Notes: generated by a model not told the origin, from the letters alone. A stretch of 64,000 nucleotides of DNA from Actinomycetes bacterium (GCA_021802485.1 JAJZXF010000001.1:46872-110871), one strand, 5' to 3'; shown: positions 1-64,000, counted from the stretch's first letter. Program-made: numbers and translations.

Positions 1-1206
1 CCTCGCGTTGTGGTCGGACGCCCGCCTCAGCCTGTGCTGATGCAGCGCCTCGTTTGCATTCTTAGAAACGGTCTCGAGCAGGCGACGCTTTCCGCCTCGC
101 CGCGGAACCTTGATCACGATCCGGGACCCCCTGATACCCGAGAGCCACTCCACAAAGAGGTCCATGTCCTCCGGCTCCTCACCAACGAGAATCGTCGCGG
201 GCACGCGGTTGCCGGGTCGCGCTTTGCTCGCTGAACGGCCGGGGTCGCGGACCTCGGTTGCGTCCGCCTGGCCCCCCTGGGAATCTTGTGCATAGAACTG
301 CTCCAGCGCCTGTGCTACGACCTGGGGGCCCGAGATCTCCTCGACCTTGTCGAGTATGAAGCCATTGCGACCCACGACCCTGCCTGAGCGGATGAAGAAG
401 ACCTGGACAGCGGCCTCGAGCTCATCTTCTGCTACACCAATGACGTCGAGATCGTCCTCCGCACTCGCGACCATCTCCTGCGTCTCGACCGCAGCGAGCA
501 CTGACTCGAGACGGTCCCTCGCCCGAGCCGCAGCCTCGAAACGAAGCTCGCGGGATGCAACATTCATCTCGGATGCAAGGCGCTTGACCACCGGGGCGCT
601 GTCACCATCCAGGAAAGCCATGAACTCAGCGAGCATTGAGGAGTACTCGTCGTGGCTGACCTTTCCAACGCACGGTCCGCAGCAGCGTTTGATATGGAAA
701 AGCAGGCAGGGTCTCCCCAAGCGGGAGTGCCTAACGAGCTTCGCGTCCGAGCAGGTCCTCACTGGGAAGGACTTCAACAACAGATCGAAGGTCTCCCTTA
801 TCGCGTTTGGATGTGCGTACGGGCCGAAGTAACGAACGCCCTTTCGCTTTGCACCCCGGACGACAGCCGCACGGGGCCACTCGTGGTTCAACGTCACCGC
901 AAGGTACGGATAGCTCTTCCCGTCCATCAGGCGCACATTGAACCTGGGCTTGTGAACTTTGATCAGGTTGTACTCGAGCATCAAGGCTTCGACGTCGTTA
1001 CGGACCTGGATCCACTCCACAGACTCTGCGACCGAGAGCATCTGAACAGTTCGGGGAGCGAGGTGGGCAGGGTCCTGGAAATAGCTTGAGAGACGCTGAC
1101 GTAACGAACGCGCCTTGCCAACATAGATGATCCGGTGGTCGCGGTCACGGAACTGATACGAGCCGGGTGCGTCTGGCACCTCACCGAGCGACTCGCGAGT
1201 CAGCAT
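1..1206 (-). CDS. uvrC: Excinuclease ABC subunit C (UvrC), N-terminal ~402 codons; 3' part runs off the window
   Basis: Absent from the ORF track because no stop lies in the window. My reverse-complement translation from ATG (1206-1204) gives MLTRESLGEVPDAPGSYQFRDRDHRIIYVGKARSLRQRLSSY. Further in it reads VEWIQVRNDVEALMLEYNLIKVHKPRFNVRLMDGKSYPYLAVT, the GIY-YIG region typical of UvrC. Confidence 0.9.
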   Translation of the reverse strand, partial: MLTRESLGEVPDAPGSYQFRDRDHRIIYVGKARSLRQRLSSYFQDPAHLAPRTVQMLSVAESVEWIQVRNDVEALMLEYNLIKVHKPRFNVRLMDGKSYPYLAVTLNHEWPRAAVVRGAKRKGVRYFGPYAHPNAIRETFDLLLKSFPVRTCSDAKLVRHSRLGRPCLLFHIKRCCGPCVGKVSHDEYSSMLAEFMAFLDGDSAPVVKRLASEMNVASRELRFEAAARARDRLESVLAAVETQEMVASAEDDLDVIGVAEDELEAAVQVFFIRSGRVVGRNGFILDKVEEISGPQVVAQALEQFYAQDSQGGQADATEVRDPGRSASKARPGNRVPATILVGEEPEDMDLFVEWLSGIRGSRIVIKVPRRGGKRRLLETVSKNANEALHQHRLRRASDHNAR

Positions 1207-1390
1207 CCAACTACTTTGCCGCAATCGGAGCGCCTGCGTGTACAGCGGCCACGGATTGCCCACCCGAGGAGGCCATCGACAGCGAACCCAGCGGGGCTCC
1301 ACCGCTCGGGTCCACGCGCCTGTCCTAACATCCGCCGCTTGTACTAAACTAATCGTTGAGCCGGCCTGGTATCCCGGTGACATAGTGAAG

Positions 1391-1450
1391 CTCTCGGGTC
1401 GACAACCCCGCGGATGGGCGACCAGGCTGTCCCCGCCGACCTGACGAGAG
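1391..1450 (+). ncRNA. Candidate NAD+-I (nadA-motif)-like riboswitch/structured leader upstream of nadA
   Basis: The outer helix CTCTCG (1391-1396) pairs with CGAGAG (1445-1450). The inner helix GGTCG (1397-1401) pairs with CGACC (1419-1423) and carries a 5'-side bulge ACAACCCC (1402-1409). That bulge fits the ACANCCCC signature I recall for the nadA motif. A second C-rich segment CTGTCCCC lies at 1427-1434. The structure ends 10 nt before the SD GAAGGG (1461-1466) of nadA. Confidence 0.35.
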
Positions 1451-1466
1451 CGATACCCAAGAAGGG

Positions 1467-2657
1467 TTGGTGGACATGCTTCGTCTGCAAATGGCGCTCC
1501 CCGAGCGCTACGTGAAGGCATCTCCAGGTGAGCTGGAGTCATGGATCCGCGCTGCAAAGGAGCGCCTGGGTTCGCAGCTGCTTATCCTGGGCCACCATTA
1601 CCAGCGGGATGAGGTGATGCGGTGGGCGGATGCAAGAGGCGACTCGTTGCGACTCTCGAAGATAGCCGCAGACCGAAAAGATGCAAAGTACATCGTCTTC
1701 TGCGGAGTGCACTTCATGGCAGAAGCGGCCGACATCATCACCTCTGACGAACAAAAGGTGATACTTCCGGACCTGAACGCAGGCTGCTCGATGGCGGACA
1801 TGGCGGACGCGGACGATGTGGAGGAGGCATGGGCATCGCTCTCCAGAGCTGTCGACGTCAAGCGTCTGGTGCCGATCACCTACATCAACTCCTCGGCTGC
1901 CCTGAAGGCCTTCGTGGGACGAAAGGGTGGGAGCGTGTGCACCTCCTCGAACGCCCGCGCCGTGCTCAGCTGGGCACTTGGGATCGGGGCGGGGAATCCG
2001 GCGAAGGGAGCCAACGATACAGGCGCATCTCCTCGCTCCGCACAGAAGCCGGTGAACGCTGAAGCAAGCCCTGGGGACCAGGTTCTGTTCTTCCCAGACC
2101 AGCATCTGGGCCGCAATACCGCTTACCAGCTCGGCTTCACAGAACACGACATGCGCCTATGGGACCCGCGCCACGATTGCGGCGGCCTCAGCGAAGCCGA
2201 GATGAAGGAGGCGACCATCCTTTTATGGAAAGGGCATTGCTCTGTGCATCAGCGGTTCCGGCCCGAGCACGTAGAGCAGTTCCGTGCCGCCTACCCCGAT
2301 GGAGTCGTTGTCGTGCACCCAGAGTGCTCTCACGAGCTGGTGGCGCTGGCTGACTCCGCAGGATCGACCGACTTCATCATCCGCACGGTCCGCGAAGCTC
2401 CACCCGGGGCGGTCCTCGGCATCGGAACCGAGATCCACCTAGTGAAGCGGCTGGCCGACGAGCACCCAGACAAGACCGTCGTGTCGCTAGACCCGCTCGT
2501 GTGCCCCTGTTCGACGATGTTCAGGATCGACGAGCCACACCTCGCCTGGGTCCTTGAAGGCCTCCTTGAAGGCGAAGTCCGCAACCAGATCACCGTTCCC
2601 ACCTCCACTGCGGCCGATGCTCACCTCGCTCTGGAGCGGATGCTGGACATCGTCTGA
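1467..2657 (+). CDS. nadA: Quinolinate synthase NadA
   Basis: 396-aa ORF with LILGHHYQ, VFCGVHFMAEAADI and LPDLNAGCSMAD motifs typical of NadA. SD GAAGGG lies directly upstream; the start is TTG 1467 or ATG 1476. It contains a low-complexity insertion at about aa 172-204. Confidence 0.9.
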   Translation: MVDMLRLQMALPERYVKASPGELESWIRAAKERLGSQLLILGHHYQRDEVMRWADARGDSLRLSKIAADRKDAKYIVFCGVHFMAEAADIITSDEQKVILPDLNAGCSMADMADADDVEEAWASLSRAVDVKRLVPITYINSSAALKAFVGRKGGSVCTSSNARAVLSWALGIGAGNPAKGANDTGASPRSAQKPVNAEASPGDQVLFFPDQHLGRNTAYQLGFTEHDMRLWDPRHDCGGLSEAEMKEATILLWKGHCSVHQRFRPEHVEQFRAAYPDGVVVVHPECSHELVALADSAGSTDFIIRTVREAPPGAVLGIGTEIHLVKRLADEHPDKTVVSLDPLVCPCSTMFRIDEPHLAWVLEGLLEGEVRNQITVPTSTAADAHLALERMLDIV

Positions 2658-2672
2658 TCGAGTTGCCTCCGC

Positions 2673-2692
2673 CCCACGCCTGAAGGCGCGGG
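2673..2692 (+). terminator. Possible hairpin terminator after nadA
   Basis: CCCACGCC-TGAA-GGCGCGGG forms an 8-bp GC-rich stem with one mismatch, 16 nt after the nadA stop. No clear U-tract follows, so the call is weak. Confidence 0.3.
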
Positions 2693-2827
2693 ATTCCGAC
2701 GTGTCACCTTGGCTGTCTCTTCGGAGGATCATTGAGCAGCTTACGAGGCCATAAGCAAACCACCAGCGGGTACCCCACCATCGCCAAGGTCTTCGTGCTG
2801 TGGTGCAAACGCACTATTTCGCTCCAA

Positions 2828-2918
2828 GCAGGCTGTCGCAAAATGGCCCGAAACAGCGGTCTCCGAAGGCAAAACCCCAGGTGGCGTTCCGCTCCAAATG
2901 CATTTTGCGACAGCCTGC
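2828..2918. repeat. Perfect 18-bp inverted repeat (long hairpin, 55-nt loop) in the nadA-uvrA intergenic region
   Basis: GCAGGCTGTCGCAAAATG (2828-2845) is the exact reverse complement of CATTTTGCGACAGCCTGC (2901-2918). A second small hairpin AGAGCGCG-TTT-CGTGCTCT follows at about 2920-2938. Confidence 0.6.
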
Positions 2919-3130
2919 AAGAGCGCGTTTCGTGCTCTCACGAGATCGAGGACATCTCCATCTCCTTCTTGCTCCGCGCAAAGCCAGAGGCATGCCGATA
3001 GCGCCGTCTTGTTTGACAAGCAGTACTGTAGGTCGTCACTACTGCACAAGGGTGTATCATTCACGCTTGTCTACCCCAGCAGGGCTCTTTGACCTCACGG
3101 CAAGAGTCGGGGCTTGAGCTTGCAGTCCAG

Positions 3131-6100
3131 TCAGCCCGGGAGCTTTGCTTTACCCAAAGGCTTTGCCTTTCTTGCTTTCTTTGCCGGGCTCACGGTTGTT
3201 GCGCCGCCATCGCGGCGGCTGCGGCCGCGCTTGGGGGTGCCGCCAACAACATCGCAGAGCGCCGCTCCTGTGTAGCTTCCCTTCGTTGCCGCGATCTTCT
3301 CTGGACTCCCCGCGGCAACTACGCTTCCCCCTCCGTCGCCTCCTTCAGGGCCCAGGTCCACAACCCAGTCAGCGGTCTTAATTACGTCGAGGTTGTGCTC
3401 GATGACTACAACGGTGTTCCCTTGGTCCACGAGCGCGGATAGCACCCCGAGAAGTTTTCGCACGTCCTCGAAGTGCAGCCCAGTCGTTGGCTCATCGAGT
3501 ATGTAAAGAGTATGGCCGGTAGGTCGCTTCGCAAGCTCTGATGCGAGCTTTACGCGCTGGGCCTCCCCGCCGGACAAAGTGGGAGCGGGCTGGCCGAGCC
3601 TCACATATCCCAATCCCACGTCCACCAGTGTCTGGAGGTGGCGAGCTATCGAGCGCTGGTTGGCAAAGAACGCGAGCGCCTCGTCACACGGCATCGCCAG
3701 CACATCGGCGATGTTCTTGCCTTTGAAGGTGATGTCAAGCGTGTCGCGGTTATACCTGGATCCGTTGCAGACCTCGCACGGCACGTAGACGTCTGGCAGG
3801 AAGTGCATCTCAATCCTGATAGTCCCATCGCCTGCGCACGCCTCGCAGCGTCCCCCTGAAACGTTGAAGGAGAACCTGCCCGGCAGGTACCCCCTAACGC
3901 GCGCTTCAGACGCGCTGGCAAAGAGCTTGCGTATCGCGTCAAAGACTCCCGTGTAGGTAGCTGGATTCGAGCGGGGAGTCCGTCCGATCGGCGACTGGTC
4001 CACATCCACCACCTTGTCTACAAGATCCACCCCCTCGATGGTCCGGTGCTTGCCGGGCACGACCTTGGAGCGGTAGAGGCGCTTGCGGAGTCCAGCATGG
4101 AGCACATCGTTCACCAGGGTGGACTTCCCGGACCCAGATACCCCGGTAACAGCGACGAAGCATCCAAGCGGGATCTCGACGTCAATCTCACGCAGGTTGT
4201 GCTCGCGCGCGCCCCGCACGACCAACCGGCGCCCCGCTGGCTCGCGCCTAATGCGCGGCACCGGGATACAAAGCTCCCCCGACAGGTAGCGGCCAGTAAG
4301 CGACTCCGAGCTCGCGAGGAGGTCCGCATAAGAGCCGGCGCAGACTATCGCCCCGCCGTGCTCACCCGCTCCAGGTCCGATATCCACGATGTAATCGGCG
4401 CTACGGATCGTCTCGCTGTCATGCTCGACGACGATGACAGTGTTCCCTAGGTCCCGCAGCCTGAGAAGGGTCTCAATGAGCCGGTGATTGTCCCTCGGAT
4501 GCAACCCGATCGAGGGTTCGTCCAGCACATACAGCACTCCGACCAGGCCGCTTCCGATCTGGCTCGCAAGCCTTATACGCTGTGCCTCCCCTCCGGCAAG
4601 CGTGCCGGCCGACCTGTTCAACGTGAGGTAGTCGAGCCCGACGTCGACCAGGAAGCGCAGCCTGGAAACCACCTCGGCAACTACCCGATCTGCAATCGCC
4701 TTGTCCCTCTCGGACAGCTCCATGGACCCGACGGCATCCAGCGCGTCCCGAATGGACAGGTTGCACAGTTCGAAGATTCCACGCTCGCCAACGGTCACGG
4801 CTAGGGACTCCGGGCGCAGGCGTGCTCCGTTGCACGATGGGCATGGCACCTCGCGCATGTAACCCTCTATCGCCTCGCGCGCGGCATCAGACTCCGCCTC
4901 GGAGTGCCGCCTTTGCAGGTACGCAATGATGCCCTCATACCCGCTGGAGTAGGACCGCAACCTTCCAAACCGGTTCCGGTACTGTACATGCACCCGCTTG
5001 CCCTCTAGTCCGTAAAGCAGGATCTTCTGATGGGACTTGCGCAACTTTGACCAGGGCGTAGACATCGAGAACCCCTGGGCCTCGGCAATCCCCGCGAGCA
5101 TCCCGAGGAAGTAGCCGCTTCGTGCTCCAGCCCAAGGTGCGAGAGCCCCCTGCTCCAGAGACTTGCTCGGGTCCGGGACCACGAGTTCGGGATCCACCTC
5201 AAAGCGGGTTCCAAGGCCCGCGCAGTGCCGGCAAGCACCGTAGGGGGAATTGAACGAAAAGCTGCGCGGCGCGAGCTCGTCGAAGCTGAGATCGCAGTGC
5301 GAGCAGGCGAGGTGCCTGCTGAATGTGAGCAAGTCCCCTACGTCCTCGCCGTGTTCGGCTTCCTTCGCCTTCCCGCGGCCCTGGCCGCTCGAATCTCCTC
5401 CTGCGCTTACGATCTTGATCTCGACAACGCCGCCCGCAAGCCCCAGCGCGGTCTCCATCGAATCTGTGAGGCGCCGCTCGATCCCATCGCGTTGCACTAG
5501 GCGATCCACCACAACCTCGATGGTGTGCTGCTCGTAACGCGCAAGGTCAAGCTCCTCGCTTGCAGACAGCTCAACCAGATCCCCGTCGATCCTCGCTCGC
5601 GCATACCCTTGGCGGGACAACTCTGCAAGCAGCCCCGTGTACTCCCCCTTCCTCCCTCGCACGACTGGCGCGAGAACTTCGAACCGTGTGCCAGATGGCA
5701 GCTCCAATACGTGGTCCACGATCTGCTGGGCAGTCTGGCGAGCAACCAGCCTGCCGCAGGACGGGCAGTGCGGGACACCCACCCTCGCGTAAAGCAGGCG
5801 CAGGTAGTCGTAGATCTCCGTTATTGTCCCTACCGTTGAACGCGGGTTCCTCGACGACGATTTTTGATCTATCGAGATGGCTGGCGAGAGGCCCTCTATG
5901 AAGTCGACATCCGGCTTGTCCATTTGGCCTAGGAATTGGCGCGCATAGGACGATAGCGACTCCACGTAGCGGCGCTGACCCTCAGCGTAGATGGTGTCGA
6001 ACGCAAGCGAAGACTTGCCAGACCCCGATAGACCGGTGAAAACAATCAGCTTGTCACGGGGTAAATCCACAGAGAGATCACGGAGGTTGTGCTCACGCGC

Positions 6101-6136
6101 ACCCCGTACCACGATTTGATCCGCCATCCGATGCAC
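3131..6136 (-). CDS. uvrA: Excinuclease ABC subunit A (UvrA)
   Basis: 1001-aa ORF with [28 protein letters not shown], two ABC ATPase modules and zinc-finger Cys pairs. Alternative ATG start at 6127 (MADQIVV...). Confidence 0.97.
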
Positions 6137-6162
6137 GATACAGCCTCAAGACGACCGCGCTG

Positions 6163-8232
6163 TCACTGAGCCTCGGCGAGCTCCCGCTTCAGCTCGGCGA
6201 CCTCGTCGCGTAGCAACGCTGCCTCTTCGAAACGCAGCGCGGCCGCAGCATCGTGCATCTGCTTTTCCATCAAGGCGACGAGGGCCTCGATCTCACCCCG
6301 AGGAAACCCCTCGGTGACCAGGCTCTGTCCAGCACCCTCGACCGGAGACACCTGGTAGCTTCCCCTCGGCACAGAGCGAGCCGATCGGCCACCGCCACGG
6401 CTGCGACCCGTCGAGGTCGCGCCATTCGGGTCGCGGGGACCGAGCTGTCCCAGGATGTCCCTCACCGCCTTGCGCACCGTCTGCGGATCTATCCCATGAC
6501 GTGCATTGTGCTCCTTCTGGCGCTCCCTACGCCTGCGAGTCTCCGAGATCGCTGCACGCATCGAAGCAGTTGTAGTGTCCGCGTACATCACCACCTTCCC
6601 GCTCACGTTGCGAGCCGCTCGGCCGATCGTCTGCACCAGCGATGTCGAGCTGCGCAGGAAGCCCTCCTTGTCAGCATCGAGAATCGCGACCAATGATACC
6701 TCTGGGAGATCCAGCCCCTCACGGAGCAGGTTAATCCCAACCAGCACATCGAATTCCCCGAGTCGAAGGTCACGCAGGATCTCGATGCGGGAAAGGGTGT
6801 CAATGTTCGAGTGAAGATACCTGACACGCACACCCATCTCCAGCAGGTAGTCCGACAGATCCTCGGCCATCTTCTTGGTCAGGGTGGTCACAAGTACCCT
6901 TTCACCTCGCTCCACGACCTGCTCGATCTCCGCGATGAGATCGTCGATCTGGCCATCGGTGGGCTTCACCACGATCTCCGGATCCAGCAGGCCAGTAGGT
7001 CTGACTATCTGCTCGACCACCTGGCTGGACTCGCCCAACTCGAACGAGGAGGGCGTAGCTGACAGGAATATGCACTGGTTGACGCGCTCGTAGAACTCGC
7101 TAAAGCGCAATGGCCGGTTATCCAGCGCAGACGGGAGCCGAAAGCCGTGCTCCACGAGCGTCTCCTTACGAGACCGGTCCCCCTCATACTGGCCGCGCAG
7201 CTGCGGGACCGCTATGTGGCTCTCGTCGATCACGACCAGATAGTCCTCTGGGAAGTAGTCAAGGAGAGTGCTCGGAGGCTCTCCCGGAGAGCGCCCGTCG
7301 ATGTGGCGACTGTAATTCTCCACCCCGTTGCACACGCCCACCTCGGTGAGCATCTCGAGGTCGTAACGCGTTCGCATCCTGAGTCTCTGCGCCTCCAGCA
7401 GCTTGCCGTCGCGCTCCAGACGAACCAGCTGCTCGCCAAGCTCCACCTCGATCGAGGCTATTGCTCGCTTGAGCCGCTCAGGTCCAGCTACATAGTGGCT
7501 TGCCGGGAAGATCACGAGCTCCTCCAAGACTTCGAGAATCTCGCCGCTCAATGGGTCGAAGCGGACCATCTTGTCGATCTCGTCGCCGAACAGCTCGACA
7601 CGAACGCAGGTCTCCTCGTAGGCGGGGAAGATCTCGATTGCATCACCTCGGACCTTGAACTTGCCTCTCGCAAGCTGATAATCGTTGCGCTCGTAGTGGA
7701 TATCCACCAACCGGGAGAGGATACGGCGCTGGTCGTGCTCCTCGCCCACCCTGAGCACGAGGATGCGCTCCGCATACTCCTCCGGCGAGCCCAGGCCGTA
7801 AATACACGAGACAGACGCCACGACGATCACGTCGCGCCTCGTGAGCAGGCCAGACGTCGCGGAGTGACGTAGTCTGTCCACATCGTCGTTTATCGAGGAG
7901 TCCTTCTCGATGTAAGTATCGCTCGAGGGGATGTACGCCTCGGGCTGGTAGTAGTCGTAGTACGAGACGAAGTACTCGACCCGGTTCCCCGGGAACAGCT
8001 CCCCGAGTTCGCTCGCCAACTGGGCAGCAAGGGACTTATTGGGCTCGATAATCAAGGTCGGCCGCTGCACGGCCTCGATGGTCCAAGCCATCGTCGCGGT
8101 CTTCCCGCTGCCGGTGATGCCAAGTAGCGTCTGGAACCGGTCGCCGCGTTCGATCCCCTTCACCAGCTGCTCGATTGCCTGCGGCTGATCCCCTGCAGGA
8201 GAAAACTCCGAGACTACCTTGAACGAAGGCAT
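6163..8232 (-). CDS. uvrB: Excinuclease ABC subunit B (UvrB)
   Basis: 689-aa ORF starting [17 protein letters not shown], with Walker A GITGSGKT, helicase motifs and a C-terminal UVR domain ([14 protein letters not shown]). Confidence 0.97.
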
Positions 8233-8291
8233 TCCTACGATCTTACGGCCAAAGCCTTGACCTGGAGAGCATGGAGCACCTCACGCACACC

Positions 8292-8900
8292 TCAGGGCGC
8301 GCTCTCGAGGTTCAAGAGGCGTTCCCAAACGCGTTCCACCTGTTCGCCCAGGTGAGAAAGTGAGGAAGAGTTGTCGATCACGAAGTCCGCTATAGCGATC
8401 CGCTGCTCCCGGCTCGCCTGAGCCTCGATCCGTGCGATTGCCTCAGACCGGGTCATCTGCCTCGATGCCGCGAGCCTCTCTAGGACCACCTCCTCAGGAG
8501 CGTCCACAACCACGACTGCCTGCGGGCGAATCGAGGCTCCCGTGATCTCTGTAAGAAGTGGGATCTCAAGCACTGTCGCACAACACGACGGGGGAGCAGC
8601 AGCTACGCGCCGTGCAATCTCCGCTGCAATCGCAGGATGCGTGAGCGACTCCAGGTCCCTTCGCGCTTGGGCATCTGCGAAGACGATGTCAGCGAGGGCC
8701 TTTCTGTCGATGTTTCCGTCCACAGAGACGACCCCTGGACCAAAACGCTCGACTACACCCGCGAAGGCTGCACCACCTGGCATGACGACCAATCGTGCAA
8801 TCGCGTCTGCGTCGACGACGAACGCTCCCAGCTCGGCGAAGATCTGCGCAACCGTGGACTTGCCCGACCCGATCCCCCCTGTCAGGGCTACGGATATCAC
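8292..8900 (-). CDS. coaE: Dephospho-CoA kinase
   Basis: 202-aa ORF with N-terminal LTGGIGSGKSTVA P-loop and VVDADAIAR motif. It sits in the usual position upstream of uvrB. Confidence 0.9.
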   Translation of the reverse strand: MISVALTGGIGSGKSTVAQIFAELGAFVVDADAIARLVVMPGGAAFAGVVERFGPGVVSVDGNIDRKALADIVFADAQARRDLESLTHPAIAAEIARRVAAAPPSCCATVLEIPLLTEITGASIRPQAVVVVDAPEEVVLERLAASRQMTRSEAIARIEAQASREQRIAIADFVIDNSSSLSHLGEQVERVWERLLNLESAP

Positions 8901-8921
8901 CTCGCCGCCGGTGTCACCATC

Positions 8922-9713
8922 TCACGAGCCTCTAAACGGCGACGACACTACGCCAAGAAGCACCAGCGCGGCATCACTTGTGTCATCGGAGATGAAGAAG
9001 TCGTCAGCTGTGATGCCAGTAGCACCCGAGGTGTCACTCTTCGCCAGCAGGCGGTAAGCGACAGGCAGCACTCGTGTGTAGAAACCGATGTACCAACTTC
9101 TCGGCATCCGGTGCCGCAGATCCAAGAAGTCCAGCCTCAAGAGCTTCTCCGCTTTAGCACGCCTTGCAGCGAAATCCTCGTGAACCCGTGGGGTCGCGCC
9201 CATTCCGAAAACGTGGACATTGGCAAAATGATCGCCGAGAAGGGCCGAAAGGTCATCCCGCTCGAACTGGACCAGGTGAAACGGGTTCTCGAAGTCGAAT
9301 GGCCGGTTCGGAGTCAAGAAGAAGGCGGTGCCGCTGTCGGCAAGAATCCGACCCACCTCCCTCACGTGGTCCTCGGGCCTTTCGAAGTGCTCAACCACAT
9401 GTGATGAGCAGACCCAGTCCATCGACGCGTCGCGGATGCCGAGACGGAGCGCGTCCATCCCAGCCACACGCAGCCCTTTCTCCGACCACCTGCGCGACGC
9501 ATCCTGAGCTACACCCACGCTGTAGTCGATGCCGAGCACGCTTCGATCAGGCGCCAGAAAGCTCGCTGACTCGAAGCCGTCTCCGCAGCCGATGTCGAGC
9601 ACCCACCCGGGGCCCAACCTCGCACTAACAGCCCGGTAGCCCGCTTCGTGAAGCGCTAGGAGCGAGTCAGGCGTCACCCCTTCCACGGGACGCTCTCCCG
9701 TCAGCTTGGACAT
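8922..9713 (-). CDS. Class I SAM-dependent methyltransferase
   Basis: 263-aa ORF with motif I VLDIGCGDGFE and downstream acidic/aromatic motifs of Rossmann-fold methyltransferases. Confidence 0.8.
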   Translation of the reverse strand: MSKLTGERPVEGVTPDSLLALHEAGYRAVSARLGPGWVLDIGCGDGFESASFLAPDRSVLGIDYSVGVAQDASRRWSEKGLRVAGMDALRLGIRDASMDWVCSSHVVEHFERPEDHVREVGRILADSGTAFFLTPNRPFDFENPFHLVQFERDDLSALLGDHFANVHVFGMGATPRVHEDFAARRAKAEKLLRLDFLDLRHRMPRSWYIGFYTRVLPVAYRLLAKSDTSGATGITADDFFISDDTSDAALVLLGVVSSPFRGS

Positions 9714-9910
9714 ACTCCTCCATCTGCTCTTTGATCGTTATCCATTCGCATGCTCCGCACGGCCCCAAAGCACAGGCATCCAGGCCGGACCTTGGGACCC
9801 AGCAGGCCCCGATCACCAACCCCATCGACAGCGGGGGATCCCGCCACGAGGGCAAGCAGCGTCACTGTAGCATCACTCGCAAAGAGCATCTGGTCGATAC
9901 ATCTCGCGGC

Positions 9911-11575
9911 TCAGTGCGCAGCATGGATCGCACCATGGGGAAAGAGAACCTTCAGCGGGACGGGAAAGGTGATGGAACGAACCCCTCGTGGCGGTCGCCA
10001 GCTGAGGACCACGATGCCGTCACGATCCACAACCAGACGGGCATGCAGATCGTCGCGCAGGTATCGAACGGCAAAGGCCACCACATTGGGAGGAGCGCTG
10101 CCTATCCCCGGGGAAGCCTTCTCGTCCACCACGAACACCACTTGCCGGGCAGACACGGGTTCTTTAAGATCCATACGCAGGGCCGGAGACGATCCGATCG
10201 TCCTCAGCCCTAGAAATGGGTAGACCCACCTTCGCGCCGCGAAGCGCCCGATGATCATCGGCGTGATCACCACCTCTGCACTTGCCGGCACCTCGCTGCG
10301 TACGATCGCGAGCTCATTGCTCGTAGTCGCATTGATTTTAAGGAGGGACGCGAAAAGGTTCGGCGTCCATGCTGTCGCGATCACAAGCGTCTGCACCAGG
10401 GACGCTACAGCGAGGAGCCCAGCAAGAATCCGCACCCGCCGCGACCTTCGCCAGAGCCAGCACAGGACGAACACCCCTCCTACCGCTATGAACATCTCGG
10501 CCGGGAAGCTTTGAAACGAAATGTTGGGTTGCAGAAATCCCCCGGCATTGAGGACATTCGCGAGGAGCACGACAACAGCGACTCCGGCAGCCTCCGGTGA
10601 CATGATGCCAATAAACCCTGGGCCAGCGAGAACTCGGTAGAGATCAGTTGCGTGCTGGCCGATCATCCGCGCCGGGGCCGAGGGGTGGCGAAAGATTCCC
10701 ACGCCGATCGCGAGCAAGGCAGCTGCCCCACCGGGCAGGGTGTTAGAACCGGACAGGTAGCCGTACGCAGACGGCAGAGAAGATCCAAGGTTCGCGTGCA
10801 ATGCCGCCACGATCGCGAGCCACGATGCACCTATCACGACCAGTGCCGCGCCCTGCCGGCGCGCCGAGCGGCCGGCAAGAAGCCGGGATATCCCAAGACC
10901 CACTACATAGGTGGCCGCTACGTCCCCGCAGGCCAGCACACCAATAACCCAGACCCAGGCCCTGGGCCTCCCGCGCGTCCACATCTCGCGCGCTGCGAGC
11001 AACAGGAACAACGCAGCAAGCGCCTGAAGGTGAAAGTTGATGAGGCTTGCCCAATACACCCATGGGTTTGCCACGAGGGTGATCAGCAGCAAGAGAGCCA
11101 CCAGGATGCCGCCCCTCCTGCTCCCATGCCATCGTTCGCCAAGGATGTCAAGTCCCCACAGGTACGCAACCAGAACTGCGCCCGCGGCGCAGATGTCCTG
11201 AATTACCAGCAAGGTTATCGAGTGGTCATAGATGAGCCCGATCAGAGAAAGGGGCCACATCGCGAGTTCCAGGTGGTTCTGCAAGAACGGGGCACCGTAG
11301 TCAGTCGCCCCCCGCGCAAGCATGGTGTTGTACGGATTCAGGTGGCCATGCGCTATCTCGAAGAATGCTTGACGGTAGATGCCGGCATCGGTACTGAGCC
11401 CAGACACCAGATAAAGGCGCACACTCCAGGCGCAAAGGATTGCAAACAGCACCGCGGAGGCGGCTAGCCCAACCCTTCGCAGCAACGGCCACGGAAGCTC
11501 TGCGATCCCGGGTCCAGCCTCCACGCGATCCGGGCCGCTGTTCATGCGGGCGAGATCCGCCTCATGGTCGATCAT
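9911..11575 (-). CDS. Polytopic membrane protein, DUF2079-like (putative GT-C-type glycan-processing protein)
   Basis: 554-aa ORF with many hydrophobic segments. The stretch FLQNHLELAMWPLSLIGLIYDHSITLLVIQD resembles the conserved HF-x-P...LL..Q core I associate with DUF2079. A soluble C-terminal domain follows. Confidence 0.7.
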   Translation of the reverse strand: MIDHEADLARMNSGPDRVEAGPGIAELPWPLLRRVGLAASAVLFAILCAWSVRLYLVSGLSTDAGIYRQAFFEIAHGHLNPYNTMLARGATDYGAPFLQNHLELAMWPLSLIGLIYDHSITLLVIQDICAAGAVLVAYLWGLDILGERWHGSRRGGILVALLLLITLVANPWVYWASLINFHLQALAALFLLLAAREMWTRGRPRAWVWVIGVLACGDVAATYVVGLGISRLLAGRSARRQGAALVVIGASWLAIVAALHANLGSSLPSAYGYLSGSNTLPGGAAALLAIGVGIFRHPSAPARMIGQHATDLYRVLAGPGFIGIMSPEAAGVAVVVLLANVLNAGGFLQPNISFQSFPAEMFIAVGGVFVLCWLWRRSRRVRILAGLLAVASLVQTLVIATAWTPNLFASLLKINATTSNELAIVRSEVPASAEVVITPMIIGRFAARRWVYPFLGLRTIGSSPALRMDLKEPVSARQVVFVVDEKASPGIGSAPPNVVAFAVRYLRDDLHARLVVDRDGIVVLSWRPPRGVRSITFPVPLKVLFPHGAIHAAH

Positions 11576-11708
11576 TGAGAATCCGAGCCTAACTATCTCA
11601 TAAGCCGATCAGCTCAAGCATGTGCCAGATCATACGAGCGATGCGGGATCGATACGACTCCCAACAGATTGGCGCGAACTTTCCGCGCGCATATTCGGAA
11701 TTCGTCAC

Positions 11709-11851
11709 GCATGCATGAGCGCCGACATCTCCGAGAGCCCACGCGAATACAACAGCCCTGACGCGATCTGCAAATATAACGGGGATGCCTTCCGAAGCGC
11801 TCCCGCGACGCACCCGACGGACCGTAGCCCCCAGCATGGCTCGGACGCTAA
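11709..11851 (+). repeat. Copy A, part 1 of a segmental duplication (upstream region/5' end of the AftD-like gene)
   Basis: 143 bp matching 17823-17965 with 4 mismatches by my alignment (caaatataac vs caactatagc, accgtagc vs accgcagc, ctcggacg vs ctcgcacg). The IS insertion interrupts it at 11851/11852. Confidence 0.9.
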
Positions 11852-13991
11852 CGCCGATTTCCACGCAACCAGTTCGGCACAACATTCGGCCCCCATGGCT
11901 ACCTGGGCTCAGCGCAGCTCGAAGCGCAGGACCCTGCCTCCCCACCAGGGCACCTTGGTCTCGGCAGGGAGGCTGGCCTGGCGTAGCACCGGCGTGTAGG
12001 CGCGCCGCTCCAAGCGGACGGTGACGGCATCGGCGGTGGTGATGATCTGGCCGGGGGTTTCCAAGAAGCGGCGCTGGATGGTGTCGGGGGTCGCGTGCAG
12101 GTAGCCCGGCAGACGAACGCGCAGCGCGGCGATGAGCGCTTGAGCCAACACGGCGAGCATCACGTCCAGATCGACGTTCAAGTTGACGGTGCTCGAGAGC
12201 GCGTCGGTGCAGAAGGCGCGGATGATCTCTGCGAGGCGCTGCTCGATGGTCATCCGCCGGGCGTAGTGCTCGACGAGAACCTTGATGGACGCAGCGCACT
12301 CGTTGGTGATGATGACGCTGGGGGCGTCATGCCCGAGGCCCGTGACGACCAGCTGGCGGAGCGTTCCGGGGTAGGTGGTGAGGGACACCGCGGGGTCCTC
12401 GTGCACTCGAGGGCTGTTGTAGGGGCCGGGGCGGTCGAGGGCAATGGTCTTGAAGTCAGCGGGAACGAGGCTCTTGATGTGCCTGATCAAGCCAGGTGAG
12501 CGCATCCGCAAGGTAAGGAAGCGCACCCCCCTGGCGTCCAGTTCGCCGAGGACCTGTTGCGTCGTGACCTTTTGATCCATCACCACCATGTGCGGGTCGG
12601 CCCCCGACACCTCCCTCCAGTGGTCACAGAAGGCGAGCACCTCCCTCGCCTGGGTCGCCTTGGAGAGGTCCGCATTGGCGTAGACGAGGTTGTGGGTGCC
12701 CGAGTCCTGGGCGAAGAAGGTGAGCACCGATCTGGCCCGCTGAGATCGCTTGGGCACGTAGTGGCGCTCCAACACCGGGTCGGCTCCCCAGTGCATGACC
12801 GCATGGAAGTCCAGGTCGAAGATCGCCTCCTCACTGGTGGCGAGGCCCGAGGCGATCATCTTCTTGTCCAGTGCGGAGAGAAAGGCGCGCTGATGGTCAT
12901 GGGAGGTCCGGTAGGAGTAGTCGGTGAGCGCGGACTTCTTCGGCAGGGTCGCCATGCCGGCCAGCAACCCGGCGGTTGGGTCTGATAACAGGTCATCGAC
13001 ATGGGAGACCCGCCGGGTGCGGGTCAGCTTGAGCGACAGCAGCGACAACATCCAGGAGGTGGCTGGGATCACCCTGGTGCCCGGGTAGCTACCGGCAGCG
13101 ATCAGGCCGGGCAGGTCCATAGCCACCAGGTCCGGGACCACGAGCAACAGCCCCGCCCGAACGGTGTCGATGCGATGTGGCCAGGTGTCGAAGTCGATCA
13201 CCTTTGCCCGGGGGAGCCTGGTGTCACGCCCAAAGGTAGTCGGTGAGATGCTCGAGACTGGCTCAGGGTGGCGAAGCAGGCGACCAAAGCCCTCCTCGGC
13301 GAGGATCTCCCCGACCGAAGTCCGATTCAGTGGGCTCCCCTCCTGGCCCAGACGGGCGGAGATCTCGTAGGTGGACAGACCCTCCCGGCGCAGTTCGATC
13401 ACCCGGCCCCTCGCCGCGTCCTTCTTTGGGGCGCTGCCCGGCGCCGGCCCGGGCCGCCCCGGCGGGGCGAACAGTGCGAGCTTGCCGGCACGCAACTGCC
13501 GGGCCAGGTCAACCATCGCCCAACGGGTGTAGCCGAAGCGCTCCCCCGCCTCGGCCCAGGAGAGCCCGTCCAGGTAATGGGCGCGCAGGGCCTCGTAGCG
13601 GCGCTGGTTGAGCTGGCTCGGAGACCTGAAGAACTCCGCCCCCTGCTGTTGGGGGGATCTACCTGGCATCCCAGCCCCTTCGATGAAGAACCCTGGCCCG
13701 GCCCCGCGTCGCCGCCTGGAACCGCCCTGCACCTTTTCCCTTGCCCCAAGCCCGATCTTGGTGGACGACCGGTCCGCCTGCCAGCGACTGCCCCTGCCCG
13801 CTGCGCCTGTGCACGAATCCCATAGCTGTAGGCTAGCAGGAGGATACCCACAATGCCATGATTGACTCACTCATACTGCCCAGCGCGAACTTTCCAGCCA
13901 GTACGCGGGCATTCTCGCGTCTTCCCCGCGCTTGAACCCCCAACTGCGAGCTGGGTTTCTTGTGGTCAACTCCCTGTTGTGGAAATCGGCG
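11852..13991 (-). mobile_element. Insertion sequence, 2140 bp, single DDE transposase (IS4/IS1634-like superfamily; family not assigned)
   Basis: Terminal inverted repeats CGCCGATTTCCAC (11852-11864) and its exact reverse complement (13979-13991). Flanking 4-bp direct repeat CTAA at 11848-11851 and 13992-13995. The uninterrupted paralogous site at 17962-17965 has a single CTAA. Confidence 0.9.
11909..13669 (-). CDS. DDE transposase of the IS
   Basis: The ORF track gives 11909-13870. The likely start is ATG 13669 (MPGRSPQQ...), preceded by GAAGGGG. N-terminal HTH-like segments are present (GYTRWAMVDLARQL, LSTYEISARLG). The C-terminal YARRMTIE fits the Y-x2-R-x3-E signature of IS4-superfamily transposases. 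Confidence 0.85.
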   Translation of the reverse strand: MPGRSPQQQGAEFFRSPSQLNQRRYEALRAHYLDGLSWAEAGERFGYTRWAMVDLARQLRAGKLALFAPPGRPGPAPGSAPKKDAARGRVIELRREGLSTYEISARLGQEGSPLNRTSVGEILAEEGFGRLLRHPEPVSSISPTTFGRDTRLPRAKVIDFDTWPHRIDTVRAGLLLVVPDLVAMDLPGLIAAGSYPGTRVIPATSWMLSLLSLKLTRTRRVSHVDDLLSDPTAGLLAGMATLPKKSALTDYSYRTSHDHQRAFLSALDKKMIASGLATSEEAIFDLDFHAVMHWGADPVLERHYVPKRSQRARSVLTFFAQDSGTHNLVYANADLSKATQAREVLAFCDHWREVSGADPHMVVMDQKVTTQQVLGELDARGVRFLTLRMRSPGLIRHIKSLVPADFKTIALDRPGPYNSPRVHEDPAVSLTTYPGTLRQLVVTGLGHDAPSVIITNECAASIKVLVEHYARRMTIEQRLAEIIRAFCTDALSSTVNLNVDLDVMLAVLAQALIAALRVRLPGYLHATPDTIQRRFLETPGQIITTADAVTVRLERRAYTPVLRQASLPAETKVPWWGGRVLRFELR

Positions 13992-15151
13992 CTAAGGCAA
14001 GTGGGCCGCTCTCTCATGCGAAACACCCGGTTGAACCTGTCCTTGGCGGTCCATCTCGGGCTAGCCGCGATTGCCTACGTGCCTATGCTGCTGGCAAAAC
14101 CCGGCCTGGTAGCAGCCGACACGAAGCAGTACCTCTACCTCGATCCTGGCCGCATGCTTCACGCGGCCGCCTATATGTGGAACCCGAATTCGAACCTCGG
14201 GACGATCACCCATGAGAACATCGGATACCTGCTTCCCATGGGGCCGTTTTTCTGGATCACAGCTCACCTCGGCATAGCAACCTGGGTCGCTCAGAGGCTC
14301 TGGGTTGGGACAATCCTGTTCGCAGCCGCGGCTGGCGTGCTTTTCTTGTGCCGAACGCTTGCAGTGCCTGGTCCAGGGCAACCGATCTCAGCGATCGCGT
14401 ACATGTTGAGCCCTTACTTCCTCCAGTACGTGGGAAGGATGTCGGTCATCCTTCTCCCGTGGGCAGCCCTTCCCTGGCTCGTAGCGCTGGCAGCGCGCTC
14501 CCTACGCCAGCGTAGCTGGCGCTATCCCGCGCTTTTCGCTCTGGTTGTTGCACTGGTCAGCGGGGTGAACGCAACGGCAATCCTCTACGCTGGCCTCGCT
14601 CCGGTCGCCTGGATCGCGTACGCGACCTGGGTTCGTCGCGAAGTCCCCGCAAAGCGAGCAGGAATCGTCGTAGCGCAGATCGGGCTGCTTACAACCTTGG
14701 CCTCTCTGTGGTGGGCAGCTGGTCTACGGATCGAAGCTGCGTACGGGATCAATGTGCTCAAGTACACCGAAACGCTTCCCGCGGTTGCAAGCACCTCCCT
14801 CGCCTCGGAGTCACTTCGAGGACTCGGCTACTGGTACTTCTACGGCGGCGGGCGACTCGGCCCCTGGCTCGGAGCATCGGTCCAGTACACCCAGCAGGTC
14901 TGGCTTGTCGCAGCGAGTTTTGCGGTTCCCGCTCTTGCAATATTGGCCGCGATCATCACGCGATGGCGTCACCGCTCCTACTTCGTGCTGATTGGGTTGA
15001 CCGGCCTCGCTCTCAGCGTCGGCACGTACCCGTTCAAGCACCCATCGATCCTCGGCGGTGCGCTCAAAGCATTCATGACCAACACCACAGCAGGGCTCGC
15101 TCTGAGGTCCACTGACAGAGCGACGCCATTGCTCCTGCTCTCCACGTCGAT
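13992..15151 (+). pseudogene. Truncated duplicate (copy A, part 2) of the 5' ~385 codons of the AftD-like GT-C gene
   Basis: 1160 bp that appear identical to 17962-19121 (constant offset 3970). All ORF-track translations in several frames are identical and my line-by-line checks agree. The reading frame stops at 15153-15155, right after the junction with GT2-derived sequence. Confidence 0.85.
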
Positions 15152-15639
15152 GTGATGCTGCATCCAGATGGCCAGTACGACCCGGAGGTCATACCTCACC
15201 TCGTCGAGTCCATCAAGGCGGGCCGGGCCGAGATGGTGCTCGGCAGCACGATGCTGGTGCCGGGGACCGCACGCCAAGGAGGAATGCCGTTGTACCGGTT
15301 CGTGTCCAACTGGCCGTCCTCACGATGATCGAGAACCTCATTATGAGAACGCGCTTCTCCGAACTGCACACCGGCTACCGGGCCTACTCCACGAACTTCC
15401 TGCGTACCGTACCATTCATGCGTAACAACGATAGATTCGTAGTCGACACGCAAATCATCGCCCAGGCGATGGCCTTCGAGCAACGGGTAGTGGAGGTTCC
15501 TATCCAGACCCGCTACGCCGCCGACTCCTCATCCACCAGCATGGCAGCCAATGTGCACTATGGAGTTGGCACTCTGTGGACCATGGTGCGGCTCTTCTTG
15601 CACCGTCACGGCCTGCCATGCTGGCTATTCAAGCCATGA
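15152..15639 (+). pseudogene. Family-2 glycosyltransferase (Dpm1/PpgS-like) remnant, 5'-truncated and frameshifted
   Basis: From the junction it reads (D)VMLHPDGQYDPEVIPHLVESIKAGRAEMVLGS...GGMPLYRFVSN, then a stop at 15326-15328. The +1 frame continues LAVLTMIENLIMRTRFSELHTGYRAYS...FVVDTQIIAQA...VEVPIQTRY, the typical GT2 C-terminal half. The N-terminal ~90 aa with the DxD region is missing. Confidence 0.8.
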
Positions 15640-15790
15640 GCCGTAGTGGAGCGAGGCCAGGACAAGAGCCCGTGTTGTTACTATCTGCGTAACTTGAAGT
15701 CACGATAAGGAATCAAGAGTGGCCAATGGCAAAGTGACCGATGCAAGAGGTGCCAGCTCGATTGGTTGGAGAGCGGGAACAAGCTCGAGC

Positions 15791-17731
15791 ATGACCGAGC
15801 AAGGCCAGGGCGCACCTCCCCGGATCAATAGGTTCAGACACCGCCTGAAGGTCGGGCTCTTGGTCTTCTTCTCCTATCAGGCCATCAGCGTCCTCATGTG
15901 GCAGAATGTTTGGTTTGCCCACCCGTCTTCGGTGATGACCTGCACATGTGTTGATGCAGCTCATTCGCTGTGGTTTCTAGCATGGGTTCCGTACGCGATC
16001 ACCCATGGGCACAGCCCATTCTTCTCAACGTGGATGTACGCCCCAAAGGGCGTGAACTTGTTGGCGAACACATCGACGCCGCTTCTTGGTTTGCTGCTCG
16101 CGCCTGTAACATGGCTGTTCGGTCCTGTCACCGCGTTGAACCTTGCGCTGGTCGTGGCTCCAGCAGCATCTGCAGGGGGGGGCTACTTCGCCGCGCGGCA
16201 CTGGACCGCATCAGTGCCTGCGTCTTTCATTGCCGGTCTGATCTTCGGCTTCTCGCCGTTCGTGCTCTCAAGCCTTTCGTTCGTCGAGCTGAACCTGGCC
16301 ACCCTGGCACTGCTTCCTCTGATGCTCGTGGTGGCAGACGAGATTCTCGTACGCCAGAGGGGCAACCCGTTGTTGTGGGGCACGCTCCTCGGTGTCCTCG
16401 CGACGGCGCAGTTCTTCATCTCGTCGGAGTTCTTGGCCATATTCGCCGTCCTGGCGGTTCTCGGAACAGCACTGCTCGTCATATTGAACCCCCGGAGAAC
16501 GCGAGAGAGCTTGCCTTATGCCGCAAAGGCTGTCGGTGTTGCCACTGTGGTTGGCGGAGTTCTTCTTTCCTGGCCAGTGTGTTTCGAGCTGGCAGGTCCA
16601 CAGCATTTCTCGGGACCACCGTGGCCTTCCATCTGGCTATACGGCGCCATTCCGGGGCAGTTGGTGCTCCCAAACGCGGTGCGGGTGCGTAGCCAGTTCG
16701 GACATCCGTTCCCTCCTGGCCCTTATCTCGGGCCTGCGGTCGTTGCCGCATGCGCTGTCGCTCTAGTCGTTTGCTGGAGAGATCGCACCGTCCGATTCTT
16801 TGCCATCATGTTCGCACTCGCTGTTTCATTCTCCCTCGGTGGCATGCTGCACACCTCCCCTGGACTGGGTGGACTCCATCCTGGAGTCTGGCTGCCATGG
16901 CAGGTATTTGAGCACCTACCGGTCATCGGGTCAATCTCACCGCTGCACTTCAGTGCGGTTGTGCCCCTCTTCGCATCCATCGTCATAGCGAAAGGACTGG
17001 AACAGATGGGGACGCTCGCTTCCAATGCCTTTCGGATACGACCGAAGGCGACCTTGCTTCACAACGTAGCGGTGGCGAGGGTTCTCGAGTTGACGACAAT
17101 CACCATCTTGGCCCTGGCGACGCTCCTCCCGTACGCGGGCGTCTTCCCACTGCCGTACGCCGTGCAGGATACGAGAGTTCCTCGATGGTTCACTACAAGT
17201 GGTTTGAAGACTCGTTCTGGCGAGACCGTGCTGGTCATTCCATACCCGACGCCGGCCACGGCTGAACCTCTAGTCTGGCAGGCAGCCGCTGGGATGCATT
17301 TCAAGATCGTGGGTGGATGGGCTCTCCTGCCGGGAAGCAATGGACGCGCTGACCCCGGGCTGGAATCAGGACCAGCGCAGAGCGCATTGCGCGGCCTCAG
17401 CCTGCCAGGGCAGAAGACGCCCTTGGCTTCTCCGGGTTTAGTATCCACCGTCACAAGGGCGATCTCGCGGTGGGGTGTCTCCACGGTGGTCGTCACCGAC
17501 AGGGGGGAATCGCCCTTGTACGCGCTTGGGTTCTTCACGGCTGCTCTCGGACGCGCACCTGTTCTTCAAGGGCGCTTGTGGGTCTGGTATCACGTTCGCA
17601 ACCACCCGGCTCCTTACGGAGCGTCCGCCCGCACAGTTCTTGACTGTGCAAATGAGGGGGCTTCGCATGCGAACGATCCCATGTACGTACCGCACTGCGT
17701 ATCATCGCGGTCGCTATCAACCCATCCCTGA
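15791..17731 (+). CDS. Polytopic membrane protein with C-terminal extracytoplasmic domain (putative GT-C-like glycosyltransferase; family uncertain)
   Basis: The ORF track gives 15719-17731; ATG 15791 (MTEQGQG...) is the likelier start. It has more than 10 hydrophobic segments, then a soluble ~200-aa tail. It lies between the GT2 remnant and the AftD-like gene. Confidence 0.65.
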   Translation: MTEQGQGAPPRINRFRHRLKVGLLVFFSYQAISVLMWQNVWFAHPSSVMTCTCVDAAHSLWFLAWVPYAITHGHSPFFSTWMYAPKGVNLLANTSTPLLGLLLAPVTWLFGPVTALNLALVVAPAASAGGGYFAARHWTASVPASFIAGLIFGFSPFVLSSLSFVELNLATLALLPLMLVVADEILVRQRGNPLLWGTLLGVLATAQFFISSEFLAIFAVLAVLGTALLVILNPRRTRESLPYAAKAVGVATVVGGVLLSWPVCFELAGPQHFSGPPWPSIWLYGAIPGQLVLPNAVRVRSQFGHPFPPGPYLGPAVVAACAVALVVCWRDRTVRFFAIMFALAVSFSLGGMLHTSPGLGGLHPGVWLPWQVFEHLPVIGSISPLHFSAVVPLFASIVIAKGLEQMGTLASNAFRIRPKATLLHNVAVARVLELTTITILALATLLPYAGVFPLPYAVQDTRVPRWFTTSGLKTRSGETVLVIPYPTPATAEPLVWQAAAGMHFKIVGGWALLPGSNGRADPGLESGPAQSALRGLSLPGQKTPLASPGLVSTVTRAISRWGVSTVVVTDRGESPLYALGFFTAALGRAPVLQGRLWVWYHVRNHPAPYGASARTVLDCANEGASHANDPMYVPHCVSSRSLSTHP

Positions 17732-17822
17732 CATCGCCGTCGAGGCGACCTGCCGGGAAAGCGGGGCGGCACCTCGACATAGCATTGGTGCGAAGCCGTC
17801 GCCGCGCGACTCGAAAAGGTCA

Positions 17823-19121
17823 GCATGCATGAGCGCCGACATCTCCGAGAGCCCACGCGAATACAACAGCCCTGACGCGATCTGCAACTATAGCGGGGAT
17901 GCCTTCCGAAGCGCTCCCGCGACGCACCCGACGGACCGCAGCCCCCAGCATGGCTCGCACGCTAAGGCAAGTGGGCCGCTCTCTCATGCGAAACACCCGG
18001 TTGAACCTGTCCTTGGCGGTCCATCTCGGGCTAGCCGCGATTGCCTACGTGCCTATGCTGCTGGCAAAACCCGGCCTGGTAGCAGCCGACACGAAGCAGT
18101 ACCTCTACCTCGATCCTGGCCGCATGCTTCACGCGGCCGCCTATATGTGGAACCCGAATTCGAACCTCGGGACGATCACCCATGAGAACATCGGATACCT
18201 GCTTCCCATGGGGCCGTTTTTCTGGATCACAGCTCACCTCGGCATAGCAACCTGGGTCGCTCAGAGGCTCTGGGTTGGGACAATCCTGTTCGCAGCCGCG
18301 GCTGGCGTGCTTTTCTTGTGCCGAACGCTTGCAGTGCCTGGTCCAGGGCAACCGATCTCAGCGATCGCGTACATGTTGAGCCCTTACTTCCTCCAGTACG
18401 TGGGAAGGATGTCGGTCATCCTTCTCCCGTGGGCAGCCCTTCCCTGGCTCGTAGCGCTGGCAGCGCGCTCCCTACGCCAGCGTAGCTGGCGCTATCCCGC
18501 GCTTTTCGCTCTGGTTGTTGCACTGGTCAGCGGGGTGAACGCAACGGCAATCCTCTACGCTGGCCTCGCTCCGGTCGCCTGGATCGCGTACGCGACCTGG
18601 GTTCGTCGCGAAGTCCCCGCAAAGCGAGCAGGAATCGTCGTAGCGCAGATCGGGCTGCTTACAACCTTGGCCTCTCTGTGGTGGGCAGCTGGTCTACGGA
18701 TCGAAGCTGCGTACGGGATCAATGTGCTCAAGTACACCGAAACGCTTCCCGCGGTTGCAAGCACCTCCCTCGCCTCGGAGTCACTTCGAGGACTCGGCTA
18801 CTGGTACTTCTACGGCGGCGGGCGACTCGGCCCCTGGCTCGGAGCATCGGTCCAGTACACCCAGCAGGTCTGGCTTGTCGCAGCGAGTTTTGCGGTTCCC
18901 GCTCTTGCAATATTGGCCGCGATCATCACGCGATGGCGTCACCGCTCCTACTTCGTGCTGATTGGGTTGACCGGCCTCGCTCTCAGCGTCGGCACGTACC
19001 CGTTCAAGCACCCATCGATCCTCGGCGGTGCGCTCAAAGCATTCATGACCAACACCACAGCAGGGCTCGCTCTGAGGTCCACTGACAGAGCGACGCCATT
19101 GCTCCTGCTCTCCACGTCGAT
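17823..19121 (+). repeat. Copy B (intact, in-gene) of the 1.3-kb segmental duplication
   Basis: Matches 11709-11851 plus 13992-15151. It contains the unoccupied IS target CTAA at 17962-17965. Confidence 0.9.
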
Positions 19122-22100
19122 TCTCCTCGGGGCAGGCATAACTGCCATCTACAAGAGGGTCAAGGTAACCGGCGCGCTAGTGGCGGTCCTTGTCGCCTGC
19201 CTAGTCGCTGCAGCGAACCCAGCGATGTTCAACGGTTCGACCATAGCGAGGGACTTCGTTCGCCCACCTCAAGTCCCCTCCTACTACTATCAAGCCGCGC
19301 GCTGGTTGGAGTCCCACGGCGCGGGCACACGGGTCCTTGCTATCCCCGGCTCGAACTTCGCAGCTCACTCGTGGGGGGACACCATCGACCCGGTAATGCC
19401 AGGGTTACTCGTAAACCGACCCTACGTGGTTCGCGCCCAGCTGGTCCAGGGGTCCCTTCCAACCGCCAACCTTCTCTACGCTCTGGACGCCCCACTACAG
19501 GGGGGACGGTTCAGCCCGGCAACCCTTGCCCCACTTGCACGCCTCATGAGCGCTGGTGATGTCCTGGTGCGTTCCGACCTCTCATACTGGCGTTACAACC
19601 TTGCCCGACCACGCGCGACATGGCAGTTGATCGCGGCGTCCCCAGCCGGAAGGCTAGGCCATCCCGTTGGCTTTGGCGCAGCTGTGCCCAACCTCTCCCC
19701 GATCGCAATGCTGGACGAGACGGCCCTTGCACAGAGCCCGGGGCTCGCAACCCCGCCTCCATTGGCCACGATTGCGGTTGCAAATCCGAGACCAATCACA
19801 CGCGTTGAGTCTCCCCAGGGGGTGCTGTTGCTAGACGGGAATGCATCCGGCCTGGTGGCAGCCGCTGACACCGGCCTGCTCGCCAACAACCCGACCATCC
19901 TCTACGCAGCATCGGTTTCCCGGAACGCCAAGGAGATGGCACGGCTCCTCAAGGCCAGCAGCGACCTGGTCCTCACCGACAGCAACCGCTTGCGCGGTTA
20001 TCGATGGGACTCGTTGAGGGCCAACGTCGGCTACACGGAGACTGCTCATCACCACTCGACGAGCTACGACCCGACCAACGCCCCAATGAACATCTTCCCT
20101 GGAGCGCCAAAGGACACCTATACGCTTGCCAAGCAGCTGGGCGTCGCCTCTGTGACAGCCTCCTCGTACGGCAATCCGGTGACCTTCACCCCCGAGGACC
20201 GCGCGGCGATGGCGATTGATGGAAACCTGAACACCGCATGGCAGACGGGGGCATTTTCCTCCGCGCGCGGCCAGTGGCTGCGCATCAAGCTGCTAAAGCC
20301 AGTTACCACGAACAGCATTGACCTCGTACAGCCGCTACATGGGAACCCCCTGCGCTGGATCACAAAGGTCACCATCACCTTTGACGGGAAACACCCCCTA
20401 ACAGTCCACCTCGGACCAACGTCCCGGACAGCCGCGGGTCAGGTCGTGCACTTCAACACGAGGACCTTCAGGACCGTGAAGATCACCATCGACAACACCA
20501 GCCAGGCGTTCGGCTCCAACACCGCCGCGTTGAACGCTGTCGGCTTCGCCGAGGTCCGGATCGACCACCAGCACGTCAGCGAAGTGATATCCATGCCTCA
20601 GGACATGCTTCGCGCTGCGGGCAAAGCGTCACTTTCGCACAGGCTGACACTGATCATGACCAGACAACGGGTAGCGCCCGTGCCTCCACGAAGCGATCCC
20701 GAGCGCTACATGGCCCGATCCTTCTGGCTCCCGACACAGCGGACGTTCACTTTGTCGGGAACGGCGCGTATCTCGGCCCTTATACCAGACAGCATGATCG
20801 ATGTCCTTTTCGGCGTCCCAGGCTCGAACGGAAGCGGCATCGTCGCCACATCGCTGGGGCGGCTCCCGGGGGACTTGAACGCTCGCGCGTCCTCCGCTCT
20901 CGACGGCAACCTATCAACCTCCTGGAGCCCAGGATTTGGCTACTCCCACCAGATCGGGGTGTGGTTGCAGTACAGCCTCCCGCACCCGATCACGTTCAAT
21001 CACCTGAACCTCGCCGTAGTTGCAGACGGCCGCCACTCTGTGCCAACTCGAATCAGGGTCAGCACCAACCGCGGCTACCGCGACGTCACGCTTCCACCCA
21101 TCGCAGATAGCTCGGTCCCAAACGCCACCGTGTCTGTGCCGGTCCACTTCGCACCCCTCACCGGGAAGAACATCAGGATCACCGTCGAGGCGATACGAGC
21201 CGAGAAGACGAGGGACTACTACTCCGGCAGCCCGATCACCGAGCCGGTCGCCATCGCCGAAGCAGGCATCCCGGGCGTCAAGATGCCACCGGTTCCAGCA
21301 CAACTACCAGCTAGGTGCCAATCGAACCTCATCTCGATCGACGGCAAGCCTGTGAGCGTGAAGATAGTCGGAAGCACAAGACGCGCCGCGGGGCTGGGAG
21401 GCATGAGCATCGTCCCGTGCGGAGCGGACGCTCGGGGCATCACGCTCGGACCCGGCTACCACACGGTCCAAACCGTCTCAGGCCATCAAACAGGTTGGAA
21501 CATCGACCGGCTCACCCTCGACTCAGCCCCTGGAGGAGGGCCCGAACCCGCTGCATCAACTCCCTCCTCAGCTACAGCACCTGCGAGTGCGCTTCCCAAC
21601 CCCCCAGCGCCAGGACCAACACCAGCGATAACCGTCAAGAAAGTCGGTCCGACCGTGTCACGCGTCCGAGTCTCTGCCACATCGCATCCGTTCTGGCTGG
21701 TGCTGGGGGAAAGTATCAATCGCGGATGGACTGCAGTTACGTCCAATGGCCACTCCCTGGGGCCGCCGCAGTTGATCGACGGCTTCGCTAACGGCTGGTA
21801 CGTGAACCCCGCCAAGCTCGGGCTTAATGGCAAACAGCCGTTTACGATCACCCTTGACTGGACCCCACAGAACTTGGTCTGGATCGCACTCGTTCTATCT
21901 GCGATAGCGATTCTCGCCTGCCTGCTGCTCGGCGCATGGCCGCTTAGCCTCTGGCCACGTCAAGGGGTCTCGGATGAACGGACGTCACGATTCGCTGGGC
22001 GCAGGACAAGACGCTTACTTCGAAGAAGTAAGGGCAGATCAGCCCTTTCTCCAACGCAAATGCAGGAACGAGGGAGTATCGCAACTCCTGCGTGGAGATG

Positions 22101-22563
22101 CGTTCGCGAGAGCGATGCTCACTCGCCCGTGCTTGCATCGCCGTTCGTAGCCGGTGGATCAAGACCAAGGATGCTCACCGGCATCCTTGCTGCGTCTGCG
22201 TCAGGCGGGATCACGGCCATCACCGTGACCCCGGAACTCGGTCTGGTGGTTGGGATTGTGGCCGCAGCCGTATCTGCCGTTTCACCACTACGATGGCTGC
22301 TGTCTCTGGGTGCCCTGGGTGCAGCGTCAGCAGCCGGGGTGTACACAACTGCGATGCAATACATCCACCATTATCCCCCCGGCGCCTTCTGGCCCGGGCA
22401 CTTCGAGACTGCCAGCCAGCTTGCCTGGGTTGGGATCGCGCTCTTGGCTGCAGATGCCCTGGTCGAGATGGCACGCTGGGGACGCGCCAGCGCCTATGGC
22501 TTCACCCGTCGTGACACCCCAGACACGTCGGCGGGTGGCAACGACTCCGGCGGGGGCGCCTGA
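17950..22563 (+). CDS. AftD-like alpha-(1->3)-arabinofuranosyltransferase-family GT-C membrane glycosyltransferase with discoidin/F5-8-type-C-like domains
   Basis: The ORF track gives 17899-22563 (1554 aa); ATG 17950 or 17986 are likelier starts. The N-terminus (ADTKQYLYLDPGRML...WNPNSNLGTITHENIGYLLPMGPFFW...WVAQRLW) resembles the DUF3367/AftD N-terminal signature as I recall it from mycobacterial AftD. Two carbohydrate-binding-like modules are present (AMAIDGNLNTAWQTG and SSALDGNLSTSWSPG), with C-terminal TM helices. Confidence 0.75.
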   Translation: MARTLRQVGRSLMRNTRLNLSLAVHLGLAAIAYVPMLLAKPGLVAADTKQYLYLDPGRMLHAAAYMWNPNSNLGTITHENIGYLLPMGPFFWITAHLGIATWVAQRLWVGTILFAAAAGVLFLCRTLAVPGPGQPISAIAYMLSPYFLQYVGRMSVILLPWAALPWLVALAARSLRQRSWRYPALFALVVALVSGVNATAILYAGLAPVAWIAYATWVRREVPAKRAGIVVAQIGLLTTLASLWWAAGLRIEAAYGINVLKYTETLPAVASTSLASESLRGLGYWYFYGGGRLGPWLGASVQYTQQVWLVAASFAVPALAILAAIITRWRHRSYFVLIGLTGLALSVGTYPFKHPSILGGALKAFMTNTTAGLALRSTDRATPLLLLSTSILLGAGITAIYKRVKVTGALVAVLVACLVAAANPAMFNGSTIARDFVRPPQVPSYYYQAARWLESHGAGTRVLAIPGSNFAAHSWGDTIDPVMPGLLVNRPYVVRAQLVQGSLPTANLLYALDAPLQGGRFSPATLAPLARLMSAGDVLVRSDLSYWRYNLARPRATWQLIAASPAGRLGHPVGFGAAVPNLSPIAMLDETALAQSPGLATPPPLATIAVANPRPITRVESPQGVLLLDGNASGLVAAADTGLLANNPTILYAASVSRNAKEMARLLKASSDLVLTDSNRLRGYRWDSLRANVGYTETAHHHSTSYDPTNAPMNIFPGAPKDTYTLAKQLGVASVTASSYGNPVTFTPEDRAAMAIDGNLNTAWQTGAFSSARGQWLRIKLLKPVTTNSIDLVQPLHGNPLRWITKVTITFDGKHPLTVHLGPTSRTAAGQVVHFNTRTFRTVKITIDNTSQAFGSNTAALNAVGFAEVRIDHQHVSEVISMPQDMLRAAGKASLSHRLTLIMTRQRVAPVPPRSDPERYMARSFWLPTQRTFTLSGTARISALIPDSMIDVLFGVPGSNGSGIVATSLGRLPGDLNARASSALDGNLSTSWSPGFGYSHQIGVWLQYSLPHPITFNHLNLAVVADGRHSVPTRIRVSTNRGYRDVTLPPIADSSVPNATVSVPVHFAPLTGKNIRITVEAIRAEKTRDYYSGSPITEPVAIAEAGIPGVKMPPVPAQLPARCQSNLISIDGKPVSVKIVGSTRRAAGLGGMSIVPCGADARGITLGPGYHTVQTVSGHQTGWNIDRLTLDSAPGGGPEPAASTPSSATAPASALPNPPAPGPTPAITVKKVGPTVSRVRVSATSHPFWLVLGESINRGWTAVTSNGHSLGPPQLIDGFANGWYVNPAKLGLNGKQPFTITLDWTPQNLVWIALVLSAIAILACLLLGAWPLSLWPRQGVSDERTSRFAGRRTRRLLRRSKGRSALSPTQMQERGSIATPAWRCVRESDAHSPVLASPFVAGGSRPRMLTGILAASASGGITAITVTPELGLVVGIVAAAVSAVSPLRWLLSLGALGAASAAGVYTTAMQYIHHYPPGAFWPGHFETASQLAWVGIALLAADALVEMARWGRASAYGFTRRDTPDTSAGGNDSGGGA

Positions 22564-22899
22564 GAATAGGTGGCCGGAATTGCGCCACAGGCCCCTGCCT
22601 ATAACGGGAAGCCTGTCGGGGATGAGTCGGAGTCGACATTTGAACGTGGCCTCACAGCCAAGTCCGTGCACTGCGGCAACATCCGCTCCAGCGATCTGAA
22701 CTGGAGCATTCTCATGCCCGATGCGAGTCTGCGCTCGACAAGGTAAGCTGGTGAACGCCCAGTCCGGGAAAGTGATCACCGCCATCAAAGGCTGCGAGCA
22801 CCGGAAGGTCCCCGCTCGATCTCGGAACTGAGTAACCTGGGTGCATCGATGCGGCCGCCCAATGCCTCTGTTGTTACTCCCCCATGAGATGATCTACCT

Positions 22900-23604
22900 A
22901 TGACCACCATTGCTGACCTTCTTGAGCGCCCCGTCTATGCCATTCCCCAGGTTGACGGTCTCCTTGGCCTTAATCCGGGAACGGCCCGTCGGTGGATCGA
23001 GGGCTATAGGCGTGGGAGCAAGGCATACCCTCCGATCGTTCGAATCGAAGCCACCGCTGACGACAGTGTTACCTGGGGAGAGTTCGTCGAGACCCGGTTG
23101 CTCCGTGAATATCGTGATCTTGGTGCGCATGTCAGACTCATGCGTCCGGCCGTCGAGAAACTTCGTGAGGAGTTCAACACCAAGTACCCCCTGGCTTACG
23201 CACGCCCCTATCTCGATGTTGATGGCAGGGAGCTGGTGCGACGCATACAAGATGAGGTGCATCTCGACAAGCGCGTCACCCTTGTCACCGTTCGAAACAA
23301 CCAGTTGATCCTGACTCCTCAAGCTGAGCGATTTGTGAGTTCAGTCGACTTCCATGCGACGGAAGGGATTGTTGAGCGTGTGCACCCGGCCCCCGATCTC
23401 AAAGAGGTCGCCATGGACCCGCTCCGCCAGTTTGGCGAGCCGGTTGTGAGAAGTGTCAGGACGGACATCATTGCCGAACAGATGCGAGCGGGAGACAGCA
23501 TGGAGATGATTGCAGAGTTATATGAACTTTCATCCATTCAAGTTGAGGCTGCGGTCCGCTTCGAACTGATTCGAGGGAAGCCGGTAATGGAAACGGCTGC
23601 CTAA
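22900..23604 (+). CDS. HTH + DUF433 protein (putative antitoxin, VapB45-like architecture)
   Basis: 234 aa. The C-terminal MDPLRQFGEPVVRSVRTDIIAEQMRAGDSMEMIAELYELSSIQVEAAVRFE matches the DUF433 pattern (DP..FG.P...G.R...). An N-terminal HTH-like segment is present (LLGLNPGTARRWIEGY). Confidence 0.7.
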   Translation: MTTIADLLERPVYAIPQVDGLLGLNPGTARRWIEGYRRGSKAYPPIVRIEATADDSVTWGEFVETRLLREYRDLGAHVRLMRPAVEKLREEFNTKYPLAYARPYLDVDGRELVRRIQDEVHLDKRVTLVTVRNNQLILTPQAERFVSSVDFHATEGIVERVHPAPDLKEVAMDPLRQFGEPVVRSVRTDIIAEQMRAGDSMEMIAELYELSSIQVEAAVRFELIRGKPVMETAA

Positions 23605-23609
23605 TTCGA

Positions 23610-24023
23610 ATGACCGCCGACTTGAAGAACCTCCGGTTCTTTGTCGACGAGAACATCCTGGGTGTCGGAAAATCGCTAGCTATCGCTCGCGATGACGCCA
23701 TCCATACAGGTCATCCGCTGATCCCCGAGGTTCCAGTCGGCACGCTCGATACCGACTGGATTCCCGCCGTTGCAGCTCGCAATCTCGTGGTCATCAGTCG
23801 TGACAAGGCGATACGAACCAAACCGGCAGAGATTGCACTACTTCGAGCCCACGACCTTCGCATCTTCTGGATTGCCGGGAAAAAGGATCGCGGTACGTGG
23901 GGCAACCTCGTCCTTCTGGTCCGCCGGTGGGAAGAGATCGAGAGCATCGTTGCCAACCGCGGACCGGGTCCCTGGTTTATGGCAATGGGCGAAACCAGAA
24001 TTTCCGAGTTCGCCGTGCAGTAG
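23610..24023 (+). CDS. PIN-like/DUF5615-type putative toxin nuclease
   Basis: 137 aa, starting 5 nt after the DUF433 gene. It carries FFVDENI near the N-terminus, then TDWIP and VVISRDKAI, acidic/Ser-Thr positions typical of PIN-like (Mut7-C/DUF5615) domains. Confidence 0.6.
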   Translation: MTADLKNLRFFVDENILGVGKSLAIARDDAIHTGHPLIPEVPVGTLDTDWIPAVAARNLVVISRDKAIRTKPAEIALLRAHDLRIFWIAGKKDRGTWGNLVLLVRRWEEIESIVANRGPGPWFMAMGETRISEFAVQ

Positions 24024-24111
24024 TCCCGACACCCGCTACCGTCGTACGCCATTGGCTTCACCAGCTGGGAGGGAAGTCACCCAGCGAGCGATGATAGCCG
24101 GAGGATTCCTC

Positions 24112-25521
24112 TCAGGGCTGCTCCGAACGGCCCCCTGCAAGCCCTGCAAGAACGTCACCAGTCTCAGCATCGACATCCCTCGCTACGGTCCCCACGGTCT
24201 CACGTGTTGCTAACCCGTTCCCAGACTCGAGCGGCTGTGCGTGAACCACCGGTGGGCCAGAGCCGTCGCAGCTCACCCCGCCTTGGCGGCTTGCCACACC
24301 TTTCGAGGGGTTTCCAAAGCGCAGGATCGCTGGATCGACCGCGATGCCGTTGGAACGCGCGACCTCAGAAGCAACCACTTGCAGTGTGTGCCTAGCGGTC
24401 GAATCCCAGGTAAGGCTCTCTGCTCTCGCAAGAGCACCCTTGGAAAGCTTCAGCCGCAGCCCTTCATCGCTGAGGATTGTGTCAAGCGCACCAACAAGCT
24501 CCTCCTCATCACCCGCGAGTAAGCCGGTCACCCCGCTATCGACTGTGTCCACTTGGCCGACAACCCTCGTAGCAACAGCTGGCGTGCCACATGCGCCGGC
24601 CTCGGTAATGGTCATGCCCCAGCCCTCCCTCGCCGATGCGGACACGAGCAGCCATGCCCGGCGGTAGAGATCCACCAGTTCCTCATCGGGAAGGCGACCG
24701 GGGAGGTGGATCCACCCCTCAGCGTTATGCGCTCGCACGACCCGCTCGATCTCCGAGCGCATATATCCTTCGCCAGCGATCACCGCTTCAAGTCCTCGGT
24801 GACGCTGCTTGAGCTTTACCAGCGCGTCAACAACCATCCCATGGCGTTTTACGGGGACTAAGCGCCCCACGCACGCTACCAGCGGATGCGTCGAGCGGTC
24901 TCCACCTGGGCTGAAGGATGGGTCAATGCCTGGAGGAACCACCACCACATTGCTGGCTGGCAGACCCAGGGCACTCACTATCTCCGAGCGCGAAGACTCC
25001 GACAGCGTCACCACCTTGGCACTGCGGTAGAACGGCGGTGCAATCGTACGCTCAATGCTCTGCCCAAACCTGGCCAGGGGACCTGGAAGGACCATGCGCC
25101 ACATCTCAGCATGAACATGGTGGAGAAATATTACGCGCGGCCCGCGGTGCCATAGAGGGGAAAAGAACGGCATGCCATTCCAGATCTCCACCAGCGCCTC
25201 GCCCCGCTGTGAGCCCCTGAGCAGACCGCGAGCGGCGGTTCGCGGAAAGACCGTATAACGCCCACCGCGACGCACAACTCCGTATCCGTCCCGCATGCGC
25301 ACCACCGGGTGCCCCGCCGCCCTGGATGTCTCCAAGGTCAAGTCTAAACCAGCCGCTGCCCACAGCTGTGCGATACGATGAGCATGCAGCTCAGAACCCC
25401 CAGACTCGGGATCATCAAGGTCACGCCACGACACCATGCGGACGCGCCGCAACCCCACGGCCTTAGCTACCTCAGACAAGCTTGGAGCTACTTCCCCTGC
25501 CCCCGTCATCTCATCAGTCAC
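24112..25521 (-). CDS. Family-4 (GT-B) glycosyltransferase
   Basis: 469 aa with N-terminal GGSELHAHRIA and the EGWGMTITEAGACGTPAVATRV (E-x7-E) donor-binding motif. A ~90-aa C-terminal tail of uncertain reality follows. Confidence 0.85.
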   Translation of the reverse strand: MTDEMTGAGEVAPSLSEVAKAVGLRRVRMVSWRDLDDPESGGSELHAHRIAQLWAAAGLDLTLETSRAAGHPVVRMRDGYGVVRRGGRYTVFPRTAARGLLRGSQRGEALVEIWNGMPFFSPLWHRGPRVIFLHHVHAEMWRMVLPGPLARFGQSIERTIAPPFYRSAKVVTLSESSRSEIVSALGLPASNVVVVPPGIDPSFSPGGDRSTHPLVACVGRLVPVKRHGMVVDALVKLKQRHRGLEAVIAGEGYMRSEIERVVRAHNAEGWIHLPGRLPDEELVDLYRRAWLLVSASAREGWGMTITEAGACGTPAVATRVVGQVDTVDSGVTGLLAGDEEELVGALDTILSDEGLRLKLSKGALARAESLTWDSTARHTLQVVASEVARSNGIAVDPAILRFGNPSKGVASRQGGVSCDGSGPPVVHAQPLESGNGLATRETVGTVARDVDAETGDVLAGLAGGRSEQP

Positions 25522-25765
25522 TCGCCCTCCACAGCCGTTACCTCACCAACACCCGCGCAACACCAGGCTGGAGTACCCGACACCAGAGCGCAACCATCCC
25601 GTTCACTTCTTCGCGGCAAAACGTATCACCACGCACCTGACTTTTGCCCGACCTGGCGAGAGCCCCCGACCATGAACCCCAAGGTTAGTACGTAACGAAG
25701 GCATGCTGTCCAAAACGAACGCCGGGAGACCGCAACTGCTAGCAGTGAACCAACACAAGCAGGGC

Positions 25766-27475
25766 TCACCGTTTGCCAGCAGCTGCTTTACTTGGAAGTA
25801 TGGGAGCCGATCTGCCAGTACGCTCTATGGAGTCACCCGGCCTCCCCAATGCCACAGAATCCGCTCTATCACTCCCGGACGCAAGAGCAGCTTCCTCGTG
25901 ATATTCGTCCTCTACATTTACCGACCAGACGTCGTGGTGTGCACCGTAGATGTTCTCCACGCTGAGCATTGCGGTCCACATGGAATGATCCTGGTTGTTG
26001 TACTTGTGCATGCCGTTTCTCCCCACCGGATACACATTTCGCACATTGGCCTCGATCCACTTGCGCAACACGCCCACACTGTCGCGGTAGGCATCGTCGT
26101 AAACCGGATAAGCCTTCGGCATCCTTACAACGTAACCCGCATCCACCCTGTCCCCACTTACCAAACTGAGAGCTTCCAGCTCCCGCGTAGCAAGATCAAT
26201 CAAGGCATCGTCGTCCATAACCCACATGTCGTCGCCTTCGAAGACGAAGTACTCGAGGCCCAAGCACGTGCGGCCGTCCTTTACCATGTACGGCGACCAC
26301 GATCCAAAGTTCTGAATCCTTCCGACCTTTACTCCTGGCGAGTGAACGTAGATCCAGTTATCACGAAAGGCTGCTTCAGCCGGAACCACGAGGGCAACGG
26401 TCAGAAAATCTCTGTAACGAAGACTACCAGCAGCCTCTACCACCTCCGGAGGCGGAGCTGGATCCATGCACTTGACCAGGGCGCCGAGAGGCATCGATGA
26501 GATCACGTGCGTGGCCTTCCATGTCCTTTCGGACCCATCAACAAGCGCTGTGACACCGACCGCGAGCCCCCCTTCATGGTGCACGCTCACCACTGGGGAC
26601 TCCAGTAGCACCTCGCCACCCATCTCCTCGACGAGATCCCGCGCTCGTTCCCACATCATCCCGGGGCCGTACTTCGGGTAGCGAAACTCCTCGATGAGGC
26701 TTGTGATCTCCTCGGAATTGCGCCTTGGAAACAGAGCCTTTACCACTGCCTTGCCAAGCGTGAGGCTCTTGATCCGCTGCGCTGCCCAGTCAGCCTGGAT
26801 CTCGGACGCAGGCACACCCCAAACCTTTTCCGTATAGGTCTTGAAAAATTTCCTATACAGCCGCCAGCCAAACCGCGAAGCGGTCCATCCTTCGAAGGTC
26901 TCCAAGTCCGACGGAGGCCGAATCCGCGCCGACATGTAAGAAAGCACACACCGCAGTGCCTCCATCGCCCCAAGCCCTTTTAGCGCATTTAACGGTCGCA
27001 GGGGATAGTCGAAGAACTTTCCGTCGTAATAGATCCGGCTCATTCTCGGACGCTGGAGGAAGTCACCATCAGGAAGGATCTCGCGCCAGAGGTCCTCGAC
27101 CGCACGGACTTTGGTAAAGAACCGATGCCCCCCGATGTCAAACCTCCAGCCATCCCGCTCAACCGTGCGGCTAATGCCACCGACTATGGAGTCGGCCTCG
27201 AGTACAGTACAGCTTCCCCACCCCTGCCGCGGCCTACCGCCTTTCAACAACTGGTACGCGGCGGTAAGCCCGGCAGGTCCGGCACCCACCACTACAACCT
27301 CAACCGGGACATCGGCTTGCGCTCCGGCAATACTGCAATGACAACCACCACTTGCAGAACTGCCGCAGTTGTGAGCCCGGCCCGGGCCAGAAACCACCGG
27401 ACCGTTGGGGCCGTCTGCTCCCGTGGGAACGTTCACGCGCTCGCCATAATTGAAGCCAGGGAGTTCCGCTTGCAC
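25766..27475 (-). CDS. FAD/NAD(P)-dependent oxidoreductase (amine-oxidase/UDP-galactopyranose-mutase-like fold)
   Basis: 569-aa ORF with dinucleotide-binding VVVVGAGPAGLTAAYQL. The true start may lie ~50 codons downstream of 27475. This family is commonly co-located with GT genes. Confidence 0.75.
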   Translation of the reverse strand: MQAELPGFNYGERVNVPTGADGPNGPVVSGPGRAHNCGSSASGGCHCSIAGAQADVPVEVVVVGAGPAGLTAAYQLLKGGRPRQGWGSCTVLEADSIVGGISRTVERDGWRFDIGGHRFFTKVRAVEDLWREILPDGDFLQRPRMSRIYYDGKFFDYPLRPLNALKGLGAMEALRCVLSYMSARIRPPSDLETFEGWTASRFGWRLYRKFFKTYTEKVWGVPASEIQADWAAQRIKSLTLGKAVVKALFPRRNSEEITSLIEEFRYPKYGPGMMWERARDLVEEMGGEVLLESPVVSVHHEGGLAVGVTALVDGSERTWKATHVISSMPLGALVKCMDPAPPPEVVEAAGSLRYRDFLTVALVVPAEAAFRDNWIYVHSPGVKVGRIQNFGSWSPYMVKDGRTCLGLEYFVFEGDDMWVMDDDALIDLATRELEALSLVSGDRVDAGYVVRMPKAYPVYDDAYRDSVGVLRKWIEANVRNVYPVGRNGMHKYNNQDHSMWTAMLSVENIYGAHHDVWSVNVEDEYHEEAALASGSDRADSVALGRPGDSIERTGRSAPILPSKAAAGKR

Positions 27476-27984
27476 TTCGTCACTACTATTGCCAGTTTCC
27501 CGTCGACGCTAAGAAGTGGGAACAAGCCCGTCCCCGGTCGTGTTGGAGTTCTGTGTCCAAGACCAGCAGATACAACGAGCCTCCGGGGCTCTTGGTCATG
27601 CAAATCCAACACGTGAATACCTACGCCTCCGTGACCCATTTGCGCAAGTAAGACTTGCTGCTCGAACTCACCCGACGCCACGTTCGCCACGGGGCACGAC
27701 AGCCAACCCAGCTGTTGATGGGCCTTTGGCTCTTCGAGAGTCGTCTCGTTCATCATCCTGATCGCACACTGTGAGTTTTCTACACCTTCAGACCATGTGG
27801 ATGCTTCGCCACCAGCACTCTTGACCGCGTGGCTTTCGCAAGGAACCTGCAGGAGCGTTCGCGTCTTACCACCGACCAAACACACGAAACACACGGACCC
27901 CCATTTCAGACCGAGCCAGATCACGGCGCGCCTGCTCCACGAGTGTAGACGTTAGCAGCTGGGACACCCAACGAGCTTGTTCTG

Positions 27985-28638
27985 CTAGAGCCGGTACGCA
28001 ACGATTGAAATCGCTGCATACTGCGCTAGGTACGCAGCGATTGTGCAAGCGTGAAACACCTCGTGGTAGCCGAAAACCCAAGCGGAGCGCTTGGGTTTTC
28101 GTAATGCGTACGCGACGCCACCCATCAGGTAGATGGCTCCGCCCGCTGCCACCAGCACGAAAACCCCAACACCCCCATTTTGCAATATTTCCGGCATGAT
28201 CGGCACTGCCACACAACCCAGCGAGGCATATACCGGCACAATCACGGCGCGAGGTGCTTGTGGCCATAGAACCGACATCAGAACTCCGGCCAAGGCGCCT
28301 ACCCACACCACTACCAGGATTGCGATCCCGACATCTCCATGGAGAACAAGGAGCGCGAATGGCGTGTAGCTGCCCGCAATCGCGAGAAAGATGTTCGCGT
28401 GATCCAACCTCTTTAGAAGCAGCCAAATCTTCGGCGACCAGGAACCCCTGTGGTAGATCGCACTCACACCAAATAACACAACTACCGTCACCGAGTAGAT
28501 CGCGCAGGCAACCCTCGCACGAGAACCAGAAGCAAGGGCCACGAGAACCGCACCAGCAACCACTGCCGATGGCGCCGCTACCGCGTGCAACCATCCCCTC
28601 AGGAGCGGCTTCGCGGTTTCGGTTCCGTCATTGCTCAA
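27985..28638 (-). CDS. Hemolysin-III/PAQR family membrane protein
   Basis: 217 aa with 7 predicted hydrophobic helices. It has N-terminal LRGWLH, SAIYH and HEVFH motifs characteristic of the HlyIII/TrhA family. Confidence 0.85.
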   Translation of the reverse strand: MSNDGTETAKPLLRGWLHAVAAPSAVVAGAVLVALASGSRARVACAIYSVTVVVLFGVSAIYHRGSWSPKIWLLLKRLDHANIFLAIAGSYTPFALLVLHGDVGIAILVVVWVGALAGVLMSVLWPQAPRAVIVPVYASLGCVAVPIMPEILQNGGVGVFVLVAAGGAIYLMGGVAYALRKPKRSAWVFGYHEVFHACTIAAYLAQYAAISIVAYRL

Positions 28639-29073
28639 CTGTACAAACTCTCGCGAAATGAGTTCTCGGCACGCAGACTAGATGGATCGCGTCCCGACAA
28701 CAACCCGACGCGCACCACTGCCGCGATCCCCTGTTTCCTGGTTATCTTAGCCAGCGAGTACGCCAGTGAACACTCGCTTACGCGATTTGGTCGATCATGT
28801 CAATTTACTTAGTTTAGCACTCCACGATGGGCTCGACTGCCGGCGCCGATTTCGCAACGACCGATCCGGCCCTGTGACTCCGGAGTCACCTGACCCGGTC
28901 GCCGATGTCACACCCGGGGTCCGCCCACCTGGTGCTGGGTACCTGGCGCCAACCATGACCCACCACGATTGGCTGAATCACAAGCAAGTCCGCCAAGGAA
29001 TGGCCCTCCCGATGGCGTGACTCCGCGGCTTGCCAGTTGCGTGTTGACGAGCCCCCGGTGATCCCGGAGCACC

Positions 29074-29183
29074 TACGTGATAGCTCTCCACACCACCAGC
29101 ATTGTGCGCAGCCACCGACCCGTGGCCGCGTAATCACGCGGGCCGCCTTACGTGATAGCTCTCCACACCACCAGCATTGTGCG
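29074..29183. repeat. 35-bp perfect direct repeat, period 75 bp (about 1.5 copies)
   Basis: TACGTGATAGCTCTCCACACCACCAGCATTGTGCG occurs at 29074-29108 and again at 29149-29183. The 40-bp spacer contains the hairpin GGCCGCG-TAATCA-CGCGGGCC. Confidence 0.9.
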
Positions 29184-29492
29184 TATCCTCCAACACGTCT
29201 GCTTCTTCGATCCTCTGGTCGGGTACGGTCACATCTGGACTTGCCTGCCGGCACTGCCGGGCAGAGTGCCCGAGGGCTCACCTCCCGAGCACGACCGCGG
29301 CTGCGGCGTGTCACGAGATCTTGTGTTGCTTGGTGGATGCCATGGCCAATTCTCACACGCCGGTCGAAGAATCGCGAGTCGAGAGGCGACTAAGTCAGGA
29401 GTCTCTTGGGACATCAGGACGTACGTGTGCGCATTAGCCGGCTAGTAGCCGTTAGCAGTAGCGACCCCACGAGGACTCGCTACCTTGGCCTA

Positions 29493-30212
29493 TCAACGCT
29501 CGCGCACTGCTCCTGGCAAACGCTCGCCATCTGGACAAAGCACCCCGAGTTTGAGTTCTTTCGCCGCATCCACCACGCCGTCGTAGACCCGCAGGCCATA
29601 GACGTAAGGAATGAACGCACCGGTAATGCCAGCAGTTGCGAGCAGGACGTCGAGCGTCCCCGCAAAGCGACGAACATCTGCAGGTCTCAGCCGAGTCTTC
29701 GCCTCAACCAGAGCAGCTACGCTCGCTCCCTCACTATCGTATGTATCCACGAACACATCTATCTCGCCGTTCACCTCGAGCGGCTCTGGCTCTCCCCTCA
29801 TTTGATAGCCCCTGCGCTCCAGAACGGTAACCACCACAGACGCAGCATCGCTTTCGACCGTGCCACCAACGACACCCGAAAGCCGCCCTACCTCTTGGCG
29901 CAGTGACTCATGACTTCTCTCCAAGCGCTCTTGGCCCTGTTCCAAGCGCTCTTGGTTCTGTTCCAAGCGTTCTTGGCTCTGTTCCAAGCGTTCTTGGCTC
30001 TGTTCCATACGCGCTTGGCTCTGTTCAACTGACACCAAGCGGACCTCAACCGAGTGCAGCGATTCCTTCAGATCACGAATATCGCGGCTGTTCTCAGCCA
30101 CCAGCTCCGGGAGGCGGAGGACCTCCTCGCTGAGGAGCACTGCCCGCAACTGCGCGCGGAGGCCAGGATCGGCTTCGATCTGCCTGATGATTCCAAGAGC
30201 ATCCACAGTCAA
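29493..30212 (-). CDS. Coiled-coil + PD-(D/E)xK-like nuclease-fold protein, copy 1 (239 aa, 5 heptad repeats)
   Basis: The N-terminal half is a coiled coil containing EQSQARM-EQSQERL-EQSQERL-EQNQERL-EQGQERL. The C-terminal half reads GEIDVFVD...ALVEAKTRL, a D...E-x-K arrangement. The architecture recalls multi-paralog families of thermophiles (from memory, unverified). Confidence 0.7.
   Translation of the reverse strand: MTVDALGIIRQIEADPGLRAQLRAVLLSEEVLRLPELVAENSRDIRDLKESLHSVEVRLVSVEQSQARMEQSQERLEQSQERLEQNQERLEQGQERLERSHESLRQEVGRLSGVVGGTVESDAASVVVTVLERRGYQMRGEPEPLEVNGEIDVFVDTYDSEGASVAALVEAKTRLRPADVRRFAGTLDVLLATAGITGAFIPYVYGLRVYDGVVDAAKELKLGVLCPDGERLPGAVRER
29920..30024 (-). repeat. In-frame 21-bp tandem repeat x5 (heptad EQxQERL) inside copy 1
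   Basis: Units lie at 29920-29940, 29941-29961, 29962-29982, 29983-30003 and 30004-30024 (TCCAAGCG[C/T]TCTTGG[C/T][C/T]CTGT and a diverged last unit). Copy 2 has a single unit at 30725-30745. Confidence 0.95.
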
Positions 30213-30297
30213 TATCGTACCATGTCATGTCCTAGCAATAACGAACACTGAAAGGCCGAGCAGTCCTAACCCCACGAGGACTCGCTACCTTGGCCTA

Positions 30298-30933
30298 TCA
30301 ACGCTCGCGCACTGCTCCTGGCAAACGCTCGCCATCTGGACAAAGCACCCCGAGTTTGAGTTCTTTCGCCGCATCCACCACGCCGTCGTAGACCCGCAGG
30401 CCATAGACGTAAGGAATGAACGCACCGGTAATGCCAGCAGTTGCGAGCAGGACGTCGAGCGTCCCCGCAAAGCGACGAACATCTGCAGGTCTCAGCCGAG
30501 TCTTCGCCTCAACCAGAGCAGCTACGCTCGCTCCCTCACTATCGTATGTATCCACGAACACATCTATCTCGCCGTTCACCTCGAGCGGCTCTGGCTCTCC
30601 CCTCATTTGATAGCCCCTGCGCTCCAGAACGGTAACCACCACAGACGCAGCATCGCTTTCGACCGTGCCACCAACGACACCCGAAAGCCGCCCTACCTCT
30701 TGGCGCAGTGACTCATGACTTCTCTCCAAGCGTTCTTGGCCCTGTTCAACTGACACCAAGCGGACCTCAACCGAGTGCAGCGATTCCTTCAGATCACGAA
30801 TATCGCGGCTGTTCTCAGCCACCAGCTCCGGGAGACGGAGGACCTCCTCGCTGAGGAGCACTGCCCGCAACTGCGCGCGGAGGCCAGGATCGGCTTCGAT
30901 CTGCCTGATGATTCCAAGAGCATCCACAGTCAA
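30298..30933 (-). CDS. Coiled-coil + PD-(D/E)xK-like nuclease-fold protein, copy 2 (211 aa, 1 heptad repeat)
   Basis: Identical to copy 1 at protein level except for the lack of 28 aa (4 heptads). Confidence 0.7.
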   Translation of the reverse strand: MTVDALGIIRQIEADPGLRAQLRAVLLSEEVLRLPELVAENSRDIRDLKESLHSVEVRLVSVEQGQERLERSHESLRQEVGRLSGVVGGTVESDAASVVVTVLERRGYQMRGEPEPLEVNGEIDVFVDTYDSEGASVAALVEAKTRLRPADVRRFAGTLDVLLATAGITGAFIPYVYGLRVYDGVVDAAKELKLGVLCPDGERLPGAVRER

Positions 30934-31001
30934 TATCGTACCATGTCATGTCCTAGCAGTAACGAACACTGAACGGCCGAGCAGTCCTAACCTTCCATTG
31001 G

Positions 31002-31823
31002 CTAGGCAGTGGCGGGTCGCACTGTCACACCGTGGCTCGCCAGGTACTGCTTTGCTTCGGCGATGGTGTGCTGCCGGTAATGAAAGATTGACGCCGCGAG
31101 AACCGCGTCGGCCCCGCCCAGTTGTGCTCCGTCGACGAGGTGCTGGAGCGTGCCCACGCCCCCGCTAGCGACGACGGGCACCGTGCAAGAAGATGTGATC
31201 GCTCGAATAAGTTCCACGTCGAAGCCATCCTTGGTGCCGTCGCGATCCATTGAGGTTACGAGGAGCTCGCCAGCGCCAAGGTCCTGGCATTCCACGGCCC
31301 ACTTGCACGCATCAATACCGGTAGCTAACCGGCCGCCGTGCGTGAACACCTCCCAACTCGCGCCAAGATCGCCGAGGTTGTCAGCAGAATTGGCGTCATC
31401 ACCAGCAAGCGTGATCGGAATGCGCATCCTCGCATCGATTGCTACTACGACGCACTGGCTCCCAAGTGCCTCCGCTAGCCTGCGGATGAGCGACGGGTCG
31501 CCTACGGCCGCCGTGTTGATCGCGACTTTGTCCGCTCCTGCCCGTAACAACCTGGTCGCATCCTCAATCGTCCGCACGCCTCCACCCACCGTTAGCGGTA
31601 TGAAGACTTGCTCCGCTGCCCGGCTCACTACGTCCACCATCGTCGCCCGACCTTGCGACGATGCCGTGATGTCGAGAAAGATCACCTCGTCCGCACCCTC
31701 CTCGTCGTAGCGGCGTGCCAACTCAACCGGGTCTCCCGCATCACGAAGGCCCTCGAAGCGAACCCCTTTCACGACGCGGCCTGAGTCCACGTCAAGGCAG
31801 GGGATTACCCTGATGACGCGCAT
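31002..31823 (-). CDS. hisF: Imidazole glycerol phosphate synthase cyclase subunit HisF
   Basis: 273 aa starting [23 protein letters not shown], with the [13 protein letters not shown] motif. Confidence 0.95.
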
Positions 31824-32602
31824 ACGTCAAGTGCCCTTCCAAGCTCGATCATTCCTTCGGAGATGGCCTTGCCAACGATCACTCCCCCAAGGGAACGCCC
31901 GCCAACATCCATAGCGGCAAGAGCCGCTATGTCTCCAATAGAGCGAACGCCACCTGAGGCTACGACCTCCATGTCAGTCGCCTCCAGAACGTCAGCCAGT
32001 CCATCCAGATCCGGACCAGTGAGCATGCCATCACGGGAGATGTCCGTAACCACTACAGCCGCGGCTCCACTGTCGCGGAACAGATCAAGAGCCGAGGACA
32101 GTGGGATTCCGGATGATCCAACCCATCCACGCACGGCCACCTCACGAGCCGCGAGGCCACTAGCAGCTTTTCGATCCTCTGGGCCGTCTGCGGCCAAACG
32201 CTGCCGATGATCAAGAGCGACGGCTACTGCCCCCGGATGCTCTCGCGCCAGCAAGCCAATGAGCCCCGGTTTCTCCAACGCCGCCGTACCGATCACCACC
32301 CGCGACACCCCCCCATCCAGCAGTTCCAGCGCACGCGCTGTGGAACGGATGCCGCCACCGACCTCTACGGCCACCCCCGCTTCACACGCAAGGGACGCAA
32401 TAGAGAGAACCGCAGCGCGGTTCACAGGCTCACCAGTCTCTGCTGCGTCCAAATCCACCAGGTGAAGCCACCTGGCACCAGCCTCAATCAGGGTTTCAGC
32501 CACTCTTAGCGGGTCACCATAGGTGGTCTCACGGCTAAAGTCCCCCTGAGCAAGCCTCACAGACCTTCCGCAACGGATGTCGATCGCGGCCAAAATCTCC
32601 AT
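31805..32602 (-). CDS. hisA: ProFAR isomerase HisA (possibly bifunctional PriA type)
   Basis: The ORF track extends to 32683. The likely start is ATG 32602-32600 ([22 protein letters not shown]), overlapping the hisH stop as TGATG. Confidence 0.9.
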
Positions 32603-33225
32603 CAACCACACCGACGAACGAAATTCTCGAGTATCGCAAGCCCGGTGCGACCTGACTTCTCGGGATGGAATTGAGTACCCCAAAGGTTGCCTCGTTCAAC
32701 AGCGGCAACCACACTCCCGCCGTAATCACACGTCGCTACCACGTCCTCTGTGGGCTCTGGAGCGTACGAGTGGACGAAATAAGCCCACGCGTCGTCCGCG
32801 ACCCCGGCTAGGAGCGCGCTGGCCCCACCGCTCGCCATTGGAACAGCATTGGTGGGGTGGAGAAGGTTCCACTGCATCTGCGGGCGCTTCACACCCGGCG
32901 AAAGAGATCGGACTTTGCCCTTTAGCACGCCCATACCCGCCTCGGCTGGCTCCTCGTCTGAAGCCTCGTAGAGCATTTGCAGCCCCACGCAGATCCCAAG
33001 AAAAGGAGTGTCAGTCTCCAAGGCGCCCATCGCCACTTCCATCAAACCCGACGAACGAAGCGCTCTCACGCAAGCGCCGAATGCCCCCACGCCGGGCAGG
33101 ACCATTCCCGCTGCTCCGCGTGCAGCGGAGGGCTCGGACACAAGACGAACATCTGCTCCAACATGAACGAGAGCCTTCTCTGCTGAACGCAGGTTGCCAA
33201 TTCCGTAGTCAAGAACCGCGATCAC
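32602..33225 (-). CDS. hisH: Imidazole glycerol phosphate synthase glutaminase subunit HisH
   Basis: 207 aa starting MIAVLDYGIGNLRSAEKAL, with the catalytic GICVGLQ motif. Confidence 0.95.
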   Translation of the reverse strand: MIAVLDYGIGNLRSAEKALVHVGADVRLVSEPSAARGAAGMVLPGVGAFGACVRALRSSGLMEVAMGALETDTPFLGICVGLQMLYEASDEEPAEAGMGVLKGKVRSLSPGVKRPQMQWNLLHPTNAVPMASGGASALLAGVADDAWAYFVHSYAPEPTEDVVATCDYGGSVVAAVERGNLWGTQFHPEKSGRTGLAILENFVRRCG

Positions 33226-33228
33226 CCC

Positions 33229-33921
33229 TCAGATCACACCCTTCGTCGACGGCACGGCGACTCCCTCGACCCTTACCGCGTCCGCTAGGCATCTCGCGAC
33301 TGCCTTGAAGGAGGCTTCAAGAACATGATGCGTGTTCTTGCCAGAAATCATCCTCACGTGCATCGTCACCATCGCCGCAGTTGTAAACGCTCGCCAGAAC
33401 TCCTCTGCAAGCTGCGGGTCAAAGGGAGGGTCGCCAAGAGCGAGCACATCATGGGGGAGGGTTATCCCGTACTCGAGGAACGGCCGCCCGGACACGTCCA
33501 GCGCCACCTCGATCAGCGCTTCGTCCAGAGGAAGCGCGATGGACGCGAAACGCCGTATCCCAAGCTTACCTCCAAGTGCCCCTCCTATCGCCTCCCCAAT
33601 AGCAAGTCCCGTGTCCTCTACAGTATGGTGTGCGTCGACTTCAAGGTCTCCTGATGCCCTCAAGCGCAGGTCGATCCCCGAGTGGCGGCACAGTGCTGAG
33701 AGCATATGGTCGAAGAAAGGAAGACCTGTGGAGATGTCGGCTACACCTGCGCCGTCCAAATTCACCGAGACTTCGAGGCACGTCTCTTTTGTCCTACGCT
33801 CGGCCGTCGCAATCCGACAAGGGCCAGCTACTCCTCTGGCTCCCGTCCCGCTTCCCAGAACGCTCTGGCCACCATCGGTGCCAGCTGTTTGCCCTCCCTG
33901 TACCTCCTGCATGTTCTTCAA
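33229..33921 (-). CDS. hisB: Imidazoleglycerol-phosphate dehydratase HisB
   Basis: Contains ERRTKETCLEVSVNLDG and the HHTVEDTGLAIGEA motifs. The N-terminal ~30 aa of the ORF may not be translated. Confidence 0.92.
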   Translation of the reverse strand: MKNMQEVQGGQTAGTDGGQSVLGSGTGARGVAGPCRIATAERRTKETCLEVSVNLDGAGVADISTGLPFFDHMLSALCRHSGIDLRLRASGDLEVDAHHTVEDTGLAIGEAIGGALGGKLGIRRFASIALPLDEALIEVALDVSGRPFLEYGITLPHDVLALGDPPFDPQLAEEFWRAFTTAAMVTMHVRMISGKNTHHVLEASFKAVARCLADAVRVEGVAVPSTKGVI

Positions 33922-33964
33922 TTCACAGCCCTACGCATCGCCGATCATGAGCTCCCAATCACCT

Positions 33965-35125
33965 TCATCCAAGACATTCCCTGACAGCCGCAAGGAATGC
34001 CGAGTTCTCGTCCCGCGTCCCGACCGTGACACGCAGGCAACCTTTCAGTTCGGGCCATGCAGTCAGGTCTCGAACGAGAACCGACCGTTCCAGCAGACCC
34101 TCCCACAGCACGCGACCGTCACAGTCCAGCGGCTTGAACAGTATGAAGTTCGCGTCGGACGGCCAGACGCGAAGACCAAGCTCCCTCATTGACTCAAGCA
34201 AACGCCCCCGCTCTTGCACCACCATCGCAATTCGCTCGTCCATCTCCGCCTTCCACTCAAGGGCAAGCCTACCAGCCAGCTGTTTTACTGCATCAAGATG
34301 GTAAGGGAGTGCAGCCTCTTGACAGGCTGATACCACCCCTGCATGGCCGATGAGATAGCCGAGCCTCGCTGCCGCCATTGCCCAGGTTTTCGAGAAGGTT
34401 CGGGTCACCACCAGTCTCGCTGCCTTACTTCCGACGGCACCGTTTCTAACGGGCTCCATCTCGGCGAAGGTCGGAGAACTGATCAGCGACAAAGCCGACC
34501 AGGGCGCGAACTGCCCGTAGGCTTCATCGACCACCACGAGACCGCGGCTGCACTCAAGCACCCACTCCACGGTCTCACGGGTCTCAACGCGACCGGTCGG
34601 ATTGTTCGGCGAGCACAGAAACACGAGTTCTGGCGAGTGCTCGTCGAATATACGCTTCGCATCTTCCCGGTCCAGCATGTGCTCTTCGTCCCGGCGACCC
34701 GCTATCACCCTTGTACCAGTAAGCCGAGCTATGTGAGAATGCATCGCGTACGTGGGCTCAAACACCGCCACAGAGCGCCCGGGACCGCCGAATGCGAGCA
34801 GGAGACACTGGATCACCTCGTTGGAACCGTTGCCACAGAAGACCTGTTCGGGTGTTACATCGTGAAAGCGTGCGAGCGCCGAACGCAACTCCCTGGCGCT
34901 CCTGTCCGGGTAGCGATTGAACGGGACCGATGCAAGCTCAGCCTGAAGCTCTCGCAGCCACGCACCCGGGGGCGCGAAGGGGGACTCATTGGTGTTGAGT
35001 CGTACTGCCGCCTCCACTTGTGGCGAGTGGTAGCCAGCCATCAGGCGGATGTCCTCACGCACTGGCACCGGAGATCCGGGCAGGCTACCAACGGCGCCTG
35101 TTGGGTCACTGGTATCTGGACTCAA
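33965..35125 (-). CDS. hisC: Histidinol-phosphate aminotransferase HisC
   Basis: 386 aa, class-II aminotransferase pattern (NPNNPTG-like CSPNNPTGR, TFSKTWAMAAARLGY with the PLP lysine). Confidence 0.93.
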   Translation of the reverse strand: MSPDTSDPTGAVGSLPGSPVPVREDIRLMAGYHSPQVEAAVRLNTNESPFAPPGAWLRELQAELASVPFNRYPDRSARELRSALARFHDVTPEQVFCGNGSNEVIQCLLLAFGGPGRSVAVFEPTYAMHSHIARLTGTRVIAGRRDEEHMLDREDAKRIFDEHSPELVFLCSPNNPTGRVETRETVEWVLECSRGLVVVDEAYGQFAPWSALSLISSPTFAEMEPVRNGAVGSKAARLVVTRTFSKTWAMAAARLGYLIGHAGVVSACQEAALPYHLDAVKQLAGRLALEWKAEMDERIAMVVQERGRLLESMRELGLRVWPSDANFILFKPLDCDGRVLWEGLLERSVLVRDLTAWPELKGCLRVTVGTRDENSAFLAAVRECLG

Positions 35126-36501
35126 CGCCCCTGGGCTCCCCGGAGAGCGATCGACTCAGCGTGGGCTGGGAGGCCCTCCGCAATCGCAAGGGCCTCAACA
35201 CTCGGGCCAAGGCGCGCGATTGCTCCATCGTCTGCCGAGATCACATGAACACGCTTCACGAAATCTTCCACGGACAGCGCACCCGCAAAGCGGGCCGATC
35301 CGTTCGTAGGGAGGACGTGGCTCGGGCCCGCTACGTAGTCGCCAAGGCTGGCAGGCGTGTTGGGGCCCAAGAAGACCGCACCGGCACTACGGACCATCTG
35401 CACGAGAACGCTCGGCTGCGACACGCACAGCTCCAGATGCTCGGGCGCGATGTAGTTGGCTACCTCCATCGCCTCGGCTGGCCCGTTCACCAACACCGCA
35501 TACCCACCCTTTGCAAGCGTCGCTACCAAGTCCGAGTTTCGCGGCGAGGAAGCCACCAGCCTCGTCACCTCCGCAGTAACCTCGTCCAGCACCTTTTCGG
35601 ACCAGGTGATGAGCCATGCCAAGCCGTCGGGACCATGCTCCGCCTGCACCACGAGATCAATAGCCGCCAGCAGCACCGGGGCTGACGCATCGGCTACCAC
35701 AACAACCTCCGACGGGCCCGTAAACGCAGATGGGACACCGACGATACCCGAGACCGCACGCTTGGCCTGAGCAACGTACCTGTTTCCCGGTCCTGCAATC
35801 ACATCTACCGGGGCAATCGACTCCGTACCAAAGGCCATCGCCGCTATTGCCTGGGCGCCGCCAACTCGGTATACCTCGTTCACGCCCGCAAGGTCTGCTG
35901 CGGCTAGCGTCAAATCATCGATCGACCCGTCTTTCATCGGCGGAACACAGAGAACTATCTCCCGAACCCCCGCCACGCTCGCTGGCACAGCGGTCATGAG
36001 GACCGTGGACGGATACCTCGCTCGACCTCCTGGAGCGTAGAGCCCTGCCCTTGCCACCGGGATGCAAAGCTCACTCACTGTGATGCCATCTCGCTCGTAG
36101 CGCTCCTGTGACGCGACAAGGCGCGAGCGCTCTTGGTAGTCCCTGATCGCGGCGCACGCTACTTCGAGGGCATCGCGAAGCTCACCAGAGATGCGCGTGC
36201 GTGCGAGGGCGACTTGGTCCGGAGTTACACGCAGCTCATCGAGGTCTACGCCGTCGAACTTGGATGTCAAAGCGCGCAGAGCATCGTCGCCCCGAGCTCT
36301 CACGTCATCCAAAATGGCAAGCACACCAGCAGTGGGAAAGTCAGCTACAACCTCCGGCCGCGGGAGTCCGTCAAGCATCGCCCGATAGTCATCGCTCTTA
36401 TCAAAGGCCCGGAGGTCGATCGGCGTCAGCATCTCACCTTGATCGTACCGGAACCCATCGCCAGGTGAATTCGGCCGCTCCCGAAGCACGCCAATTGGCA
36501 C
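35122..36501 (-). CDS. hisD: Histidinol dehydrogenase HisD
   Basis: 459 aa with conserved AGPSEVVVVAD and QAEHGPD motifs. A 4-nt overlap with hisC. Confidence 0.95.
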   Translation of the reverse strand: MPIGVLRERPNSPGDGFRYDQGEMLTPIDLRAFDKSDDYRAMLDGLPRPEVVADFPTAGVLAILDDVRARGDDALRALTSKFDGVDLDELRVTPDQVALARTRISGELRDALEVACAAIRDYQERSRLVASQERYERDGITVSELCIPVARAGLYAPGGRARYPSTVLMTAVPASVAGVREIVLCVPPMKDGSIDDLTLAAADLAGVNEVYRVGGAQAIAAMAFGTESIAPVDVIAGPGNRYVAQAKRAVSGIVGVPSAFTGPSEVVVVADASAPVLLAAIDLVVQAEHGPDGLAWLITWSEKVLDEVTAEVTRLVASSPRNSDLVATLAKGGYAVLVNGPAEAMEVANYIAPEHLELCVSQPSVLVQMVRSAGAVFLGPNTPASLGDYVAGPSHVLPTNGSARFAGALSVEDFVKRVHVISADDGAIARLGPSVEALAIAEGLPAHAESIALRGAQGR

Positions 36502-36617
36502 AAAGACCCGGGCTCAACGGGACCAGTGAAGCCCCTGGGCAATAGCGCATGGCGGCAACCATCATACTGACAGAGGCAGCCCCTCGGGACAGATACGCGA
36601 AGACACGTTCAAGCTCC

Positions 36618-36878
36618 TCACTGATATTCGCTTCCTGTTCCTGGACTTGGGGGACCCGGCCTCCAGCCGGATCGGGGGGCATTACTCGCTTTGCACACCG
36701 GAACGCTCGAGACCTGATACTCATACCCAATGCGCGCGTCCTCGCTAGAAGCAATCGACCTGTTCCCCACCGTTTGGCGCTCATACCAGCACTTGTTGCC
36801 CACGCCCCTGGACGCTACGACGATTTCCTGACATGCCTTGCCGTCAGCGCAAACATCTACTGACACCTCGGACAACAA
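36618..36878 (-). CDS. Hypothetical small Cys-containing protein (86 aa)
   Basis: TTG start preceded by GAGGGG (36883-36888 on the plus strand) with 4-nt spacing. It is co-directional with the upstream GNAT and the 112-aa gene. No recognisable family. Confidence 0.3.
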   Translation of the reverse strand: MLSEVSVDVCADGKACQEIVVASRGVGNKCWYERQTVGNRSIASSEDARIGYEYQVSSVPVCKASNAPRSGWRPGPPSPGTGSEYQ

Positions 36879-36938
36879 CTTACCCCTCGGGAGCGATAAC
36901 TGTCCCGGACGTGTAGCGGTAGTTCTTGGTGGTAGCGC

Positions 36939-37277
36939 TCACGGAGCGCTCCTTGCTGCCCCCCTGATCATTCTTGGCTTCACTCTATAAGCGAAATACT
37001 CGAGTCCGTAAGCGTCATCTGTCGCGATGGCATGCAGTGTGACCCCTTTATACGATGTCGCATTACGACCTCCAGCAAGTGAATACGCTGCGTTGAGAAC
37101 CGCAAAGTCGCTCACTTGGGCATAATTGTCAGCAGTAACATTTAGCGGTAGGTTATGCGCCCCGAAGAGCGTGAACCACGCCAGGGTGCCAATAAGTAGC
37201 GGGAGCACCACGGCAGCAGCACCAAGGCCAAGCGAAACCTTGGAGTTCCTCCGGATTCGTCTCATGACATTGAGCAC
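36939..37277 (-). CDS. Hypothetical membrane-anchored/secreted small protein (112 aa)
   Basis: A positively charged N-terminus, then the hydrophobic helix LGLGAAAVVLPLLIGTLAWFTLF. It starts 13 nt after the GNAT gene. Confidence 0.5.
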   Translation of the reverse strand: MLNVMRRIRRNSKVSLGLGAAAVVLPLLIGTLAWFTLFGAHNLPLNVTADNYAQVSDFAVLNAAYSLAGGRNATSYKGVTLHAIATDDAYGLEYFAYRVKPRMIRGAARSAP

Positions 37278-37289
37278 CTCAGGAGCTCT

Positions 37290-37904
37290 TCACGATCTTT
37301 GAGGCTCGGCCTCATCGAGCAACATCAACGGTTTCATTATGTCAGCACCCACAAGCCTACGACGGCTCATGAAGTCATCTCTGTAGATAGCAAGCACCAG
37401 CTGGTCCCAGCGCCTGCCTGCATGGTAGATGTGGCTTCGCAGGCGTCCTTCTTGTTTGATGTAGTGATCAAGGCCACTTTGGAACTGGGCGAGGTTGAAC
37501 TCTGGAAGCTCGAGGTAGAGCTTCTCGAAGTCCCAGGTGCCGAAGACATAGCTGAGGAACAGCACCACAGCTTCAGCACCAGCGCCAGAGCCAATGAGTC
37601 GCGGCTCTACGACAGCTGCGAGGTAGGCATGCCTGTTCATCGAGTTTGCGTTGTAGGCGACCACGAGGCCCACCGGGTCGTTGCTTCGACGACGTGTGAC
37701 AACGAGTTGCGTGAGCCCTCCTGTCTCGAAGGTGCGGATGAACTCATCATAAGATGGGACAGCACCTCCGTAGCGCCAGCGCCACGCTACCTCTGTCGAG
37801 ATCGCTATCTCATAGAGCCTCCCGTAGTGCTCACCTCCCGGTGGCTTCAGCTCAACAAGGGATCCCCTGAGCCTCAACCCCTCAGGTACGCCACGATCAA
37901 CCAC
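37290..37904 (-). CDS. GNAT-family N-acetyltransferase (RimJ/RimL-like)
   Basis: 204 aa. The pattern LR..L..E....Y....S......W.W.YGG......EF matches, with an acetyl-CoA-binding-like GSGAGAEAV segment. Confidence 0.75.
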   Translation of the reverse strand: MVDRGVPEGLRLRGSLVELKPPGGEHYGRLYEIAISTEVAWRWRYGGAVPSYDEFIRTFETGGLTQLVVTRRRSNDPVGLVVAYNANSMNRHAYLAAVVEPRLIGSGAGAEAVVLFLSYVFGTWDFEKLYLELPEFNLAQFQSGLDHYIKQEGRLRSHIYHAGRRWDQLVLAIYRDDFMSRRRLVGADIMKPLMLLDEAEPQRS

Positions 37905-38527
37905 TGGCGCTTCCCTCTCAACGTCAGAGGACCTTGTCAGGTAATAAGAGTACAGGCTACCTAGCGTGTCGAGCGCTTCCTGACTGCAATGTTCGCAGCC
38001 GATCCCTGACCACTCCGCGAAGACGCGAGTTTCGGCAATCGACTCAGCGTCGAGGTTGTCGTTGCGTTCTCGCCAAGGGTTCCCTGGCCTGGTTCGTCAC
38101 CCCAACGACGCCGATCGCGGCTGCGCCTGCTACGCCCGCTGCGCCATAGATCTGAAGTGTGCGGTACTTCTTCCAGAGTGCCCGCTTCCATGCACGATTC
38201 ATCTTGTTATCCGACCCCTTTCATCTTCGCTCTTGCTTCAGATGCAAGCAGGATACCCCCGGAGGTTCTTGAATCACCTCTTTGACGTCAAATATCTGCT
38301 GCGCCCGTGCCCAGCTTTGCACTCTCGCGATTCGTTATCTGGAGCGAGGCGACAGGCGAGCGAACAGGCATTGGTACTTGCCCACGAGCCATGCATGGCC
38401 ACATACACCAAGAAGAAAGAGGGGTATGATTAAGGAATTGGGACTTTCGGCCCTAGCGGCCTCCGTCTCGCCTTTCCATAATCTCCTTAGACATGCCTGA
38501 CGAGTATGTCAGTAATGGAGGGTGGTG

Positions 38528-39715
38528 ATGGTCGAGACAATGGAAGCAGGGGCTGAACGGGTCGATGCCTCGCAGCCGCATCGACGGCCACAGCTCACTG
38601 CCGGGGAATTCGCGGCGAAGATCGCCGCTAACCCGTATATAGCGGACCTGCGGTCAGGAAATGCCGACCTGCGGTGGTTCAAAGCAAAACCGGGGGAAGG
38701 AGTGTGGGGGTCGTGGGGAGTTCGAGCGGTCCCGTCCCGTAGAGGCATCACCCTCATGGACATTGAGCGGGCAGCGGGAACAGAGCCAGGGCCCGAAGGG
38801 CCCTCGGTCACAGCTCCAAGAGGCGCGGGTTACGCTGATGACATCGGGACATCGCCGTGGGAGATCAACGGCAAGTGGGAGGTGTGGGCCGACAACCTAG
38901 TCACGCTCTACGAAGAGGCCTGCAGTAGGCAGTGGAACGCCACAGCTGACATCGACTGGTCCAGGCTCGAGCCGCTGCCAAATGATCTAGAACGCGCTCT
39001 CTGCCAGTACAACACCTTCCTGACCATGGGCGAGTACCTGGCGACCGATGTGCTCGCACCGTGGCTCCCGCGGTTCAATACCTACTTCCACGAGATCAAG
39101 CTGTTCATCGCCAGCCAGGCGATGGACGAGGCACGCCATACCGAAGTCTTCCGCAAGCGCATCTACGCAAACGGGGGCGGCATGGGCATGGCGATAAAGC
39201 TCGGGGGAGCATTGGCCCGGGCCGGTGGCGGCATGGCGAATGCCGCTTCGAACCCGCTGTTCTCATCATGGCGGGACGTCTCATTCGCTATCCACGTGGT
39301 CTTCGAGGGCGCAATCCTCTCAATGTTCCGCTTTGGCGAATTCCTTGGAAAGACCGACGTGGACAAGCAGATTTTCAGGATGGTCATGCAAGACGAGGCG
39401 CGCCACGTCTCCTACGGCACCATGCATCTCAAGTTCCTGCTCGACAACGCCCCTGACCCAGAGTCAGAGCGTGAACGGCTGCATGCGCTCGCAGACATCG
39501 CCGAGGTGTTCTTCTTGGATCTGTTCTTCCTGCAACCAGGGACTATCGAGTCCTGCGCAATCCTGGCCGGCGATGGCCTGGACGGTTTCGCACAGGGGCT
39601 TGAGACTTACAAGAGCGTCTACAAGAAGATGCGTGAAGAGTACCTTTCTCGAATCAAGCGAGCTGGCCTGGATCGCTCGCAGAAGTGCATGTTCCCGCTC
39701 GAGCTGCCCTTCTGA
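38528..39715 (+). CDS. Ferritin-like diiron-carboxylate protein (putative oxygenase/oxidase)
   Basis: Two E...(D/E)EARH motifs: GEYLATD...AMDEARHTEVF and FEGAILS...MQDEARHVSYG. SD GGAGGG at 38517-38522 precedes ATG 38528 (the ORF track starts at GTG 38522). Confidence 0.7.
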   Translation: MVETMEAGAERVDASQPHRRPQLTAGEFAAKIAANPYIADLRSGNADLRWFKAKPGEGVWGSWGVRAVPSRRGITLMDIERAAGTEPGPEGPSVTAPRGAGYADDIGTSPWEINGKWEVWADNLVTLYEEACSRQWNATADIDWSRLEPLPNDLERALCQYNTFLTMGEYLATDVLAPWLPRFNTYFHEIKLFIASQAMDEARHTEVFRKRIYANGGGMGMAIKLGGALARAGGGMANAASNPLFSSWRDVSFAIHVVFEGAILSMFRFGEFLGKTDVDKQIFRMVMQDEARHVSYGTMHLKFLLDNAPDPESERERLHALADIAEVFFLDLFFLQPGTIESCAILAGDGLDGFAQGLETYKSVYKKMREEYLSRIKRAGLDRSQKCMFPLELPF

Positions 39716-39800
39716 GGATGGCATTCACGAGCCTGACGCGCAGCGGGGCTGAGGCTAGAAGGAGCGGGGCAGGGAAAAGGCGACCGACGATGAAGGAGGA

Positions 39801-40982
39801 ATGGCAATGAACGCCAACGCAGAGCAGGCTGATCGGCGCTACAGCGTCGTGTCGGTGGACGACCACGTGGTCGAGCCGCCCAACGTGTTCCAGGACCGCC
39901 TACCAGCAAAACTACGCGAGCGGGGGCCCAGGGTGGTCTCCACGGATGACGCCGACGTATGGGAGATCGACGGGACCAGGCATCCGATCACTGGGCTATC
40001 CGCGATGGCCGGACGATCCTTTGAGGAGTACACGCCAAAGGCCTTGCGCTTTGTTGAGATGCGTCCCGGTTGTCACGATGCTGCCCAGCGCCTCATCGAC
40101 ATGGATGCGGACGGGGTCGATGCCGAACTTCTCTTCGGCACGCTGGCCGGCCTCGCAGGTGGCACCTTCATAGACCTCGCAGCGCAGGATGCCGAACTCG
40201 CTATGGCTTGCATGGCCGCCTACAACGACTGGCTCGCGAGCGAGTGGTGCGCTGTCGATCAAGCCCGCCTCGTTCCCCAGTGCATCCTGCCTCTCTGGGA
40301 TCTTCAAGCAGCAGCAATTGAGCTGGAACGCTGCATCGGAATTGGACACAAGGCAGCCTTGCTACCCGGGCTTCCCCACGTGTTCGATCTACCTGCCTTC
40401 GCCAGCGATGCCTGGGTGCCACTGCTAAGCACCTGCGAGGAAGCAGGGGTGCCGATCGCTCTCCACATCGGCGGCTCGATCGGACGCAAGCAGGCGGCGG
40501 AGACGCTGGGTGCCCTTGGCCCCGATGCTGGGGTCCCTGCCGAGACCCTGGTGGCAAGCGCGCCGCTGACAAACTACGGGGTGCTCGCGAACGTCGTGTT
40601 CAGCGGCGTGCCGGTACGCTATCCAAAGCTGAAGATCGTGTCCGTGGAGTCCGGCATCGGCTGGATCGGCTACTTCCTCGAGCGAATGGACTGGACATAC
40701 GAGCGCCACCGCTTCTGGACTCACTCCCAACTCACCGAGCCGCCAAGCCACTACTTCCGCCGCCAGATTTACGGAACCTTCCTGGTCGACGACACGGGCA
40801 TCGATACGATCGAGCGGATCGGAACGCGGAACGTCATGTGGGAGTCCGACTACCCCCATACCGACACAACCTGGCCAAAGTCTCGCGAGCTGATCAAGAC
40901 GCACCTCGGCCACCTCGCGCCCGAAATCCTTCATGACGTAATCGCCGGAAACGCCGTGCGGGTCTACAGCCTCGAGACATGA
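39801..40982 (+). CDS. Amidohydrolase_2 (ACMSD/TIM-barrel metal-dependent hydrolase/decarboxylase) family protein
   Basis: 393 aa with N-terminal VSVDDHVVEPP (metal-binding D-H), the HIGG motif and C-terminal WESDYPHTDTTWP. SD AAGGAGGA lies upstream. Confidence 0.8.
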   Translation: MAMNANAEQADRRYSVVSVDDHVVEPPNVFQDRLPAKLRERGPRVVSTDDADVWEIDGTRHPITGLSAMAGRSFEEYTPKALRFVEMRPGCHDAAQRLIDMDADGVDAELLFGTLAGLAGGTFIDLAAQDAELAMACMAAYNDWLASEWCAVDQARLVPQCILPLWDLQAAAIELERCIGIGHKAALLPGLPHVFDLPAFASDAWVPLLSTCEEAGVPIALHIGGSIGRKQAAETLGALGPDAGVPAETLVASAPLTNYGVLANVVFSGVPVRYPKLKIVSVESGIGWIGYFLERMDWTYERHRFWTHSQLTEPPSHYFRRQIYGTFLVDDTGIDTIERIGTRNVMWESDYPHTDTTWPKSRELIKTHLGHLAPEILHDVIAGNAVRVYSLET

Positions 40983-41138
40983 ACCACCGCGCACCGAGAG
41001 GCCACCCCGCAGACGCGAAGTGTGGTCGAAAAGTTCAACGACAGACCCCGGCCAAGACACCGCCAGCCACAAGACGCTGCGGAGTCAGCAACCAAGAGAC
41101 CAACAGGCAACAGACCGCGATCTAAGGAGCAAGTGCCA

Positions 41139-42293
41139 ATGGACATCTACCCGATCTCGACCGATGACCACGCGTGGGAGAAGCCCGACACCTTCACCTC
41201 TAGGGTAGCGTCGAATCTTCGCGAAGACTGCCCTCACCTGGAGGTACAAGACGGTGAGCACTGGTGGGTATATGCGGGAAGGCGCGTCCGCAAGGTAGGC
41301 ACGGGTGCAGCCGCAATGATGCCCGATCGAGGAGCGATAAAGTTCTTCGAAGAGGCACCGCCGGCTGTTTACGATGCCCGAGCCCGCCTCGAGACGATGG
41401 ACGCAGACGGGGTTGCAGCAGAGGTTCTGTTCCCGCAGGCAGCAGGGTTCGGTGGCGGCCCCTTCGTCTCGACAGAAGGTTCGATTGAGTTACGCCTCGC
41501 CTGCATTCGCGCTTACAACGACTACCTGGCCGAAGAGTGGGCCGGCGTGAGCCCTCGCTTCGTCGCACAGTGCCTCCTTCCGATGTGGGACGTCAGCGAG
41601 GCGGTCATTGAAGTGCACAGGGCCAGCGCTCTCGGACACAGGGCGGTGGTATGGACCGCTGCACCCCAGGTCTACGGCTTCCCACACTTCAACGATGGCT
41701 ACTGGGATCCCCTCTGGGCAACACTTCAAGAGCTGAAGATGCCCGTAGCTCTTCACATCGGCTCAGCAAAGGCCACCCAGGAGCTCTGGAGCGGCTATTC
41801 GTTCTTCTCTCGCCTCGCGATGGTCTCGGTCACAGCGATCACGAGCAACCTTCAAGTGGTGACGAACCTGCTGTTCTCAGGCATACTGGAGCGATTCCCG
41901 GAACTCATGTTCCTCTCGGTCGAAAGCGGTCTTGGATGGGTTCCCTACCTACTCGAGACCGCTGACCACCAATATGAGCAGCAGCATCTGTGGGACTCGG
42001 GCATGTCCATGCGGCCGAGCGAGTACTTCCACCGCCAGGTGTGCGTCAACTTCTGGTTCGAGCACAGCGGCATCGAGATGAGGCACATGATCGGCATCGA
42101 CAACATCATGTGGGAAGCCGACTTCCCGCACCCGACATCCACCTATCCACACTCGCGAAAGGCCATCGAGACATCACTTGCTGGGGTGCCGGCCGAAGAG
42201 CAGAAACGCATGTTGCAGACGAACGCCCAGCGAGTATTCGGCATCGACATCGACCCGGCTAGCCTTCCCGAGTCCACCTGCTACCGGATCTAA
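41139..42293 (+). CDS. Amidohydrolase_2 family protein, paralog
   Basis: The ORF track starts at 41022. ATG 41139 (MDIYPISTDDHAWEKP), preceded by AAGGAG, is the likelier start. C-terminal WEADFPHPTSTYP matches the paralog upstream. Confidence 0.8.
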   Translation: MDIYPISTDDHAWEKPDTFTSRVASNLREDCPHLEVQDGEHWWVYAGRRVRKVGTGAAAMMPDRGAIKFFEEAPPAVYDARARLETMDADGVAAEVLFPQAAGFGGGPFVSTEGSIELRLACIRAYNDYLAEEWAGVSPRFVAQCLLPMWDVSEAVIEVHRASALGHRAVVWTAAPQVYGFPHFNDGYWDPLWATLQELKMPVALHIGSAKATQELWSGYSFFSRLAMVSVTAITSNLQVVTNLLFSGILERFPELMFLSVESGLGWVPYLLETADHQYEQQHLWDSGMSMRPSEYFHRQVCVNFWFEHSGIEMRHMIGIDNIMWEADFPHPTSTYPHSRKAIETSLAGVPAEEQKRMLQTNAQRVFGIDIDPASLPESTCYRI

Positions 42294-42300
42294 GCCAGCG

Positions 42301-44166
42301 ATGCGTGCTGATCTGGAGGGCCTTGCAAGACGAAGGGAACCCCTAACCGGGGGGGCACCGGTTGACCCTATCGATGCGGAGGTGATCCGCTCCGCGATGG
42401 AGACGATCTGCTTCCAGATGGCAATGTACGTATCCCGCACCGCAACAACTCCGATCCTCAATGAAAGCAACGAACGAAACGCCTCGATTCTCGACCGCAA
42501 CGGCCGCCTCGCCGCGCTCTCGGTTGGGGTGCCACAGCTCATGCTCTGCTCATCACTTCCAATTCGCTTCGCGCTCGAGTTCCTTGGCGCTGACGACCTC
42601 CACGAAGGCGACATCCTCCTCGGCAACGATCCCTACTTCGGAGCTGGCCACCTTCCCGATTACAACGTCTTTGCTCCCGTGTTCGCCGACGGCCGACTCG
42701 TACTGGTGGCAAGCATCCAATGCCACCACGGTGACACCGGCGGAAGCGTGCCCGGCGGGTACAACGTCACCGCTAACGACATCTGGGGCGAGGGAGCGCG
42801 CTGGCCTGTCATCAAGCTCGTCGACGCTGGAGTCGAACGCCGTGACACGATGCTGTGCCTCCAAGCTAACTGCAGGCTGGAGAGCTTTTCTGGCGACATT
42901 CATGCGCAAATGGGAGCAGCCCGTCTCGGCGCCGAACGTCTCAGCGATCTGGTAAGACGGTATGGAGCCGACACTATAGAGGCGGCAGTCGACCACTTCA
43001 TCGACACCACCGGGCGTGCAGTGCGAGACGAGGTCACCACCTGGCCTGACGGAGTCTACGAGGCAGACGCCTTTGTCGACCATGACCCGTGGGGCAATCA
43101 GGACGTTCGCATCCACGTATCGGCAACGGTCGCTGCTGATACGCTCTCGATCGACTTCACGGGCACAGACACCCGAGACGAGCTCCAGGCATGGTCCGCC
43201 TTCGGAAACGCTCGAGGCTTCACGGTTGCCCAGATAGCAGCCATGATCGACCCTGCGATCCCGAAGAACGAAGGGTTCTTCGACGTGGTGGAGATCAACA
43301 TTCCCAAAGGATGCGTCCTTAATCCCCACATGGGAAAGCCGGTAAGCGCAGGCACCCATCACCCAGGCACCGAGGTCGGCGACGCGATCGCACTCGCACT
43401 CAATCAGGTACGCCCCGAGCGAGCGGTACCACAGACTTACAAAACGGGTATCCCAACGACCATAGCCGGAACCGATCCTCGAGACGGCCACCGGTTCGTC
43501 GATCCGTCGACCGAGGTTTACGCCGGATGGTGCAATGCTGCAAAGGGAATCGATGCTTGGGGCGCGCAGAACGCCTCGTACGGGAACCTCTGGAAGGCCA
43601 CCGCTGAGATCAACGAGAGCCTCTACCCGCATGTACTCTGGAGCCGCGACTACCGCTGCGACTCGGGTGGTCCCGGCCAGTGGCGAGGATTGTGCGGAAG
43701 CCACTATGTAAAGGAGGTTCGGGTCCCGTCGAAGGTCTACACCTACGTCGTCGGGATGAAGTATCCGATGCCTGGAATTGCAGGCGGGCGGCCCGGAGCA
43801 CCGAACAAGCTAACCCTCAAGGTGGGCTCGGACTCCCCAGTCGTCGTTCACCACAGCGCCGACTGGGTCCCTCTCGAACCTGGCGAGAAGATTGTATACG
43901 ACTACGGTGGCGGCGGCGGGTGGGGAGACCCGCTCGACCGTGACCCCCAAGCAGTCTTAGACGACGTTCTGGACGAGTACGTAAGCCTCGACGGAGCGCG
44001 GCGCGACTACGGGGTGGTCATCACAGGATCGCTCGACGAGCTGACCCTCGCGGTCGACGAGGCGTCCACGGTCTCGTTGCGCTCCACTATGAGGGCTGAG
44101 CAGGCAGGCACAGCAAGAACAACAGGGACGCAAAGCAAGTCGTCTGAAGAGAGGAGCACCTTGTGA
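42301..44166 (+). CDS. Hydantoinase B/oxoprolinase-family (HyuB-type) subunit
   Basis: The ORF track starts at 42178; ATG 42301 is the likelier start. VDPIDAEVIRSAMETICFQMAMYVSRTATTPILNESNERNASILD is the typical HyuB N-terminus. No HyuA-type partner is present in the window. Confidence 0.8.
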   Translation: MRADLEGLARRREPLTGGAPVDPIDAEVIRSAMETICFQMAMYVSRTATTPILNESNERNASILDRNGRLAALSVGVPQLMLCSSLPIRFALEFLGADDLHEGDILLGNDPYFGAGHLPDYNVFAPVFADGRLVLVASIQCHHGDTGGSVPGGYNVTANDIWGEGARWPVIKLVDAGVERRDTMLCLQANCRLESFSGDIHAQMGAARLGAERLSDLVRRYGADTIEAAVDHFIDTTGRAVRDEVTTWPDGVYEADAFVDHDPWGNQDVRIHVSATVAADTLSIDFTGTDTRDELQAWSAFGNARGFTVAQIAAMIDPAIPKNEGFFDVVEINIPKGCVLNPHMGKPVSAGTHHPGTEVGDAIALALNQVRPERAVPQTYKTGIPTTIAGTDPRDGHRFVDPSTEVYAGWCNAAKGIDAWGAQNASYGNLWKATAEINESLYPHVLWSRDYRCDSGGPGQWRGLCGSHYVKEVRVPSKVYTYVVGMKYPMPGIAGGRPGAPNKLTLKVGSDSPVVVHHSADWVPLEPGEKIVYDYGGGGGWGDPLDRDPQAVLDDVLDEYVSLDGARRDYGVVITGSLDELTLAVDEASTVSLRSTMRAEQAGTARTTGTQSKSSEERSTL

Positions 44167-44636
44167 GTACTGTGAGCGAAGTGGAAGATCGCGAGAAGAC
44201 GCCAAGGGAGACCCCACCAGTTGACTTCGACTCCGTAGCCTTCTTCGAGCAACTCGCTGCGTCAGCACGAACCCACTTTGAGCGATACCGAAAGCTTGGC
44301 ATGACCGACATAGCCCTGTGTGTGAAGATTGGCGACAACGCGTACAGGCTCGTCTTCGAGGACTACGAGTGCATAGAGGTCGCTGCGTATGAACCCGGCT
44401 CGCACGTCGACTGCGTTCTCGCAGCGTCTAAGGATGACTGGCATGAGCTCCTATCCCACCTCGCATCGCGATCGAGTGCTGACGCGGCTCATACTCTCAA
44501 TAGCCTGGTGCTCGCGGGGGACCGTTTTCGCCTCGAGGGTGATGACCAGCTCGGCTTGGACAAGTTCTACCGCTACAACGCGACCCTCCAATCCTTCTTC
44601 GAAGAGACGTCTCATGTGCGGGTGCAGTTCCACTGA
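44163..44636 (+). CDS. SCP2/sterol-carrier-like small protein
   Basis: 157 aa with the GTGA start/stop overlap to the HyuB gene. The C-terminal LVLAGDRFRLEGDDQLGLDKF resembles the SCP2 pattern (..G.l.v.Gd......l..lf). Confidence 0.5.
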   Translation: MSTVSEVEDREKTPRETPPVDFDSVAFFEQLAASARTHFERYRKLGMTDIALCVKIGDNAYRLVFEDYECIEVAAYEPGSHVDCVLAASKDDWHELLSHLASRSSADAAHTLNSLVLAGDRFRLEGDDQLGLDKFYRYNATLQSFFEETSHVRVQFH

Positions 44637-44672
44637 CAGGCCGGCACCAGCAGGTACGACGCTGAGCACACC

Positions 44673-45137
44673 GTGAGTCTGACCATCCTCGCCGAGCCAT
44701 GTATCGGATGCGGAGCCTGCGAGTTCGGCTGCCCGACCGAAGCCATCCACAGACCTGCGACCTCCTCGGCCAGCCGGGCATTCTGGATCGAGACCTACCT
44801 TTGCAACGACTGCGGCTGGTGCCCGACCGCCTGCCCGGTCGACTGCATCCTTACGGACCCCGATACCGTCATCTGTCACCAGCGCGGCTGTCCCGTCGCC
44901 CCAACCGGAAGGGGCCCCGCGGCTGGCTTCGACTGCACTGAGATGGCGAGCCTATGCGCGGATTGCGGCGAGATCCTCTGGCGCCAGCACGAAACCGACC
45001 CATGGCAGTGCCCACACTGCACCATCGGCATGCAGGTTGGATGTCCGAAGACCGCATGGCTTCGCAAAGGCAGAACCGGCCAGCGCATCCCGCGCCGCAG
45101 CGCCGCGGAGCTATATGAGCTGCGCAATCACGCGTGA
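44673..45137 (+). CDS. 2x[4Fe-4S] ferredoxin with C-terminal zinc-ribbon
   Basis: CIGCGACEFGCP and CNDCGWCPTACP (CxxCxxCxxxCP twice), followed by CADCGE...CPHC. Confidence 0.8.
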   Translation: MSLTILAEPCIGCGACEFGCPTEAIHRPATSSASRAFWIETYLCNDCGWCPTACPVDCILTDPDTVICHQRGCPVAPTGRGPAAGFDCTEMASLCADCGEILWRQHETDPWQCPHCTIGMQVGCPKTAWLRKGRTGQRIPRRSAAELYELRNHA

Positions 45138-45317
45138 CCTGCTCCCAGCAACTCACGCACGCTCGAATGCCAACAGCTTGAACACCCCCAAGGATCCCGT
45201 GAGCTCAGCTGATTTTGACAAGTGCCGTTCGCGCTAAGTGGGTACTCACCTTTTAGTATATGGTAGCTTGATCAATAAGTTCGTGAATCCGTAAAGGGGG
45301 ACCACCATGACCCAAGG

Positions 45318-46970
45318 ATGCCCACAATGAGCGGCGTCACAGCATTCCAAGCTCCGGATGTCGAGACTCGCCGGGGCCGCTGGTGGATCCTTGTCGCGAT
45401 GGTGTTCGGCCTCTTCATGCCGATGCTCGACAATCTCGTCGTGAACGTCGCAATGCCAACTATCCAGCGTCGGCTCGGGGCGGGAATATCGGAGCTCCAG
45501 TGGATCATCGATGCCTACACACTTGCATTTGCCGCCTTCATGCTCACCGGGGGGACCCTGGGCGACATCTACGGCCGCAAACGGCTGTTCACAACGGGAC
45601 TTGCGGTGTTCAGCCTGGGTTCACTTGCATGCGCTATGTCATCGAACATCCACGAGCTGATCGCATTCCGGATCATTCAGGGACTTGGCGGGGCACTCAT
45701 CCTCCCCGGATCGCTCGCTATCATCACGGCAAACTTCCAAGGTCGCGAGCGCGGGGCAGCTATCGGAATCTGGTCCGCGATATCGGGCCTTGCAATAGCG
45801 ATCGGCCCGCTGATTGGAGGCTATCTAGTCCAGTACGTGAGCTGGGAGAGCATCTTCTTTATCAACGTGCCTATCGGCGTGGTGGCCATCGGCCTCACCC
45901 TCGCCGTCGTGCCTGAGTCCAAGGATACGTCCGGCAAGCGCCGGCTCGACATACGCGGAGCCGTTACGGGGACCCTCGGCCTGTTCTTCCTCGTCTACGC
46001 TACGATCGAGGGCAATCCGCGGGGTTGGTCGAACTGGCTCATCATCGTGTCATACGCTCTTTCTGCAGCGCTTCTCATTGCGTTCTGGTCGATGGAGCGA
46101 CGCAGCAAAGCGCCCATGCTCCCTCTCAGGTTTTTCCGTAATCGAACTTTCTCTGCTGGGGTCGCCGTCGCGGCTTGCGTCTTCTTCTCGCTTTTCGGAG
46201 TCATGTTCTTCTTCTCCCTCTACCTGCAGAACGTAAAGGGGTACTCTCCTATCGGCGCCGGAGAGAGGCTGCTGCCACTCACTGTGATGATCCTGCTCGT
46301 AGCGCCAATCGCTGGGCAGTTGTCAGACCGGTTTGGCTCACGCTGGCTCATGGCCAGTGGCACTTTGGTGCTCGCGGCCGGCCTTGCTATGTTCCTCCGA
46401 GTCGGCTCCAACGCGTCCTACACCACGCTGATCCTTCCAGCGATGGTAGTGATAAGCACTGGTATCGCTCTGACGCTGTCACCGATGAGCGCGGCGATAA
46501 TGGGTTCCCAAGATCCGACGCAGGCAGGGATCGCCTCTGCTGTCCAGACCACCAGCCAGCAGACGGGCGGGGTTGCCGGTGTCGCACTGCTTGGCGCTCT
46601 GATCACAGCCTCCTTTGACCGCTCGTTCGCGGCGAAACTAACAGCATCCGGGTTTCCACACCCGGTCGTGCGGGCCATTCTTTCAAAGGCTGCCAAGAGC
46701 GCCGCTGGAGGTGCCCTGCGGCCCAGCCAGGCACCGCCTCACGTGAAACGAGAGGTGATCCACACAATCATCCTCGCCGCCCACGAGTCCTTCATGCACG
46801 CAACACATACCGGCATCTACCTGGCAATCGGCTTCGCACTGCTCGCCTCTGTGCTATCTGTGCTCTTTGTACGAAACCACGTGACAACCACGACATCCAA
46901 GCCATGCGTACCTCCCCAGGAAACTTCGAGCCTCGCGGAGCGAGCATCGACGCCAGCCCGCAGACAATAA
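45318..46970 (+). CDS. MFS transporter, DHA2 (EmrB/QacA-like, 14-TMS) family
   Basis: 550 aa with LDNLVVNVAMPTIQRRLG and GTLGDIYGRKRLF motifs and many TM segments. Alternative start at ATG 45327. Confidence 0.88.
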   Translation: MPTMSGVTAFQAPDVETRRGRWWILVAMVFGLFMPMLDNLVVNVAMPTIQRRLGAGISELQWIIDAYTLAFAAFMLTGGTLGDIYGRKRLFTTGLAVFSLGSLACAMSSNIHELIAFRIIQGLGGALILPGSLAIITANFQGRERGAAIGIWSAISGLAIAIGPLIGGYLVQYVSWESIFFINVPIGVVAIGLTLAVVPESKDTSGKRRLDIRGAVTGTLGLFFLVYATIEGNPRGWSNWLIIVSYALSAALLIAFWSMERRSKAPMLPLRFFRNRTFSAGVAVAACVFFSLFGVMFFFSLYLQNVKGYSPIGAGERLLPLTVMILLVAPIAGQLSDRFGSRWLMASGTLVLAAGLAMFLRVGSNASYTTLILPAMVVISTGIALTLSPMSAAIMGSQDPTQAGIASAVQTTSQQTGGVAGVALLGALITASFDRSFAAKLTASGFPHPVVRAILSKAAKSAAGGALRPSQAPPHVKREVIHTIILAAHESFMHATHTGIYLAIGFALLASVLSVLFVRNHVTTTTSKPCVPPQETSSLAERASTPARRQ

Positions 46971-47062
46971 AGTATCCGCTCATCAGGCACGCAGCATCGA
47001 TCTCTGCGCCAGCTGCTTTATTGCATTCCGCAAGGTTCCTCGCCCTGGTGTCGATATCCAAG

Positions 47063-47902
47063 ATGATGACCCAAACCCCCGGCCAAGCTGGTGAGACGAA
47101 GCGACAGCGCGCCCAGCGCCAAGAAACTCGAACCCGGTCTGTAGCTGGCCGCGAACCGAGCGGAGTACGCTCCCTTGGAACGCCCCGCAGCGGAGGACGC
47201 CCAAGGCATCGTCGTGACACCCGGGCAGACATCTTGAAGGCGGCTCGACGAATAGTCGATACTCGCGGGCCCCACGCTGCTACGACGAAGGAGATCGCGC
47301 GTGTCGCCAAGTGCTCAGAGGGAAGTATCTACCGTTACTTCGAGAGCAAGTACGCCCTCTTTACCGAGCTCACTGGAACCAGCTTGCCGGAACTTAGGTC
47401 CTTTCTTCAAGAACTTCCCTCACGGGTCGGAACGGCTGATCTAGCTGAGACAATGACGGAGCTTGGACGTCTAGCGCTGTCGTTTTACCAGCAGATCGCA
47501 CCATTCGCTAGTGCTGGAATCACCGACTCCGGGCTCCGCAACACCCAACGCCGCCAGTTCCGGGCTCGCGGCGGTCCCCAAGCAGTTGTGCTCGAGGTAG
47601 AGGACTACCTTCGTGACGAGCAAGATCTGGGAAGGCTAAGGGCTGACACATCGCCGATCGCGGTCGCAGGCGCCTTGCTCGGAAGCTGCTTTTCCCGGGC
47701 ATTCATAGTCCTATGGTTAGGCGAAGACGCAAAGCTCGGCTACAACGACGAACAGTTCATCCAAGAGATGGTAAAGGTGCTCATCCTCGGAGCCTCCCCT
47801 GAGATCAAGGCACCCCGCAGCCGAACTCGTGAAGCCGTCAAGACGTCTGAAAAAAACGGCAAGCCGGGACGCGTTGTCAACGGTCAACCCTCAGTCAGGT
47901 GA
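47063..47902 (+). CDS. TetR/AcrR-family transcriptional regulator
   Basis: The ORF track starts at 46904, overlapping the MFS gene; ATG 47063 is the likelier start. The HTH reads ILKAARRIVDTRGPHAATTKEIARVAKCSEGSIYRYFESK. Confidence 0.85.
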   Translation: MMTQTPGQAGETKRQRAQRQETRTRSVAGREPSGVRSLGTPRSGGRPRHRRDTRADILKAARRIVDTRGPHAATTKEIARVAKCSEGSIYRYFESKYALFTELTGTSLPELRSFLQELPSRVGTADLAETMTELGRLALSFYQQIAPFASAGITDSGLRNTQRRQFRARGGPQAVVLEVEDYLRDEQDLGRLRADTSPIAVAGALLGSCFSRAFIVLWLGEDAKLGYNDEQFIQEMVKVLILGASPEIKAPRSRTREAVKTSEKNGKPGRVVNGQPSVR

Positions 47903-49429
47903 GGCTTTCGAAGAATCCCTCAGGCGATTGAGCTCCGCGAGAACAGCCTTCCCGTCAGCCTTGCCCCTGGTTTCCTTCATGACCTGACCCACGAAGAACT
48001 GAACGATCTTTTCGTCACCGTCAACGAAGCGGCTCCACTCCTTAGGGCGCGAATTCACTACGCCCGCAACCACACCAGCAAGCTCGCTGCTCGCAAGGAC
48101 CTCAAACCCTCTCGCTTTCGCGATGTCTGTGGGATCGCCACCCTTTGCGAGCATCTCGGAAAGGACTGCCTTTGCTTGCGTCGCACTCAGCTTTCCCTTG
48201 GCCTCCAGAGAGATCAATCGTTCGAACGAGTCGACAGACAACCTCGCAACACCTTCGAGGTTTGCCGCAACCTCATTGGCCGCCCTGGAGAGCGTTAGCC
48301 TCGGATCAGCCCCGAGCTGGACAGCGTCCAGGACGAGCGCGTCAAGACCAAGCTCGACCACGGTCACCACCTGATCATGGAGACCACTACCGAATCCCGC
48401 GGCGCCAGCAGCCTCTTCGCCGAGCGCATCCACCAAGCGCTCGCGGCGCCGCGCTGGCATCGGACCCATCCCCGCAATCGCCTCAGCCTGCCATTGATCG
48501 CCCGGGATTATGGGCACCAGATCCGGTTCGGGAAAGTACCGGTAGTCAAAGGCCTCCTCCTTCGAACGTAGAGGCATCGTCTTCGACGCAGACTCATTCC
48601 AATGCCTGGTCTCCTGGGCCACTACCCCACCTGACTCGATAAGTGCCACCTGGCGTGCAATCTCGAAGTCCACCGCCTTCGCGAGCGAGCGGAGCGAGTT
48701 CAGGTTCTTCACCTCACAACGCGTCCCGAGGTCTTGGACGCCGGAGCGACGCACCGAGACGTTCGCGTCCACCCTGAGGGAGCCCTCCTCCATGCGACCA
48801 TCTGTTGCTCCCGAAGCTACGAGAACTGCCCGAAGCTCACTCACATACATCCTCGCCTGCTGACCCGAGCGGATGTCAGGCTCGCTCACTATCTCGACAA
48901 GTGGCACACCAGCACGGTTGTAGTCAACAAGTGAGTATTCAGCCCCCGAGATCCTGCCGCTCTCGCCAACATGGGTCGTCTTTCCCGTATCCTCTTCCAG
49001 GTGCGCCCTGGTGATCCCCACCGAGGTGCCATCCGGCAGGTCAAGGCGCCCGTTCACGTTGATCGGCTCGTCATACTGGCTGATCTGGTAATCCTTTGGC
49101 ATGTCTGGGTAGAAGTAGTTCTTGCGGTGGAAGACCGACGGCCGGATCTCGCATTGGAGTGCCGTGCCGATACGCATGGCCAACTCGACTGCACGCGAAT
49201 TGAGAACGGGCAGAGAGCCCGGAAGTCCCAAGCAAACCGGGCACACACTCGTATTGGGTTCATCGCCAAACCGGTTCCGGCAACCACAAAACAGTTTCGT
49301 CTCGGTCAATAGTTCACAGTGCACTTCGAGACCGATAACCGCCTCCCAACCCGATACAGGCACGCCAGGCTGTCTCGGAGATGCGTCCTGTGACTTCGAG
49401 GCCTTCGAGGAGGTCTGCCCGACGCTCAT
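47891..49429 (-). CDS. gatB: Asp-tRNA(Asn)/Glu-tRNA(Gln) amidotransferase subunit B
   Basis: 512 aa with WEAVIGLEVHCELLTETKLFCGC and a C-terminal YqeY-like domain. Confidence 0.96.
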   Translation of the reverse strand: MSVGQTSSKASKSQDASPRQPGVPVSGWEAVIGLEVHCELLTETKLFCGCRNRFGDEPNTSVCPVCLGLPGSLPVLNSRAVELAMRIGTALQCEIRPSVFHRKNYFYPDMPKDYQISQYDEPINVNGRLDLPDGTSVGITRAHLEEDTGKTTHVGESGRISGAEYSLVDYNRAGVPLVEIVSEPDIRSGQQARMYVSELRAVLVASGATDGRMEEGSLRVDANVSVRRSGVQDLGTRCEVKNLNSLRSLAKAVDFEIARQVALIESGGVVAQETRHWNESASKTMPLRSKEEAFDYRYFPEPDLVPIIPGDQWQAEAIAGMGPMPARRRERLVDALGEEAAGAAGFGSGLHDQVVTVVELGLDALVLDAVQLGADPRLTLSRAANEVAANLEGVARLSVDSFERLISLEAKGKLSATQAKAVLSEMLAKGGDPTDIAKARGFEVLASSELAGVVAGVVNSRPKEWSRFVDGDEKIVQFFVGQVMKETRGKADGKAVLAELNRLRDSSKASPD

Positions 49430-51033
49430 CTCAAGACCTGTGATTTCATGCCGCTAGCCTGCTCCGTTCCTTGAGACGACACCGTTGCACCCGAGTGAGG
49501 TGCGCCATGTTCAACAACGGCAGCCACCTGGAACATGAGTGGTTCCGCAAGCGCCGGCGCTAGCACCTGGACGCCAACTGGCAGTCCATCATCTCCTGTG
49601 CCGAATGGAACGCTGGCAGCAGGATGACCCGCGAGATTCGAAGGGATAGTGCAGGCATCGGACATGTACATCGCCAGCGGATCATCGACCTTCGACCCGA
49701 TAGCGAACGCAGTGGTTGGTGAGGTTGGGGCTAGAAGCACATCGAAATGCTCATAAGCGGCTTCGAATGCCTGGAGAATCAGGGTGCGGACCCTCTGCGC
49801 CCTTGCATAGTAAGCCTCGTAATAACCAGCCGACAGAGCGTAAGTGCCTAGCATGATGCGACGTTTGACCTCGGCACCAAAACCTTCTGACCTGGTGGCT
49901 ATATTCATCAGCTCCACCGATGGAGCGTCCACCCTCAACCCATAGCGCACACCGTCATACCGGCTGAGGTTTGACGATGCCTCAGCTGGCGCCAGCAGGT
50001 AGTACGCGGACAAGCTGTAAACGCACATCGGTATCGAGATCTCGTCCACCATGGAACCAGCAGACGCGAGAACCTCAGCAGCCTCGTGAACCCTGCTCGC
50101 GACATCCGGCGAAGCGGCGCTGACCAATTCTGACACGACTCCAACTCTGATCTTGTCCGAGCCGTCGTCAAGGCGCGAGACCACTGATGGCGCTATACGG
50201 TCGAGCGACGTCGAGTCCGCCTCGTCATGGCCCGCAATAACCTCGTAAAGAATCGCAGCATCTTTGACGCTCCGAGCGATTGGCCCGACTTGATCAAAAG
50301 AGCTGGCAAAAGCGATCAACCCAAAGCGCGAAACCATTCCGTAGGTGGGCTTGACCCCAACGACGCCACACATTGCTGCAGGCTGGCGCACTGAGCCACC
50401 GGTGTCTGAACCAAGCGCTACAGGAGCGAATCCAGCTGCCACCGCTGCCGCACTGCCACCACTCGACCCCCCAGGCACTCTCGATCTATCCAGCGGGTTA
50501 AGCGTGGCCCCGAAGGCGGAGCTCTCGGTAGATGACCCCATTGCGAACTCATCCATGTTCGTCTTCCCAATGATCACCGCTCCCGCCTCGCGTACCCTGC
50601 GCACTACCGTTGCGTCGTAGGGAGGTCGCCATCCAGCAAGGATGCGCGACGAACACGTGGTCGCGATCTTGCGCGTGCACAGGTTGTCTTTCAGCGCTAT
50701 CGGGACCCCGGTCAGCGGTCCAGGGTTCTCGCCGAGAGCCACTCGCCTGTCAAGCTCATCTGCGGCATCCAAAGCCTCCCTGGCTGTGACTTCATTGAAA
50801 GCATGCACATCACCATCCACCTCGGCAATCCGCTCGAGATGAGCCTCGGCGACCTGCCGGGCAGAGATCTCACCGCTGATGACTGCGGCGGATATCTCCT
50901 GTGCTGTCGAGAGCCGGGGTGCGCTGTAGAACGGCGGAATCGCCGAAGTAGCCTGAGTGCGGGCACGGTCCACCTCAGGACCACCCGCTGGGCGAGCCGA
51001 CGTACCCTCGCTGGTATCGCCGGAGCCAGTCAC
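49426..51033 (-). CDS. gatA: Asp-tRNA(Asn)/Glu-tRNA(Gln) amidotransferase subunit A
   Basis: 535 aa with the amidase signature GGSSGGSAAAVAAG. 4-nt overlaps with gatB and gatC. Confidence 0.96.
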   Translation of the reverse strand: MTGSGDTSEGTSARPAGGPEVDRARTQATSAIPPFYSAPRLSTAQEISAAVISGEISARQVAEAHLERIAEVDGDVHAFNEVTAREALDAADELDRRVALGENPGPLTGVPIALKDNLCTRKIATTCSSRILAGWRPPYDATVVRRVREAGAVIIGKTNMDEFAMGSSTESSAFGATLNPLDRSRVPGGSSGGSAAAVAAGFAPVALGSDTGGSVRQPAAMCGVVGVKPTYGMVSRFGLIAFASSFDQVGPIARSVKDAAILYEVIAGHDEADSTSLDRIAPSVVSRLDDGSDKIRVGVVSELVSAASPDVASRVHEAAEVLASAGSMVDEISIPMCVYSLSAYYLLAPAEASSNLSRYDGVRYGLRVDAPSVELMNIATRSEGFGAEVKRRIMLGTYALSAGYYEAYYARAQRVRTLILQAFEAAYEHFDVLLAPTSPTTAFAIGSKVDDPLAMYMSDACTIPSNLAGHPAASVPFGTGDDGLPVGVQVLAPALAEPLMFQVAAVVEHGAPHSGATVSSQGTEQASGMKSQVLR

Positions 51034-51347
51034 AGTTCAACTCCGAGAATACGCGGCACTCGAAACTTGCCGTCCTCTGCAAGGGGAGCCTCGCTCAGGA
51101 CCTCGTCGCGATCGAGGCCCGGGCGAGGATCGTCTGGGCGCATCACGTTTCGAACTGGAAGAGGATGAGACATCGGATCGACGCCCGATATGTCGAGCTC
51201 TGCCATCTCCGCCGCGTGCTGGAGCACCGCTCCAAGCTGGACTGTGAAGTGCTGTAGCTCCTCGCTGGTCAGCTGCAAGCGAGCCAACCTCGCGACGTGA
51301 GCAACCGCATCGACGGTTATGCCCCCCGCTGGCATGTCGGCAGGCAT
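51030..51347 (-). CDS. gatC: Asp-tRNA(Asn)/Glu-tRNA(Gln) amidotransferase subunit C (as an independently initiated product)
   Basis: The last 105 codons of ORF 51030-52223, from ATG 51347 (or ATG 51335). The sequence ITVDAVAHVARLARLQLTSEELQHFTVQLGAVLQHAAEMAELDISGVDPMSHP is a typical GatC. Confidence 0.8.
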   Translation of the reverse strand: MPADMPAGGITVDAVAHVARLARLQLTSEELQHFTVQLGAVLQHAAEMAELDISGVDPMSHPLPVRNVMRPDDPRPGLDRDEVLSEAPLAEDGKFRVPRILGVEL

Positions 51348-52223
51348 CTCGCTCGAATCACGAGGTCGCTCAGCGGAAATTGAACGCCCCAACACCCCTA
51401 AGACGAAGTCGAGCGCCTCCGACTCGATGATGTCTCGGTCATAGTCGAGTGTCGCGACGTGATAGCTCCTCTCCAGCCAGACACGCTTTAGCGGAACCGT
51501 CACCCGCTCCATTAGAAACTCGCCTGTGGATGTCGGGACTACGTGGTCCTCCCTACTCGTCATAAGCAGGATAGGACAGGTGATCTCGTGAAGATCACCG
51601 ACCAGCGCATCTAGTCCCTCGAAAAGTGACAATGCGGGTGCAAGTGGCGACCCTGGATAGCTCAACTCGGCTGCGGCCGGCATTGCAATGTCCGATCCCA
51701 CCGCTGGAGCCACCTCCGCTCCGCCAGCAAGCGCTCCTTGGAGAATCTCGCGAAAGCTCTCAGCAGGGGGCTCGACGAACGGATTGATCAGAACGACCCC
51801 GGCAATCTCATGGTGGTCAGCTGCAAGCCGACACGCCAAGCTGCCGCCCATGGACAGCCCTACCACCGCAACCACACGACACATCTCAGCAAGCTTGAGG
51901 TATGCGTCATCGGCCGCCTTACTCCAGTCCTGCCACCGCATCCCAAGCAGGTCCTCAATATCGGTACCATGCCCTGGGAGCAACGGCATCTCCACGCTGA
52001 ACCCAGCCTCTACAAACCTCTCCGCTAGCGGCCTCATCGACTGCGGACTGCCAGTGAAGCCGTGAAGGACAAGGACGCCGCGATCTCCGCTGCTGTGCGA
52101 CAACGGCTCTGCTCCCAAAAGGACTGGTCTCACCACCCAGCGGATGTTAGCGCCTAGAACACCGGCTCTGAAATCCGGGCACTGGAAAGCTCGCGCACTT
52201 GGACAGCTTCGCTGAAAAAGCAC
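51030..52223 (-). CDS. Alpha/beta-hydrolase (carboxylesterase/monoacylglycerol-lipase-like) ORF reading without a stop into gatC
   Basis: 397-aa continuous ORF. It has LVLHGFTGSPQSM, the nucleophile elbow GLSMGG, and Asp (SREDHVV) and His (SYHVATLD) of the triad. A ~20-aa linker (GRSISAERPRDSSEMPADMPAGG) then joins it to the GatC sequence in the same frame. Confidence 0.6.
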   Translation of the reverse strand: MLFQRSCPSARAFQCPDFRAGVLGANIRWVVRPVLLGAEPLSHSSGDRGVLVLHGFTGSPQSMRPLAERFVEAGFSVEMPLLPGHGTDIEDLLGMRWQDWSKAADDAYLKLAEMCRVVAVVGLSMGGSLACRLAADHHEIAGVVLINPFVEPPAESFREILQGALAGGAEVAPAVGSDIAMPAAAELSYPGSPLAPALSLFEGLDALVGDLHEITCPILLMTSREDHVVPTSTGEFLMERVTVPLKRVWLERSYHVATLDYDRDIIESEALDFVLGVLGRSISAERPRDSSEMPADMPAGGITVDAVAHVARLARLQLTSEELQHFTVQLGAVLQHAAEMAELDISGVDPMSHPLPVRNVMRPDDPRPGLDRDEVLSEAPLAEDGKFRVPRILGVEL

Positions 52224-52575
52224 AGCCGCTCCCGTCTCCCTTGGCCTGATCGGACGGCCATAGCCAACTGGTGATGACGGTATGCTCGCGTAACTCCGCC
52301 TCGTTCGGCCGCGAGAACCTCTCGGATGGCCGCTGTCTGATCCCGTGATCTCGAAACAAATCTCATGACCACAGGCATGAGAACAGTCGACCGTACTCGC
52401 CTAATACGGTTTCGGACTAAACTGATTCGTGTTCGATCATCGACTGGAACCTGTGGTAGCTCTTTGAGCGCAGCTGGTGATCGTACATCATGGGCGGTGC
52501 TCTTGTGCCGGGATCCCCAACGGGGCCACAGACCCAGACCAAGAGCAACCGGGTACAACACTATGGAGGCAGGAT

Positions 52576-55312
<2,737 letters not shown>

Positions 55313-55876
55313 CTATTCGTAGTAGCCAGAGTGGATATAGAAGCAATGCACGCCCTCAGCCCGGAACATCTCGCGGTTTCGCGGATCATCCTCGAACCCA
55401 AGGCAGACATCGAAACCGTACTCTCGCAACGCAGCGAGCGCCGAACGCTTGTAATCCACCACCGCAGCACGATCACTCACAAGGCGCATTATGAGCAGAT
55501 CCCAGCGGATTGCGTTGCGTTCCAGCCATCCCCGAGTCTGAGTAAGCACCCGAAGCGGCCGGCCTGTGAGAAGCACCACCTTCAGCTTTTCATCCAGTAG
55601 ATCAAGAAGGCGCGCTGTCTCCTCGATCAGAGGATCCTCATCGCAAGACGCAAAGAAGCCTTCCCAGTCACGTTTCGGACCCACAAGGAAGTGCTGACGA
55701 CCAGCTGCCTCCGAGATCACACCATCGATGTCAAATACGACCGCACGGTCCGCGGGAACTGGAGCTTCACGCCAGGACCAGCCATCCCGAACCGAGTCAG
55801 GACTCCCTGCTCGCGACCCGGACCCCGTCCCGCCAAGCCCAGCTGTCCCACCCGAGGTCGGTGATTCGCTGCCCAT
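55313..55876 (-). CDS. HAD-superfamily phosphatase (polynucleotide-phosphatase/acid-phosphatase-like)
   Basis: 187 aa with motif I VVFDIDGVIS, LLTGRP and a C-terminal FEDDPRN. The N-terminus is low-complexity Gly/Ser-rich. Confidence 0.65.
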   Translation of the reverse strand: MGSESPTSGGTAGLGGTGSGSRAGSPDSVRDGWSWREAPVPADRAVVFDIDGVISEAAGRQHFLVGPKRDWEGFFASCDEDPLIEETARLLDLLDEKLKVVLLTGRPLRVLTQTRGWLERNAIRWDLLIMRLVSDRAAVVDYKRSALAALREYGFDVCLGFEDDPRNREMFRAEGVHCFYIHSGYYE

Positions 55877-55881
55877 CGCGC

Positions 55882-57876
55882 TCAGTCCTCGGTCGGCGAC
55901 GCCTCAGCCCTCCGTCGAATCTCGTCGACGACCCCAACATCAGCAAGTGTGGTGGTGTCGCCAAGGTCCCTTCCCTCTGCTACATCGCGCAGCAGCCTTC
56001 TCATGATCTTCCCGCTCCTCGTCTTTGGAAGCTCATCAGTGAAGATCACTACCTTTGGCCTTGCAATCGGTCCGATACGCTGCGCGACATGGTCTCTCAA
56101 CTCACGGCCGTGCTTGTCGGAAGCATCCACCTGCATACCTCCCCTCAGCGTCACGAATGCCACGATCCCCTGTCCTGTGGTCTCATCCTTTGCACCCACG
56201 ACCGCTGCCTCGGCAACGCTCGGGTGGTCCACGAGTGCGGACTCGACCTCAGTAGTCGAGATCCGATGCCCGGAGACGTTCATCACATCGTCCACACGCC
56301 CTACAAACCACAGGTAACCGTCCTCGTCGACCTTCGCACCATCGCCCGCGAAGTACCGACCGGGGAACCTGCTCCAGTAGGTCTCCCGGTAGCGCTCCGG
56401 GTCACCGTAGATGCCGCGAAGCATCGCTGGCCATGGCCGCGTCAGCGTGAAGTACCCACCGCCGCGCTCCACACGGTTCCCTGCATCGTCAACCACCTCA
56501 GCGCCAATGCCAGGCAATGGAAACGTCGCAGACCCCGGTTTGAGCGACGTCACGCCGGGCAACGGCGCAACGAGAATCGCACCGGTCTCGGTCTGCCACC
56601 AGGTATCGACAACCGGGCACCTGCCGCCGCCAATATGCTCCCAGTACCATACCCACGCCTCTGGATTGATCGGCTCGCCGACCGAGCCAAGCAGCCGCAG
56701 TGCACTGAGGTCATGCGCTCGCGGGTACTCCGAGCCCCACTTGATGAACGTCCTGATCGCGGTAGGGGCCGTATAAAGCGTCGTAACGCGGTAGCGCTCT
56801 GCGATCTCCCACCAGCGGTCCTTAGATGGAAAGTCAGGCGTTCCTTCGTACATCACACTGCTGCAGCCGTTGGCAAGCGGGCCGTAGACTATATAGCTGT
56901 GACCGGTGACCCAGCCGCAGTCAGCCGCGCACCAGTACACGTCGGTGTCAGGATGCAGGTCGAACACGTAACGATGGCTGAACGCCACCTGGGTTAGGTA
57001 ACCACCTGTCGTATGCATGATCCCCTTTGGCTTCGCAGTGGTACCTGAGGTGTAAAGCAAGTACAGGAGATCCTCTGAGTCCATCGGCTCGGGCGGGCAC
57101 TCGGCATCTGCTTCCAGGACAAGGTCGTGCCAAAAGTGGTCCCTGCCGGGTTGCATCAACGGGACATCTCCGTCACCTGTTCTTTGTACGACCACCACGT
57201 GCTCGATCGATCGCGTGTCGGAGAGAATCGGCGCCGCGTTCTCAAACAACGGAACGACGGCTCCCCTCCGCCAGCCGCCGTCGGCCGTCACCAGGACCTT
57301 GGCACTCGCGTCATTGATCCTGTCACGAAGCGCGTCGGGAGAAAAACCCCCAAACACCACCGAGTGGGGAGCCCCGATTCGCGCGCACGCGAGCATCGCG
57401 ACCACGATCTCGGGGATCATCGGCATGTAGATGGCAACCCGATCTCCCTTGGTGACACCGAGCCCCTTCAGCGCATTGGCAAACCGCTGGACCTCGTCCA
57501 ACAGCTCCGCGTAAGTGATAACACGCTGATCGCCAGGCTCTCCCTCCCAGTAATACGCCACACGACCGCCGTTGCCAGCTAGCACGTGGCGGTCGAGGCA
57601 GTTGTATGAGACGTTCAGCTTTCCGCCGTTGAACCATTTGGCAAACGGGAGCTCCCATTCACACACCGTTTTCCATGGCTCGAACCAATCCAGTGCTGCT
57701 GCCTGGGTAGCCCAGAATCCCTCCCAGTCGGCATCTGCAGCCTCATACAGCGAGCGATCCGCGATGAGCGCCCGCTCCCTCACCTCTTCACTTGGCGGGA
57801 ACTCCCGCCCCTCGTGGTAGTAGTCCTCGATTGTGGCAGAGGGAGCGGCCTCGACATTTTCCCGCGCGACAGACAT
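55882..57876 (-). CDS. acs: Acetyl-CoA synthetase (acetate--CoA ligase)
   Basis: 664 aa with the AMP-binding motif [18 protein letters not shown] and C-terminal [14 protein letters not shown]. Confidence 0.95.
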
Positions 57877-57989
57877 GCTATGTCACATTAGCCGCAGGTC
57901 CGTTCCCGGTGCGTGTGCAGTAGTTGCACACTCCTTCGGCGGCCTATGAACTCTAGGCCGTGCCGTTGCCTTGGACTGACGCGCAAACA

Positions 57990-59720
57990 TCAGGACACCG
58001 CCTTCTTGGGGCTGGGTGAGACTCCGTCAAGTACGCCGACAGAGCCGGTGGCGACAACAGCTTCCCGATCAAAGGGGCGGTCCCCGACAGAACTGCGTCG
58101 GGCGGTCTTCCTCCCCCCTCCATTGGCCCTCGGGCCTCCGGCTCGGGCACACCCCCGCGAACTGCGGGTGCCTTGCTTTCGGTCTTTCTTCTCCCAGCCA
58201 TACGGACGCACTGGGAGCTTGGACCTCTCGACCGGTTCCCCAGTCGAGAGCGCACAGAGCATTGCCACACAGGCAAGCTCTGCTAACGATTGAAGGTTGT
58301 ACGCTGCGTTCAGGTCGCGATCGATCACAAGATCGCACTTTGGGCACTCGAACACACGCTGCGAGCGATTCAGGTCGTGGTTCACGACCTTACATACAGA
58401 GCAGGTCTTCGATGATGGGTACCAGCGGTTCGCGAGCAAGAGGACGCCGGCGAAGCGCACATGCTTGTAGGAGACCTGTCGGCGCAGCTCCGCCAAGGCC
58501 GAATCGGCCTGGGATCGGTTGTACCCCCGCTTTCTGCGACCTCTTCGTATCATGCCGGAAGCGTTCAAGTCTTCGACCACGTTCACGCTGTAGGTGCTCG
58601 CAAGGCGATGGGACTCCTTGTGGATCCGGTCTTTGCGGATGTTCGCAGCCTTCGCATGAGCACGGCGCAGCTTGGCCTGGGTGTCCTTTGACCGCTTGGA
58701 GCGGATCTTCCAAAGACAGCGACCAGCGATATGGGTCCCGTCCGCGTTGAAGCACACTGGGCTCGCTGTGCGGTGCTGGCGGTCCATCCTGCGCTGGTAA
58801 CGGTTGATCTTCTCGCGTACCTGCTTCTCAGCTCTCGGGTTTTCGACTACATGAGCGTCCGAGGAGGTAGTGAGGTGAGCAATGCCTACGTCGGTGCCAC
58901 AGACGCCATGTGTTGTCGGTATGCGAGCTTCTCGCTTCACGATCACGTTGAACGAGACGAACCGACGGCCTCCTTCCTCTGACAGGGTAGCCCGGAGGAT
59001 CTTTGCTGTGCGGTCTTCGATCTTGAGGCGAAGTTTGTCTGTCGGCTCCTTTGTGCGCCGTACCCCGATGACGGGCAAGCGCACATGATGGCGGTCAACG
59101 ACAGTCACCGCTCCTGTCGTGAAGCCTACCGACTCGCGCCCTCGGTGCTTGCGGGGTGGGTGTGGCCAGTTGACCGACGAACCTTTGCGCGTGCCGTTCT
59201 TTGAGTCGAAGTAGTTCTTGAGTGCAAGTGCTGTGGCCTCAAAGCCAGACGAGTATGCCTCCTTTGAGTTCTCCTTCCACCAGCCAACCGCTGGAATGAC
59301 TCGGTCCGCGTAGTTCCTTGCCTCTATCCTGTGCGCACCTTGGCGAAGTGCGAGGACTTCGAGCACCTCCCTTGCACAGATGTTCTCTACCGCAGCTTCG
59401 CGCTCAACATCGTCCCTTGCGGTGATGAGGTCCTTCTGGTCGTTCCAGATGCGCCGCATCGCAGCCTGTGACCAGGGAACCGGGACCATCGTCTGTGCCC
59501 AGGTGTCAGCGTCTTTCGTACTTGCTCTCTGTCTAAGAGCGAGCACTCGGTAGGTGTTTCTCCGATGGAGCTGGTCTTCTACGAGCCCGAGTGCCCACTT
59601 CTTAGCGAGGCGCTTGGCACCGAGGTGAGACGCCTCGACAGGGTCCATCCGCTTCCCTGAGTCCAGGCAGAACTTGTATGCCTGTGCGCACCAGCTATCT
59701 GGGATCTGGAACCTACTCAC
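57990..59720 (-). CDS. tnpB: TnpB (OrfB) RuvC-like RNA-guided endonuclease family protein, long form
   Basis: 576 aa. RuvC-I is CGTDVGIAHL, an acidic residue sits in VNVVEDLN, and the zinc ribbon is CSVCKVV...CPKCDLVIDRDLNAAYNL. About 100 aa follow the last motif, longer than usual. Confidence 0.88.
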   Translation of the reverse strand: MSRFQIPDSWCAQAYKFCLDSGKRMDPVEASHLGAKRLAKKWALGLVEDQLHRRNTYRVLALRQRASTKDADTWAQTMVPVPWSQAAMRRIWNDQKDLITARDDVEREAAVENICAREVLEVLALRQGAHRIEARNYADRVIPAVGWWKENSKEAYSSGFEATALALKNYFDSKNGTRKGSSVNWPHPPRKHRGRESVGFTTGAVTVVDRHHVRLPVIGVRRTKEPTDKLRLKIEDRTAKILRATLSEEGGRRFVSFNVIVKREARIPTTHGVCGTDVGIAHLTTSSDAHVVENPRAEKQVREKINRYQRRMDRQHRTASPVCFNADGTHIAGRCLWKIRSKRSKDTQAKLRRAHAKAANIRKDRIHKESHRLASTYSVNVVEDLNASGMIRRGRRKRGYNRSQADSALAELRRQVSYKHVRFAGVLLLANRWYPSSKTCSVCKVVNHDLNRSQRVFECPKCDLVIDRDLNAAYNLQSLAELACVAMLCALSTGEPVERSKLPVRPYGWEKKDRKQGTRSSRGCARAGGPRANGGGRKTARRSSVGDRPFDREAVVATGSVGVLDGVSPSPKKAVS

Positions 59721-60329
59721 GGTGTGATCTTCTCACGGGGCTGTATCAGTGCCATCGGCCCCACGTCGTTGTTCGGGTACCGAAGTGCCTTCTTAGCGCG
59801 GTTGCGAGCGCCTCGGCGACCATACAGACAAGCGCAGAAGCTCGTGAGCACCTCGGTCATGTCGCGCACGAGGTCGTCTTCGACCTCGCTGGCATCGAAG
59901 ACCTCTACACGTCGGCCCTCAGCCGAGAGCGCGGCTTCGGGATGCTCGAAACCGAAGCGGGCAAGGCGGTCCCTGTGCTCGACCACGATGATCGCAGCAG
60001 TCCGGTCGGCTAGAACTCTGGCGAGCTTGCGACGCCTGTAGTTCATCCCCGAGGCGACATCGGTTACCACCTCATCCACTGACAAGCCTGATGACCTCGC
60101 CCACTCGGTGAGCCGTGCTACCTGGCGGTCGAGGTCATCGCGTTGGTCGTCACTCGACACTCGCGCGTAGAGCACCGTGCGGGCGTGCTCAGTCCCGCTC
60201 GTTACGGCATCGACGAGGATGAGCTGGCCTACGCGATGTGTGAGGGACGAACAGGGTGCCGTCGCGCCACCAGCGGTAGGCGGTGTGCTTGTTCACCCCC
60301 ACCATCTTGGCCCAGTCGGACAAGTTCAC
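59717..60329 (-). pseudogene. tnpA: IS607-type serine recombinase TnpA, frameshifted between the HTH and the catalytic domain
   Basis: The frame from GTG 60329 reads VNLSDWAKMVGVNKHTAYRWWRDGTLFVPHT..., a MerR-like HTH, and stops at 60189-60191. The catalytic domain (HRVGQLILVDAVTSGTEHARTVLYARVSSDDQRDDLDRQ...) continues in another frame (ORF 59717-60175). The shift is at about 60236-60245. Confidence 0.8.
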
Positions 60330-60558
60330 CCCCACACACTAGCACATATGTGTGTGCCCTCATGTGCACTCGATGGCCGGCAGCTACTAGCCCTGGGCGA
60401 TCACGTGCTTGGTAGCCGTGCGAGCCACCTGGTGGTCGAAGCCGCTCCAGAACACCAAAAGATTGGCCTTGCCTTTGAACTTCTTCATCATCAGAAACGC
60501 TCCGAAAAACCCGGCCTTGGGTTACGGGATGGATAGGCACTCGGGCCGAAGGCCCGAT

Positions 60559-61212
60559 TTAGATGCATCTGCAACGTCGGATGTTGCTAGCGTCCACGAT
60601 AGTGGACTGGTTCAACCGGTCAGTGCAACAGCAGACCGATTGCAGCAACCCGTGAACGCTGTGGCTCCCGGCTGAACAGCGAGGCATGGCGTTGATCTGG
60701 TGGCTGATCCGATCCAGGTCATCTTGGTCGTAGACCGACAGATCGGTAGACTTTGGCAACGAGCGACCTGAGGGGCCATCGAACGCCTCATTGCTCTGAC
60801 GCCGCCAGGGGCACTGCGCCGCGGTTCGGTAGAAAGGCCGGCAAATCGTCTCGTGGCTCAACGGTGAACCCTCGGCTGCAAGCGGCCGGGGAATCATGAT
60901 CGGGGAGTCCTTTTGGCTAGGTGCTCTTCTGCGCGCCAAGCAATCGAGGTGTCGGCTCGGAACCTCGTCTGCTTTGAATACTTGCCCCATCGCAGAGCAT
61001 GGCCGTCTGCCGCCGTCGTCTGGTAGCGCTCGCGCCTAGCCTTGTGCGCGACTTCCGTCACAGACACTCAGCGCTGCCCACCCGAGCGGCCAGGCGATTT
61101 GTCTCAACGACTCCTTATCTTCGATCCCCGAGCGGATCTCTTCACGCTCTTTTCGCGCTGAACGGCCTTGCTGCCATGCTGCGGCCTGCGCTGGTTACGG
61201 TTGCCCGCCCAT
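60559..61212 (-). pseudogene. IS30-family transposase remnant (multiple frameshifts/stops, DDE core deleted)
   Basis: My translations across frames give MGGQP*, then RSARKEREEIRSGIEDKESLRQIA (HTH region), then RERYQTTAADGHA...EEHLAKR. ORF 60559-60990 adds SHETICRPFY joined directly to CPWRRQSNE...LPKSTDLSVYDQDDLDRISHQINAMPR. These resemble IS30 N- and C-terminal segments without the catalytic middle. Confidence 0.65.
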
Positions 61213-61501
61213 TATGGTCGGCGCGCTTCAACGATCGGTGGAACACGCCGAGGATTCTTGGTACGTTCGCCAATCGTATCTCGAGGACCACAAGTGCGCG
61301 GCAACCATCACACTTGTGCCTGCTTGGAATATCCTTTCAGCCTAAACGCCTAAGCGGCTGCCGCTGGAGTGAGGTTCCCTCCAAGGGCACCGAGGCGACA
61401 AACTCGTCGCAGGCTAGCGTTCATACGCTTCATCTCCACTTCGCCTAGCATTGTCTTTGGAAGGCAACTTCCTCAGGACGCACCCGAGGAGGACCCGCCA
61501 A

Positions 61502-61576
61502 GCCCTCGTAGCTCAGGGGATAGAGCACCGGCCTCCGGAGCCGGGTGCGCAGGTTCGAATCCTGCCGGGGGCGCCA
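61502..61576 (+). tRNA. tRNA-Arg (anticodon CCG)
   Basis: Manual cloverleaf. Acceptor GCCCTCG/CGGGGGC, D-arm GCTC-AGGGGATA-GAGC, and anticodon arm CCGGC-CTCCGGA-GCCGG with CCG at positions 34-36. The variable loop is 4 nt, the T-arm is GCAGG-TTCGAAT-CCTGC, the discriminator is G and CCA is encoded. Confidence 0.9.
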
Positions 61577-61702
61577 GATGTAAGCTCAGGTCAGAGGCCA
61601 ATTTTGGCAGGTGGCGATGGCCGAGGGCCTCCGAGCGTCGATCATGCCTGTCGATCAATGCTCCCCCGGAAGCCCAGCTAGGCTGGGCGAAGGGAGTGGA
61701 AC

Positions 61703-62385
61703 ATGGCCGGGTCGATGCGCCAGCGAGGCGAGAACTCACGGCTCCTGACAGCCTATGTCGGGTGGGATGCAGCGGCGAAGACGCGCCGTTACGTGACCAA
61801 GACCGTCCACGGTGGAAAGCGCCAGGCCAACAAGGCTCTCGCCGACTTCGTGAGCGAGGTGAACAAGCAACAGCACGCTGCCGCAGCCGCCGAGTCCGGG
61901 GCGATCACCGTCAAGCAGGTCCTCGACCAATGGCTGGAAGCCCGTCGGCAGGTGCTGTCCCCCTCCACCGTGGACCGCTACCAGGTGGCAATCAAGCACG
62001 TCGAGTCGGCCTCCATCGGCAGGCTACCCGTCGCCAAGCTCCGGCCCCACCACCTCGAGGACCTCAACACCTCCTAGTCAAAGGGCAGTCCGGCTCTTCC
62101 ATCCGCAAGGTCCACTGTGCGATACGCCAGTCCCTCGCCTGGGCGCATCGCCGTGGTTTCACTGTTCTTGTCGCGACGAACGAGATCGAGCTGCCGCCGC
62201 TCGGCGAGCGCAAGGTCTCCCCTCCCGCTTCCAGTGACGTGCGCACGCTCGTCGAGCACGCCCTGGCCTCCGACCCCGACTGGGGAACGGCCATCGCCTT
62301 CGTCGCGGGGACCGGCTGCCGCCGGGGAGAAGTGTGCGGGCTCCGCTGGCTGGATGCCAACCCTACAGGAAAGAGCGCCCCTCGA
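61703..62385 (+). pseudogene. Tyrosine recombinase/phage-type integrase, frameshifted (~62070) and 3'-truncated (~62370-62400)
   Basis: The N-terminal part (ORF 61703-62077) reads MAGSMRQRGENSRLLTAYVGWD...TVKQVLDQWLE...STVDRYQVAIKH. The next frame continues LLVKGQSGSSIRKVHCAIRQSLAWAHRRGF...AFVAGTGCRRGEVCGLRWLD. The catalytic H-x-x-R...Y region is absent. It lies 127 bp downstream of tRNA-Arg. Confidence 0.75.
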
Positions 62386-62389
62386 CCGA

Positions 62390-62642
62390 GGTATGCACGG
62401 ACGCGAAGCTCCCGGCTCCGGAAGTCCTGGTCGGACGTGACAAGGATCCAATCCTACTCTGCACACCATTCGGCGATCTCCGCGTCACTCGCCTTGTGCC
62501 GTAGGTCCTGGATCTTCGGATGCGGTTCGCCGAGCTCAGCGATTCGCCGGACCTGTTATACGGTGTATTCGAAGCGCGGTCGCAGCTTCCCCAGCCAATG
62601 ACTGAAGTTCTCGTCCAGCAGGAATCGGGGCTCAGCCGGCAA
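62390..62642 (-). pseudogene. PIN-like/DUF5615-type toxin remnant with two in-frame stops and 3' truncation
   Basis: The minus-strand translation from TTG 62642 reads PAEPRFLLDENFSHWLGKLRPRFEYTV*QVRRIAELGEPHPKIQDLRHKASDAEIAEWCAE*DWILVTSDQDFRSRE. The stops are at 62556-62558 and 62454-62456. It parallels FFVDENI...VVISRDKAI of the intact gene at 23610-24023. The left boundary is approximate. Confidence 0.6.
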
Positions 62643-63300
62643 GGAGGTCCTGGACCCCGCGCACGTCCTCCACGTCGATCGTGTGCCAGTCCGCGATCTG
62701 CTCGATGCCGTGGGACACCGGCTCCCTGGCGATGACGGCGATAGGGAGGCGCGTACCCTTCGGGACGGGTTCTCCGAACTGGATGTTCGGATCGATCTCG
62801 ATGCGGTCGGTCAGCTCCCAGGCAATCGCCTCATTCTCAGTCCCGAAGCAGATCTCCTCGGCGAACGTTTCGATAACTGGCAGCCATACGTAGTGGCCGG
62901 CACCTCTACCGACCAGCTCGATGACTTGCGGTTCTGCGCCGGCCGTCGCCAGGTCGGCCCAGATCGCGGCGCCGTTGGTGAAGAAGAGCCGCTGCGCGAA
63001 AGGGCGGGCCACCCCCGGCAACAACTCGGCCAGCGCGCCTTCCAACTTGCGTAGCTCTTGGAGGCTCACCCCTGCCCGGCGGAAGCGCCGGACGACCTCC
63101 AGGCTGACGAGGTCGTGGAATGAGAGCAGGCGCGACTCGTAAGGGCCAATACCGACGCTCGGCGGAATCAGCCCGGCTGCCCAGCGGCAAAGGGTCCGGG
63201 CCCGCACGTCCGATGCCCGCAAGCCGAGGGTCCGGGCAGCCTCAGGGAAGCTGTAGATCCCGGTCCCGAACGCGGGCACAGCAACAGTCCTGATGGGCAC
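62632..63300 (-). CDS. HTH + DUF433 protein, second paralog
   Basis: 222 aa. The C-terminal IDPNIQFGEPVPKGTRLPIAVIA...IEQIADWHTIDVEDV fits the DUF433 pattern. The architecture matches 22900-23604. Confidence 0.65.
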   Translation of the reverse strand: MPIRTVAVPAFGTGIYSFPEAARTLGLRASDVRARTLCRWAAGLIPPSVGIGPYESRLLSFHDLVSLEVVRRFRRAGVSLQELRKLEGALAELLPGVARPFAQRLFFTNGAAIWADLATAGAEPQVIELVGRGAGHYVWLPVIETFAEEICFGTENEAIAWELTDRIEIDPNIQFGEPVPKGTRLPIAVIAREPVSHGIEQIADWHTIDVEDVRGVQDLLAG

Positions 63301-63497
63301 GGAGCAAGCCTACCGGTCGGGTCCGACAGCACTGAGTTCATTCGAGGACCAGCCGCAGGCTCAGTCGGACCACGCGTCGGAGCACTTGCCCGCCTCCTGC
63401 CGGGGGCGCCGCACCGTGACCAGCGGCTTCGCAGCAGTTGCCCGTCCTGAGGCCGAACCCGAACCCGCGATCGGAAGTATCGCGATATCGTGAAGTC

Positions 63498-63707
63498 ATG
63501 GCAAGGCAGACCACCGGTCGGTTGCCCGATGAATTGGCTGACGAGGCCGAGGCAGTTGCTCGCGTCCGCGGTACCAGCGTGAACACACTGATCGTCGACT
63601 CGCTCAGCGCTGAGGTTGCGCGCGTCTGGAAGGACAAGGACTTCGTGACCCGCGCGCGCAAGCTGCTGGAGCGGGACAAGGAGCTACTCGACCGACTCGC
63701 GAGGTGA
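63498..63707 (+). CDS. Ribbon-helix-helix (CopG/Arc-like) putative antitoxin
   Basis: 69 aa from ATG 63498 (MARQTTGRLPDELADEAEAVARVRGTSVNTLIVDSLSAEV...). The beta-strand/helix/helix pattern is typical of RHH antitoxins. Its stop overlaps the next start (GTGA). Confidence 0.6.
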   Translation: MARQTTGRLPDELADEAEAVARVRGTSVNTLIVDSLSAEVARVWKDKDFVTRARKLLERDKELLDRLAR

Positions 63708-64000
63708 TCCGGCACCTCAGCCTGGCCGACTACCTCTGGCTGGCAGAGCAGGTCACCGGGATCGAGGCAGCGGTGCTCTCGAAGGCGGCGAAGGTCGATC
63801 TCACTGATTCCGCGCTGCACGTGCCTTCGGCAAGCTTTGGCGGGCAAGAGTTCTACCCCGACGTCATCGACAAGACAGCTGTGCTCACCCGCCGACTGGC
63901 ATGGAACCACCCGCTCCTCGACGGAAACAAGCGCGCGGCATGGGCCGCGGTCGTCCTCTTTCTCGATCTGAACGGGATCGTCTGGTCGCCGGATCCTCCC
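63704..64000 (+). CDS. doc: Fic/Doc-family toxin (death-on-curing-like), 3' end beyond the window
   Basis: Absent from the ORF track because no stop lies in the window. My translation from GTG 63704 reads VIRHLSLADYLWLAEQVTGIE...RLAWNHPLLDGNKRAAWAAVVLFLDLNG, which contains the Doc motif H-x-(F/L)-x-D-G-N-K-R. Confidence 0.75.
   Translation, partial: MIRHLSLADYLWLAEQVTGIEAAVLSKAAKVDLTDSALHVPSASFGGQEFYPDVIDKTAVLTRRLAWNHPLLDGNKRAAWAAVVLFLDLNGIVWSPDPP

What the first reader, a model, noticed from the sequence alone, without database searches (positions are those of the whole stretch)
11709..19121. 1.3-kb segmental duplication of the AftD-like gene 5' end, with an identity step exactly at the IS insertion point
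Copy A (11709-11851 plus 13992-15151) duplicates copy B (17823-19121) at a constant offset of 3970 bp for the second part. The 143 bp left of the IS differ from copy B at 4 positions. The 1160 bp right of the IS appear 100% identical. The switch from about 97% to 100% identity coincides with the IS. That suggests either recent gene conversion of the right segment, with the IS acting as a heterology barrier, or a composite origin. The arrangement (P-N)-(GT2 fragment + membrane gene)-(P-N-rest) fits Campbell-type integration of a circular intermediate. It also fits a tandem duplication of a 3970-bp unit followed by deletion.
Basis: seen in the sequence. Interest (0 to 1): 0.6.

Follow-up and report, generated by a model that had tools for sequence, protein, structure and literature searches.

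The report
IS-split orphan copy of aftD start
In one strain of an uncultured soil actinobacterium, a foreign 2.7-kb piece of a cell-envelope sugar gene cluster sits in front of a large glycosyltransferase gene, leaving a truncated, IS-disrupted spare copy of that gene's start upstream; this is ordinary strain-level genome shuffling, not a new kind of system.

Summary
Window 11709-11851 matches 17823-17965 with 4 mismatches. Window 13990-15151 matches 17960-19121 with 0 mismatches in 1162 bp. A 2140-bp IS1380-like element (13-bp perfect terminal repeats, CTAA duplication) sits exactly between the two parts.

Comparative data change the interpretation. The organism is an Acidimicrobiales MAG whose aftD-like locus exists in two forms:
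- Form 1 is DUF2079(-)|aftD (wild-type strain L068 and genus relative L008).
- Form 2 is 615aa-GT2-Mem-aftD (L078).

The junction at 11708/9 is therefore native, not a deletion scar. The Mem-to-aftD junction is colinear with form 2. Only 15151/2 (aftD codon 408 fused to mid-GT2) is clearly illegitimate.

All four mismatches are private to the upstream copy. Their density (2.8%) equals the synonymous divergence (0.028) between this strain's remaining aftD and L068. Everything from the right IS end to 19535, including both long copies and 414 bp beyond the repeat, is identical to L068. The step is therefore a haplotype boundary left by homologous recombination (inter-strain import or copy-to-copy conversion) that ends at or near the IS.

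No independent assembly spans the repeat, so the arrangement and the 100% identity still need long reads. This is ordinary genome dynamics of low to moderate interest.

The parts
9911..11575 (-). DUF2079 membrane-protein gene, the native left neighbour of aftD in locus form 1
   Evidence: Pfam PF09852, E 8.6e-13. It has the same position and orientation in wild-type strain L068 and in genus relative L008.
11576..11708 (.). Native divergent intergenic region (unique sequence) left of copy A. It differs from L068 at about 6 of 133 positions, including GAATTC here against GATATC in L068.
   Evidence: Alignment of A, B and L068; mismatch map.
11709..11851 (+). Copy A, left part (P*): the aftD upstream region plus the first 22 codons. 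It carries 4 substitutions private to this copy (11774 C>A, 11779 G>A, 11825 C>T, 11844 C>G).
   Evidence: Copy B, L068 and L078 agree at all four sites. Outgroup L008 agrees with B at 3 of 4. The region is 100% identical in L004 and L070.
11848..11851 (.). Left copy of the 4-bp target-site duplication CTAA
   Evidence: Copy B has a single CTAA at 17962-17965.
11852..13991 (-). 2140-bp IS1380-like insertion sequence. The inverted ends are at 11852-11864 and 13979-13991. The 586-aa transposase is at 11909-13669 (-).
   Evidence: - Family assignment: NF033539 IS1380 E 6e-14 over profile positions 13-417 of 419, below the curated cut-off; PF13701 weak.
- More than 5000 homologues were found; the 120 listed (after one 99% hit) are 75-82% identical.
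- Copies 99.4-99.5% identical lie at two other loci, L081 and L082.
- In window-type strains the exact transposase is found only here.
13992..15151 (+). Copy A, right part (N): aftD codons 22-408, truncated. It begins with the second CTAA and is 100% identical to 17962-19121.
   Evidence: Pfam GT-C_AftD E 1.4e-54 on the 407-aa ORF. Also identical to L068.
15147..15156 (.). Junction J1 (15151|15152): aftD codon 408 fused out of frame to the middle of a GT2 gene. This is the only clearly illegitimate joint, with 1-5 bp of microhomology (TCGxT). The truncated ORF stops at TGA 15153-15155.
   Evidence: comparison with the continuation of copy B and with the intact GT2 of L078. The junction is present in L001-L003 and L083.
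15152..15639 (+). 3' half of a polyprenyl-phosphate glycosyltransferase (GT2) gene. It is 5'-truncated and frameshifted by a 2-bp insertion at about 15314-15315.
   Evidence: Alignment to the intact 249-aa GT2 of L078. The L078 GT2 matches PF00535 at E 9e-20. It also gives AglJ/PpgS-like NCBIfam hits, all below cut-off.
15719..17731 (+). Intact 670-aa multi-pass membrane protein gene (Mem), probably a GT-C-like glycosyltransferase. It is foreign to locus form 1.
   Evidence: - No Pfam hit at default thresholds; weak DUF2079 similarity, E 0.01; no PDB relative.
- The best homologue is 86% identical, in the form-2 strain L078. The next best is 39%.
- Against L078, dS is 0.23, compared with 0.066 for aftD and 0.045 for uvrB; dN/dS is 0.34.
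17732..17822 (.). Spacer downstream of Mem, colinear with the Mem-aftD spacer of form 2 (L078). It ends at junction J2 (17822|17823).
   Evidence: Alignment of B with L078.
17823..19121 (+). Copy B: the uninterrupted upstream region plus aftD codons 1-408, part of the intact gene
   Evidence: Its 143-bp part equals L068 except at one site (17842) and equals L078 over the last 122 bp.
17899..22563 (+). Intact AftD-like GT-C glycosyltransferase gene (1554 aa from ATG 17899; gene callers elsewhere start at ATG 17950)
   Evidence: Pfam GT-C_AftD E 1.8e-81 plus F5/8 type C and CBM_AftD. Orthologues were found in 60 Acidimicrobiales/Actinomycetota MAGs.
17966..19535 (.). Block with zero differences from wild-type strain L068. 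It extends 414 bp beyond the right end of the repeat. From 19536 onward the divergence is 1.2% (dS 0.028).
   Evidence: Mismatch map; dN/dS by segment.

Best explanation
This is a real, strain-specific structural variant in a dimorphic cell-envelope glycan locus of an uncultured Acidimicrobiales species.

**Resident form of the locus.** The resident form is DUF2079(-)|aftD(+).

**Origin of the inserted DNA.** DNA from the alternative form of the same locus (615aa-GT2-Mem-aftD) was integrated as follows:
- On its right side, integration used homology in the aftD upstream and 5' region. The Mem-spacer-aftD junction is colinear with the alternative form.
- On its left side, a single illegitimate joint fuses aftD codon 408 to the middle of the GT2 gene.

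This leaves the resident promoter plus 408 codons as a truncated 'orphan' upstream of a 2.67-kb foreign insert and the intact gene. It is an allelic merodiploid of the homology-facilitated illegitimate recombination type. It is not a tandem duplication plus deletion.

**The IS.** An IS1380-like element that is mobile in this species inserted at a CGCTAA site in the orphan and made a 4-bp duplication.

**The identity step.** The step is a haplotype boundary.
- The 143 bp left of the IS keep the resident lineage's sequence. It is 2.8% from the L068-type haplotype, which is the same as the neutral divergence of the rest of the resident aftD.
- Everything from the right IS end to 19535 is L068-type. 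This includes both long copies, the downstream 143 bp, and 414 bp past the repeat.
- A homologous-recombination tract therefore ended at or within about 100 bp of the IS, which is a 2.1-kb heterology. The tract was either an import from another strain or conversion of the orphan by the intact copy.

**Shown:** the anatomy, the junction sequences, the two locus forms, the polarity of the four changes, and the divergence pattern.
**Inferred:** the order of events, the donor of the tract, and the role of the IS as a barrier.
For: **Anatomy.**

**Native left junction.**
- L068 (99.4% identical strain) has DUF2079-P-aftD with no IS and no insert.
- L008 has the same order, and most of the 60 relatives keep the MT/DUF2079 side next to aftD.

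**Alternative form.**
- L078/L079 are 98.7% identical in the uvrB-MT flank and carry 615aa-GT2-Mem-aftD.
- Copy B aligns colinearly with L078 across J2.
- J1 interrupts an otherwise intact GT2 at its HPDGQYD motif.

**The insert is older or foreign.**
- It is about 11% divergent at the nucleotide level from the L078 cassette, against about 2.5% for aftD.
- Mem dS is 0.23, against 0.066 for aftD.

**Polarity of the four changes.** Copy B, L068 and L078 agree at all four sites, and L008 agrees at three of them.

**Divergence pattern, window versus L068.**
- 10 differences in 11653-11844.
- 0 differences in 17966-19535.
- dS 0.028 in 19537-22479.
- 4/143 = 0.028 in P*.

**Diversity of N among strains.** There are 0-2 differences within the population and 20 in L078.

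**The IS is mobile.** Copies 99.4-99.5% identical lie at two other loci, each with a CGCTAR left flank.

**Same genome.** The S contig and the P*-IS contig are binned in the same MAG twice: GCA_027410785.1 (L002 and L004) and GCA_021843735.1 (L083 and L070).

**Mechanism precedent.** HFIR and orphan formation are described in PMC3240628 and PMC5361080.
Against: - No independent assembly crosses the 1162-bp repeat on both sides. Exact products that would prove IS-N-S or S-P-N-rest contiguity are not on record.
- Only one wild-type form-1 strain and one form-2 strain are available for comparison. The resident lineage's original N is unknown, so the left end of the tract is located only to between 11844 and the first site that would have been informative.
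- The 21 bp at 17823-17843 of copy B match form 1, not L078. This would instead fit a second illegitimate joint and a true duplication of resident sequence.
- Copy B shares T at 17842 with copy A against L068.
- If the orphan's N is resident DNA, an extra conversion step is needed, or N must have been identical already.
- The differences in 11653-11704 cannot be polarised.
Confidence: 0.55

Rival explanations
1. True duplicative insertion in a single genome. A 2671-bp foreign fragment was captured with two illegitimate joints (J1 and J2), for example by template switching during replication or by end-joining between sister chromosomes. This duplicated 1299 bp of resident sequence. The copies were identical at birth. 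The IS inserted later, and the 143-bp remnant then acquired four changes, either in situ or by a short import that came with the IS.
For: - Copy B has form-1-type sequence in 17823-17843 and shares T at 17842 with copy A.
- There is short microhomology at both joints (GCA at J2; TCGxT at J1).
- The perfect identity of N needs no conversion.
- Copy B lacks the IS and keeps a single CTAA.
Against: - J2 reproduces exactly the colinear Mem-spacer-aftD arrangement of form 2. That would be a coincidence for a random illegitimate end.
- Four private changes in 143 bp against none in 1162 bp (p 1.4e-4) need an added ad hoc event.
- The model does not explain why the zero-difference block with L068 runs to 19535, or why P* divergence equals the haplotype dS.
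Confidence: 0.2
2. Assembly artefact. One version is that the contig threads a collapsed repeat node twice, which would make the interior of N identical by construction. The other is that it chimerically joins co-occurring strains, for example one with X-P*-IS-N-rest and another carrying N-S-P-N, or a 3970-bp circle or tandem array of S-P-N.
For: - All independent short-read assemblies break at the repeat or bypass it (L001-L004, L069-L075, L070).
- L070 goes X-P*-IS-N-rest without S, while S is a separate contig in the same MAG.
- A C/T polymorphism exists inside N at 14701/18671.
- The window's own products are not on record elsewhere.
Against: - A contig crossing two 1162-bp perfect copies is unlikely to come from a k<=141 short-read graph, so long reads are the likelier source (inference).
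- The linear order is the only path that uses each verified junction once.
- S is co-binned with the IS-bearing contig in two MAGs.
- Unitig ends show that at least the first and last 141 bp of N are truly identical in both contexts in sample ERZ27237474.
- S carries no replication or mobility gene.
Confidence: 0.15
3. Tandem duplication of the 3970-bp unit (GT2'-Mem-P-N) in a form-2 genome, followed by loss or replacement of the upstream part. This is the first reader's second model, amended so that the 'deletion' becomes an allelic replacement by form-1 DNA carrying the IS.
For: - J1 is what a tandem-duplication joint of that unit would look like.
- GT2-Mem-aftD is native in form 2.
- The N copies would be identical at birth, and P* would come from the form-1 donor.
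Against: - A plain deletion is excluded, because 11708/9 is the native form-1 junction.
- Both flanks of the window are L068-like (99.6-99.75%). They are only 96.6-98.7% identical to the form-2 strain.
- The genus relative L008 has form 1. This history would therefore need two switches of locus form in this lineage.
Confidence: 0.07
4. Campbell-type integration of a circular 3970-bp molecule (S+P+N) by a single crossover in N.
For: The A-S-A topology is what a single crossover with a circle gives. The reverse reaction between the two N copies would release such a circle.
Against: - The putative circle has no replication, integrase or mobilisation gene.
- The circle would itself have to contain J1, so its origin presupposes the structure it is meant to explain.
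- A single crossover does not create an identity step.
Confidence: 0.03

Closest known systems
Homology-facilitated illegitimate recombination and 'orphan' gene fragments in variable loci (Rhs, CDI and T6SS effector-immunity arrays)
   Same: - Incoming DNA from an alternative allele is anchored by a conserved stretch shared with the resident locus.
- Its other end joins illegitimately.
- The displaced resident piece survives as a truncated orphan next to the new module (PMC3240628; PMC5361080).
- Here the anchor is the aftD 5' region and the orphan is P*-N.
   Different: - The orphan here is a 5' fragment with its promoter, lying upstream. The classic cases leave 3' fragments or immunity genes downstream.
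- The locus makes envelope glycans, not toxins.
- The mechanism is inferred from sequence only, and a two-joint duplicative insertion is not excluded.
IS1380-family insertion sequences (e.g. ISEcp1)
   Same: - A single-ORF DDE transposase aligns over almost the whole IS1380 model.
- The element has short terminal inverted repeats and a 4-bp target duplication.
- Several insertion sites occur within one species.
   Different: - The score is far below the curated family cut-off (51.5 versus 180 bits).
- The transposase has an extra N-terminal HTH region, and the element is 2140 bp long.
- There is no sign that it mobilised adjacent DNA. The flank on its IRR side is colinear with the wild-type locus.
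Gene conversion / concerted evolution of bacterial duplicates limited by heterology (own knowledge: tuf genes, rRNA operons, IS-interrupted repeats)
   Same: There is perfect identity of a long repeat up to a large insertion, with divergence beyond it.
   Different: - The identical block is also identical to another strain and overshoots the repeat by 414 bp.
- Inter-strain recombination therefore explains it at least as well as copy-to-copy conversion.
Allelic dimorphism and cassette exchange at surface-polysaccharide loci (O-antigen and capsule loci; own knowledge)
   Same: - Conserved flanking genes (uvrB-coaE-MT on one side, aftD-GT4 on the other) bracket alternative glycosyltransferase sets.
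- This occurs in genomes that are 98.7% identical in the left (uvrB-MT) flank (96.6% in the right flank).
- The cassette is much more divergent than its flanks.
   Different: The strain carries a partial hybrid of both forms, with a broken GT2, rather than a clean replacement.

Membership tests
Direct segmental duplication flanking a unique spacer | Two copies in the same orientation, colinear, with sharp homology boundaries | tested here: met
   The copies are 1299 bp each, once the IS and one CTAA are removed. The period is 3970 and the spacer is 2671 bp.
Direct segmental duplication flanking a unique spacer | Both copies lie on one DNA molecule | not testable with these tools
   No reads are available. 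All independent assemblies break at or bypass the repeat. The only support is co-binning of the S contig with the IS contig in two MAGs.
IS1380 family insertion sequence | DDE transposase that meets the family model | tested here: inconclusive
   NF033539 gives E 6e-14 and 51.5 bits against a cut-off of 180, covering profile positions 13-417 of 419. PF13701 gives 28 bits against a cut-off of 34.7, although close homologues carry precomputed PF13701.
IS1380 family insertion sequence | Terminal inverted repeats and a 4-5 bp target-site duplication | tested here: met
   There are 13-bp perfect inverted repeats, and CTAA lies on both sides where the empty site in copy B has one CTAA. A second copy (L081) is flanked by CTAG/CTAA.
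IS1380 family insertion sequence | Mobility: the same element in different genomic contexts | tested here: met
   L081 (between an RHS fragment and PemK) and L082 carry copies 99.4-99.5% identical, with unrelated flanks.
Tandem duplication followed by deletion | The left boundary of copy A is a novel deletion joint | tested here: not met
   The sequence across 11708/9 is the native DUF2079|aftD intergenic sequence of wild-type strain L068.
Homology-facilitated illegitimate recombination product | One junction lies within homology shared by donor and recipient | tested here: inconclusive
   Copy B is colinear with form-2 strain L078 across J2. However, the 21 bp at 17823-17843 are form-1-like, and only one distant form-2 reference exists.
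Homology-facilitated illegitimate recombination product | The other junction is illegitimate, with little or no microhomology, and joins unrelated sequences | tested here: met
   J1 fuses aftD codon 408 to mid-GT2 out of frame, with 1-5 bp of microhomology.
Gene conversion between the two copies | The identity tract is confined to the repeat and bounded by heterology, and the donor is the paralogous copy | tested here: inconclusive
   The tract starts at the IS. But the same block is identical to strain L068 and continues 414 bp past the repeat end. The donor therefore cannot be assigned.
Campbell-type integration of a circular element | A circular intermediate or an element with replication or integration functions | tested here: not met
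   No integrase, replication or mobilisation gene lies in 15152-17822. Whether a circle exists cannot be tested without reads.
AftD-like GT-C glycosyltransferase (the duplicated gene) | N-terminal GT-C_AftD domain plus C-terminal carbohydrate-binding modules | tested here: met
   PF11847 E 1.8e-81, PF00754 and PF24607. The enzymatic specificity was not tested.

The most novel reading that the evidence does not exclude
This reading proposes an IS-locked merodiploid.
- The resident aftD was first knocked out by the IS.
- It was then rescued by importing a block (N-S-P-N...) that supplies an intact promoter and 5' end.
- In the resulting arrangement, recombination between the two long copies would regenerate the IS-disrupted null allele.
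- Only the short, already diverged 143-bp segment could delete the insert viably.
- An otherwise unstable duplication would thus become self-stabilising.
- It would also fix a horizontally acquired GT-C-like gene (Mem) next to aftD.
Probability: 0.1. Interest if true: 0.45.

Novelty: new member of a known kind. Interest (0 to 1): 0.28.

Why it matters
The finding documents, in an uncultured Acidimicrobiales population, how a variable envelope-glycan locus is remodelled. Two locus forms coexist in genomes that are 98.7% identical in the left (uvrB-MT) flank of the locus. A hybrid form carries a truncated orphan, a mobile IS, and recombination tracts only 1-2 kb long.

For annotation, the upstream 'AftD' fragment and the GT2 piece are pseudogenes.

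For assembly, the locus is a 1.16-kb perfect repeat that short-read MAGs break or bypass. One public MAG contig therefore shows aftD as IS-disrupted when an intact copy probably exists.

The finding does not reveal a new mechanism or system.

Tried and rejected
**Exact-product look-ups.**
- I searched for the products that would prove contiguity across the repeat: the 1554-aa and 1537-aa AftD and the 397-aa IS-fused truncated product. None is on record.

**Truncated copies elsewhere.** A protein search with the N fragment found no truncated near-identical copies.

**Other haplotypes.** A scan of JGI metagenome contigs for the 44-nt core of the 143-bp segment gave 0 hits.

**RNA element or promoter in the 143-bp segment.**
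- Rfam gave nothing.
- The sigma-70 consensus scan gave nothing.
- A conserved TGCAACTATAGCGGGGATG motif is shared only with L008. It may be a -10 element for a leaderless mRNA. Two of the four changes fall in it, but at non-consensus positions, so no functional conclusion was drawn.

**ISEcp1-like one-ended transposition carrying the divergent left flank.** Rejected. The flank is perfectly colinear with the wild-type locus and no second copy of it exists.

**Real deletion derivative (X-P*-IS-N-rest, L005/L070).** Judged more likely an assembler bypass, because the same MAG holds the S contig L083.

**Form-2-like aftD remainder.** I tested whether the remainder of the window's aftD resembles form 2, as it would after a long donor tract. 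It does not: there are 21 window-private and 14 L068-private sites relative to L078.

**Relaxed constraint as the cause of the four changes.** Rejected, because the equally non-functional N copy has none.

Full report
**1. The observation**

- Window 13990-15151 equals 17960-19121 with no mismatch in 1162 bp (offset 3970).
- Window 11709-11851 equals 17823-17965 except at 11774, 11779, 11825 and 11844 (offset 6114). With a 1-bp indel the similarity reaches 11704.

Between the two parts lies a 2140-bp element (11852-13991).
- It has perfect 13-bp inverted ends, CGCCGATTTCCAC, which occur nowhere else in the window.
- It is flanked by CTAA on both sides, while the uninterrupted copy has one CTAA.
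- The chance that all four differences fall in the 143-bp part is 1.4e-4.

**2. What the parts are**

*The duplicated gene.*
- The ORF at 17899-22563 is a 1554-aa AftD-like GT-C glycosyltransferase with discoidin-type carbohydrate-binding modules.
- The upstream copy carries its promoter region and codons 1-408. It is split at codon 22 by the insertion sequence and ends at a TGA 2-4 nt past position 15151.

*The insertion sequence.*
- It encodes a 586-aa transposase that aligns over almost the whole IS1380 model, but below the curated cut-off.
- The transposase belongs to a very large family in soil Actinomycetota.
- Copies 99.4-99.5% identical sit at two unrelated loci in co-occurring strains, each with a CGCTAR left flank. 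It is therefore an ordinary, mobile IS of this species.
- In window-type strains the exact transposase is found only at this locus.

*The single-copy spacer, 15152-17822.* It consists of three parts.
- The 3' half of a polyprenyl-phosphate GT2 gene. It is 5'-truncated inside the HPDGQYD motif and frameshifted by a 2-bp insertion.
- An intact 670-aa membrane protein gene with only weak GT-C-like (DUF2079) similarity.
- 91 bp of downstream spacer.

**3. Origin and synteny**

The AftD protein finds 60 loci in Acidimicrobiales/Actinomycetota MAGs.
- In nearly all of them uvrB-coaE-methyltransferase lies on the minus strand and aftD follows directly on the plus strand.
- In the closest genome (L008, 79% amino-acid identity) a DUF2079 gene lies between them, as in the window.

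A strain 99.4% identical to the window (L068, GCA_027410705.1) has DUF2079-P-aftD with neither the IS nor the spacer.
- The sequence across 11708/9 is therefore the native junction.
- This excludes 'tandem duplication followed by deletion' in its plain form.

The closest homologue of the membrane protein (86% identity) is in L078/L079 (GCA_054636835.1).
- That genome is 98.7% identical to the window in the uvrB-MT flank.
- It carries a second form of the locus: MT(-)|615aa-GT2(intact, 249 aa)-Mem-aftD.
- Copy B of the window aligns colinearly with this form across the Mem-spacer-aftD junction.
- The point 15151/2 falls in the middle of the intact GT2.

So the clearly illegitimate joint is J1 at 15151/2, with 1-5 bp of microhomology.

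The spacer is far more divergent from the L078 cassette than aftD is.
- Nucleotide divergence is about 11% for the spacer and about 2.5% for aftD.
- Mem dS is 0.23, against 0.066 for aftD and 0.045 for uvrB.

The spacer therefore came from an unsampled lineage, or is an old allele.

**4. The identity step**

At all four mismatch sites, copy B, wild-type L068 and form-2 L078 agree. The outgroup L008 agrees at three. The changes are therefore private to the upstream copy.

Between the window and L068 the differences are distributed as follows:

| Region | Differences |
|---|---|
| Flanks | 0.2-0.4% |
| 11653-11844 (directly left of the IS, reaching into unique sequence) | 10 differences |
| 17966-19535 (N plus 414 bp beyond the repeat) | none in 1570 bp |
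| 19536-22750 | 1.2% |
| 19537-22479 | dS 0.028 |

The 4/143 = 0.028 in the upstream remnant is therefore just the neutral divergence between the resident aftD haplotype and the L068-type haplotype.

The anomalous part is the zero-difference block. It comprises both long copies, the downstream 143 bp, and 414 bp of single-copy aftD.

N itself is nearly invariant in the population. L068 has 0 differences from the window, L069/L070 have 1, and L071 has 2. L078 has 20.

The most economical reading is that a homologous-recombination tract of L068-type sequence ends at the IS, or within the uninformative stretch next to it. The tract was either imported from another strain together with the spacer, or copied from the intact copy onto the orphan. 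The data add one point: the block is not confined to the repeat and matches another strain. That favours a composite, inter-strain origin at least as much as copy-to-copy conversion.

**5. A coherent history (inferred)**

- DNA of the alternative locus form was integrated into a form-1 genome. The integration was anchored by aftD homology and had one illegitimate end.
- This is the pattern known as homology-facilitated illegitimate recombination. It also explains orphan fragments in Rhs and T6SS loci (PMC3240628, PMC5361080).
- The IS inserted into the orphan. Alternatively, an IS-bearing resident allele recombined with such a block.

Two observations keep a rival alive. Copy B has form-1-like sequence in 17823-17843, where L078 differs, and it shares T at 17842 with copy A. 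These would fit a true duplicative insertion with two illegitimate joints. Against that rival, the second joint would then reproduce the native form-2 arrangement by coincidence.

**6. Reliability of the assembly**

- Independent short-read assemblies either stop at the repeat with k-sized overlaps (L001-L003, L072-L075) or stop inside it (L004, L069).
- One assembly bypasses the loop: L070 runs X-P*-IS-N-rest.
- The MAG that holds L070 also holds a separate spacer contig, L083, with both junctions and the copy-B variant of P. The bypass is therefore probably an assembler shortcut, not a deletion strain.
- The same co-binning is seen in GCA_027410785.1.
- The unitig overlaps show that the outer 141 bp of N are truly shared by both contexts.
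- No independent contig crosses N on both sides, and products diagnostic of the full arrangement are not on record.
- The linear order is therefore likely; I estimate about 0.8. Both the order and the perfect identity of the interior of N need long reads.

**7. Verdict**

- The feature is real in the sequence, and its anatomy is now explained by known processes. These are allelic exchange at a dimorphic glycan locus, one illegitimate joint, an ordinary IS insertion, and short homologous-recombination tracts among co-occurring strains.
- It is a new instance of known kinds of event, of low to moderate interest.
- Its main practical value concerns annotation and assembly of this locus in MAGs.

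Noticed in passing
window 29464-30992: There is a second strain-specific duplication. Window 29464-29942 equals 30269-30747 (99.8%), and 30014-30271 equals 30735-30992 (98.4%). This gives two adjacent DUF8275-like ORFs (29493-30212 and 30298-30933, minus strand). Wild-type strain L068 has a single copy.
   Followed up: partly
window 22900-24023: A DUF433 + PIN toxin-antitoxin-like gene pair lies directly downstream of aftD. It is present in the window and L068 but absent from the form-2 strain L078 and from L008. It is thus another indel polymorphism at this locus.
   Followed up: partly
window 9764-11729 versus L078 7119-12092: The locus is dimorphic in genomes that are 98.7% identical in the left (uvrB-MT) flank. 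One form has DUF2079 on the minus strand. The other has a 615-aa weakly YfhO/PTPS-like membrane protein, an intact GT2, and the 650-aa Mem homologue on the plus strand.
   Followed up: partly
window 11699-11704: The window has GAATTC where L068 has GATATC. One 6-bp palindrome is exchanged for another in the divergent DUF2079/aftD intergenic region. This could be an operator-like site. It is part of a cluster of differences that could not be polarised.
   Followed up: no
window 17880-17901 (and 11766-11787): The motif TGCAACTATAGCGGGGATG is conserved in L008 (23 of 25). It contains a -10-like AACTAT 7 nt before ATG 17899, which suggests a leaderless aftD mRNA. More distant relatives carry TGCTTACACTACCGGGG instead. 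Two of the four copy-A changes fall inside this motif.
   Followed up: partly
L083 position corresponding to window 15153: In MAG GCA_021843735.1 the spacer contig has T>A at 15153. This removes the TGA that terminates the truncated aftD ORF just after the illegitimate joint.
   Followed up: no
L004 and L069 (GCA_027410785.1), window 14655 and 18642: Two contigs of the same MAG end inside the repeat only 16 bp apart (repeat offsets 666 and 683). It looks as if an original bypass contig had been cut by a contig-cleaning step. A C/T polymorphism lies 29 bp further on (14701/18671).
   Followed up: no
L081 3575-5724; L082 1-2146: The IS seems to prefer CGCTAR targets. All three known left flanks read (R)CGCTAA/G, which resembles the element's own right end plus duplication (CGGCG-CTAA). 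The intact copy B still carries such a site at 17960-17965.
   Followed up: partly
window 18147-19535 versus L071 and L074: L068 is identical to the window in this block. Its clade-mates L071 and L074 differ from the window here (L071 at 18157, 18443, 19290 and 19317; both at 19290 and 19317). This suggests a recent exchange of this block between the L068 lineage and the window lineage.
   Followed up: partly
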